DNA of 64,000 bases, taken from contig NC_134030.1 in assembly GCF_964204645.1 (NCBI RefSeq), positions 4,010,778 through 4,074,777 of the forward strand. The letters are read 5' to 3'. Position 1 is the first letter of the stretch. Every line of letters begins with the position of its first letter. Source of the stretch: Tubulanus polymorphus (taxonomy: Eukaryota > Animalia > Nemertea). The notes below the pieces were generated by a model, which saw nothing but the letters and a program-made list of their open reading frames with translations, made no database searches and was not told where the DNA came from. Shown one piece after another: positions 1 to 64,000 of this stretch. The position numbers were made by a program, and so were the translations under genes.

Positions 1-344
1 CCTCCTTCGTCGATCTGCAGGTCACGCAGTGTTAAATATCTGTCAACACTCCTTGAACCAGTGGGCGTGCAGTCCTTCCTTACTTTTATTTTGAAAAATA
101 TAAAAATAAAAAACCAGACCTTTATTTAATCATTGTTTTTATGGAGTTTTTACGGTTTCTCCAAAAAAATTTAAAATGATACAAATATAAAAAAATTCAT
201 GATCATTTCATAAATTTATTTATTTTTTGGATTAAAAGAAATTTTTTTCCATCATCTCCCATTCTCATTCATATACATTTTAAATCATTTATTTATTTAT
301 TTTTTTGACTGTACGTCCCACTGTGTTCCATACCATTTTTGCAA

Positions 345-705
345 CACCTTATTCATTAAGGTCCATTTTGCTTCTCACGATACTGAAGCATTTACCATTT
401 TTGCATTTCCTCTTGCAAAACCTTATTAACTATGGTTCATTTTGCTTCTCACGATGCTGAAGCATTTACCATCCTCGCATTACCTCTTACAACACCTTAT
501 TAACTAAGGTTCATTGTGCTTCTCATGATGCTGAAGCATTTACCATCCTTGCATTACCTCTTACAACACCTTATTAACTAAGGTTCATTTTGCTTCTCAT
601 GATGCTGAAGCATTTACCATCCTTGCATTACCTCTTACAACACCTTATTAACTAAGGTTCATTGTGCTTCTCATGATGCTGAAGCATTTACCATTTTTGC
701 ATGGT
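345..705. repeat. 74-bp minisatellite, ~5 copies (also ~31155-31515, ~61890-62245)
   Basis: Period 74 (TACCTCTTAC at 481, 555, 629); internal TGCTTC-N10-GAAGCA palindrome. Confidence 0.9.
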
Positions 706-824
706 CTTTCTTATGAGTCATCTATTCTAACGCTATGGTCGGCCGTTGCAAAATCTCTTTCGGGATAAGCAGGGAATCAATTCCTATAATAACTCCTATG
801 GAGTTTGAAAAAGGTGGATTTTTC

Positions 825-985
825 AAATCAAAAGGAACAGCATTCACATGTGATTCCTTATCGAACTACGAAGGTGGAGAAGGAATAGCTATGTTTCACA
901 CATAATGCGTTTCCTTATGAAGCTGAAAATAACGTGGAGAAGGAACAGCTATGTTTCACATAATGCGATTCCTTAGGAAACTACA
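825..985. repeat. three ~50-60-bp repeats each bracketed by AAGGAA...TTCCTT
   Basis: AAGGAAYAGC...TTCACA...TTCCTTA seen three times. Confidence 0.65.
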
Positions 986-1479
986 TTGAAACAGATTGTT
1001 CAATGTTCCATGTTGCCCCTCCCCACAAATACTATGACGTTTATACGTCAATTGTAAAACCATTATATCGTTATTAACATACTTGTTTTTCTAATTACAG
1101 AATTAAAGATTAATTTAATATGACATGAAAACTTGAATGATTGAAATGTTAATATCTAATGCTCAACAACGCATGAAAATCCTTCACATGTGAGCGGAAG
1201 GATTGAAAATGTTTACTCAGGAAGGAAAAGGAATATATATTTATATACGTGAGATTGCCTGGATTAAAAATTGCACAAGAAAGGAAACCACAGCAAAGAC
1301 TACGGTAATCAATTTCATCACATTTCTAAGGTGCGAAAGTTCACTGGATCAGTGATCAATCCATGAATTTATGAGTTCTTAATTGAACATGGAAAATCTG
1401 CAAAAATGCAATGATAAAGAATCTTGGATAAAAAAAGAATAAAATAAAGATCTTGGATTAGAGATTTAGTCATAATCAC

Positions 1480-2332
1480 TTCAGTGATCAGGTTTTATTG
1501 ATTGATATTGATCTCTACTTATTCTAACGATCACCAGGATGATGATTTGAGTTTAAGATTCTTGTTAGATTAATCTGCATCTCTTGTTGAAATCAATAAG
1601 GCATATGAGAGAGGAGGTCTGAGATATGAGAGAGGCAGTTGGGGAGGTATGAGAGTGGAGGTTCAGGAGAGTGGAGGTTCAGGAGAGAGGAGGTTCAGGG
1701 AATATGAAAGTTTATGGAGATATAGTAGAGAGTGTATGGAAGTATGATAGAGGAGTTTAAGGAGATATCATAGAGGAGATTGTCTTAAAGGAAAATTGTT
1801 AAGTTCATAACAATCGAGCAACTCGGTAATAGACTCCGCTCTGATAAAGTAACGTCTTCTGGTCCTCGATTGCGGTCTGAATTGCAAGAATTGTGTTAAG
1901 CAATTTAAATATGGTTGATAGAGCGTGGAATTGTTTCCATGTAGGCATGCAATGCACAAAACACACATCAGATTAAGGCTGTTGAGAGGGAATTATCAAT
2001 AGATTTAAGAAATCGACGATGAATTTGGTTTCAAGAGGTTGATCATTCATATGGCAGTTAATCAGATCAGGTTCTCAGGCACTTCCTTGGTCCCCAAAAA
2101 CTGCATAAGTTGTATCAAAGTATGTGATATAACCTACTAATTTATTACATGAAAAGAGGCTACTTGTAGTTTCTAAGCCACTTCGCAATTATTGTTGCAA
2201 AGAGGTCCCAAAATCCGACCAGCACCACCAATAGATTTCTACAGAACAGTTAGTGTTGTAATTTTTGTGGTTCCAGTTTTTTTTTCACTGTCCGAGATAA
2301 TAGAAAATTCCTAAATTTTGAGTCCTTCAGTG
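1480..2332 (-). pseudogene. 3' half (exons 3-4) of microprotein paralog 'gene 2'; exon 2 missing in copies A and C
   Basis: Minus-strand acceptor ATTTCAG at 2333-2339; frame TLKDSKFRNFLLSRTVKKKLEPQKLQH*LFCRNLLVVLVGFWDLFATIIAKWLRNYK*; donor GTAGGT at 2137; acceptor TCTCAACAG at 1979; AATAAA at 1494-1499. Confidence 0.5.
1600..1785. repeat. purine-rich short tandem repeats (GAGAGTGGAGGTTCAG; ~22-bp TATGGAGATATGATAGAGGAGTT)
   Basis: Direct inspection; copy number differs at 32420-32570 and 33880-34105. Confidence 0.75.
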
Positions 2333-3377
2333 CTGAAATTCCATTTTATCACAAATTTTAAGTTTCCTAATCTTAACTTTGCAAAAATTTGAACTTTTCC
2401 TATTCTATTTCTTGTCAAAGATTTCATTCCAGTTCTCAAAATTATTTGCAGTTTTTTAATGTCTGCGAAATATCGTCAGTTATTTTCCTGGTTTCATATT
2501 TATTATTGCCCAAAATCATATCTCATATGAATTATTATTACTATTATTGGATTTTTTTCGCTGATTGATTATAGATCTTTTGGGGTTTGGTTTGATATTA
2601 TGATTGATCAAGGTGATCCATCTAAAACTGTTTCATAAATTTTGAAATATTCATATTTGAAAACAATTTCGTTGATACTTCTAAACTAGTAATTCTACAA
2701 AAATTCTAAAAACAATTTTACACGTATCTTACGACTATTCTAGAAATGAGAATTATATCAATTTTAATGTAACTATTTTATCTGAATTTTAATCTATTAA
2801 GGTAACTATTTTATATCTGAATTTTAAAATACCTATGATATCGAAAAACTATTTTATCTGAATATTATACTATTTAATTTGTGTGTATTTTATCTCAAAG
2901 TATCTTTAAACTATTTTATTTGTATGTATATAAAAAAAATATTTCATTTGTATATATTTTAAAACTATTTAATTTGTACATATTCTTTTAGAACAATGTT
3001 TTTTTTTGTATTATAATACTAGCTAAAAGTTCAATTTGATGAAATATTTTATATTTGACTATCACTGTGTATATTCTAACCTCAGTGATTTCATGAATTG
3101 AATAACTGAAGGTCCAGGTTTTATCACCGAATACTGTTTGACACAATTACGTGGTCCACAACACAGATATAAATAGTGGTTATATAAAAGGCCCGTGTTG
3201 TATATAATGCACGCATAAAGAGCTTTTACTCATAGTTGATATAGGCTCAGTAAACATGACATGTGTTCGAGAACTTTTTCTCGTACTTTTTTTACCTTTT
3301 TTCTTGAGAATTTTTTTTTTCAATTTTCTATTTTACAACGGAAGATCTACTCATTTTTCGTAGATGTTTCACTATCA

Positions 3378-3862
3378 TGGAATGCGATAAATAATAAGAA
3401 ACAGTCCAAGTGTATTTTTGATAGGATATTTTCAGCTTCCCGACGTATGAAATTGACATAGGTTATTCAAGCCTAGGTTCAGAAAATCACTACTAGGTGG
3501 CATGTCAGATTATTACCGTAGTTCAATTACATCAAATGAATATGATAACATAACCAATTGTAGTACGACCAGTAACAACAAACTTAATTTTCCTGCACAA
3601 GATACAGAAAGTAGTAAAAGTCAAATACTATTTCTGAATTAGAATTTCCTCTAGCCTAAATGCTAGTGGTCATGTTATCATTTTTATCCAACGTCATCTC
3701 GGCTTTTTCAAAACTCGTCTTTGAACGTAATGATAATCTATAGTATTTTTGGAAATGATATAAATCAATGCAAATTTGATGTCATCATAACAAAATATGT
3801 CGCTGAAAACATCATATGAAAAATACACTCCGATTGTTTTTTTAAAATTTATTTCGTTCCAT
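3378..3862. mobile_element. old MITE-like element with ~60-bp diverged inverted ends
   Basis: GGAATGCGATAAAT...AGTGTATTTTTGATAGGATATTTTCAGC (3379-3437) matches the reverse complement of 3802-3861; no TSD resolved. Confidence 0.4.
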
Positions 3863-4301
3863 ACAAAACCGTACTCAGCTCCACAGTTTGATTCGGATAC
3901 AAGACTTACAAGAATTTAGATACATAAAATTACATAAGTGTTGAACTGGGTTTTGTTAAGTTGTGAGCATGACGTTTATAATTCACTAGTGTGTTTGTTT
4001 CAAGTTAGCCTTATTTTAAATTAGTTAGTTTTGGTTTAGTTATTTGTATCAATTTTTGCTGTTTTGAATTTAATTCGTTCCAGTTGATTAAAGTCTAGTT
4101 TAGTTTAAGTTTTAGTTAGTTTAGGTCAAGTTTAGGTCAAGTTGATTTACTAAATGCAGTTAACTTAAAACCTCTGATAAACTGAGGGTCAATTTATCTT
4201 ATGATAAGTTACACTCAGGTACATTAATCAATAATCCCATTTAAGATCTCATTATTTTATGCAGTTTAGAGATTTTCGCTGAATAGAATAGTAACAATAG
4301 A

Positions 4302-5025
4302 ACTGAGGGTAAATTCATCAATGTTGAAATCACTCACAGGATCATCATTAAAACAATGAATGATCTGAGGGTAAATTCATCATTGTTGAAATTACTCTCA
4401 GGATCATCATTTAAAAAATGAATGAACTGAGGGTAAATTCATCATTGTTGAAATTACTTTCAGGATCATCATTAAAACAATGAATGAACTGAGGGTAAAT
4501 TCATCATTGTTGAAATTACTCTCAGGATCATCATTTAAAAACTGAATGAACTGAGGGTAAATTCATCATTGTTGAAATTACTCTCAGAATCATCATTAAA
4601 ACAATGAATGAACTGAGGGTAAATTCATCATTGTTGAAATTACTCTCAGCATCATCATTAAAACAATGAATGAACTGAGGGTAAATTCATCATTGTTGAA
4701 ATTACTCTCAGGATCATCATAAAAACAATGAATGAACTGAGGGTAAATTTATCATGGTTGAAATTACTCTCAGGATCATCATTAAAACAATGAATCAACT
4801 GAGGGTAAATTCATCATTGTTGAAATTACTCTTAGGATCATCATAAAAACAATGAATGAACTGAGGGTAAATTTATCATGGTTGAAATTACTCTCAGGAT
4901 CATCATTAAAACAATGAATGAACTGAGGGTAAATTTATCATGGTTGAAATTACTCTCGGGATCATCATTAAAACAATGAATGAACTGAGGGTAAATTCAT
5001 CATTGTTGAAATTGCTCTCAGTTCA
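4302..5025. repeat. 62-bp minisatellite with stem-loop, ~12 copies (~8 copies at 36705-37180)
   Basis: Unit AACTGAGGGTAAATTCATCATTGTTGAAATTACTCTCAGGATCATCATTAAAACAATGAATG; CTGAGGGTAAATTC pairs with GAAATTACTCTCAG. Confidence 0.95.
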
Positions 5026-5052
5026 TTGAAAATATTTTAGCGTTAAAACCAG

Positions 5053-5472
5053 TTTTAATTACCCCTCCCCCTGTTTTCTTGTTAATTGATAGTTACATCA
5101 CAAGTTATAGAATAGATGATTGGGTTTTTTTGGGACCTAAGTGTGTTCACTTTTTATCTGTAATTTGTCTGTTTTGGAAGCGCTTCAATGGATTGTCTTG
5201 AGATTTTGGTTTATGCACATATCTACCCTAGACACGCATCTGCAGCCCAAAACTGACAGAGAATCAAGATAGCTGACTGGTAGCCATCATGGGAATAGAA
5301 TTATATACAATGTTTTCATCAGTTCTGGTACCTACGCATTTTACTGCAATCAATTGCAAATTTGTAGCATTGGTTTTTGTTGTGTTTACCAAGGGCATTG
5401 AATATTGAAATTGTCAGATTCTCAAGCATTGCACAGAGTGGGCATGGTGTCCCTGCACCCTTTGTTTTTTTA
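5053..5472 (+). mobile_element. possible Helentron-associated (HINE/DINE-1-like) non-autonomous element
   Basis: T-run + ATTACCCCTCCCC start, TCTG-like tract, AATGGATT..CTTGAGATTTTGG core, terminal GGGCATGGTGTCCC hairpin then T-run; recognised by general layout only. Confidence 0.35.
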
Positions 5473-5528
5473 TTTTCTCACCGCTTTCAAGGTTCTCGTA
5501 CACATTTCATGCAGCTTTTTCATTCAAT

Positions 5529-5897
5529 ATCGATGTCATCCTCACTTGCCAGGTTTTAATTGTCATCTGCCGAAGCCCATGCCAACACGATCCTTGGCCG
5601 CAAACTCTTCATTGGTCTCTTACATTGCTCAAGATTTCCTGGTTAGACAGGTTACCACTGAGCGGCCACCAGTCTATGTATTAAGTGAATCGGATGCGTT
5701 GTTTTTAGCCGGCAGTCTTGCAGCCGGCATCTGATTGACTGGATATATAGACTGGTGGCCGCTTAGCAGCAACCTGTCGACCCGAGAGATCTTGGACAAA
5801 ACATAATGGTCCAATGAAGGGTTTGCGTGCAGGGTTTGTGTTAGCGTGAGTGCCGGTGGGCGGCAATAAAACCCTGGTGATTGAGGATGTATCGATG
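5529..5897. other. long imperfect inverted repeat (~170-bp arms, ~25-nt loop); copy B 37686-38046
   Basis: 5529-5700 aligns with the reverse complement of 5725-5897 (e.g. AGCGGCCACCAGTCTAT / ATAGACTGGTGGCCGCT); the opposite-strand ORFs both read RQV..RPPVY..S.SDA. Confidence 0.85.
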
Positions 5898-7064
5898 TAC
5901 ATATCAACACATAAATAGGCCAACATTATAGGCGGCATTATTATTGGGAGGTTCACCTGGCCTAATATACTGCGCGGTAAAAAAACCACTCTTTCTGTGG
6001 TTGTGTAGTACCAGTAATTGATGATCATCGAGTGAGTGATTGGCCTGGCCCAGTTATTCCAATTGGAAATCACTTTGGTTTTGATTATGATTGGTATAAA
6101 ATATTTCATCAAATCGATTGACACATTTTATCCGTACTAACACTACTTGTACATATTGTAAAGTTGTAAATAGCTTTTTATTTATATTTCTTTTATTTTA
6201 TTATTTTATATTCTTTTCTTTTATTTTATATTATATTTCTTTTTAGATTTTTAATTGATTTCGATTTTCTAATTGTAAATATTTTTTCTAATTGTAAATA
6301 TTTTTTAGATATCCTTTTAACTTTGGATTTTTAATGATTATTTAAACTTTTTAAAAGTAATTTTAAAACTTTTTAATTTTCTTAACATCATAATGTCTAT
6401 ACATCGAATAGGACTATTTTAGTGAAAATTTTGATATAGATTTAATTGATGATTAATATTTTTAATTTTATTGAATAATTTTAGTATTCAAAACAACAGA
6501 ATGAATGCATTCCATCTTAGTTTGATACTGATATTTCTTTTCACTGGTTTTTCATTGACTCATGTCGAATCTATTGTTTTAGCCACATTTGTACCTATAA
6601 GTTTGGATTAGCCCTGCCTCCTTGTCATTGCTGATGGTTGATTTCAGATTTTCAGCGTCTGATAACATTTGGTATTAATTCAATGCTACGTTCTGTTTTG
6701 TTGGTTTTATTTCATATGAACATTTTTAAAGATGACCTTTGTCGAATACTTAGTAGTGCAGAGGTTAAAATAATTATAGAATTTTATAGAATTGTCTAAA
6801 ATACTGTACCTAGTAACATATGAGTAGTGTTGCTAGTGTACCTCTATTTACAAGTTGTCCGTGGTACGATGTAAAACTGCCTCTTTTAAACAATACGTTT
6901 TAGCAATACATTTTATCAGTGATTTTTATCTGTTTGTCCTGTGGTATGACGTTAAACTGCCTCTTTTTAACAGTTTTTATCATTTTTTATCGTTTTTACC
7001 CATATGTTTTATTGTTTTTACCCATATGTTTTATCATTTTTATCACCCCTTCTTTTTCTACCTG

Positions 7065-7545
7065 TCTCTATTCTATCCCTTTCTGTCTCTATCCTATCCC
7101 TCTCTGTCTCTATCCTTTCCCTCTCTGTCTCTATCCTTTCCCTCTCTCTATCCTTTCCCTCTTCTATCTAACCGACTAACTCTCTCTTCTTCTCTCTCTA
7201 ACCCACTAACTCTCTCCTCTCCTTTCTTTCTCTCACCACTCTCCTTCCTACTCCCTCCTCTCTCTCTTCTCTCTCCCTCCTCACTCTCCTTTATCTCTCT
7301 TTCTTTTCTCTCTCTCCCTCTCTCTCTTGTAAATATTGTAAATTTGTAAATAGTATTATTTATTTCTCTTTTTGTATCTTTCTTGTAAATATTGTAAATT
7401 TGTAAATAGTGGTTTTTATTTCTCCTTTTTTAACTTTCTTGTAAATATTGTACATTTGTAAATAGTAGTTTTTTATTTCTCTCTCTCTTTATTTAACTTT
7501 CTTGTAAAAGTTGTAAATTTGTAAATAGTAGTTTTTATTTCTCTT
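7065..7545. repeat. CT-rich microsatellite followed by four ~55-65-bp CTTGTAAATATTGTAAATTTGTAAATAGT repeats
   Basis: Direct inspection; repeated at ~39200-39670. Confidence 0.85.
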
Positions 7546-7989
7546 TCTTTTCTAAACTGTCTCTTTTAAACAATACGTTTTATCAATAGATTTTATCAGC
7601 GATTTTTATCTGTTTTGTCCTGTGGTATGACATTAAACTGCCTCTTTTAAACATACGTTTTATCAATACATTTTATCAGTAATTTTTAAATACATTCGTA
7701 GCATTGATACCATTGCAATACATTAGTCCCTCCTCCTTTTGATTAAGTACACCCAATCATTTACTAACAAGTGATGGTTAAATACACTTGCAAACTAGCA
7801 GATCAGAGATCTCAGGACGCAACATCACTTCAATCCTTATTTCTTGACATATACCTGGTAATATAAAATGCTCTTTTTAGCTTGTGACAAAATGTCTTTG
7901 ATATAAGATGCTACTATTTGCTTAACTAGAATCTTCTTTCAAATATTATAATATCACTGGTTTGCAATATACTTAACCCTAATTGGTCG

Positions 7990-8800
7990 CAGCTGTTACA
8001 ATCATCTCAACAACGATTGAACATACTTTCCCCTTATTAGTTTGAAGTATAATTCCCCCTCCCTGGTTGCAGTTCACTTTATTGGTTGCAGCTATGAACA
8101 ATCATCTCAATGATTGAGCATACTTTCTCCTCATTAGTTTGAGGTATAATTCCCCCTCCCTGGTTGCAGTTCACTTTATTGGTTGCAGCTATGAACAATC
8201 ATCTCAATGATTGAGCATACTTTCGCCTCATTAGTTTGAGGTATAATTCCCCCTCACTGGTTGCAGTTCACCTCATTTGTTGCAGCTATGAACAATCATC
8301 TCAATGATTGAGCATACTTTCTCCTCATTAGTTTGAGGTATAAGTCCCCCTCACTGGTTGCAGTTCACCTCATTTGTTGCAGCTATGAACAATCATCTCA
8401 ATGATTGAGCATACTTTCTCCTCATTAGTTTGAGGTATAATTCCCCCTCACTGGTTGCAGTTCACCTCATTTGTTGCAGCTATGAACAATCATCTCAATG
8501 ATTGAGCATACTTTCTCCTCATTAGTTTGAGGTATCAGTCCCCCTCACTGGTTGCAGTTCACCTCATTTGTTGCAGCTATGAACAATCATCTCAATGATT
8601 GAGCATACTTTCTCCTCATTAGTTTGAGGTATAATTCCCCCTCACTGGTTGCAGTTCACTTTATTTGTTGCAGCTATGAACAATCATCTCAATGATTGAG
8701 CATACTTTCTCCTTATTAGTTCGCAATATAATTCCCCCTCACTGGTTGCAGTTCACTTTATTGGTTGCAGCTATGAACAATCATCTCAGTATACTTTCCC
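7990..8800. repeat. 97-bp minisatellite, ~8 copies (also ~40130-40930)
   Basis: TGATTGAGCA at 8111, 8208, 8305 etc.; internal CCTCA-N6-TGAGG and CTCAATGATTGAG palindromes. Confidence 0.95.
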
Positions 8801-9354
8801 CTCGCTGGTTCATTGGTTGCAGTTTTCAACTTTGGTTTGATGATGATGAATGTTGGTTCTGTAAACAGCTCTACGCGAGCAGTTGTCAAAATGTTGAAGT
8901 CTTTGCCAGACATGGGTTTGATCTCTCTAAGAAAAAGCTAAAAGGGTTTCGATTAGAATACAGCACCTAATATCAAAAGTCTAGAAAAGACTGATTTACA
9001 TTTGTAAAAACGCTGTGAAAGGTGTATCGCTAGATTTCTCACATGACTCCTCTCTCTCCTCTGACAAATAAGTAAGACACAAATCTTTTGTTGACTGCTG
9101 AATCAATTGATAGTAGTGAAAGTTTAGTGTTCAGATACAATGAAAGTGTGAAGTTGAGTTTTAAACGTTATGTTAGGTACATGTACATGCCTCCTCTCTC
9201 TCTCTCTCTCGCCTCTCCTCTCTCTCATAAACAATTAAATAAGACACTCAATTGTTTGTATACATTTAGTTTTTTGCTGTGGTTTTCTCAATAGAAAAGT
9301 TTGAACTGCTCATTGATTGCAGCTCATTTCAAACTATGATAAAAGTGAGGTAAA

Positions 9355-9560
9355 AGTGGGTGAATTACTGCTAAATCAATTGGTAGTGATGAAAGTTAAG
9401 TGTTAAAAACACTGTGAGTGAATTAATTACTGCTTAATCAATTAGTAGTGATGAAAGTTAAGTGTTAAAAACACTCTGGGTGAATTACTGCTAAATCCAT
9501 TGGTGGTGATGGAAATTAAGTGTTACAAAACACTGTGGTTAAATTACTGCTAAATCAACC
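9355..9560. repeat. ~60-bp repeat, 3-4 copies
   Basis: AATTACTGCTAAATCAATTGGTAGTGATGAAAGTTAAGTGTTAAAAACACT recurring. Confidence 0.8.
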
Positions 9561-9639
9561 TGACCTTCTTGAATTGTCAAGTAGAACTGTGAGGTACAAG
9601 GAATTGTCAGTGACTTACAACACTGATAGCTGCCTTATT

Positions 9640-12310
9640 CAAATACTGCTCGTTGCTGCTGTGTGTTTTTGATTTAGAGGTGATATTGAGAATTGTATCT
9701 CTTTCCCTTACCTTCGCATATTACTACATTAAACATTATTACAATAGAATTATTACATTAAACATTATAACATCATGAATCATTACATAATTACATTATC
9801 AAATTACACTGATGACCTCCTTCAATACTGCTGTTTGCTGCTGGGTGTTAATTGATACACTCCGTTATGGGGTGATATTGAGTGCAGGAGTCTCCTCCTT
9901 CCTTCTTCAACTGTCATGTAGAAACGTGACAAACGGACTGAATTATCAGTGTGTTACATCACTGATGACCTCCTTTAATATTGCTGCTTGCTGCTGGGTG
10001 TTAATTCTTTGATTTAGAGGTGATATTGAGAATTGTTTCTCTTTCCCTTACCTTCTTGAATTATTACATTAAACATTATTACAATAGAATTATTACATTA
10101 AACATTATAACATCATGAATCATCCTCCTTAAATACTGCTGCTTGCTGCTGGGTGTTAATTGATACACTCTGTTTTGGGGTGATATTGGGTGCAGGAGTC
10201 TCCCCCTTCCTTCTTCAACTGCCATGTAGAAACGTGACAAACCAACTGAATAATCAGTGTGTTACAACACTGATGACCTCCTTTAATACTGCTGCTTGCT
10301 GCTGGGTGTTAATTGATACACTCAGTTTCGGGGTGATATTGGGTGCAGGAGTCTCCTCCTTCCTTCTTCAACTGTCATGTAGCAGTTTGACAAACGGACT
10401 GAATTATCAGTGTGTTACATCACTGATGACCTCCTTTAATACTGCTGTTTGCTGCTGGGTGTTAATTGATACACTCTGTTTTGGGGTGATATTGAGTGCA
10501 GAAGTCTCCTCCTTCCTCCTTCAACTGTCATGTAGAAACGTGACAAACGAACTGTATCATCAGTGTGTTACATCACTGATGACCTCCTTCAATACTGCTG
10601 CTTGCTGCTGGGTGTTAATTGATACACTTCGTTTTGGGGTGATATTGAGCGCAGGAGTCTCCTCCTTCCTCCTTCAACTGTCATGTAGAAACGTGACAAA
10701 CGAACTGAATTATCAGTGTGTTACATCACTGATGACCTCCTTTAATACTGCTGCTTGCTGCTGGGTGTTAATTCTTTGATTTAGAGGTGATATTGAGAAT
10801 TGTTTCTCTTTCCCTTACCTTCTTGAATTATTACATTCAACATTATTACAATAGAATTATTACATTAAACATTATAACATCATGAATCATCCTCCTTAAA
10901 TACTGCTGCTTGCTGCTGGGTGTTAATTGATACACTCTGTTTTGGGGTGATATTGGGTGCAGGAGTCTCCTCCTTCCTTCTTCAACTGCCATGTAGAAAC
11001 GTGACAAACGAACTGAATTATCAGTGTGTTACAACACTGATGACCTCCTTTAATACTGCTGCTTGCTGCTGGGTGTTAATTGATACACTCAGTTTTGGGG
11101 TGATATTGGGTGCAGGAGTCTCCTCCTTCCTTCTTCAACTGTCATGTAGCAGTTTGACAAACGGACTGAATTATCAGTGTGTTACATCACTGATGACCTC
11201 CTTTAATACTGCTGCTTGCTGCTGGGTGTTAATTGATACACTCTGTTTTGGGGTGATATTGAGTTCAGGAGTCTCCTCCTTCCTTCATCAACTGTCATGT
11301 AGAAACGTGACAAACGGACTGAATTATCAGTGTGTTACAACACTGATGACCTCCTTCAATACTGCTGCTTGCTGCTGGGTGTTAATTCTTTGATTTAGAG
11401 GTGATATTGAGAATTGTTTCTCTTTCCCTTACCTTCTTGAATTATTACATTAAACATAATTACAATAGAATTATTACATTAAACATTATAACATCATGAA
11501 TCATTACATAATTACATTATCAAATTACACTGATGACCTCCTTTAATACTGCTGCTTGCTGCTGGGTGTTAATTGATACACTTCGTTTTGGGGTGATATT
11601 GAGCGCAGGAGTCTCCTCCTTCCTCCTTCAACTCTCACGTAGAAACGTGACAAACGGACTGAATTTTCAGTGTGTTACAACACTGATGGCCTCCTTTAAT
11701 ACTGCTGCTTGCTGCTGGGTGTTAATTGATACACTCTGTTTTGGGGTGATATTGAGTGCAGGAGTCTCCTCCTTCCTTCGTCAACTGTCATGTAGAAACG
11801 TGACAAACGGACTGAATTGTCAGTGTGTTACATCACTGATGACCTCCTTCAATACTGCTGCTTGCTGCTGGGTGTTAATTGATACACTTCGTTTTGGGGT
11901 GATATTGAGCGCAGGAGTCTCCTCCTTCCTCCTTCAACTCTCATGTAGAAACGTGACAAACGGACTGAATTGTCAGTGTGTTACAACACTGATGGCCTCC
12001 TTAAATACTGCTGCTTGCTGCCGGGTGTTAATTGATACACTCTGTTTTGGGGTGATATTGAGTGCAGGAGTCTCCTCCTTCCTTCGTCAACTGTCATGTA
12101 GAAACGTGACAAACGAACTGAATTATCAGTGTGTTACAACACTGACGACCTCCTTATATACTGCTGCTTGCTGCTGGGTGTTAATTGATACACTCTGTTT
12201 TGGGGTGATAATGAGTTAAGGAGTCTCCTCCTTCCTTCTTCAACTGTCATGTAGAAACGTGACAAAAGAACTGAATTATCAGTGTGTTACAACACTGATG
12301 ACCTCCTTTA
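9640..12310. repeat. 153-bp satellite with interspersed variant monomer, copy A
   Basis: 51-aa periodicity in the + frame ORFs; variant ATTCTTTGATTTAGAGG...CATCATGAATCAT at ~10003, 10771, 11385. Confidence 0.95.
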
Positions 12311-12329
12311 ATTTTAAATTTGAATTCTA

Positions 12330-14095
12330 AATTATTCAAAAGAGCTATCCATTGATAGCTTTGTGGTGGTTGTATCATTAAAATGGCGCTGGTGTTGGGT
12401 CTGTGTACATATTGTATCATATGTCGGTGAATTGGGATTGATTATTTTGTTTCCTGATCGTCCTTATTGCGACTTTACGTTTTAAATGTATGAATATTCA
12501 AAAGAGCTATCCATTGATAGCTTTGTGGTGGTTGCATCTTTGAAATGTCGTTGGTGTTGGTTCTGTGTACATATTGTATCATATGTCGCTGAATTATGAT
12601 TGATTATTTTGTTTCCTGATCGTCCTTATTGCGACTTTACGTTTTAAATGTATAAATATTCAAAGGAGCTATCCATTGATAGCTTTGTGGTGGTTGTATC
12701 TTTGAAATGTCGCTGGTGTTGGATCTCTATATATTGAATCATATGTCGCTGAATTATGATTGTTTCTGCTTCCCGATTGTCCTCATTAGGACTTAATGTT
12801 TAGAATTTGAAAATATTGAAAAGAGTTATCCATTGATAGCTTTGTGGTGGTTGTATCTTTCAAATGTCGCTGGTGTTGGTTCAGTGTATATATTGTAATA
12901 TATGTCGGTGAATTGGGATTGATTATTTTGTTTCCTGATCGTCCTATAACGACTTAATGTTTTAAATGTATAAATATTCAAAAGAGCTATCCATTGATAG
13001 CTTTGTGGTGGTTTGCATCTTTGAAATGTCGCTGGTGTTGGTTCTGTATATATTGAATCATATGTCGCTGAATTATGATTGATTCTGTTTCCTGATCGTC
13101 CTTATAACGACTTAAAGTTTTGAATGTATAAATATTCAAAGCAGCTATCCATCGATAGCTTTGTGGTGGTTGTATCATTGATATCTCGCTGGTGTTGGTT
13201 CTGTGTACATATTGTATCATATGTAGCTGAATTTTGATTGATTCTTTTTCCTGATCATCCTTATAACGACTTAAAGTTTTAAATGTATAAATACTCAAAT
13301 CAGCTATCCATCGATAGCTTTGTGGTGGTTGTATCATTGAAATGTCGCTGGTGTTGGTTCAATGTATATATTGTGATATATGTCGGTGAATTGGGATTGA
13401 TTATTTTGTTTCCTGATCGTCCTTATTGCGACTTTACGTTTTAAATGTATGAATATTCAAAAGAGCTATCCATTGATAGCTTTGTGGTGGTTGCATCTTT
13501 GAAATGTCGCTGGTGTTGGTTCTGTGTACATATTGTATCGTATGTCGCTGAATTATGATTGATTCTGTTTCCTGATCGTCCTTATAACGACTTAAAGTTT
13601 TAAATGTATAAATATTCAAAGGAGCTATCCATCGATAGCTTTGTGGTGGTTGTATCTTTGAAATGTCGCTGGTGTTGGTTCAGTGTATATATTGTAATAT
13701 ATGTCGATTAATTGGGATTGATTATTTTGTTTCCTGATCGTCCTTATTGCGACTTTACGTTTTAAATGTATAAATATTCAAGGTGCTATCCATTGATAGC
13801 TTTGTCGTGGTTGCATCTTTGAAATGTCGTTGGTGTTGGTTCTGTGTACATATTGTATCATATGTCGCTGAATTACGATTGATTCTGCTTCCCGAATGTC
13901 CTCATTACGACTAAACATTTAGATTGTAAAAATATTCAAAAGAGCTATCCATTGATAGCTTTGTGGTGGTTGAATCTTTGAAATATCGCTGGTGTTGGTT
14001 CTGTGTATATATGGTATCAGCAAATTATCATTACATACAGAGTTGCGTTTTAAGATTGTTATATTCAAAGATGCTATCGTTTGATAGCTTAACTT
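12330..14095. repeat. 162-bp satellite, ~11 copies (~9 copies at 45130-46575)
   Basis: AGAGCTATCC at 12341, 12503 etc.; AGCTATC-N4-GATAGCT palindrome in each monomer. Confidence 0.95.
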
Positions 14096-14269
14096 TGGTT
14101 CTTTGCACCTGAAGGTTGTCAGGTGTTATAAAAAAACACTAATAGTGGGGTTGAATTAAGTTACTACTTTCATAAGGCAGTCAAAGAAATTGTCCAAAAA
14201 GACCAATGAGGTTAAATTACATTGCTGCGTTATATCATGACTCAACTCATCTTCGTCGCCCTTTTTCTC

Positions 14270-14420
14270 TTGCGGAGGCCACCTTGTTTTACCGCAAGAA
14301 TTCTGGTCCACCCTAACAAAGCTGAATATCGTTCAAGTCTTTGGGATGACAATTATCAGCTGGATTCTCCTTTCTGGATACATGTTAACTGATATTCAAT
14401 TTTTATCATTTTCTTCTTGC
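14270..14420 (-). mobile_element. BEL/Pao LTR retrotransposon pol (RNase H C-terminal) remnant
   Basis: The better-preserved copy B (46790-46900) reads HVS/KENPADSCSRGSHPKDLNDIQLC*RGPEFL, matching the BEL motif WxHVxxxxNPADxxSRG...LWxxGPxFL; copy A has a further small deletion. Confidence 0.7.
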
Positions 14421-15149
14421 AAAAGTTCTTAATCAATATATAGGTGTAAAAGAATAATAGGTATGACAGAGTATAAAAGAATACGAGATATAAAAGAATG
14501 ATGTAAAATAATTATAATGTCCTTTGAACTTTACATGTCAACTAAACAGTATGGGAAATACTGCTGCCTGTTAATTACTACATTCTGTTTTAAGGGTGAT
14601 GATTAAAATTTGGATGAATCATTACTTTGTTCAGTAGATGCGTTAGATAGCCCTTGAAGCAGCTAAACTGGGTCAGAGTGTTTTATCAATGCTGATAAAC
14701 TCTAAACCTGAGTTAATAAAGCTTCAAAACATTGGAGCCAATTCTTTAAAAGTCTTGTCCATTATAGACTTAAAAGTGAAGATCGATCATCATAAACACC
14801 GGTGAAAACAATTGACGTCTCACTTAGTACCTGACGTCTCACTTTGCACTGGTGCATCCATGCACTAATGCACTTGCATGAAATGGCACTAAATACATAA
14901 AGACACACAAATTGTGTTTATGTATTTTTCAGGGTATACACATGCACACCCGCGGGTCCATGTAGCGTGCTATCTTTCTTTGTTCGTGTGTGGAAATAAT
15001 TTGTGAAAAGATTAAACACCCATTTTGTAGAGAAAAATGTGAAAGGTTAATGATTAATTGTAAAAGTGGTAGAAATTAAATGTGAAAATATCAATGTCTG
15101 AAATAATATAGTGAAGATTAAGTCGCAGTGATTATAGAGAGATTGTAGT

Positions 15150-17275
15150 GTCAGATCAACCAGATCAGTTGTACTGAGTTATCTCCCTCAAAGTCAGGAG
15201 CAACGTGACAAAGAGTCACAGTGAAAGTTAACAGTTCCAGAGGAACATCGAGTCATGAGTCTGAACTGACTTTAAATCAGGTATGATATTGAAATTGTAT
15301 AAATCAATTTTCAAAGTCTCAAAATTGAAAATTATTCATATTTTGTGTTTTCTTGTAGCAAATATTGAGAGGTCCAAAGAACTGAGTCACCAGAGATGAG
15401 ACAATCACCAGCCATCCGTTAGATGAATGTCGCCACTGAGATCAGTGGTACTGATTCATCTCCGTCAAAGTCAGCAAAAAAGTTACAGTCGCAAAGGAAA
15501 GTTAACAGTTCCAGAGGAACGTCGAGTCATTAGTCTGAACTGACTATAAATCAGGTATGATATTGAAATTATAGGGATCAATTTTCAATGTCTCAAAATT
15601 AAGAATTATTCATGTTTTGTGTTTTCTTGTAGCAAATATTGACGAATAAAGTGTCACCAGAGATGAGACAATCACCAGGCATCAGTTAGATGAATGTCAC
15701 CACTCAGATCAGTAGTAGTGAGTAATCTCCGTCAAAGTAGGGAACAAAGTTACTGAGTCACGAGGAAAGTTAACAGTTCCAACGGAACGTCGAGTCATTA
15801 GTCTGAACTGACTATAAATCAGGTATGTTAAGATACAGATAACATTGATTTCTTGTTTTAGGAAAAGTCCCAAACATTATGATGGTTTGTTACATGTTTT
15901 CTTATAGCAAATCGTTAGACACGCAATACCAGAGGAATGATCAGTCATTGAACAGACTATAAGTCAGTCATAAAAATGAAAATTACTCATATTTTTTGTT
16001 TTCTTGTAGCAAATGTGGAAAGGTTTACCGCAGAACTGATTGTCACCAGAGATGAGACAATCACCGGGCATCAGTTAGATGAATGTCACCACTGAGATCA
16101 GTAGTACTGAGTCAACTGCCTCAGTCAAGCTGCAAAGTAGAGTCACAAAGTTAACAGTTGCAAAGGAACGTCGAGTCATTAGTCTGAACTGACTATAAAT
16201 CAGGTATGATATTGAAAATTACATCAATTTTCAAGTCTTACATTATTCAAAATTATACATATTTTTTGTTTTCCTGTTGTAATAAGGAAATATCTAGAGA
16301 TGGTATGTTACTACAAGATGGAAAAATACCTTCAGGGATTCACATGAATATTATCCCTTAGTTGAAAGGATGAAAGAATGGATGAGTCATGAATCTGAAT
16401 TGACTATAAATCAGGTATATATTGTAATAGATAGATTAATTTTATTGATTTAGTGATTGTTGAAACTATCCTTTAAAGTTCGTTGTTTGATTGTCTTGTA
16501 GGTGAAAATATGTGAAACATCTAATTAAACACGATGTTGGCGTTGCTGGAACTTGGAGAACACTAATGTGTTGCTGGAACTTGGAACTGTAATGCGTCGC
16601 TGGAACTTGGAGAACTCTAGTGCGTTGCTGGAACTTGAAGAATTCTAATGCGTTGCTGGAACTTGGAGAACTCAAATGCGTTGCTGGAACTTGGAGAACA
16701 CTAATGCGTTGCTGGAACTTGGAGAACTCTAATGCGTTGCTGGAACTTGGAACTCTAATGCGTTGCTGGAACTTGGAGAACACTTATGTGTTGCTGGAAA
16801 TTGGAACTCCAATGCGTTGCTGGAACTTGGAGAACTCGAATGCGTTGCTGGAACTTGGAGAACTCTAATGCGTTGCTGGAACTTGGAGAACACTAATGTG
16901 TTGCTCGAACTTGGAGAACTCTAATGTGTTGCTCGAACTTAGAGAACTCTAATGCATGTTAAGACTTGGAGAATTATTGTCTGGGTGCAACTGACCCTGT
17001 ATGTGAACATGTGTGTTCAATTTGAATTTTATTTTAATTTAAATAAGACAAGTTAGAATATCTTTGATTGTTTCTAAAGAGTTTTTGATGTTGTTTTGAG
17101 GTGGAACTGAAATGCAGCAGTCAGTTCCGTAGTGTGTTTGAATATTGACATAACATGATGACTGACCTTGATTTATTTGTGTTGACTTCTGTCTGTGTTT
17201 GTTAATTACGACTGTTTTAATTCATTTGTTATTGCAAATACATATTTATTTCAATAAAATGGTATGAGGATCTGT
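15150..17275 (+). ncRNA. putative multi-exon non-coding or pseudogenic transcript made of ~270-bp exon-intron modules (copy B ~47680-49750)
   Basis: Repeated AATCAG|GTAT(G/A) donors (15281, 15555, 15823, 16204, 16415); (TT)CTT(G/A)TAG acceptors (15358, 15632, 15907, 16009, 16501); AATAAA at 17253; exons of 196/190/194 nt with stops in the frames I translated. Confidence 0.55.
16538..16975. repeat. 26-28-bp minisatellite GCGTTGCTGGAACTTGGAGAACTCTAAT (also 49103-49450)
   Basis: Direct inspection, ~15 copies. Confidence 0.95.
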
Positions 17276-18010
17276 AGAGGAGCCGAGTCAACTTGGTGTT
17301 GAATAAGTAAAACGAGGTGGTTAGTACTTTATAGTTGTGACTTGTGTATTTGAAGTACCGGCACGAGCTTTTAGATTTATTGATTTCATGGTGTTTAAAT
17401 GTTTAAATAAATTATATTGATTTAAAATGGTGTTTGATAATTGGTTGAAGTCTTTGTTTACTTATGTTTACTTATATGATACATGTACATATTGAACTAT
17501 TGATCACAACTACTGATCTATTCGTGGTTTAGTTGTTCGCTACAAATTGTTTTGTGGTTCTTTTTTCTGTAATCTACAGTAGACTGGGCTCTTAACTCAA
17601 ATCACATTAATCAAGTATAGTATCACATTGACTCAAGCTCTCCCTCTCTCTCTCCTCAACTGACTTGTTTGAATGGATTTTAGTTAGAACTCGGGCTACT
17701 CATGGACATGTAAACTAGTTAAAGTCCAGATTATATTTACACTTTTATAAAGTGTAATGAGAGATAACTTCAGTAAACTTTCACTTCAATTCGTGCCAAT
17801 CTTGGTCTCAGTTCGTCCCAGTAAGGGCGAGCCGGTTTACTGTAGTGTTTGTCACCTTACCCCAGACCTGCTGGATTACAATCTTATTTAAAGATGAATA
17901 TTATAGACAGCAGATTGATACACTTTTATTTTACAAACAGAAGATGTGTCAGAAATAAACTAATCTAATAGAGGTTCATAGTATACTGCGAGATGAGTTG
18001 ATCCCTATAC

Positions 18011-18240
18011 TGTACAGAGGTGTCCCGGGTTCGAATCCAGTAATAACTGTCGCTGATTCAGAGTGGGCCTGATGCTGAATAGAAGATGTACAGGGATGTC
18101 CTGGGTTCGAACCCAGTAATCGCCGACACTGATTCAGAATGGCCCTGATGCTGAATAGAAGATTTACAGGGATGTCCTGGGTTCAAACCCAGTAATCACC
18201 GACACTGATTCAGAATGGGCCTGATGCTGAATAGGGGATC
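18011..18240. repeat. 76-bp tandem repeat carrying a tRNA B-box palindrome, 3 copies (2 at 50470-50640)
   Basis: GGGTTCRAA at 18027, 18103, 18179; CTGGGTTCGAACCCAG is a perfect palindrome. Confidence 0.8.
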
Positions 18241-20785
18241 TATTGAATTGTTTTTGCTACCTCGCGCAAATCTTAGCGCGCAAAAACGAAATAATTTGTT
18301 TTTGCGCGGGAAAATTTGTTTTTTGTGGAGGATGAAAAACATATCCGTATGTCCCGATCAGCCACCAGAGTTGTTCTAGAAGAACATGGCTGATTATTCC
18401 AAGCGAATAACTTTCCTTTTCGACTATAATTAACAACCAACAATCATTACTCACCTAATATTGAATGTAAACATTGCATCAACCTTGGGATTTACGAACT
18501 TGTCGTCGAAGCGTTCGTTATCGCGCAGATAACTTAACAGTACAACATTATTCTGACGACATAAAACTGTCAAACTCGCGAATTACAGGACAGTGAAGAA
18601 TTATGACACGGGATTAATTGTATACAACATACGTCACAGGACGGAATAATACAGCGATATTGTACGTGTCCTTTTATTCATAATTCATCGTAAACTACTC
18701 GCATCCCTTCTCGTATTTAGAAACAAACATTGATTATTATCATATCGACCGGCTTATAAATTGCGACTCTTTCTCCTCTGAGATATTATTCCTGTCCCAG
18801 TGGCTTAATTTTACAAGACTGTACAACTGCCGATTGTCATCAATCGCCGTCTCGATCGGCACAGTTGTTTCCGGGTCAGCGAATGCTTAATATTTGGCAA
18901 AATCTGTCTCTGGACTCGATTGAAAACTCGAAAAGAAAATAATTATTAGTGAAAATTGTCACATCGACGCAAAATTTGAATTTATCGGTTCGGAAACATC
19001 GTAACGCGATAAAACGGTCGAAATTAAACTGACGCATTTAGATCTCGCTTCTACTAGTCTTAATAAACATATATCATTTAATGCCCCCCCGATGAAAAAA
19101 GCCGCTCTCCGGCCGAATAAAGCAATTTGCTACAGTGCGACGAGCTGCTCAATTTGGCGACAGGATTATCGACAACTCGTCTCAAATCATGGGAAGCAAT
19201 ATTTCCCTGAGGAGTATACGATCAACTAACAGCGTTCTCATTTCAGCATAGTGATCCGTTTAAAACGTATAATATCGTTAGCTACTTCTACGATACATAC
19301 GCTAATTATATACTTAATGCTTTCGATCATATTGAATTCCATCTGTCAAGACGAACAACGAAACAATTAAAACGGCTTTCATATTGTTGACGTGTTAGAA
19401 AAATAAAGAACCGAACGATATTTTGTGATGATCTGGTTTTCAGAAATCAAGAGAAGATATTTCGCAATTAACACAGTTTTCTAAAAACAGATATCATCCC
19501 TATAAACTACAAGTTTATTAGCGATGAGATTTCATATCAAAATCTGCAATAAAAAATCCAGGCCAAATATATATACCCGATACGGGTGGATAAGAGTAGA
19601 TACATTTCCCATGATATTGTACTTGGTGGGAAATGTAGGCTACGTCGAGAGCGTGTCCATTTTATAGGAACGGTCGTATCTGAATCTGTCCATATGTGGT
19701 ATTATAGCGAACATGACTGATTGCTGCTGAATTAAACTTTCGGGTTTAAATGTGACACTGGCCTATAAAACTCGCCCTGAATTATAGTAAATGAAATCCG
19801 TCTGTCAGAGACACATGTAATCATCAACCCGAGTACAACATTGTCTCTATTTGAATTGTATTTCCCGCAGAAATCAATTCCTAGATCCGATTATCAGATT
19901 GTTAATGAGCTATGAATATTATATTGGAAGGGTTGCGTTGCCATTTCACTCGCGTTTATAGTGTTATATCATCGTATGTCGGGATTGATTTCCGAACTGG
20001 GTTTGATGCGGCCTTCTTGTAAAGCACCTCTCACACGGTCCATAAATTGGGTGGAGGGAAGAAAATCACATTTTAAGTACATCCAAATTTTATTTCAACG
20101 TCAAATTCCATGGGTTACATATCATTCAATTAAAGAAACAACGCATAAATGATATAGACGACAGACTTGGCTCGTATTGTAACTTCATTGTTTCTTTTTG
20201 AATTCTATGATCAATCCCGATTGATAGGTTACCTCGAAAATCAGGTTTTTTACATTGAGTTCGGAGATGTTTAAGCATTCTCCGATAGCAGATGAGAACT
20301 CCATCGACTGTTCTAGATTACTCGCGTGCCACAGTATGAAAGTCGAACTACCGAGTTAGTTCACAAATTCACTTCTTGATTTGCATAGGGGCACCACCCG
20401 ACAATAGATAAAGACTACTCGCAGGAATCACAGAGGCCTGACACAAAAGGTATACTCGAGTGGGGGCCACCACTGGGTTTACTCACTCACAATACGGGGC
20501 TGTTGTTTTTTGTCCCTTCAAAGTAGAAATTATACCCTCCGAAACTTTATCATCTGGAGGGTTCTTAAACATTTCTGTCGGACCAAAATTCGTGTTTCAA
20601 CATGGGTCAGTTCACACCATCTATTTTCCTAAATTTTAGAGATCAACTAAATCATTTCACATAACAATTAATATCATGAATTAGGCCTACCCCTCATTAC
20701 AATCTGAAATATAAAAAAAGAAACACTCGAGGCGAGCTATCTAGTCCCGTTAAGAAAAAAAAATTGCCAGCCAAATGTATGGTTT

Positions 20786-20871
20786 ATTCTAGCGGGATTC
20801 GAAACTGCGACCTCCAGCAATAAGCAGGGGAAGCTAACAAGGCAAGCGTGCTAACCACTGGGCCATAGATC
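20786..20871 (-). pseudogene. tRNA-derived sequence (tRNA pseudogene or SINE head) with A/B boxes and downstream T-run; copy B 53171-53256
   Basis: Reverse complement GATCTATGGCCCAGTGGTTAGC...GGTCGCAGTTTCGAATCCCGCTAGAAT; T9 run ~25 nt downstream; the anticodon arm does not fold canonically. Confidence 0.65.
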
Positions 20872-21099
20872 TCAGGTAATCTATCCGGATTGTAAGTTTG
20901 CCTGCTATGTGATTTTGTATGTCTCTGCTTAAAATCGACAATTTTCAAAGTAAATCGTAGACAGTTTTTAAACGGATGAGTTAACCGGGGTAAACTTAAG
21001 ACACACCACGATGAGCATTAATTGAATTTGCGTGGTTTCGAACCAAATGAAATTTTTATGTGGTATTGATGAGGTTCGAATCCCATCAGGAAAGGATTT

Positions 21100-21213
21100 T
21101 CTTGACGTGGCGGGAATATTAGTACTTTTCATTGGTCAGGATCAGTGACGTCACACTGTCAGTATAAATACTCAGGTCAGCTGATCCCTCCTTCCAGTTC
21201 GGCCATCTTTCAG
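21100..21213 (+). promoter_or_regulatory. RNA Pol II core promoter and 18-nt first exon of gene 1 (copy B 53485-53598)
   Basis: TGACGTGG 21103, GGCGGGAA (E2F-like) 21109, ATTGG (CCAAT) 21131, TGACGTCA (CRE) 21146, TATAAATA 21163, Inr-like CCAGTT with A at 21196 (33 nt after TATA start), GCCATCTT (YY1-like), donor CAG|GTAAGC at 21214. Confidence 0.8.
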
Positions 21214-21948
21214 GTAAGCAAGCGTCGTCCATTTTATTTATTTCTTTCGATCAAATCTATTTATTAATCTTACTTGTAAATTTCATACATAGACCTTAGG
21301 TTTCGCATACGGTTTTGTTTAAGACAATTTCAAAAGTTCCGAAAGTTCGGATTATATCATATACGTGTTTAATTATGACATTTCCATTGTGATGTTCTTT
21401 TTGCTCAAAATTGTCCAAATCGTATTTTTAATATTTAGAAGTAAATTACAACATTTGACTTTCATTTTCGTTCTCGTAAAAATGAAGACGTTATTGTGAT
21501 TTTATTGAGGAATTTTATTTAATTTATTTATGAAATTTTCGGAAGCAGTTATTCTGCTGTTCAAATCTACGCGCTAATGCGGCTAGTTGACATGCCTAGG
21601 TGTAATACACAGACCGCTCAGTCTATTCAACCATGACTCGAATCCATAGAAACCTTTTATTCGAAGCGTCGTTCAACTTAATTCTGGTGGCTTCTATATT
21701 TAATATTTAGAAAATAATGATGCCCAATAATTTAATGTTATTATTATCTAATGCAAACTCGAGTTAGCTATTTCTTAAAATCAATAATTTTCGATTTTCT
21801 TGATTTTTATAACATTATTGTTTTTACATTGCAGCAGCAGCAGCAGTGACAGCAGCAGTACAAGACAAACATTGATACCAGCAAATTTATTACAACTTCA
21901 ACTTAAACTTTAAACGAATTCAACTTCTACTTCAGCAGCAACACGACC

Positions 21949-24900
21949 ATGTCTTCAAAATATGACATTTTTTCCGGATTGTTAAAGGTAGTGCGCGCCG
22001 AGGTCCTGACACTCGACCCTGTATCCCTCGGCGCGTTTTGTGATTTGAGTAAGTACAAACTCTACTTCATCAAATTCTCGATTATTTTTAGTGACAAGCA
22101 TCTAAAATTATTTGATTTCCAACATCTGAAATTGTTTGATCTCAAATTCACAATTATTTTATCTCAAATCTCCGCATTATTGGATACTAAATTTCAAATT
22201 GTCTCAATCTTCTATCATCAAATGTCAATTTCTTTCAATCCACTTTTTAATTTCGGAAAACTCAATTTATGTCTCACACTGATTTCATTTCAATTTATTT
22301 TGAAAATATCATTTTATGTTTCTAGTCTTTTATTCTTTTTCAAATTACTCGACTTAAACTCAATTTAATTTGCTAATAATTCTAATGGTGAATAATTGAA
22401 TAATTTTAATTGAATTGAATTGAATAGTGAGTAGAGGTTCTGGTGGATGAGAATGAACTTGAGGACGTAACATCATTTCCTGGTTCCTGGTTTTCAAATA
22501 TCGTCGAAATTGTGAAATATTCATCATATTTTTCATATGCAATGCTGTATCCAGTCAATAGAGATAAGTTACAACATAAACAGTTTAAACTGGCTAGGCC
22601 TCCAGACCAATGCACTTCATGGAAAATCCTGATTTATATGTTTAATAAATCAAGTAACTGGACTGCGCGGTTCAGTCCATTTTAGTCAGTAAGTAAGCAG
22701 ACTGCAGTTTAGTCCATATTTTAATCAGTAACTGGACTGCGGTGTAGTCAATATTTTAGTCAATAACTGGACTGCGCTGTAGTCCATCGTTTAGTCAATA
22801 ACTGGACTGCGGTTTTGTCGATGGTTTAGTCAATAACTGGACTGCAGTTTAGACTGCTGTTCAGGAACCGGACAGCTGTTTAGTCCGTATCCAGATACCC
22901 GTCACATTATGGGACCAACTTTTTAGATACTGCTAAAATGTAGCACTAGTATTTACGGTACTTTCGTTTTTCTCTGCGACTCCAGCATCTAACAACATGT
23001 GATTTTCTTTTTATTAATCATTGATCAAACGTCAGGAAATTCAGGATCACTTTTTTAATTAATTGGTTAAACTTCGTTCTTCATATCTCTAGGTAGTTGC
23101 TCGCAACATTTTGAGATCCTGAGATTATGGCGGGAAGGAGGTATATCTCACGACTGCTATCATGAGCTTATCTGCGAACTAGTCTCAAGCCGCACCCACT
23201 CAATGTTTATTTTAGATCTAAACTAGGATATGATGTTTGATACGAATGTCTTTCACTAGCTCGGCTCATAGTCCGAATCTTCATCGTCTATTTGTTGGCG
23301 AATCCTAAATATTGCGGCCTTGCGGTAAATAGAGTTTAAACACGATTTATTTCTAACTGAGCAGATCATCCCGTCTGTGCCTACATTTGTTGCTATAATA
23401 ACGCCCAGCTGCCATAGAATTCTTCAATGGTGTATCTGTGAGTTTTTACAAACGCCCAAGATTCCTTGTTTCCTTGTGGACTGCGAGTGACATTAACTAC
23501 CAGCAGCCATGACACGTATTCATCAATGAATCGTCTGCAACATCACTGGTTCAGTTTCAATCATCCTTACGTGCCGTTCATTTCGTGAAGTTTTGGATCG
23601 ACTATTTCATCATTTTCGTTGTTCTTGTACGGAAGTAGATTGATTTGTGTCCTCAACAGTTGCAGACTGAAGTACTCAGTAATTTCTTGCACAAGTTGAA
23701 GTTTTCTGCATCGATCATGCAGCAGATGTCCGTTGGCAGGTGTCTGTTGGTAGGTGTCCATATGCAGATGTTTTTTTGCAGTTTCAGCGTGAAATCATTA
23801 GCCATCTCTTCATTTACTTATAGGAGGTTTACATGTTTGTTATCAGTCAGCATCCCACATTATTAACATCTCGGACCAGTTATCCAGTCCAAATCGATGA
23901 ATTTCACCAACAGCACCCCCTAGAAAGAATTTATGCAATATTTTCAGCTGTTTCGAGGTAATTCCAATCAGAAACATTTGTTAACGCTTTTATCTTTTCC
24001 ACTCTATTGTGTACAAATCATTTCAATCTTTGTCGACCAAATCCAACATTCATGTTTGAGTACATAGATCCATATGTGTCGGTAATTAGCTCGCTATATT
24101 CTACTCCTTAACATTGCTTGTTATTCTTTCCTCACCTTAAAATTTTCGTTTAATTTTTCGAATCTGCAGTTTTACATCCAGGGTAATATACATGAAGCGG
24201 CCGATTACAACTTCAGGACATGCGTCAGTGAAGATTACAATTTCGGCTTCTTGTTATGGGTCGACAACAAATCGTCTATCCAGTGTTTTCAGTAAGAAAT
24301 TAACAAGCCAGGTCCCTTTGAAAAATGGGAGGGTCACATCGTATGTGACAGTCCCTGAAAAAACAGTGGGGTCCTTAAAAAATGACAGACGGGTCTGAGA
24401 CCCGGGACCTGGCTCTTATTGAAAACACTGCTATCATCCATCGCTTTTTCGTTACTACGTTCGAAGGAATTTCTGATCTTTGTCCATTGGCCCGTTTTGA
24501 CTCTTCGTCCCCTTCAATGTTCACTGTCCATTGCTTAATCATAAGGGCTTTCATGGTGCAACGATCCTACTAAGTCCCAAAGGATCAAATATCGATGACC
24601 ATTTTGACAGAACGTTTCCTTTCGTTTCTTTGTACTCAATCGACGTATCTTTTTTACATGTATGAATCATGATATTACTTTCCATTTCATTTTGATTGGT
24701 TCAGCATCCTGTTGATCGATAAATCAAGTAGCACTGTTCTTGCGGTGGACCGGTGGTCAACAATTTCTGTTGATTCTTTTTCATAATCCTTATCGCTTGC
24801 GGATTCTAGACTAAAGTTTCTTCAATTCTCTCGAATATCGTTAAAATTTTCTTGTATGTTTTTTAAAATTCCTCCAGCAACGATTCGAGAACTGTAACTT

Positions 24901-25898
24901 GTTTTTCGTCGATATCTTCTCTGAGGAGTGCTCCATTTTTCTCAACATTTTTTCAGATGTTGATAATAAACATTGTTGTTGTTTCTTCAGTTCTGCCCGG
25001 ATGGCTTCACCTTCAGAGGGCTCACCCATCCATGAAAATAATACTAAAAAATACTACTGTTGGTTATGACCAGGAATGAAGTTTTGCAGAGAGATGACGA
25101 AGTGACGATGTGCAATCCATTGATTCTTTACTAAACTGAATTGCTGCTTTATTTCTATATTAAAAACTACAAAAGTATCAGCTTATCATCTCATGGACGG
25201 TGCGCGATCGGACGGTGTGAGCGGAAGTTGCGATTAGCACAGATGTTGCCGCGGGATCCGGATAAGTGCCAGTTACACGCTTATCTCTGTACTGAGGAGA
25301 ATCATTCACAAAATCGCTACTTTTGGTTTACAGTTCCAACTTCTCTTTTTGTCAGAACGTCAAAATTCACTTCTTTTTTTACTCTCTTTAGTATTCGTCT
25401 GATTGTAATTAGGTCGCACCAACATTGTGTAGGAAACTCAACATGTAATATGCCATAATTACTATTTATACAGATCAATCTATCCAATATTCTGAATTAT
25501 TCAGTAAAAATGAATAAAGCGAAAATCTGACAAGAATATTGCTACTTTTCAGCTGCACCAAAGCATACGGTCCCATACAGTGGTTTAGTCAGTATCCGGA
25601 CCACAGTTTAGTCAGTATCCGGACCACAGTTTAGTCAGTAACGAAACTGTGTGATTCATTTCGTTCTGAGAACAGATTTTATCAAATTTCCTCTAGCTGT
25701 TCTTCAGATAGGCCTACCCTTTGACTAAATGTTTTATTTTCAGAATTCTTTTATAAAAAGTATATCCTCCACCGTTATCCAGGCCTGACATTTATCAAGG
25801 TCTATCCTGTTTTACACCTTACAAGTTCGACAGCGACATTTGATATTGTTTTTTCTGTAAATGGCTGCAGCTGTATTCATAGTGAATTATTCCACTGA
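21949..25898 (+). CDS. gene 1: spliced 84-aa orphan microprotein, join(21949..22048,25744..25898)
   Basis: ACCATG start in exon 2 (acceptor TTACATTGCAG 21834); phase-1 donor A|GTAAGT 22049; acceptor TTTTATTTTCAG 25743 in frame; MSSKYDIFSGLLKVVRAEVLTLDPVSLGAFCDLKFFYKKYILHRYPGLTFIKVYPVLHLTSSTATFDIVFSVNGCSCIHSELFH*; 3'UTR intron 25918-26021; AATAAA 26498; paralog shows synonymous divergence. Confidence 0.7.
22650..22900. repeat. intronic ~35-bp AACTGGACTGCGGTTTAGTC minisatellite, continuing at 25583-25645
   Basis: GTTTAGTC-containing monomers on both sides of the 22903-25582 insertion. Confidence 0.75.
22903..25582. mobile_element. 2.68-kb decayed CAC-terminal (CMC/EnSpm-like) DNA transposon in intron 2 of gene 1 (copy B 55288-57968)
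   Basis: Left CACATTATGGGACC...GCTAAAATGTAGCA; right reverse complement CACTGTATGGGACC...GCTGAAAAGTAGCA; apparent 2-bp GT TSD; interrupts a minisatellite; broken minus-strand ORF pieces inside. Confidence 0.6.
24281..24430. mobile_element. 150-bp MITE, hAT-like ends, 5-bp TSD (copy B 56667-56816)
   Basis: TIR CAGTGTTTTCARTAAGA...AGCCAGGTCCC at both ends; CTATC duplicated at 24276-24280 and 24431-24435. Confidence 0.8.
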
Positions 25899-26569
25899 AT
25901 GATTCTATACTTGAATGGTAAGAAGTGACTTATTTGAAATACTTAATGAATTCATTTGAAAAAGGCCTAAATTCTAAATATCATTAATTGTTCGCGTTTT
26001 AACGATGTTTGATTTTTATAGATAAAAATCTTATTATAATTTGTAGTGAATGGATTTGATTGTATGAAGGTACAGCAGTGGACAGTGTCATGTGAAATGG
26101 TTTTTACCCCTGATGGTTGTTTCTGAAGGTACAGTAGCCGGCAGTGTCATGTGAAATGGTTTTTAACCCTGATGGTTGTTTCTGAGAATAACAGTTGAAG
26201 TTTTTCGTTTGATGATGAAAATACAGAAGAAATATGAATGAAATTTTTGGTGTCATTTTTCTGTTTGTCATGCAATGAAAATGAATTAGACTTACTTAGC
26301 AAAAACCATAGGGAAATGTACAGTACTCGAAGGAAATATCACAATTTTTGGAACTAAAATTCGGTGAAAATTCATTTTAGAAAAAAATATTTTCAAATGT
26401 ATCGCATTTTATAGGATTTTTTGCCCTTAATGATACTGTAGACTTCGCTTAAACTGGTAGACGGTCTATATCTGGTATAATCTGTTCAATTCGATGAAAT
26501 AAAGATGAAATGTTGTTCTAAATACATATGTTTTGCCTTTTATGGTATTGCTCTGTTCGATGATGATAA

Positions 26570-26830
26570 TAATAACAATATTATGCGTCTGATGTAGCCC
26601 TAAATCCAGCAGCAGCTCAGAGCGCTTTACATTTTACGGTTTTATTGCCCCAGCCATTTAATGGTCTGCTGGGGTGAAGTAACATCCGAGCAGCTGCTAG
26701 GCGCTCAGGGGTCATCTATCAGGCCAGGTACCCAATTACTCCTGGGTGCAAAGAGGCAATGAGGATAAGTGTCTTGCCGGGGACACAACGGTAATATACG
26801 GGGTTCGAATCCATGACGATCTGGTTTCCC
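26570..26830 (-). mobile_element. tRNA-derived SINE with conserved central domain and L2-type tail (copy B ~58956-59216)
   Basis: Minus strand: GGATTCGAACCC B box, GTGTCCCCGGCAAGACACTT...CACCCAGGAGTAATTGGGTACC core, TGTAAAGCGCTCTGAG tail, (TTA)n end. Confidence 0.75.
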
Positions 26831-27861
26831 AGAACGCTTTCTGTATCCCATAAATGTTCACTTCATTTCCGTTTATTCCTAAACCGGTAAATTGTAATGG
26901 CTGTTTGCCTATATTATAGAATACATTTATGTACTATCAACCTTCTATCTCTGCTAGCAAAAATACATAAAAACATACATACATCTTTATGTATTTTTGC
27001 TGCTAGTGATTAGGCCTTATGTTCTATTAATGCACACGCATGACTTAAACTGGTCATAGTTTCAATTACTCAAAGAGGACATCACAAGTGAACTGAATCG
27101 GAGGAAAATGTTGCGGGATAAAGAAACATGAAATGTCCAGTATATTGAAGGACTTGTGTTCGTGTGTAATTAGAGAAAAACCCTCAGAGTGCCCATCATT
27201 GTTACTTAAAAGCAGGAAAATCAGTAGAAACTTTGGAGCTCAATAGAGTGAAAACTGTAAGAGATAAAGCTGGTAATTGAAAAGTTTGTAGGGTATGACC
27301 CTTGGATAATTTTGGTGATGATTATTCTTACTGAAAGTGAAGTCCTATGCAGATGAGCTAATTCGCATAAATCATAATCAGTGACCTATTTATTTGAAAA
27401 CCCCCTAAATTGCAGGTATCAAAATGAACAAATCGGGTATCTAGCCTCAGCTAACAGCTGACAATGGAATATTCTATGTCTACGGTCAGAAATATATATT
27501 TTATGGGTAATTATAATTAGTAAATGAGCTAATAATTAAATCATGTGACCTCTGGATAAGTACCCGCTACTTTCAAATGCAAAAAAACTCAAATATTTCG
27601 AATAGCAACACCATAAAAACGCAGCATAAAAACTTACTAATGGGTGCTGCCATTTAATCAAGCCATTTAGCGGCAGGTTTCTCCGCTGAATTCTTTGCGA
27701 CTAAACTGCTATAAGAAATGTCGACGAAAGTCGACAGGGCACTGAAAAAGTTTTAGAAGGAATTTGGGGATTCACTACATGGTCAGATTGTATAAAATAC
27801 AAAGAAATTGATTATTTTTGACTGCTATTAGGCTCAATAAAACTTTTGATCAAATTACCTA

Positions 27862-29560
27862 ATGAGATCAAAAACGCCGAGATATCGCACGTGCCCCCTC
27901 ATCCGAGAAACAACCGTTTGCCGCAGCCACAACAAAATGTACGCGATCCGCAGCACAATTAATTGCGCGACCCGTGAAATCATATACTGCATCGAATGCA
28001 CCAGGTGCAACCTGCTGTACGTCGGCCTAATGCAGCTATCAATGTGAACCCTGACCCCCCCTAGTTCAGACATTCGACTCCAATTCGACACATACCATAA
28101 ATCTTTCCGCTCAGGTTTCGACAGATTATCACTATTACCATAGATGACATTAGTCAGGTTTTCGTCACTTTTATAGAATAACCTCGTCAGGGCTTCGACA
28201 GCTTTCCACTAGACAGATTTCCTTAAGAAATACAATATGCCAGGTATTCGACACAATGTAGCATGTTTATTAATTTCATTTCTTTTATTAAAACTATAAA
28301 ATCTTAACAAAACTTAACTCATTTTATAAGCCTTTTGAAACAGCAGTGACATGCTGCAGACATGATAGATGAAGCAACGTCATGTTTCTTCCAAGATCAA
28401 ACTTCATTGTAAAAGAAATACCAGTCAAGTGGCTGGTTTGGGCTTTAGGGGAACCATGTAATATTGTTTATCCAAAGTAAACATTCATTTTGACTAATAA
28501 GCTCCACATCCAAAAGATGTGTTTTATGAGGATTAAAATATGCATTAATTAATTATTACACAATTACGGTTCTTGCGTTTTTTTTTGTATAACCCTGTTT
28601 ATAATATGAATCTCAATGTTTAAAAAGAGCTGTTCACCAATATTTTGAAGAAAGTGTCAAAGTACATTATCAGCAGTCACCGCTAGATATTAGAATTGAA
28701 ATACGAGATTATAATCAACAGTGGTACATCAGATTCTGTAAAAATTGAATGAACACAGGCCAACTCTATTATACACTGAGATTTACTTTAATAATGTAGG
28801 CAAATTGTCATACTTAAGCACCTGATGAACCCCAGGGTTTTGGCAAAAGTATGCAAAAATACTGTATAAATTGACAAATTGAAAAGTTTGATATTAGAAC
28901 AAATTCATTATATTATAATATCATTACTATACATGTATTTTTGTATAAATAATGCTAAGCTAACAATTAAATGTGACAACTTCTGTGAGAATTTCCCACG
29001 ATATAGAGGCTCTGGCGACCTGACGTTTTAGTGAAGCGACATATCCGATCGGGAGCGTAACAACGGAAGGTAAACTGACTATATGTCCCGTATGTTCAAA
29101 CCGCATATCAAACCGCTTTTCGTCAGACTTTCGAAGTAGGTTTAGATTGGAATCCGCCAGACATTCGATGCTCAATGAATACATAATTGTCACGCATTCG
29201 ATAGAGATACGACACCCATTTCTTTTGGGTTCGCCAGAGATTCGTTAATTACTAAAAAAGTCTTCGTTCAGGATCCACCAATTTTCACGTCGAAATCCTG
29301 GCGATGGATGAAATAGGGGGGGTAAGGGTTCACATTGATAGCTGCATAACCGGAATGTCTTTACAAGAACGCGTCACACATCACGTCTCGCGCATCAGAA
29401 CGTATAATTCGACTCCAGTCGCGGACCACTTCAACCAGGTCGACCACACCTACCAACACTTTCGGGTGTATGGTCTCCAACACCTACCAGGCTCGACGAG
29501 ACCGATCCGCGAAGCAGCCAAACGAGACTGGATATTGGTCTTGATTCGTTTCAATATCAA
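27862..29560 (+). pseudogene. Penelope-like retroelement GIY-YIG endonuclease fragment, split by a DNA transposon
   Basis: PRYRTCPLI...INCATREIIYCIECTRCNLLYVGL|TGMSLQERVTHH...PVADHFNQVDH...GLQHL...REAAKRDWI matches the PLE endonuclease pattern (IYxIxCxxC..YVG, RxxxH, VAxHF..H, WI); no reverse transcriptase present. Confidence 0.88.
28031..29346. mobile_element. 1316-bp non-autonomous TIR transposon with TAA TSD (PIF/Harbinger-like), copy A only
   Basis: ~38-bp TIR TGCAGCTATCAATGTGAACCCT.ACCCCCCCTA; TAA at 28028-28030 and 29347-29349; empty site CCTAACTGG at ~60081 in copy B; subterminal TTCGAC repeats. Confidence 0.92.
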
Positions 29561-29587
29561 ATCGACACTAATTTTAGATACCAGTAA

Positions 29588-29915
29588 CTAGCATAGTACC
29601 CGTCCACGGATGGATTGTCATAAATGTATTGGATATAGTTATAAAATGTACGCTGAAAGATTCCATTATCTGCCTCATTTATGATCTACTATACCGTTGT
29701 CTAACAATACGGTTATTACAGATAATGAGAGTGATAAAATTGTATTTACAACAGCGTTAGAGGGTGGCAACCATCTCTAGTAACCAGCGACATGACAAAT
29801 ATGGTTGTTTCCGAACGTTCAACTGGCCCTTCGTTCATTCTTCCATCACATCACCTTCCGTTACCTATCAATGAATATCGCCTGCTGCATTATTTTATAG
29901 GTTACTTTTTACAGA
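29588..29915 (-). mobile_element. short non-autonomous Helitron (copy B 60323-60645)
   Basis: Minus strand begins A|TC(T..AACCTATAAAAT) and ends with a CCATCC-GT-GGACGG hairpin 8 nt before CTAG|T; A^T insertion without TSD. Confidence 0.6.
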
Positions 29916-29973
29916 TATGAAAATTTTATGCGTAATATTCGTGATCCTTAATGTTTTGTTTTTTTCATTCCAG

Positions 29974-30722
29974 ATTTGGATGTTATAACAGCAATACAGA
30001 GAAACAAGTCTGAAGCAGCCCGCGAAGCTCGTAACATCTTTGGAGCTTTCGTTAACAGGTGCGTTGACTCCCTTCGCGAGCCTGAGGAGCAAGCTCCTCC
30101 ATTAGTTATTGTGCCACCTTTTAAGCTTGCTCTTCCGCAGGAGGCGGACCCTGCTCCTGTACATCTGGAGCAGGAGGACGCCCCTGCCGTGGGGACCCCG
30201 ACAGAGGCCCCACCGCTTCAGACGCCCGCACTGCGTCGGTCGCCCCGTAGAAATATAAATCCAGATATCAATTATGCAATAGGTTCGGGGCGTCCCAAAA
30301 CAAAAAAGGGCAAACGTGCGGCTCGTCCTCCTCCACCGAGACAACCAAATTTTGAGGAGGAGAGCAGTGATGAGGAGGAATTCGCCACTCCTGGAGCGAC
30401 ATCACCACCAGGGCCCGCAACACCACCACCACCACCACCATCAACTGGACCAGCATCAACGATACCACGAATAAGACGAAACAAAAGAAGAATAGAAGAA
30501 GAAAATGAAAATAATGAAACACCTAATATTACACCCGCCCAGGCGTCAACATCGGGCGCTCCAGTGGGGGCACCACCCTCCCCCGCTGTTGAGCTTATCG
30601 CGCGCGGCCCTGGTTGGTCTAAAAACATTGATTACCACGATCCCATCAAAATGCTCCGCGATGTTGAAGGGGCCTTTAAAGGAAAATTTCAAATGGTTAA
30701 ACGTCGGCGAACATCAAAGTAA
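29974..30722 (+). CDS. 248-codon coding exon, Pro/Glu/Arg-rich low-complexity protein of unknown family; 5' exon unidentified
   Basis: Strong acceptor TTTTTTTCATTCCAG at 29973 (the track's start codon is TTG); GC-rich open frame kept in both copies with an in-frame 3-nt indel; AATAAA at ~30916. Confidence 0.6.
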
Positions 30723-32981
30723 ATCAGCCCCTTCACTCGCCATCACCCGGGCAACAACATCAGCCCACGCACGTCTGCAGATCGGCACTTCTTGAAACTC
30801 AGTTTTCCCTTCCTCCTTCGTCGATCTGCAGGTCACGCAGTGTTAAATATCTGTCAACACTCCTTGAACCAGTGGGCGTGCAGTCCTTCCTTACTTTTAT
30901 TTTGAAAAATATAAAAATAAAAAACCAGACCTTTATTTAATCATTGTTTTTATGGAGTTTTTACGGTTTCTCCAAAAAAATTTAAAATGATACAAATATT
31001 AAAAAATTCATGATCATTTCATCAATTTATTTATTTTTTGGATTAAAAGAAATTTTTTTCCATCATCTCCCATTCTCATTCATATACATTTTAAATCATT
31101 TATTTATTTATTTTTTTGACTGTACGTCCCACTGTGTTCCATACCATTTTTGCAACACCTTATTCATTAAGGTCCATTTTGCTTCTCACGATACTGAAGC
31201 ATTTACCATTTTTGCATTTCCTCTTGCAAAACCTTATTAACTATGGTTCATTTTGCTTCTCACAATGCTGAAGCATTTACCATCCTCGCATTACCGCTTA
31301 CAACACCTTATTAACTAAGGTTCATTGTGCTTCTCATGATGCTGAAGCATTTACCATCCTTGCATTACCTCTTACAACACCTTATTAACTAAGGTTCATT
31401 GTGCTTCTCATGATGCTGAAGCATTTACCATCCTTGCATTACCTCTTACAACACCTTATTAACTAAGGTTCATTGTGCTTCTCATGATGCTGAAGCATTT
31501 ACCATTTTTGCATGGTCTTTCTTATGAGTCATCTATTCTAACGCTATGGTCGGCCGTTGCAAAATCTCTTTCGGGATAAGCAGGGAATCAATTCCTATAA
31601 TAACTCCTATGGAGTTTGAAAAAGGTGGATTTTTCAAATCAAAAGGAACAGCATTCACATGTGATTCCTTATTGAACTAGGAACGTGGAGAAGGAATAGC
31701 TATGTTTCACACACATAATGCGTTCCTTTATGTAGCTGAAAATAACGTGGAGAAGGAACAGCTATGTTTCACATAATGCGATTCCTTAGGAAACTACATT
31801 GAAACAGATTGTTCAATGTTCCATGTTGCCCCCTCCCCCCAAATACTATGACGTTTATACGTCAAGTGTAAAACCATTACATCGTTATTAACATACTTGT
31901 TTTTCTAATTACAGAATTAAAGATTAATTTAATATGACATGAAAACTTGAATGATTGAAATGTTAATATCTAATGCTCAACAACGGAGGAAAATCCTTCA
32001 CATGTGAGCGGAAGGATTGAAAATGTTTACTCAGGAAGGAAAAGGAATATATATTTATATACGTGAGATTGCCTGGATTAAAAATTGCACAAGAAAGCAA
32101 ACCACAGCAAAGACTACGGTAATCAATTTCATCACATTTCTAAGGTGCGAAAGTTCACTGGGTCAGTGATCAATCCATGAATTTACGAGTTCTTAATTGA
32201 ACATGCAAAAATCTGCAAAAATGCAATGATAAAGAATCTTGGATAAAAAAAGAATAAAATAAAGATCTTGGATTAGAGAATTAGTCGTAATCACTTCAGT
32301 GATCAGGTTTTATTGATAGATATTGATCTCTACTTATCCTAACGATCACCAGGATGAAGATTTGATTTTAAGACTCTTGTTAGATAATCTGCATCTCTTG
32401 TTGAAATCAATAAGGCATATGAGAGAGGAGGTCTGAGATATGAGAGAGGAGGTTCAGGGATATGAGAGTTAATGGAGATATGATAGAGGAGTTTATGGAG
32501 ATATGAATGATAGAGGATTTTATGGAGATATGATAGAGGAGTTTATAGACATATGATAGAGGAGATGGTCTAAAAGGAAAATTGTTAAGTCCATAACAAT
32601 CGAGCAACTCAGTAATAGACGCCACTCTGATATAAGTAACTCCTGGTCCTCGATTGGGGTCTAGATTGCAGGAATTGCATTTAGCAATTTAAATATGGTT
32701 GATAGAGCGTGGAATTGTTTCCGTGTAGTCATGCAATGCACAAAACACACATCAGATTAAGGCTGTTGAGAGGGAATTATCAATAGATGAAGTTGGTTTC
32801 AAGAGGTTGATCATTCATATGGCAGTTAATCAGATCAGGTTCTCAGGTGCTTCCTTGGTCCCCAAAAACTGCATAAGTTGTATCAAAGTATGTGATATAA
32901 CCTACTAATTGATTACGTAAAAAGAGGCTACTTGTAGTTTCTCAGCCACTTTGCAATTATTGTTGTAAAGAGGTCACAAAA

Positions 32982-33411
32982 TCAGACCAGCACCACCAAT
33001 AGATTTCTACTGAACAGTAAGTGTTGTAATTTTTGTGGTTCCAGTTTTTTTTTCACTTTCCGAGATAGAACAAAATTCCTAGATTTTGGGTCCTTCAGTG
33101 CTGAAATTCTATTTTATCACAAATTTTAAGTTTCCTAATCTTAACTTTGCAAAAATTTGAACAAAAATTTAAAAAAAAATTCTTAAAAAATGAGAAATTA
33201 AAAAAAGTATAGGCCCTAATAGACATATTTTATGATAACTTTCTTAATTAAGGAGTCATCAAACGAGATAATATGAGGTATTTGAGATTGTCATGAGTTT
33301 GAACTTACTTAATTCACAAAGCACGCCGAGGGAGGTGCGATCTAAGGTCAGGACCTCGGCGCGCACAGCCTCCATAAAGCTACGAAAAAGATCTGCTTTA
33401 TTAGTTGACAT
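32982..33411 (-). CDS. gene 2: paralog of gene 1, join(33411..33309,33100..32982), 73 aa here (probably premature stop; promoter/exon 1 absent)
   Basis: MSTNKADLFRSFMEAVRAEVLTLDRTSLGVLCEL + phase-1 GTAAGT donor at 33308, in frame with the acceptor at 33101: TLKDPKSRNFVLSRKVKKKLEPQKLQHLLFSRNLLVVLV*; CAG-rich 5'UTR and intron-1 motif ATTCAACCATGACTCGAATCCATAGAAA shared with gene 1. Confidence 0.65.
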
Positions 33412-36400
33412 CGTTGATATTTTCTTTCCGTTTTTTTTTTACTGCTGACTTTTGACTGCTGACTACTGACTGTTGACTGATGACTCTGACTGCTGACTGC
33501 TGACTGCTGCTGAAATGTAAAAAAGAAATTCTATGAAAATCAAGAATTAAATCGAAAATGGTCAGTTTTAAGGAATACTCATCAAACTGAGTTTATATCC
33601 TAAACAATTGATACCCAGCAAAAAAAAATTGAAATAAAAATCATTTAATGAATGAACATTAAAATTGTCGCTATTATTTAAACATTATTCCAAGAAGCCA
33701 CCGGAGTTAATCTCAATTTCAAAGCCAGTTGGCTGCGTTTCCCGAATGAATGCGTTTCCCGAATGAATATTTTCTATGGATTCGAGTCATGGTTGAATCC
33801 TAATGATCACCGGGATAAAGATTCTGAGTTTAAGATTCTTGTTAGATTAATCTGCATCTCTTGTTGAAATCAATAAGGCATATGAGAGAGGAGGTCTGAG
33901 ATATGAGAGAGGCAGTTAGGGAGTTATGAGAGCGGAGGTTCAGGAGAGTGGAGGTTCAGGAGAGAGGAGGTTCAGGGAATATGAGAGTTTATGGAGATAT
34001 AATAGAGGAGTTTATGGAAGTATGATAGACGAATTTATGGAGATATGATAGGGGAGTTTATGGAGATATCATAGAGGAGTTTAAGGAGATATCATAGAGG
34101 AGATTGTCTAAAAGGAAAATTGTTAATTTCATAACAATCGAGCAACTCAGTAATAGACACCGCTCTGATAAAGTAACTTCTGGTCCTCAATTGCGGTCTG
34201 AATTGCAAGAATTGCGTTTAGCAATTTAAATATGGTTGATAGAGCGTGGAATGTAGGCGTGCAATGCACAAAACACACATCAGATTAAGGCTGTTGAGAG
34301 GGAATTATCAGTAGATTTAAGTAATCGACGATGAATTTGGTTTCAAGAGGTTGATCATTCATATGGCAGTTAATCAGATCAGGTTCTCAGATGCTTCCTT
34401 GGTCCCCAAAAACTGCATAAGTTGTATCAAAGTATGTGATATAACCTACTAATTTATTACATGAAAAGAGGCTACTTGTAGTTTCTCAGCCACTTCGCAA
34501 TTATTGTTGTAAAGAGGTCCCAAAATCCGACCAGCACCACCAATAGATTTCTACAGAACAGTTAGTGTTGTAATTTTTGTGGTTCCAGTTTTTTTTCACT
34601 GTCCGAGATAATAAAAAATTCCTAAATTTTGAGTCCTTCAGTGCTGAAATTCCATTTTATCACAAATTTAAAGTTTCCTAATCTTAACTTTGCTAAAATT
34701 TGAACTTTTCCTATTCTATTTCTTGTCAAAGATTTCATTCCAGTTCTCAAAATTATTTGCAGTTTTTTAATGTCTGCGAAATATCGTCAGTTATTTTCCT
34801 GGATTCATATTTATTATTGCCCAAAATCATATCATATGAATTATCATTACTATTATTGGATTTTTTTTTCGCTGATTGATTATAGATCTTTTGGGGTTTG
34901 GTTTCATATTATGATTGATCAAGGTGATCCATCTAAAACTGTTTCATAAATTTTGAAATATTCATATTTGAAAACAATTTCGTTGATACTTCTAAACTAG
35001 TAATTCTACAAAAATTCTAAAAACAATTTTACACGTATCTTACGACTATTCTAGAAATGATTTCAAATTATATCAATTTTAATGTAACTATTTTATCTGA
35101 ATTTTTAATCTATTAAAGTAACTATTTTATATCTGAATTTTAAAATACCTATGATATCTAAAAACTATTTTATCTGAATTTTAATCTATTAATCTAAGGT
35201 AACTATTTAATATCTGAATTTTGAAATACCTTTGATATCGAAAAACTATTTTATCTGAATATTATACTATTTAATTTGTGTGTATTTTATCTCAAAATAT
35301 CTTTAAACTATTTTATTTGTATGTATATAAAAAAATATCTCATTTGTATATATTTTAAAACTATTTAATTTGTACATATTTTAGAACACTTTTAGAACAA
35401 TGTTTTTTTGTATTATAATACTAGCTAAAAGTTCAATTTGATGAAATATTTTATATATGACTATCACTGTGTATATTCGAACCTCAGTGATTTCATGAAT
35501 GGAATAACTGAAGGTCCAGGTTTTATCACTGAATACTCTTTGACACAATAACGTGGTCCACAACACAGATATAAATAGTGGTTATATAAAAGGCCCATGT
35601 TGTATATAATGCACGCATAAAGAGCTTTTACTCATAGTTGATATAGGCTCAGTAAACATGAAATGTGTTCGAGAACTTTTTCTCGTACTTTTCTTACCTT
35701 TTTTCTTGAGAATTTTTTTTTCAATTTTCTATTTTACAACGGAAAATCTACTCATTTTTCGTAGGTGGTTCACTATGATGGAATGCGATAAATAATAAGA
35801 AACAGTCCAAGTGTATTTTTGATAGGATATTTTCAGCTTCCCGACGTATGAAATTGACATAGGTTATTCAAGCCTAGGTTCAGAAAATCACTACTAGGTG
35901 GCATGTCAGATTATTACCGTAGTTCAATTACATCAAATGAATATGATAACATAACCAATTGTAGTACGAACAGTAACAACAAACTTAATTTTCCTGCACA
36001 AGATACAGAGAGTAGTAAAAGTCAAATACTATTTCTGAATTAGAATTTCCTCTAGCCTAAATGCTAGTGGTCATGTTATCATTTTTATCCAACGTCATCT
36101 CGGCTTTTTCAAAACTCGTCTTTGAACGTAATGATAATCTATAGTATTTTTGGAAATGATATAAATCAATGCAAATTTGATGTCATCATAACAAAATATG
36201 TCGCTGAAAACATCATATGAAAAATACACTCCGATTGTTTTTTTAAAATTTATTTCGTTCCATACAAAACCATACTCAGCTCCACAGTTTGATTCGGATA
36301 CAAGACTTACAAGAATTTAGATACATAAAATTACATAACTGTTGAACTGGGTTTTGTTAAGTTGTGAGCATGACATTTATAATTAATCACTAGTGTGTTT

Positions 36401-39400
36401 GTTTCAAGTTAGCCTTATTTTGAATTAGTTAATTTTGGTTTAGTTATTTGTATCAATTTTTGCTGTTTTGAATTTAATTCGTTCAAGTTGATTTAAATCT
36501 AGTTTAGTTTAAGTTTTAGTTAGTTTAGGTCAAGTTGATTTACTAAATGCAGTTAACTTAAAACCTCTGATAAACTGAGGGTCTATTTATCTTATGATAA
36601 GTTACACTCAGGTACATTAATCAATAATCCCGTTTAAGATCTCATTATTTTATGCAGTTTAGAGATTTTCACTGAATAGAATAGTAACAATAGAATGTGA
36701 TGGGAACTGAGGGTAAATTCATCATTGTTGAAATTACTCTCAGGATCATCATTAAAACAATGAATGATCTGAGGGTAAATTCATCATTGTTGAAATTACT
36801 CTCAGGATCATCATTAAAACATGAATGAATTGAGGGTAAATTCATCATTGTTGAAATTACCCTCAGGATCATCATTAAAACAATGAATGAACTGAGGGTA
36901 AATTCATCATTGTTGAAATTACTCTCAGGATCATCATAAAAACAATGAATGAACTGAGGGTAAATTTATCATGGTTGAAATTACTCTCAGGATCATCATA
37001 AAAACAATGAATGAACTGAGGGTAAATTCATCATTGTTGAAATTACTCTCAGGATCATCATAAAAACAATGAATGAACTGAGGGTAAATTCATCATTGTT
37101 GAAATTACTCTCAGGATCATCATTAAAACAATGAATGAACTGAGGGTAAATTCATCATTGTTGAAATTGCTCTCAGTTCATTGAAAATATTTTAGCATTA
37201 ACACCAGTTTTAATTACCCCTCCCCCTGTTTTCTTGTTAATTGATAGTTACATCACAAGTTATAGAATAGATGATTGGGTTTTTTGGGACCTAAGTGTGT
37301 TCACTTTTTATCTGTAATTTGTCTGTTTTGGAAGCGCTTCAATGGATTGTCTTGAGATTTTGGTTTATGCACATATCTACCCTAGACACGCATCTGCAGC
37401 CCAAAACTGACAGAGAATCAAGATAGCTGACTGGTAGCCATCATGGGAATTGAATTATATACAATGTTTTCATCAGTTTTGGTACCTACGCATTTTACTG
37501 CAATCAATTGCAAATTTCTAGCATTGGTTTTTGTTGTGTTTACCAAGGGCATTGAATATTGAAATTGTCAGATTCTCAAGCATTGCACATGGTGTGGGCA
37601 TGGTGTCCCTGCACCCTTTGTTTTTTTTATTTTCTCACTGCTTTCAAGGTTCTCGTACACATTTCATGCAGCTTTTTCATTCAATATCGATGTCCTCACT
37701 TGCCAGGTTTTAATTGTCATCTGCCGAAGCTCATGCCAACACGATCCTTGGCCGCAAACTCTTCATTGGTCTATTACATTGCTCAAGATTTCCTGGTTAG
37801 ACAGGTTACCACTGAGCGGCCACCAGTCTATGTATTAAGTGAATCGGATGCGTTGTTTTTCGCCGGTAGTTTCGCTACGCATCCGATTGACTGGATATAA
37901 AGACTGGTGGCCGCTTAGCAGCAACCTGTCGACCCGAGAGATCTTGGACAACATAATGGACCAATGAAGGGTTTGCGTGCAGGGTTTGTGTTAGCGTGAG
38001 TGCCGGTGGGCGGCAATAAAACCCTGGTGATTGAGGATGTATCGATGTACATATCAACACATAAATAGGCAAACATTATAGGCGGCATTATTATTGGGAG
38101 GTTCACCTGGCCTTATATACTGCGCGGTAAAAAAACCACTCTTTCTGTGGTTGTGTAGTACCAGTAATTGATGATCATCGAGTGAGTGATTGGCCTGGCC
38201 CAGTTATTCCAATTGGAAATCACTTTGGTTTTGATTATGATTGGTATAAGATATTTCATCAAATCGATTGACACATTTTATCCGTACTAACACTACTTGT
38301 ACATATTGTAAAGTTGTAAATAGCTTTTTATTTATATTTCTTTTATTTTATTATTTTATATTCTTTTCTTTTATTTTATATTATATTTCTTTTTAGATTT
38401 TTAATTGATTTCGATTTTCTAATTGTAAATATTTTTTAGATATCCTTTTAACTTTGGATTTTTAATGATTATTTAAACTTTTTAAAAGTAATTTTAAAAC
38501 TTTTTAGTTTTCTTAACATCATAATATCTATACATCGAATAGGACTATTTTAGTGAAAATTTTGATATAGATTTAATTGATGATTAATATTTTTAATTTT
38601 ATTGAATAATTTTAGTATTCAAAACAACAGAATGAATGCATTCCATCTTAGTTTGATACTGATATTTCTTTTCACTGGTTTTTCATTGACTCATGTCGAA
38701 TCTATTGTTTTAGCCACATTTGTACCTATAAGTTTGGATTAGCCCTGCCTCCTTGACATTGCTGATGGTTGATTTCAGATTTTCAGCGTCTGATAACATT
38801 TGGTATTAATTCAATGCTACGTTCTGTTTTGTTGGTTTTATTTCATATGAACATTTTTAAAGATGACCTTTGTCGAATACTTAGTAGTGCAGAGGTTAAA
38901 ATAATTATAGAATTTTATAGAATTGTCTAAAATACTGTACCTAGTAACATATGAGTAGTGTTGCTAGTGTACCTCTATTTACAAGTTGTCCTGTGGTACG
39001 ATGTAAAACTGCCTCTTTTAAACAATACGTTTTAGCAATACATTTTATCAGTGATTTTTATCTGTTTGTCCTGTGGTATGACGTTAAACTGCCTCTTTTT
39101 AACAGTTTTTATCATTTTTTATCGTTTTTACCCATATGTTTTATTGTTTTTACCCATATGTTTTATCATTTTTATCACCCCTTCTTTTTCTACCTGTCTC
39201 TATTCTATCCCTTTCTGTCTCTATCCTATCCCTCTCTGTCTCTATCCTTTCCCTCTCTGTCTCTATCCTTTCCCTCTCTGTCTCTATCCTTTCCCTCTTC
39301 TATCTAACCGACTAACTCTCTCTTCTTCTCTCTCTAACCCACTAACTCTCTCCTCTCCTTTCTTCCTCTCACCACTCTCCTTCCTACTCCCTCCTCTCTC

Positions 39401-41689
39401 TCTTCTCTCTCCCTCCTCACTCTCCTTTATCTCTCTTTCTTTTCTCTCTCTCCCTCTCTCTCTTGTAAATATTGTAAATTTGTAAATAGTAGTATTTATT
39501 TCTCTTTTTGTATCTTTCTTGTAAATATTGTAAATTTGTAAATAGTGGTTTTTATTTCTCCTTTTTTAACTTTCTTGTAAATATTGTACATTTGTAAATA
39601 GTAGTTTTTATTTCTCTCTCTCTTTTTTTAACTTTCTTGTAAAAGTTGTAAATTTGTAAATAGTAGTTTTTATTTCTCTTTCTTTTCTAAACTGTCTCTT
39701 TTAAACAATACGTTTTATCAATAGATTTTATCAGCGATTTTTATCTGTTTTGTCCTGTGGTATGACGTTAAACTGCCTCTTTTAAACATACGTTTTATCA
39801 ATACATTTTATCAGTAATTTTTAAATACATTCGTAGCATTGATACCATTGCAATACATTAGTCCCTCCTCCTTTTGATTAAGTACACCCAATCATTTACT
39901 AACAAGTGATGGTTAAATACACTTGCAAACTAGCAGATCAGAGATCTCAGGACGCAACATCACTTCAATCCTTATTTCTTGACATATACCTGGTAATATA
40001 AAATGCTCTTTTTAGCTTGTGACAAAATGTCTTTGATATAAGACGCTACTATTTGCTTAACTAGAATCTTCTTTCAAATATTATAATATCACTGGTTTGC
40101 AATATACTTAACCCTAATTGGTCGCAGCTGTTACAATCATCTCAACAACGATTGAGCATACTTTCCCCTTATTAGTTTGAAGTATAATTCCCCCTCCCTG
40201 GTTGCAGTTCACTTTATTGGTTGCAGCTATGAACAATCATCTCAATGATTGAGCATACTTTCCCCTTATTAGTTTGAAGTATAATTCCCCCTCACTGGTT
40301 GCAGTTCACTTTATTGGTTGCAGCTATGAACAATCATCTCAATGATTGAGCATACTTTCTCCTCGCCGGTTTGCAGTATAATTCCCCTCACTGGTTGCAG
40401 TTCACTTCATTTGTTGCAGCTATGAACAATCATCTCAATGATTGAGCATACTTTCTCCTCATTAGTTTGAGGTATAATTCCCCCTCACTGGTTGCAGTTC
40501 ACTTAATTGGTTGCAGCTATGAACAATCATCTCAATGATTGAGCATACTTTCTCCTCATTAGTTTGAGGTATAATTCCCCCTCCCTGGTTGCAGTTCACT
40601 TTATTGGTTGCAGCTATGAACAATCATCTCAATGATTGAGCATACTTTCTCCTCATTAGTTTGAGGTATAATTCCCCCTCACTGGTTGCAGTTCACTTTA
40701 TTGGTTGCAGCTATGAACAATCATATCAATGATTGCGTATTACTTTCTCCTCACTGGTTTGCAGTATAATTCCCCCTCACAGGTTGCAGTTCACCTCATT
40801 TGTTGCAGCTATGAACAATCATCTCAATGATTGAGCATACTTTCTCCTCATTAGTTTGAGGTATAAGTCCCCCTCACTGGTTGCAGTTCACTTTATTGGT
40901 TGCAGCTATGAACAATCATCCCAGCATAGTTTCCCCTCGCTGGTTCATTGGTTGCAGTTTTCAGCTTTGGTTTGATGATGATGAATGCTGGTTTTGTAAA
41001 CAGCTCTACGCGGTTTCGATTAGAATACAGCACCTAATATTAAAAGTCTAGAAAAGACTTATTTACATTTGTAAAAACGCTGTGAAAGGTGTATCGCTAG
41101 TTTCTCACATGACTCCTCTCTCTCTGACAAATAAGTAAGACACAAATCTTTTGTTGACTGCTGAATCAATTGATAGTAGTGAAAGTTTAGTGTTCAGATA
41201 CAATGAAAGTGTGAAGTCGAGTTTTAAACGTTATGTTAGGTAGGTGTACATGCCTCCTCTCTCTCTCTCGCCTCTCCTCTCTCTCATAAACAATTAAATA
41301 AGACACTCAATTGTTTGTATACATTTAGTTTTTTGCTGTGGTTTTCTCAATAGAAAAGTTTGAACTGCTCATTGATTGCAGCTCATTTCAAACTATGATA
41401 AAAGTGAGGTAAAAGTGGGTGAATTACTGCTAAATCAATTGGTAGTGATGAAAGTTAAGTGTTAAAAACACTGTGAGTGAATTAATTACTGCTTAATAAA
41501 TTAGTAGTGATGAAAGTTAAGTGTTAAAAACACTCTGGGTGAATTACTGCTAAATCCATTGGTGGTGATGGAAATTAAGTGTTACAAAACACTGTGGCTA
41601 AATTACTGCTAAATCAACCTGACCTTCTTGAATTGTCAAGTAGAACTGTGAGGTTCAAGGAATTGGCAGTGACTTACAACACTGATAGC

Positions 41690-44600
41690 TGCCTTATTCA
41701 AATACTGCTCCTTGCTGCTGTGTGTTTTTGATTGAGAGGTGATATTGAGAATTGTATCTCTTTCCCTTACCTTCGCGTATTACTACATTAAACATTATTA
41801 CAATAGAATTATTACATTAAACATTATAACATCATGAATCATCCTCCTTAAATACTGCTGCTTGCTGCTGGGTGTTAATTGATACACTCTGTTTTGGAGC
41901 GATATTGGGTGCAGGAGTCTCCTCCTTCCTTCTTCATCTGTCATGTAGCAGTTTGACAAACGGACTGAATTATCAGTGTGTTACATCACTGATGACCTCC
42001 TTTAATACTGCTGCTTGCTGCTGGGTGTTAATTGAAACACTCTGTTTTGGGGTGATATTGAGTTCAGGAGTCTCCTCCTTCCTTCATCAACTGTCATGTA
42101 GAAACGTTACAAACGGACTGAATTATCAGTGTGTTACAACACTGATGACCTCCTTCAATACTGCTGCTTGCTGCTGGGTGTTAATTCTTTGATTTAGAGG
42201 TGATATTGAGAATTGTTTCTCTTTCCCTTACCTTCTTGAATTATTACATTAAACATTATTACAATAGAATTATTACATTAAACATTATAACATCATGAAT
42301 CATTACATAATTACATTATCAAATTACACTGATGACCTCCTTTAATACTGCTGCTTGCTGCTGGGTGTTAATTGATACACTCCGTTATGGGGTGATATTG
42401 AGTGCAGGAGTCTCCTCCTTCCTTCTTCAACTGTCATGTAGAAACTTGACATACGGACTGAATTATCAGTGTGTTACATCACTGATGACCTCCTTCAATA
42501 CTGCTGCTTGCTGCTGGGTGTTAATTGATACACTCAGTTTTGGGGTGATATTGGGTGCAGGAGTCTCCTCCTTCCTTCTTCAACTGTCATGTAGCGGTTT
42601 GACAAACGGACTGAATTATCAGTGTGTTACATCACTGATGACCTCCTTCAATACTGCTGCTTGCTGCTGGGTGTTAATTGATACACTCCGTTATGGGGTG
42701 ATATTGAGCGCAGGAGTCTCCTCCTTCCTCCTTCAACTGTCATGTAGAAACGTGACAAACGAACTGTATCATCAGTGTGTTACATCACTGATGACCTCCT
42801 TCAATACTGCTGCTTGCTGCTGGGTGTTAATTGATTCACTTCGTTTTGGGGTGATATTGAGCGCAGGAGTCTCCTCCTTCCTCCTTCAACTGTCATGTAG
42901 AAACGTGACAAACGAACTGTATCATCAGTGTGTTACATCACTGATGACCTCCTTCAATACTGCTGCTTGCTGCTGGGTGTTAATTGATTCACTTCGTTTT
43001 GAGGTGATATTGAGCGCAGGAGTCTCCTCCTTCCTCCTTCAACTGTCATGTAGAAACGTGACAAACGGACTGAATTGTCAGTGTGTTACAACACTGATGA
43101 CCTCCTTTAATACTGCTGCTTGCTGCTGGGTGTTAATTGATACACTCTGTTTTGGGGTGATATTGAGTGCAGGAGTCTCCTCCTTCCTTCTTCAACTGTC
43201 ATGTAGAAACCTGACAAACGAACTGAATTATCAGTGTGTTACATCACTGATGACCTCCTTTAATACTGCTGCTTGCTGCTGGGTGTTAATTCTTTGATTT
43301 AGAGGTGATATTGAGAATTGTTTCTCTTTCCCTTACCTTCTTGAATTATTACATTAAACATTATTACAATAGAATTATTACATTAAACATTATAACATCA
43401 TGAATCATCCTCCTTAAATACTGCTGCTTGCTGCTGGGTGTTAATTGATACACTCTGTTTTGGGGTGATATTGGGTGCAGGAGTCTCTTCCTTCCTTCTT
43501 CAACTGCCATGCAGAAACGTGACACACGAACTTAATAATCAGTGTGTTACAACACTGACGACCTCCTTTAATACTGCTGCTTGCTGCTGGGTGTTAATTG
43601 ATACACTCAGTTTTGGGGTGATATTGGGTGCAGGAGTCTCCTCCTTCCTTCATCAACTGTCATGTAGAAACGTGACAAACTTGACATACGGACTGAATTA
43701 TCAGTGTGTTACATCACTGATGACCTCCTTCAATACTGCTGCTTGCTGCTGGATGTTAATTGATACACTTCGTTTTGGGGTGATATTGAGCGCAGGAGTC
43801 TCCTCCTTCCTCCTTCAACTGTCATGTAGAAACGTGACAAACGGACTGAATTGTCAGTGTGTTACAACACTGATGGCCTCCTTTAATACTGCTGCTTGCT
43901 GCTGGGTGTTAATTGATACACTCTGTTTTGGGGTGATATTGAGTGCAGGAGTTTCCTCCTTCCTTCGTCAACTGTCATGTAGAAACGTGACAAACGGACT
44001 GAATTGTCAGTGTGTTACATCACTGATGACCTCCTTTAATACTGCTGCTTGCTGCTGGGTGTTAATTGATACACTCTGTTTTGGGGTGATATTGAGTTAA
44101 GGAGTCTCCTCCTTCCTTCTTCAACTGTCATGTAGAAACGTGAGAAAGGAACTGAATTATCAGTGTGTTACATCACTGATGACCTCCTTTAATACTGCTG
44201 CTTGCTGCTGGGTGTTAATTCTTTGATTTAGAGGTGATATTGAGAATTGTTTCTCTTTCCCTTACCTTCTTGAATTATTACATTAAACATTATTACAATA
44301 GAATTATTACATTAAACATTATAACATCATGAATCATCCTCCTTAAATACTGCTGCTTGCTGCTGGGTGTTAATTGATACACTCTGTTTTGGGGTGATAT
44401 TGGGTGCAGGAGTCTCTTCCTTCCTTCTTCAACTGCCATGTAGAAACGTGACAAACGAACTTAATAATCAGTGTGTTACAACACTGACGACCTCCTTTAA
44501 TACTGCTGCTTGCTGCTGGGTGTTAATTGATACACTTCGTTTTGGGGTGATATTGAGCGCAGGAGTCTCCTCCTTCCTCCTTCAACTGTCATGTAGAAAC

Positions 44601-45110
44601 GTGACAAACGGACTGAATTGTCAGTGTGTTACAACACTGATGGCCTCCTTTAATACTGCTGCTTGCTGCTGGGTGTTAATTGATACACTCTGTTTTGGGG
44701 TGATATTGAGTGCAGGAGTTTCCTCCTTCCTTCGTCAACTGTCATGTAGAAACGTGACAAACGGACTGAATTGTCAGTGTGTTACATCACTGATGACCTC
44801 CTTTAATACTGCTGCTTGCTGCTGGGTGTTAATTGATACACTCTGTTTTGGGGTGATATTGAGTTAAGGAGTCTCCTCCTTCCCTCTTCAACTGTCATGT
44901 AGAAACGTGTCAAACGAACTGAATTATCAGTGTGTTACAACACTGACGACCTCCTTATATACTGCTGCTTGCTGCTGGGTGTTAATTGATACACTCTGTT
45001 TTGGGGTGATAATGAGTTAAGGAGTCTCCTCCTTCCTTCTTCAACTGTCATGTAGAAACGTGACAAAAGAACTGAATTATCAGTGTGTAACAACACTGAT
45101 GACCTCCTTT
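41690..45110. repeat. 153-bp satellite, copy B (longer array)
   Basis: Same monomer as 9640-12310; ~3.4 kb versus ~2.7 kb. Confidence 0.95.
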
Positions 45111-46769
45111 AATTTTAAATTTGAATTCTTAATTATTCAAAAGAGCTATCCATTGATAGCTTTGTGGTGGTTGTATCATTAAAATGGCGCTGGTGTTGGG
45201 TCTGTGTACATATTGTATCATATGTCGGTGAATTGGGATTGATTATTTTGTTTCCTGATCGTCCTTATTGCGACTTTACGTTTTAAATGTATGATTATTC
45301 AAAAGAGCTATCCATTGATAGCTTTGTGGTGGTTGCATCTTTGAAATGTCGTTGGTGTTGGTTCTGTGTACATATTGTATCATATGTCGCTGAATTATGA
45401 TTGATTATTTTGTTTCCTGATCGTCCTTATTGCGACTTTACGTTTTAAATGTATAAATATTCAAAGGAGCTATCCATTGATAGCTTTGTGGTGGTTGTAT
45501 CTTTGAAATGTCGCTGGTGTTGGTTCTCTATATATTGAATCATATGTCGCTGAATTATGATTGTTTCTGCTTCCCGATTGTCCTCATTAGGACTTAATGT
45601 TTAGAATTTGAAAATATTGAAAAGAGTTATCCATTGATAGCTTTGTGGTGGTTGTATCTTTCAAATGTCGCTGGTGTTGGTTCAGTGTATATATTTTAAT
45701 ATATGTCAGTGAACTGGGATTGATTAAAAATTTGTTTCCTGATCGTCCTATAACGACTTAATGTTTTAAATGTATAAATATTCAAAAGAGCTATCCATTG
45801 ATAGCTTTGTGGTGGTTTGCATCTTTGAAATGTCGCTGGTGTTGGTTCTGTATATATTGAATCATATGTCGCTGAATTATGATTGATTCTGTTTCCTGAT
45901 CGTCCTTATAACGATTTAAAGTTTTGAATGTATAAATATTCAAAGCAGCTATCCATCGATAGCTTTGTGGTGGTTGTATCATTGAAATGTCGCTGGTGTT
46001 GGTTCTGTGTACATATTGTATCATATGTAGCTGAATTTTGATTGATTCTTTTTCCTGATCATCCTTATAACGACTTAAAGTTTTAAATGTATAAATACTC
46101 AAATCAGCTATCCATCGATAGCTTTGTGGTGGTTGTATCATTGAAATGTCGCTGGTGTTGGTTCAATGTATATATTGTAATATATGTCGGTGAATTGGGA
46201 TTGATTATTTTGTTTCCTGATCGTCCTTATTGCGACTTTACGTTTTAAATGTATAGATATTCAAAAGAGCTATCCATTGATAGCTTTGTCGTGGTTGCAT
46301 CTTTGAAATGTCGTTGGTGTTGGTTCTGTGTACATATTGTATCATATGTCGCTGAATTACGATTGATTCTGCTTCCCGAATGTCCTCATTACGACTAAAC
46401 GTTTAGATTGTAAAAATATTCAGAAGAGCTATCCATTGATAGCTTTGTGGTGGTTGAATCTTTGAAATATCGCTGGTGTTGGTTCTGTGTATATATGGTA
46501 TCAGCAAATTATCATTACATACGGAGTTGCGTTTTAAGATTGTTATATTCAAAGATGCTATTGTTTGATAGCTTAACTTTGGTTCTTTGCACCTGAAGGT
46601 TGTCAGGTGTTATTAAAAAACACTAATAGTGGGGTTGAATTAAGTTACTGCTGTCATAAGGCAGTCAAAGAAATTGTCCAAAAAGACCAATGGAGTTAAA
46701 TTACATTGCTGCGTTATATCATGACTCAACTCATCTTCGTCGCTGACTGAGTGACCCTTTTTCTCTTGC

Positions 46770-46930
46770 GGAGGCCACCTTGTTTTACCGCAAGAATTCT
46801 GGTCCACGCTAACAAAGCTGAATATCGTTCAAGTCTTTGGGATGACTCCCCCTTGAACAACTATCAGCTGGATTCTCCTTTTCTGGATACATGTTAACTG
46901 ATATTCAATTTTTATCATTTTCTTCTTGCA
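46770..46930 (-). mobile_element. BEL/Pao pol remnant, copy B
   Basis: KENPADSCSRGSHPKDLNDIQLC*RGPEFL. Confidence 0.72.
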
Positions 46931-49900
46931 AAAGTTCTTAATCAATATATAGGTGTAAAAGAATAATAGGTATGACAGAGTATAAAAGAATACTAGATAT
47001 AAAAGAATGATGTAAAATAATTATAATGTCCTTTGAACTTTACATGTCAACTAAACAGTATGGGAAATACTGCTGCCTGTTAATTACTACATTCTGTTTT
47101 AAGGGTGATGATTAAAATTTGGATGAATCATTACTTTGTTCAGTAGATGCGTTAGATAGCCCTTGAAGCAGCTAAACTGGGTCAGAGTGTTTTATCAATG
47201 CTGATAAACTATAAACCTGAGTTAATAAAGCTTCAAAACATTGCAGCCAATTCTTTAAAAGTCTTGTCCATTATAGACTTAAAAGTGAAGATCGATCATC
47301 ATAAACACTGGTGAAAACAATTGATGTCTCACTTAGCACCTGACGTCTCACTTTGCACCTGACGTCTCACTTTGCACTGATGCATCCATGCACTAATGCA
47401 CTTGCATGAAATGGCACTAAATACATAAAGACACACAAATTGTGTTTATGTATTTTTCAGGGTATACACATGCACACCCGCGGGTCCATGTAGCGTGCTA
47501 TCTTTCTTTGTTCGTGTGTGGAAATAATTTGTGATAAGATTAAACACCCATTTTGTAGAGAAAAATGTGAAAGGTTAATGATTAATTGTAAAAGTGGTAG
47601 AAATTAAATGTGAAAATATCAATGTCTGAAATAATATAGTGAAGATTAAGTCGCAGTGATTATAGAGAGATTGTAGTGTCAGATCAACCAGATCAGTTGT
47701 ACTGAGTTATCTCCCTCAAAGTCAGGAGCAACGTGACAAAGAGTCACAGTGAAAGTTAACAGTTCCAGAGGAACATCGAGTCATGAGTCTGAACTGACTT
47801 TAAATCAGGTATGATATTGAAATTGTATAAATCAATTTTCAAAGTCTCAAAATTGAAAATTATTCATATTTTGTGTTTTCTTGTAGCAAATATTGAGAGG
47901 TCCACAGAACTGAGTCACCAGAGATGAGACAATCACCAGCCATCTGTTAGATGAATGTCGCCACTGAGATCAGTGGTACTGATTCATCTCCGTCAAAGTC
48001 AGCAAAAAAGTTACAGTCGCAAAGGAAAGTTAACAGTTCCAGAGGAACGTCGAGTCATGAGTCTGAACTGACTATAAATCAGGTATGATATTGAAATTAT
48101 AGGGATCAATTTTCAATGTCTCAAAATTAAGAGTTATTCATGATTTGTGTTTTCTTGTAGCAAATATTGACGAACAAAGTGTCACCAGAGATGAGATAAT
48201 CACCAGGCATCAGTTAGATGAATGTCACCACTCAGATCAGTGGTAGTGAGTAATCTCCATCAAAGTCGGGAACGAAGTTACTGAGTCACGAGGAAAGTTA
48301 ACAGTTCCAACGGAACGTCGAGTCATTAGTCTGAACTGACTATAAATCAGGTATGTTAAGATACAGATAACATTGATTTCTTGTTTTAGGAAAAGTCCCA
48401 AACATTATGATGGTTTCTTACATCTGGTTTTCATGTAGCAAATCGTTAGACACGCAATACCAGAGGAATGATCAGTCATTGAACAGACTATAAGTCAGTC
48501 ATGAAAATGAAAATTATTCATATTTTTTGTTTTCTTGTAGCAAATGTGGAGAGGTTTACCACAGAACTGATTGTCACCAGAGATGAGACAATCACTGGGC
48601 ATCAGTTAGATGAATGTCACCACTGAGATCAGTAGTACTGAGTCAACTGCCTCAGTCAAGCTGCAAAGTAGAGTCACAAAGTTAACAGTTGCAAAGGAAC
48701 GTCGAGTCATTAGTCTGAACTGACTATAAATCAGGTATGATATTGAAAATTACATCAATTTTCAAGTCTTACATTATTCAAAATTATACATATTTTTTGT
48801 TTTCCTGTTGTAATAAGGAAATATCTAGAGATGGTATGTTACTACAAGATGGAAAAATACCTTCAGGGATTCACATGAATATTATCCCTTAGTTGAAAGG
48901 ATGAAAGAATGGATGAGTCATGAATCTGAATTGACTATAAATCAGGTATATATTGTCATAGATAAATCTATTTTATTGATTAAGTGATTGTTGAAAATAT
49001 CCTTTTAAGTTTGTTGTTTGATTGTCTTGTAGGTGAAAATATGTGAAACATCTAATCAAACACGATGTTGGCTTTGATATTCAGATGGCATCTGTTGACC
49101 ATTTGCGTTGCTGGAACTTGGAACTCTAATGCGTTGCTGGAACTTGGAACACTAATGCGTTGCTGGAACTTGGAACTCTAATGCGTTGCTGGAACTTGGA
49201 ACTCTAATGCGTGGCTGGAACTTGGAGAACTCTAATGCGTTGCTGGAACTTGGAGAACTCTGATGCGTTGCTGGAACTTGGAGAACACTAATGTGTTGCT
49301 TGAACTTGGAGAACTCTGATGCGTTGCTGGAACTTGGAGAACACTAATGCGTTGCTCGAACTTGGAGAACACTAATGTGTTGCTTGAACTTGGAGAACTC
49401 TAATGTGTTGCTCGAACTTGGAGAACTCTAATGCATGTTAAGACTTGGAGAATTATTGTCTGGGTGCAACTGACCCTGTGTATGAACATGTGTGTTCAAT
49501 TCGAATTTTATTTTAATTTAAATAAAACAAGTTAGAATATCTTTGATTGTGTCTAAAGAGTTTTTGATGTTGTTTTTAGGTGGAACTGAAATGCAGCAGT
49601 CAGTTCCGTAGTGTGTTTGAATATTGACATAACATGATGACTGACCTTGATTTATTTGTGTTGACTTCTGTCAGTGTTTGTTAATTACGACTGTTTAAAT
49701 TCATTTGTTATTGCAAATACATATTTATTTCAATAAAATGGCATGAGGATCTGTAGAGGAGCCGAGTCAACTTGGTGTAGAATAAGTAAAACGAGGTGGT
49801 TAGTTCTTTATAGGTGTGACTTGTGTATTTGAAGTACCGGCACGAGCTTTTAGATTTATTGATTTCATGGTGTTTAAATGTTTAAATAAATTATATTGAT

Positions 49901-52900
49901 TTAAAATGGTGTTTGATAATTGGTTGAAGTCTTTGTTTACTTATGTTTACTTATATGATACATGTACGTATTGAACTATTGATCACAACTACTGATCTAT
50001 TCGTGGTTTAGTTGTTCGCTACAAATTGTTTTGTGGTTCTTTTTCTGTAATCTACAGTAGACTCGGCTCTTAACTCGAATCACATTAATCAAGTATAGTA
50101 TCACATTGACTCGAGCTCTCCCTCCCTCTCTCCTCGACTGACTTGTTCGAATGGATTTTAGTTAGAACTCGGGCTACTCATGGACATGTAAACTAGTTAA
50201 AGTCCAGATTATATTTACACTTTTATAAAGTGTAATGAGAGATAACTTCAGTAAACTTTCACTTCAATTCGTGCCAATCTTGGTCTCAGTTCGTCCCAGT
50301 AAGGGTGAGCCGGTTTACTGTAGTGTTTGTCACCTTACCCCAGACCTGCTGGATTACAATCTTATTTAAAGATGAATATTATAGACAGCAGATTGATACA
50401 GTTTTATTTTACAAACAGAAGATGTGTCAGAAATAAACTAATCTAATAGAGGTTCATAGTATACTGCGAGATGAGTTGATCCCTACACTGTACAGAGGTG
50501 TCCCGGGTTCGAATCCAGTAATAACTGACGCTGATTCAGAGTGGTCCTGATGCTGAATAGAAGATGTACAGGGATGTCCTGGGTTCGAACCCAGTAATCA
50601 TCGACACTGATTCAGAATGGCCTTGATGCTGAATAGGGGATCTATTTAATTGATTTTGCGACCTCGCACAAATCTTAGCGCGCAAAAATTTGTTTTTTCT
50701 CGTGGAGGATGAAAAAAATATCCGTATTTCCCGATCAGCCACCAGAGTTGTTCTAGAAGAACATGGCTGATTATTCCAAGCGAATAACTTTCCTTTTCGA
50801 CTTGATTAACAACCAACAATCGTTACTCACCTAATATTGAATGTAAACATTGCATCAACCTTGGGATTTACGAACTTGTCGTCGAAGCGTTCGTTATCGC
50901 GCAGATAACTTATCAGTACAACATTATTCTGACGACATAAAACTGTCAAACTCGCGAATTACAGGACAAAGAAGAATTATGACACGGGATTAATTGTATA
51001 CAACATACGTCACAGGACGGAATAATACAGCGATATTGTACGTGTCCTTATATTCATAATTCATCGTAAACTACTCGCATCCCTTCTCGTATTTAGAAAC
51101 AAACATTGATTATTATCATATCGACCGGCTTATAAATTGCGACTCTTTCTCCTCGGAGATACTATTCCTGTCCTAGTGGCTTAATTTCACAAGACTGTAC
51201 AACTGCCGATTGTCATCAATCGCCGTCTCGATCGGCACAGTTGTTTCCGGGTCAGCGAACGCTTACTATTTAATTTGGCAAAATCTGTCTCTGGATTCGA
51301 TTGAGAACTCGAAAAGAAAATGAATTAGTGAAAATTGTTACATCGACGCAAAATTTGAATTTATCGGTTCGAAAACCTCGTAACGCGATAAAACGGTCGA
51401 AATTAAACTGACGCCTTTAGATCTCGCTTTTATGACTCGAAACTATCTACTAGTCTTAATAAACATATATCATTTAATGCCCCACGATGAAAAAAGCCGC
51501 TCTCCGGCCGAATAAAGCAATTTGCTACAGTGCGACGAGCTGCTCAATTTGGCGACAGGATTATCGACAACTTGTCTCAAATCATGGGAAGCAATATTTC
51601 CCTGAGGAGTATGCGATCAACTAACAGCGTTCTCATTTCAGCATAGTGATCCGTTTAAAACGTATAATATCGTTAGCTACTTCTACAATACGTACACTAA
51701 TTATATACTTAATGCTTTCGATCATATTGAATTCCATCTGTCAAGACGAACAACGAAACAATTAAAACGGCTTTCATATTGTTGACGTGTTAGAAAAATA
51801 AAGAACCGAACGATATTTTGTGATGATCTGGTTTTCAGAAATCAAGAGAAGATATTTCGCAATTAACACAGTTTTCTAAAAACAGATATCATCCCTATAA
51901 ACTACAAGTTTATTAGCGATGAGATTTCATATCAAAATCTGCAATAAAAAATCCAGGCCAAATATATATACCCGATACGGGTGGATAAGAGTACATACAT
52001 TTCCCATGATATTGTACTTGGGGGGAAATGTAGGCTACGTCGAGAGCGTGTCCATTTTATAGGAACGGTCGTATCTGAATCTGTCCATATGTGGTATTAT
52101 AGCGAACATGACTGATTGCTGCTGAATTAAACTTTCGGGTTTAAATGTGACACTGGCCTATAAAACTCGCCCTGAATTATAGTAAATGAAATCCGTCTGT
52201 CAGAGACACATGTAATCATCAACCCGAGTACAACATTATCTCTATTTGAATTGTATTTCCCGCAGAAATCAATTCCTAGATCCGATTATCAGATTGTTAA
52301 TGAGCTATGAATATTATATTGGAAGGGTTGCGTTGCCATTTCACTCGCGTTTATAGTGTTATATCATCGTATGTCGGGATTGATTTCCGAACTGGGTTTG
52401 ATGCGGCCTTCTTGTAAAGCACCTCTCACACGGTCCATAAATTGGGTGGAGGGAAGAAAATCACATTTTAAGTACATCCAAATTTTATTTCAACGTCAAA
52501 TTCCATGGGTTACATATCATTCAATTAAAGAAACAACGCATAAATGATATAGACGACAGACTTGGCTCGTATTGTAACTTCATTGTTTCTTTTTGAATTC
52601 TTTGATCAATCCCGATTGATAGGTTACCTCGAAAATCAGGTTTTTTACATTGAGTTCGGAGATGTTTAAGCATTCTCCGATAGCAGATGAGAACTCCATC
52701 GACTGTTCTAGATTACTCGCGTGCCACAGTATGAAAGTCGAACTACCGAGTTAGTTCACAAATTCACTTCTTGATTTGCATAGGGGCACCACCCGACAAT
52801 AGATAAAGACTACTCGCAGGAATCACAGAGGCCTGACACAAAAGGTATACTCGAGTGGGGGCCACCACTGGGTTTACTCACTCACAATACGGGGCTGTTG

Positions 52901-54333
52901 TTTTTTGTCCCTTCAAAGTAGAAATTATACCCTCCGAAACTTTATCATCTGGAGGGTTCTTAAACATTTCTGTCGGACCAAAATTCGTGTTTCAACATGG
53001 GTCAGTTCACACCATCTATTTTCCTAAATTTTAGAGATCAACTAAATCATTTCACATAACAATTAATATCATGAATTAGGCCTACCCCTCATTACAATCT
53101 GAAATATAAAAAAAGAGGCGAACTATCTAGTCCCGTTAAGAAAAAAAATTGCCAGCCAAATGTATGGTTTATTCTAGCGGGATTCGAAACTGCGACCTCT
53201 AGCAATAAGCAGGGGAAGCTAACAAGGCAAGCGTGCTAACCACTGGGCCATAGATCTCAGGTAATCTGTCCGGATTGTAAGTTTGCCTGCTATGTGATTT
53301 TGTATGTCTCTGCTTAAAATCGACAATTTTCAGAGTAAATCGTAGACAGTTTTTAAACGGATGAGTTAACCGGGGTAAACTGAAGACACACCACGATGAG
53401 CATTAATGGAATTTGCGTGGTTTCGAACCAAATGAAATTTTTATGTGGTATTGATGAGGTTCGAATCCCATCAGGAAAGGATTTTCTTGACGTGGCGGGA
53501 ATATTAGTACTTTTCATTGGTCAGGATCAGTGACGTCACACTGTCAGTATAAATACTCAGGTCAGCTGATCCCTCCTTCCAGTTCGGCCATCTTTCAGGT
53601 AAGCAAACGTCGTCCATTTTATTTATTTCTTTCGATCAAATCTATTTATTAATCTTACTTGTAAATTTCATACATAGACCTTAGGTTTCGCATACGGTTT
53701 TGTTTAAGACAATTTCAAAAGTTCCGAAAGTTCGGATTATATCATATACGTGTTTAATTATGACATTTCCATTGTGATGTTCTTTTTGCTCAAAATTGTC
53801 CAAATCGTGTTTTTAATATTTAGAAGTAAATTACAACATTTGACTTTCATTTTCGTTCTCGTAAAAATGAAGACGTTATTGTGATTTTATTGAGGAATTT
53901 TATTTAATTTATTTATGAAATTTTCGGAAGCAGTTATTCTGCTGTTCAAATCTACGCGCTAATGCGGCTAGTTGACATGCCTAGGTGTAATACACAGACC
54001 GCTCAGTCTATTCAACCATGACTCGAATCCATAGAAACCTTTTATTCGAAGCGTCGTTCAACTTAATTCTGGTGGCTTCTATATTCAATATTTAGAAAAT
54101 AATGATGCCCAATAATTTAATGTTATTATTATCTAATGCAAACTCGAGTTAGCTATTTCTTAGAATCAATAATTTTCGATTTTCTTGATTTTTATAACAT
54201 TATTGTTTTTACATTGCAGCAGCAGCAGCAGTGACAGCAGCAGTACAAGACAAACATTGATACCAGCAAATTTATTACAACTTCAACTTAAACTTTAAAC
54301 GAATTCAACTTCTACTTCAGCAGCAACACGACC

Positions 54334-57300
54334 ATGTCTTCAAAATATGACATTTTTTCCGGATTGATAAAGGTAGTGCGCGCCGAGGTCCTGACACTCG
54401 ACCCTGTATCCCTCGGCGCGTTTTGTGATTTGAGTAAGTACAAACTCTACTTCATCAAATTCTCGATTATTTTTAGTGACAAGCATCTAAAATTATTTGA
54501 TTTCCAACATCTGAAATTGTTTGATCTCAAATTCACAATTATTTTATCTCAAATCTCCGCATTATTGGATACTAAATTTCGAATTGTCTCAATCTTCTAT
54601 CATCAAATGTCAATTTCTTTCAATCCACTTTTTAATTTCGGAAAACTCAATTTATGTCTCACACTGATTTCATTTCAATTTATTTTGAAAATATCATTTT
54701 ATGTTTCTAGTCTTTTATTCTTTTTCAAATTACTCGACTTAAACTCAATTTAATTTGCTAATAATTCTAATGGTGAATAATTGAATAATTTTAATTGAAT
54801 TGAATTGAATAGTGAGTAGAGGTTCTGGTGGATGAGAATGAACTTGAGGAAGTAACTTCATTTCCTGGTTCCTGGTTTTCAAATATCGTCGAAATTGTGA
54901 AATATTCATCATGTTTTTCATATGCAATGCTGTATCCAGTCAATAGAGATAAGTTACAACATAAACAGTTTAAACTGGCTAGGCCTCCAGACCAATGCAC
55001 TTCATGGAAAATCCTGATTTATATGTTTAATAAATCAAGTAACTGGACTGCGCGGTTCAGTCCATTTTAGTCAGTAAGTAAGCAGACTGCAGTTTAGTCC
55101 ATATTTTAATCAGTAACTGGACTGCGGTGTAGTCAATATTTTAGTCAATAACTGGACTGCGCTGTAGTCCATCGTTTAGTCAATAACTGGACTGCGGTTT
55201 TGTCGATGGTTTAGTCAATAACTGGACTGCAGTTTAGACTGCTGTTCAGGAACCGGACAGCTGTTTAGTCCGTATCCAGATACCCGTCACATTATGGGAC
55301 CAACTTTTTAGATACTGCTAAAATGTAGCACTAGTATTTACGGTACTTTCGTTTTTCTCTGCGACTCCAGGATCTAACAACATGTGATTTTCTTTTTATT
55401 AATCATTGATCAAACGTCAGGAAATTCAGGATCACTTTTTTAATTAATTGGTTAAACTTCGTTCTTCATATCTCTAGGTAGTTGCTCGCAACATTTTGAG
55501 ATCCTGAGATTATGGCGGGAAGGAGGTATATCTCACGACTGCTATCATGAGCTTATCTGCGAACTAGTCTCAAGCCGCACCCACTCAATGTTTATTTTAG
55601 ATCTAAACTAGGATATGATGTTTGATACGAATGTCTTTCACTAGCTCGGCTCATAGTCCGAATCTTCATCGTCTATTTGTTGGCGAATCCTAAATATTGC
55701 GGCCTTGCGGTAAATAGAGTTTAAACACGATTTATTTCTAACTGAGCAGATCATCCCGTCTGTGCCTACATTTGTTGCTATAATAACGCCCAGCTGCCAT
55801 AGAATTCTTCAATGGTGTATCTGTGAGTTTTTACAAACGCCCAAGATTCCTTGTTTCCTTGTGGACTGCGAGTGACATTAACTACCAGCAGCCATGACAC
55901 GTATTCATCAATGAATCGTCTGCAACATCACTGGTTCAGTTTCAATCATCCTTACGTGCCGTTCATTTCGTGAAGTTTTGGATCGACTATTTCATCATTT
56001 TCGTTGTTCTTGTACGGAAGTAGATTGATTTGTGTCCTCAACAGTTGCAGACTGAAGTACTCAGTAATTTCTTGCACAAGTTGAAGTTTTCTGCATCGAT
56101 CATGCAGCAGATGTCCGTTGGCAGGTGTCTGTTGGTAGGTGTCCATATGCAGATGTTTTTTTTGCAGTTTCAGCGTGAAATCATTAGCCATCTCTTCATT
56201 TACTTATAGGAGGTTTACATGTTTGTTATCAGTCAGCATCCCACATTATTAACATCTCGGACCAGTTATCCAGTCCAAATCGATGAATTTCACCAACAGC
56301 ACCCCCTAGAAAGAATTTATGCAATATTTTCAGCTGTTTCGAGGTAATTCCAATCAGAAACATTTGTTAACGCTTTTATCTTTTCCACTCTATTGTGTAC
56401 AAATCATTTCAATCTTTGTCGACCAAATCCAACATTCATGTTTGAGTACATAGATCCATATGTGTCGGTAATTAGCTCGGTATATTCTACTCATTAACAT
56501 TGCTTGTTATTCTTTCCTCACCTTAAAATTTTCGTTTAATTTTTCGAATCTGCAGTTTTACATCCAGGGTAATATACATGAAGCGGCCGATTACAACTTC
56601 AGGACATGCGTCAGTGAAGATTACAATTTCCGCTTCTTGTTATGGGTCGACAACAAATCGTCTATCCAGTGTTTTCAGTAAGAAATTAACAAGCCAGGTC
56701 CCTTTGAAAAATGGGAGGGTCACATCGTATGTGACAGTCCCTGAAAAAACAGTGGGGTCCTTAAAAAATGACAGACGGGTCTGAGACCCGGGACCTGGCT
56801 CTTATTGAAAACACTGCTATCATCCATCGCTTTTTCGTTACTACGTTCGAAGGAATTTCTGATCTTTGTCCATTGGCCCGTTTTGACTCTTCGTCCCCTT
56901 CAATGTTCACTGTCCATTGCTTAATCATAAGGGCTTTCATGGTGCAACGATCCTACTAAGTCCCAAAGGATCAAATATCAATGACCATTTTGACAGAACG
57001 TTTCCTTTCGTTTCATTGTACTCAATCGACGTATATTTTTTACATGTATGAATCATGATATTACTTTCCATTTCTTTTTGATTGGTTCAGCATCCTGTTG
57101 ATCGATAAATCAAGTAGCACTGTTATTGCGGTGGACCGGTGGTCAACAATTTCTGTTGATTCTTTTTCATAATCCTTATCGCTTGCGGATTCTAGACTAA
57201 AGTTTCTTCAATTCTCTCGAATATCGTTAAAATTTTCTTGTATGTTTTTTAAAATTCCTGCAGCAACGATTCGAGAACTGTAACTTGTTTTTCGTCGATA

Positions 57301-58284
57301 TCTTCTCTGAGGAGTGCTCCATTTTTCTCAACATTTTTTCAGATGTTGATAATAAACATTGTTGTTGTTTCTTCAGTTCTGCCCGGATGGCTTCACCTTC
57401 AGAGGGCTCACCCATCCATGAAAATAATACTAAAAAATACTACTGTTGGTTATGACCAGGAATGAAGTTTTGCAGAGAGATGACGAAGTGACGATGTGCA
57501 ATCCATTGATTCTTTACTAAACTGAATTGCTGCTTTATTTCTATATTAAAAACTACAAAAGTATCAGCTTATCATCTCATGGACGGTGCGCGATCGGACG
57601 GTGTGAGCGGAAGTTGCGATTAGCACAGATGTTGCCGCGGGATCCGGATAAGTGCCAGTTACACGCTTATCTCTGTACTGAGGAGAATCATTCACAAAAT
57701 CGCTACTTTTGGTTTACAGTTCCAACTTCTCTTTTTGTCAGAACGTCAAAATTCACTTCCTTTTTTACTCTCTTTAGTATTCGTATGATTGTAATTAGGT
57801 CGCACCAACATTGTGTAGGAAACTCAACATGTAATATGCCATAATTACTATTTATACAGATCAATCTATCCAATATTCTGAATTATTCAGTAAAAATGAA
57901 TATAGCGAAAATCTGACAAGAATATTGCTACTTTTCAGCTGCACCAAAGCATACGGTCCCATACAGTGGTTTAGTCAGTATCCGGACCACAGTTTAGTCA
58001 GTATCCGGACCACAGTTTAGTCAGTAACGAAACTGTGTGATTCATTTCGTTCTGAGAACAGATTTTATCAAATTTCCTCTAGCTGTTCTTCAGATAGGCC
58101 TACCCTTTGACTAAATGTTTTATTTTCAGAATTCTTTGATAAAAAGTATATCCTCCACCGTTATCCAGGCCTGACATTTATCAAGGTCTATCCTGTTTTA
58201 CACCTTACAAGTTCGACAGCGACATTTGATATTGTTTTTTCTGTAAATGGCTGCAGCTGTATTCATAGTGAATTATTCCACTGA
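54334..58284 (+). CDS. gene 1, copy B: join(54334..54433,58130..58284), 84 aa
   Basis: All promoter motifs, splice sites and the frame are intact; I see two amino-acid changes versus copy A (L12I, Y37D). Confidence 0.7.
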
Positions 58285-59916
58285 ATGATTCTATACTTGA
58301 ATGGTAAGTAGTGACTTATTTGAAATACTTAATGAATTCATTTGAAAAAGGCCTAAATTCTAAATATCATTAATTGTTCGCGTTTTAACGATGTTTGATT
58401 TTTATAGATACAAATCTTATTATAATTTGTAGTGAATGGATTTGATTGTATGAAGGTACAGCAGTGGACAGTGTCATGTGAAATGCTTTTTACCCCTGAT
58501 GGTTGTTTCTGAAGGTACAGTAGCCGGCAGTGTCATGTGAAATGGTTTTTAACCCTGATGGTTGTTTCTGAGAATAACAGTTGAAGTTTTTCGTTTGATG
58601 ATGAAAATACAGAAGAAATATGAATGAAATTTTTGGTGTCATTTTTCTGTTTGTCATGCAATGAAAATGAATTAGACTTACTTAGCAAAAACCATAGGGA
58701 AATGTACAGTACTCGAAGGAAATATCACAATTTTTGGAACTAAAATTCGGTGAAAATTCATTTTAGAAAAAAATATTTTCAAATGTATCGCATTTTATTG
58801 GATTTTTTGCCCTTAATGATACTGTAGACTTCGCTTAAACTGGTAGACGGTCTATATCTGGTATAATCTGTTCAATTCGATGAAATAAAGATGAAATGTT
58901 GTTCTAAATACATATGTTTTGCCTTTTATGGTATTGCTCTGTTCGATGATGATAATAATAACAATATTATGCGTCTGATGTAGCCCTAAATCCAGCAGCA
59001 GCTCAGAGCGCTTTACATTTTACGGTTTTATTGCCCCAGCCATTTAATGGTCTGCTGGGGTGAAGTAACATCCGAGCAGCTGCTAGGCGCTCAGGGGTCA
59101 TCTATCAGGCCAGGTACCCAATTACTCCTGGGTGCAAAGAGGCAATGAGGATAAGTGTCTTGCCGGGGACACAACGGTAATATACGGGGTTCGAATCCAT
59201 GACGATCTGGTTTCCCAGAACGCTTTCCGTATCCCATAAATTAAATGCCCTTCATTGTTACTTAAAAGCAGGAAAATCAGTAGAAACTTTGGAGCTCAAT
59301 AGAGTGAAAACTGTAAGAGATAAAGCTGGTAATTGAAAAGTTTGTAGGGTATGACCCTTGGATAATTTTGGTGATGATTATTCTTACTGAAAGTGAAGTC
59401 CTATGCAAATGAGCTAATTCGCATAAATCATAATCAGTGACCTATTTATTTGAAAACCCCCTAAATTGCAGGTATCAAAATGAACAAATCGGGTATCTAG
59501 CCTCAGCTAACAGCTGACAATGGAATATTCTATGTCTACGGTTAGAAATATATATTTTATGGGTAATTATAATTAGTAAATGAGCTAATAATTAAATCAT
59601 GTGACCTCCGGATAAGTACCCACTACTTTCAAATGCAAAAAAACTCAAATATTTCGAATAGCAACACCACAAAAACGCAGCATAAAAACTTACTAATGGG
59701 TGCTGCCATTTAATCAAGCCATTTAGCGGCAGGTTTCTCCGCTGAATTCTATGCGACTAAACTGCTATAAGAAATGTCGACGAAAGTCGACAGGGCACTG
59801 AAAAAGTTATAGAAGGAATTTGGGGATTCACTACATGGTCAGATTGTATAAAATACAAAGAAATTGATTATTTTGACCGCTATTAGGCTCAATAAAACTT
59901 TTGATCATATTACCTA

Positions 59917-60295
59917 ATGAGATGAAAAACGCCGAGATATCGCACGTGCCCCCTCATCCGAGAAACAACCGTTTGCCGCAGCCACAACAAAATGTACGCG
60001 ATCCGCAGCACAATTAATTGCGCGACCCGTGAAATCATATACTGCATCGAATGCACCAAGTGCAACCTGCTGTACGTCGGCCTAACTGGAATGTCTTTAC
60101 AAGAACGCGTCACACATCACGTCTCCAAATCAGAACGTATAATTCGACTCCAGTCGCGGACCACTTCAACCAGGTCGACCACACCTACCGACACTTTCTG
60201 GTGTATGGTCTCCAACACCTACCAGGCTCGACGAGACCGATCCGCGAAGCAGCCAAACGAGACTGGATATTGGTCTTGATTCGTTTCAATATCAA
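59917..60295 (+). pseudogene. Penelope GIY-YIG fragment, copy B (no insertion, 1-nt frameshift near 60126)
   Basis: ORFs 59992 and 60051 carry the two halves in different frames; GTCTCCAAATCAGA versus GTCTCGCGCATCAGA in A. Confidence 0.88.
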
Positions 60296-60703
60296 ATCGA
60301 CACTAATTTTAGATACCAGTAACTAGCATAGTACCCGTCCACGGATGGATTGTCATAAATGTATTGGATATAGTTATAAAATGTACGCTGAAAGATTCCA
60401 TTATCTGCCTCATTTATGATCTACTATACCGTTGTCTAACAATACGGTTATTACAGATAATGAGAGTGGTAAAATTGTTTTTACAACAGCGTTAGAGGGT
60501 GGCAACCATCTCTTGCAACCAGCGACATGACAAATATGGTTGTTTCCGAACGTTCAACTGGCCCTTCGTTCGTTCTTCCATCACATCACTTTCCGTTACC
60601 TATCAATGAATATCGCCTGCTGCATTATTTTATAGGTTACTTAGATATGAAAATTTTATGCGTAATATTCGTGATCCTTAATGTTTTGTTTTTTTCATTC
60701 CAG

Positions 60704-61455
60704 ATTTGGATGTTTTAACAGCAATACAGAAAAACAAGTCTGAAGCAGCCCGCGAAGCTCGTAACATCTTTGGAGCTTTCGTTAACAGGTGCGTTGACTC
60801 CCTTCGCGAGCCTGAGGAGCAAGCTCCTCCATTAGTTATTGTGCCACCTTTTGAGCTTGCTCTTCCGCAGGAGGCGGACCCTGCCCCTGTACATCTGGAG
60901 CAGGAGGACGCCCCTGCCGTGGGGACCCCGACAGAGGCCCCACCGCTTCTGAAGCCCGCACTGCGTCGGTCGCCCCGTAGAAATATAAATCCAGATATCA
61001 ATTATGCAATAGGTTCGGGGCGTCCCAAAACAAAAAAGGGCAAACGTGCGGCTCGTCCTCCTCCACCGAGACAACCAAATTTTGAGGAGGAGAGCAGTGA
61101 TGAGGAGGAATTCGCCACTCCTGGAGCGACATCACCACCAGGGCCCGCAACTCCACCACCACCACCACCACCATCAACTGGACCAGCATCAACGATACCA
61201 CGAATTAGACGAAACAAAAGAAGAATAGAAGAAGAAAATGAAAATAATGAAACACCTAATATTACACCCGCCCAGGCGTCAACATCGGGCGCTCCAGTGG
61301 GGGCACCACCCTCCCCCGCTGTTGAGCTTATCGCGCGCGGCCCTGGTTGGTCTAAAAACATTGATTACCACGATCCCATCAAAATGCTCCGCGATGTTGA
61401 AGGGGCCTTTAAAGGAAAATTTCAAATGGTTAAACGTCGGCGAACATCAAAGTAA
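60704..61455 (+). CDS. Pro-rich coding exon, copy B (249 codons)
   Basis: Same acceptor (60703) and open frame as 29974-30722. Confidence 0.6.
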
Positions 61456-61544
61456 ATCAGCCCCTTCACTCGCCATCACCCGGGCAACAACATCAGCCCA
61501 CGCACGTCTGCAGATCGGCACTTCTTGAAACTCAGTTTTCCCTT

Positions 61545-64000
61545 CCTCCTTCGTCGATCTGCAGGTCACGCAGTGTTAAATATCTGTCAACACTCCTTGA
61601 ACCAGTGGGCGTGCAGTCCTTCCTTACTTTTATTTTGAAAAATATAAAAATAAAAAACCAGACCTTTATTTAATCATTGTTTTTATGGAGTTTTTACGGT
61701 TTCTCCAAAAAAATTTAAAATGATACAAATATAAAAAAATTCATTATCATTTCATCAATTTATTTATTTTTTGGATTAAAAGAAATTTTTTTCCATCATC
61801 TCCCATTCTCATTCATATACATTTTAAATCATTCATTAATTTATTTTTTGACTGTACGTCCCACTGTGTTCCATACCATTTTTGCAACACCTTATTCATT
61901 AAGGTCCATTTTGCTTCTCACGATGCTGAAGCATTTACCATTTTTGCATTTCCTCTTGCAAAACCTTATTAACTATGGTTCATTTTGCTTCTCACGATGC
62001 TGAAGCATTTACCATCCTCGCATTACCTCTTACAACACCTTATTAACTAAGGTTCATTGTGCTTCTCATGATGCTGAAGCATTTACCATCCTTGCATTAC
62101 CTCTTACAACACCTTATTAACTAAGGTTCATTTTGCTTCTCATGATGCTGAAGCATTTACCATCCTTGCATTACCTCTTACAACACCTTATTAACTAAGG
62201 TTCATTGTGCTTCTCATGATGCTGAAGCATTTACCATTTTTGCATGGTCTTTCTTATGAGTCATCTATTCTAACGCTATGGTCGGCCGTTGCAAAATCTC
62301 TTTCGGGATAAGCAGGGAATCAATTCCTATAATAACTCCTATGGAGTTTGAAAAAGGTGGATTTTTCAAATCAAAAGGAACAGCATTCACATGTGATTCC
62401 TTATCGAACTAGGAAGGTGGAGAAGGAATAGCTATGTTTCACACATAATGCGTTTCCTTATGAAGCTGAAAATAACGTGGAGAAGGAACAGCTATGTTTC
62501 ACATAATGCGATTCCTTAGGAAACTACATTGAAACAGATTGTTCAATGTTCCATGTTGCCCCTCCCCACAAATACTATGACGTTTATACGTCAATTGTAA
62601 AACGATTATATCGTTATTAACATACTTGTTTTTCTAATTACAGAATTAAAGATTAATTTAATATGACATGAAAACTTGAATGATTGAAATGTTAATATCT
62701 AATGCTCAACAACGCATGAAAATCCTTCACATGTGAGCGGAAGGATTGAAAATGTTTACTCAGGAAGGAAAAGGAATATATATTTATATACGTGAGATTG
62801 CCTGGATTAAAAATTGCACAAGAAAGGAAACCACAGCAAAGACTATGGTAATCAATTTCATCACATTTCTAAGGTGCGAAAGTTCGCTGGATCAGTGATC
62901 AATCAATGAATTTATGAGTTCTTAATTGAACATGGAAAATCTGCAAAAATGCAATGATAAAGAATCTTGGATAAAAAAAGAATAAAATAAAGATCTTGGA
63001 TTAGAGATTTAGTCGTAATCACTTCAGTGATCAGGTTTTATTGATTGATATTGATCTCTACTTATTCTAACGATCACCAGGATGATGATTTGAGTTTAAG
63101 ATTCTTGTTAGATTAATCTGCATCTCTTGTTGAAATCAATAAGGCATATGAGAGAGGAGGTCTGAGATATGAGAGAGGCAGTTGGGGAGGTATGAGAGTG
63201 GAGGTTCAGGAGAGTGGAGGTTCAGGAGAGAGGAGGTTCAGGGAATATGAAAGTTTATGGAGATATAGTAGAGAGTGTATGGAAGTATGATAGAGGAGTT
63301 TAAGGAGATATCATAGAGGAGATTGTCTTAAAGGAAAATTGTTAAGTTCATAACAATCGAGCAACTCGGTAATAGACACCGCTCTGATAAAGTAACGTCT
63401 TCTGGTCCTCGATTGCGGTCTGAATTGCAAGAATTGTGTTAAGCAATTTAAATATGGTTGATAGAGCGTGGAATTGTTTCCATGTAGGCATGCAATGCAC
63501 AAAACACACATCAGATTAAGGCTGTTGAGAGGGAATTATCAATAGATTTAAGAAATCGACGATGAATTTGGTTTCAAGAGGTTGATCATTCATATGGCAG
63601 TTAATCAGATCAGGTTCTCAGGCACTTCCTTGGTCCCCAAAAACTGCATAAGTTGTATCAAAGTATGTGATATAACCTACTAATTTATTACATGAAAAGA
63701 GGCTACTTGTAGTTTCTCAGCCACTTCACAATTATTGTTGCAAAGAGGTCCCAAAATCCGACCAGCACCACCAATAGATTTCTACAGAACAGTTAGTGTT
63801 GTAATTTTTGTGGTTCCAGTTTTTTTTTCACTGTCCGAGATAATAGAAAATTCCTAAATTTTGAGTCCTTCAGTGCTGAAATTCCATTTTATCACAAATT
63901 TTAAGTTTCCTAATCTTAACTTTGCAAAAATTTGAACTTTTCCTATTCTATTTCTTGTCAAAGATTTCATTCCAGTTCTCAAAATTATTTGCAGTTTTTT
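61545..64000. repeat. start of copy C (A-type)
   Basis: ORF 63311-63511 equals 1768-1968 except one residue; lacks the B-specific extra block. Confidence 0.95.

Follow-up and report, generated by a model that had tools for sequence, protein, structure and literature searches.

Which protein would be encoded by the unannotated Pol II transcription unit that lies in the window, a 64,000-nucleotide stretch of the Tubulanus polymorphus genome (contig NC_134030.1)? A reading made from the sequence alone (the sequence-only reading) had proposed a four-exon gene for an 84-aa microprotein, belonging to an orphan family with a fixed head and a variable tail. The present analysis points, with a probability of roughly 0.7, to a lineage-restricted multi-copy gene consisting of a promoter, exons 1 and 2, and a last exon of approximately 250–300 codons, which has spread as a block of 25–30 kb. 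An unannotated Pol II gene, a selected coding head exon and an amplified orphan family had been recognized correctly. Features are collected in Table 1.

Table 1. Features of the window discussed in the text.
Feature	Position	Strand	Remarks
Flank sequence	18250..20250	.	unique to the array; tandem junction at ~20251
Pol II promoter	21131..21195	+	CCAAT box (reverse), CRE, TATA; 94.5% mean identity, 17 other copies
Exon 1, non-coding, 18 nt	21196..21213	+	start inferred from Inr consensus; donor at 21214
Exon 2, CAG-rich leader and 33-codon head	21835..22048	+	ATG 21949; phase-1 donor; two predicted helices
Proposed exon 3	25744..25917	+	probable optional stop-carrying exon or intronic look-alike; 51-codon frame unique to the array
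Proposed exon 4	26022..26520	+	AATAAA at 26498; at least 5 copies have lost the acceptor
Intronic GIY-YIG (Penelope-like) remnant	27850..29588	+	split by an insertion of 1.3 kb that has 39-bp inverted ends
Main last coding exon	29974..30722	+	phase-1 acceptor; 248 codons, then stop
Repeat-built downstream part of block	30723..50640	+	proximal AATAAA 30916; AATAAA cluster 49521-50432; 76-bp repeats at end
Inverted fragment, other subfamily	33163..33796	-	exon 2 with the end of intron 1 and the start of intron 2; contains 33310-33411
Second tandem gene copy	53516..61455	+	exon 1 at 53581; head 54334-54433; last exon 60704-61455; 283 aa

The TATA/Inr, the 18-nt exon 1, the CAG-rich leader, the ATG, the splice sites and the AATAAA are all found where the sequence-only reading had placed them, and every one of these motifs is also present in the second unit, as it had claimed. 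In the window gene, the TATA box occupies 21163-21170 and the Inr A is at 21196. A CCAAT box (21131-21135) and a CRE (21146-21153), which had been missed, are retained in 17 other copies, and the promoter as a whole is the best-kept stretch measured. The donor GT of exon 1 is conserved across all copies shown, the acceptor upstream of exon 2 is a tandem CAG run, the leader covers 132 nt with no ATG, and the donor of exon 2 is at 22049. Judging from splice-site sequences, not from RNA, this promoter would drive exon 1, exon 2 and then the long last exon; the head and the last exon would be joined across an intron of 3–16 kb, which splits a small helical N-terminal domain.

The copy map of the last exon supports this model. 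Among the 45 head exons in the genome, 35 are followed by the last exon in 3′ direction on the same strand, and in 32 of those it is open for 250+ codons; the other 10 are fragments or are located in rearranged clusters. The phase-1 acceptor of the last exon is conserved in every copy read, and in an alignment of 13 intact copies, length changes in the linker leave the C-terminal reading frame undisturbed. Joining the head to this exon gives 282 aa, of which about 66 N-terminal residues are predicted to be helical, and this is most likely the main product. Two helices, a disordered middle part rich in proline, acidic and basic residues, and a conserved C-terminal helix with a basic end are predicted for the last exon, in a structure model of low confidence (pLDDT 51).

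How does the 84-aa model compare? Reading exon 2 into the acceptor before 25744 does yield 84 aa, with a donor at 25918 and the next acceptor before 26022. This segment is the sole strong acceptor-donor pair spaced 50–250 nt within the first 32 kb; all 13 dispersed copies retain its donor, and 12 of them its acceptor, and the 84-aa stop in the array copies is 20 nt ahead of the next junction. The microprotein model, in which the main product is read from 21835-22048, 25744-25917 and 26022 onward and the family has variable third exons, is nevertheless very improbable. The 51-codon frame is present only in a seven-unit tandem array, and it requires two changes exclusive to this array, the loss of a stop and a deletion of 14 nt. 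In 24 of 26 dispersed copies a stop lies inside the frame, and 25744-25898 is not confirmed as the family's coding tail; one of the remaining two is out of frame and the other has no acceptor, and the frame is therefore broken in 26/26. Copies other than those of the array would encode a tail of 18–19 aa through this segment. Furthermore, third positions of the frame are no freer than first or second ones (0.87/0.96/0.95), its pN/pS is matched by that of a stop-filled frame (0.57 vs 0.61), and the segment is kept no better than introns. Under the microprotein model the selected 248-codon exon, which the sequence-only reading had missed, would be left without a start. In the copy at C1:31124590, proposed exons 3 and 4 are deleted and a last frame of 297 codons is retained. 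Across the 26 dispersed copies, no main product shorter than 100 aa with a conserved or selected family-wide frame was found. The 84-aa form is a possible minor splice form specific to the array, and at most the 25744 segment would serve as an optional, protein-truncating exon.

The supposed paralog at 33310-33411, taken as a gene with its own third exon, turned out to lie in an inverted 635-bp fragment, which begins within intron 1, stops approximately 100–150 nt into intron 2, and contains neither promoter nor tail. The synonymous excess reported for this pair holds, because the window head and the 33310-33411 copy differ by 12.8 synonymous and 19.2 non-synonymous changes (dN/dS 0.36). Purifying selection on the head is also seen across the family, with pN/pS of 0.31 (CI 0.18–0.47); the corresponding values are 0.40 (0.20–0.70) for the C-terminal 52 codons and 0.55 (0.45–0.66) for the whole last exon, all of them pooled pairwise ratios that ignore relatedness. 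Even the most variable part stays below 1 (0.63, CI 0.42–0.93), and no positive selection was detected by these pooled ratios. The picture of a fixed head and a variable tail is reversed: divergence is highest in the N-terminal domain, and the C-terminal end of the last exon is conserved. For DNA, p is 0.15–0.20 in the head and in the 45 codons that open the last exon, vs 0.06–0.09 in introns, a 2–3-fold difference that is also found at non-CpG four-fold sites (0.40). CpG decay as the sole cause of the high dS of the head was rejected.

The protein would consist of the helical N-terminal domain, a disordered linker rich in Pro, Thr and acidic residues, variable in length and bearing basic motifs, and the conserved C-terminal helix ending in basic residues. 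To judge purely by this composition, it is most likely a nuclear adaptor whose N-terminal domain would contact a binding partner. In helix spacing and hydrophobic pattern, the first 66 residues are similar to helices 1–4 of a death domain, with small helical domains of the Death-fold or SAM/HhH type as candidates. Helices 5 and 6 of the six-helix death fold would be missing, and exon-by-exon comparisons with Pfam, PDB sequences and one CARD gave no support for a Death/CARD/DED resemblance. Exon-by-exon searches gave no true match to the coding exons in any library searched, and hence no homolog or family that would support a function; Rfam gave no match either. Three matches, to an NLR, a bacterial-type repeat protein and a VWA array, were rejected, since these are long repeat proteins and their scores are sums of weak repeats.

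The gene heads a collinear block of 25–30 kb, extending from just upstream of the promoter to the distal poly(A)-signal cluster, at more than 30 places in the genome, all near chromosome ends. Collinearity covers 19–36 kb in about 19 dispersed copies, the copies are spread over at least 9 large contigs, and all of the 33 loci tested are within the outer 17.5% of their contig. Front and back halves have been exchanged among copies: the 5′ half of L038 is within 1% of that of L037, while its last exon is identical (0%) to that of L036. Recombination between non-allelic copies near chromosome ends may have both spread and reshuffled the block. Alternatively, the block could be a DNA transposon, giant and non-autonomous, either Helentron-like or bounded by terminal inverted repeats, with the gene as passenger or regulator. 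The constant position of the gene near one end, the many internal minisatellites, the head-to-tail array, the 76-bp repeat arrays at both block ends (inverted in five copies) and, near the left end, a palindromic piece of 130 bp whose inverted arms measure 13 bp would suit such an element. However, left-end sequence is not seen inverted at right ends among the scored matches, and the right-hand 76-bp array varies in orientation between copies. Pfam searches over 59 frames of the unit gave nothing transposase-like except the intronic GIY-YIG remnant. None of the 58 Helitron Rep (PF14214) matches and none of the tyrosine-recombinase matches lie inside a copy, all being elsewhere in the genome, where an autonomous partner may exist. 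A transposon origin is unlikely, and recombinational spread of a gene-bearing block is preferred.

Downstream of the stop, exon-like repeats are found near 47800-48750. Pumilio motifs 3′ of the stop number 23 in sense and 4 in antisense orientation (expected 2.5 and 1.6), and 19 and 0 in dispersed copies, although they are confined to a small number of tandem repeats and do not count as independent. The whole block is probably transcribed as one long unit, whose 3′ tail, rich in Pumilio sites, would be optional. Because an AATAAA is conserved 194 nt 3′ of the stop, a short 3′ UTR is also allowed, and the long tail is possibly never part of the mRNA.

Another comparison is offered by the wtf meiotic driver genes of fission yeasts, a dispersed family whose members have been altered by gene conversion between non-allelic copies and by changes in repeat length (10.1101/2022.06.24.497463). 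The present genes are likewise orphans, dispersed and next to a shared repeat, with non-allelic exchange and repeats that vary in length; unlike wtf, no alternative start for a second protein is seen here, the unit far exceeds theirs in size, and drive would be putative. A selfish family of this kind, with full-length and head-only proteins as a poison-antidote pair and specificity set by the diverged N-terminal domain, is improbable. It would fit the shared repeat, the shuffled halves, the strong divergence of the N-terminal domain, the candidate truncating exon at 25744-25917 and the six different orphan head exons that are clustered at C2:30.39 Mb. Against it, pN/pS is below 1 everywhere, neither a second start nor a second promoter is seen in the gene, and high recombination near chromosome ends could yield the same mosaics without conflict. 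Equally doubtful is the extended version, in which a self-spreading 30-kb unit would make a full-length nuclear protein and a head-only competitor, with germline timing by the Pumilio-site tail and specificity renewed by swapping N-terminal halves among chromosome-end copies and the spare head-exon cluster. Coding exons older than the surrounding introns, together with halves swapped between chromosomes, are a pattern of families under conflict or recognition pressure.

For a probably lineage-restricted gene in a duplicated block, a close architecture is that of primate core duplicons such as LCR16a with NPIP/morpheus, a gene-bearing block of ~20 kb at interspersed sites (PMC7419210). Here, too, a gene-bearing block is common to many interspersed duplications, the family is probably lineage-restricted, and an open frame is kept through a variable, low-complexity, Pro-rich coding stretch. 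In contrast to LCR16a, copies are located near contig ends only, the long 3′ part is built of repeats, and no positive selection was detected, although core-duplicon genes are active in transcription and frequently under positive selection. The likeness concerns architecture only, and transcription of the present gene is predicted, with a conserved promoter. With the gene model corrected, at least 32 apparently intact orphan genes under selection are found inside a large duplicated block. The family may serve as a testable invertebrate counterpart to core-duplicon genes; absent expression or function, it would be a lineage-restricted curiosity.

Macrosatellites such as D4Z4/DUX4 and RS447/USP17 consist of large units arranged head to tail, each of which carries one gene. 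The local array has the same form, with 7 units of ~31 kb and one gene each; unlike them, it is an offshoot of a mostly dispersed family, and its gene has introns and no known domain. It would have arisen by sevenfold tandem amplification of one copy together with 2 kb of flank. The stretch 18240-20316 was once considered as a small Helitron, a candidate dropped in favor of array-specific flank. In the second unit, the GIY-YIG remnant is unsplit (59926-60276).

As judged from sequence, the family is most likely an orphan multi-copy gene whose corrected model encodes about 282 amino acids. Its promoter, with CCAAT, CRE, TATA and Inr elements, is richer than described in the sequence-only reading, all of whose listed motifs were found in place, and is the best-kept stretch against 17 other copies (94.5% identity). 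The genome harbors 45 clear and about 10 decayed copies of the head exon (the 33-codon coding part of exon 2); every copy read ends at the same phase-1 donor, and pN/pS is 0.31 (codon-bootstrap interval, 0.18–0.47). On these features, the head exon is coding. Downstream lies a 248-codon frame overlooked earlier, whose acceptor matches the phase of the head donor. This acceptor, in matching phase, is kept in all copies read; the last exon is found 3–16 kb downstream of the head in 35 of 45 cases and is open for at least 250 codons in 32. Its pN/pS is 0.55 over the full exon, falling to 0.40 towards the C-terminus. Joined, the two exons give 282 aa (283 aa in the second unit). In separate models, two helices are predicted for the head exon and two for the start of the last exon; beyond these, the last exon is modelled as disordered, with short helices towards its C-terminus. 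The middle of the protein contains 20–24% proline with acidic and basic patches, and its length differs among copies with the frame retained.

This model replaces the proposed family of microproteins with variable tails. The 84-aa translation is right as arithmetic, but the exon-3 frame taken as the coding tail is stopped in 24 of 26 dispersed copies. These carry 11–15 additional bases past the exon-3 acceptor, so that head-to-exon-3 splicing would give 18–19 residues and then a stop located more than 100 nt ahead of the next donor. The sole dispersed copy with a long exon-3 frame has lost the acceptor. A codon pattern was looked for in this segment and none was found, its divergence equals that of introns, and one copy lacks exons 3 and 4 by deletion, the remainder being intact. 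Because the exon-3 splice sites are mostly kept and form the only strong short acceptor-donor pair within 32 kb, exon 3 may be a real optional exon truncating the protein. Its inclusion would yield an 84-aa product in this array only.

The picture of a fixed head is also reversed: it is the N-terminal domain that varies, with divergence of 0.15 in the head and 0.20 at the last-exon start versus 0.06–0.09 in introns (2–3 times higher). This excess persists at non-CpG four-fold sites (0.40), and the two segments are thus older than the surrounding sequence. Copy groupings shift along the gene; for example, the copy-bearing stretches L038 and L037 are at most 1% different up to the long intron, and L038 equals L036 in the last exon. 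The supposed paralog with an unrelated third exon lies within a 635-bp inverted piece, flanked by two copies of an 830-bp stretch and matching a subfamily elsewhere over a span that opens within intron 1 and closes shortly after the start of intron 2. As the copy has neither promoter nor tail, what was taken for an unrelated third exon is only DNA flanking it. Head exons also occur in a scrambled cluster, L043, with six different head exons and last-exon pieces, possibly a variant store or a rearrangement scar, and as decayed tandem copies with no start codon, spaced at 1.3–1.7 kb.

The window holds two tandem units of about 31 kb each, out of seven in the array (genome, 268 Mb). Dispersed copies are collinear with the window: the correspondence holds from around 20317, across the gene and its minisatellites, as far as a 14780-type segment 19–36 kb downstream; one flank is co-amplified in the array only. 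Each of the 33 family loci tested falls within the outermost 17.5% of its contig. Helitron Rep and tyrosine-recombinase genes are mainly mid-contig on large contigs genome-wide, while the gene family is distal only. The block may be a non-autonomous transposon, but no transposase-family match was found in 59 frames of the unit, and the Helitron and tyrosine-recombinase genes are located elsewhere than the copies. At about 10 sites the 3′ part of the block occurs without a head exon being detected in the vicinity; these may be protein-less relatives or carriers of a different 5′ gene.

After the stop, Pumilio motifs number 23 in sense versus 4 in antisense (expected, 2.5 and 1.6), and 19 versus 0 in dispersed copies. 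Sense splice donors are scarce in the downstream part (2 versus 9 expected), and AATAAA signals cluster at its distal end. Taken together, these features hint at a single long transcription unit spanning the block. However, the Pumilio motifs are situated in repeats, and a conserved AATAAA makes a short UTR possible. Exon-intron-like repeats with good splice sites have exons of 190–196 nt. Stops interrupt every reading frame of these exons, which are probably non-coding and lie towards the 3′ end of the block.

Coordinates of features (plain numbers, window; C, contigs of the source genome G000; L, copy-bearing stretches)
Feature	Window or stretch	Genome (Mb)
248-codon frame	29976–30719	
Conserved AATAAA	30916	
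Inverted head-exon copy	33310–33411	
Subfamily matching inverted piece		C8:15.48; C6:0.81
Seven-unit array		C6:3.87–4.09
Array-only flank	18250–20250	
Block 3′ part	14455–17860	
3′ part, no detectable head		C6:4.32; C2:25.8, 29.69, 1.94; C5:4.26; C11:12.28, 13.55; C1:2.9, 28.57; C4:2.76
Exon-intron-like repeats (+)	15161–16443; ~47690–48970	
76-bp repeat	18011–18242	
Larger 76-bp arrays (examples)		C2:31.66, 31.85
350-bp palindrome	37693–38046; 5529–5887	
153-bp and 159-bp satellites	9564–14019; 41623–46500	
1.3-kb insertion	28030–29347	
130-bp palindromic piece	L038:633–765	
Scrambled cluster	L043:2800–8650	C2:30.386–30.392
Decayed tandem head exons	L044	C6:2.08–2.16

The first 66 residues may resemble part of a death domain, a likeness with no support in searches performed exon by exon. 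These searches found no relatives in Pfam, PDB sequences, Atlas, two large protein collections, or viral or metagenome contigs, short or length-mismatched kin being undetectable in this way. The block behaves like a primate core duplicon, which has been described as a gene block that is transcribed, expanded in its lineage and central to interspersed duplications (PMC7419210). Core duplicons often show positive selection; here pN/pS is below 1 throughout the gene, so that positive selection is not demonstrated. Repeat-linked spread and non-allelic conversion are common to the family and wtf genes (10.1101/2022.06.24.497463). The family is classed neither as a core duplicon nor as wtf.

Several repeats accompany the block. 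The ends of the block are marked by a 76-bp repeat that contains a tRNA B-box-like word and forms larger arrays within 250 kb of contig ends. An imperfect palindrome (arms about 75% complementary) within the downstream part is kept in dispersed copies. Long plus-strand frames in the 153-bp satellite look like a repeat by-product. The 1.3-kb insertion, with 39-bp inverted ends, is present in a single unit only, and the 130-bp palindromic piece, whose inverted arms measure 13 bp, has about 300 candidate genomic copies, some far from the gene.
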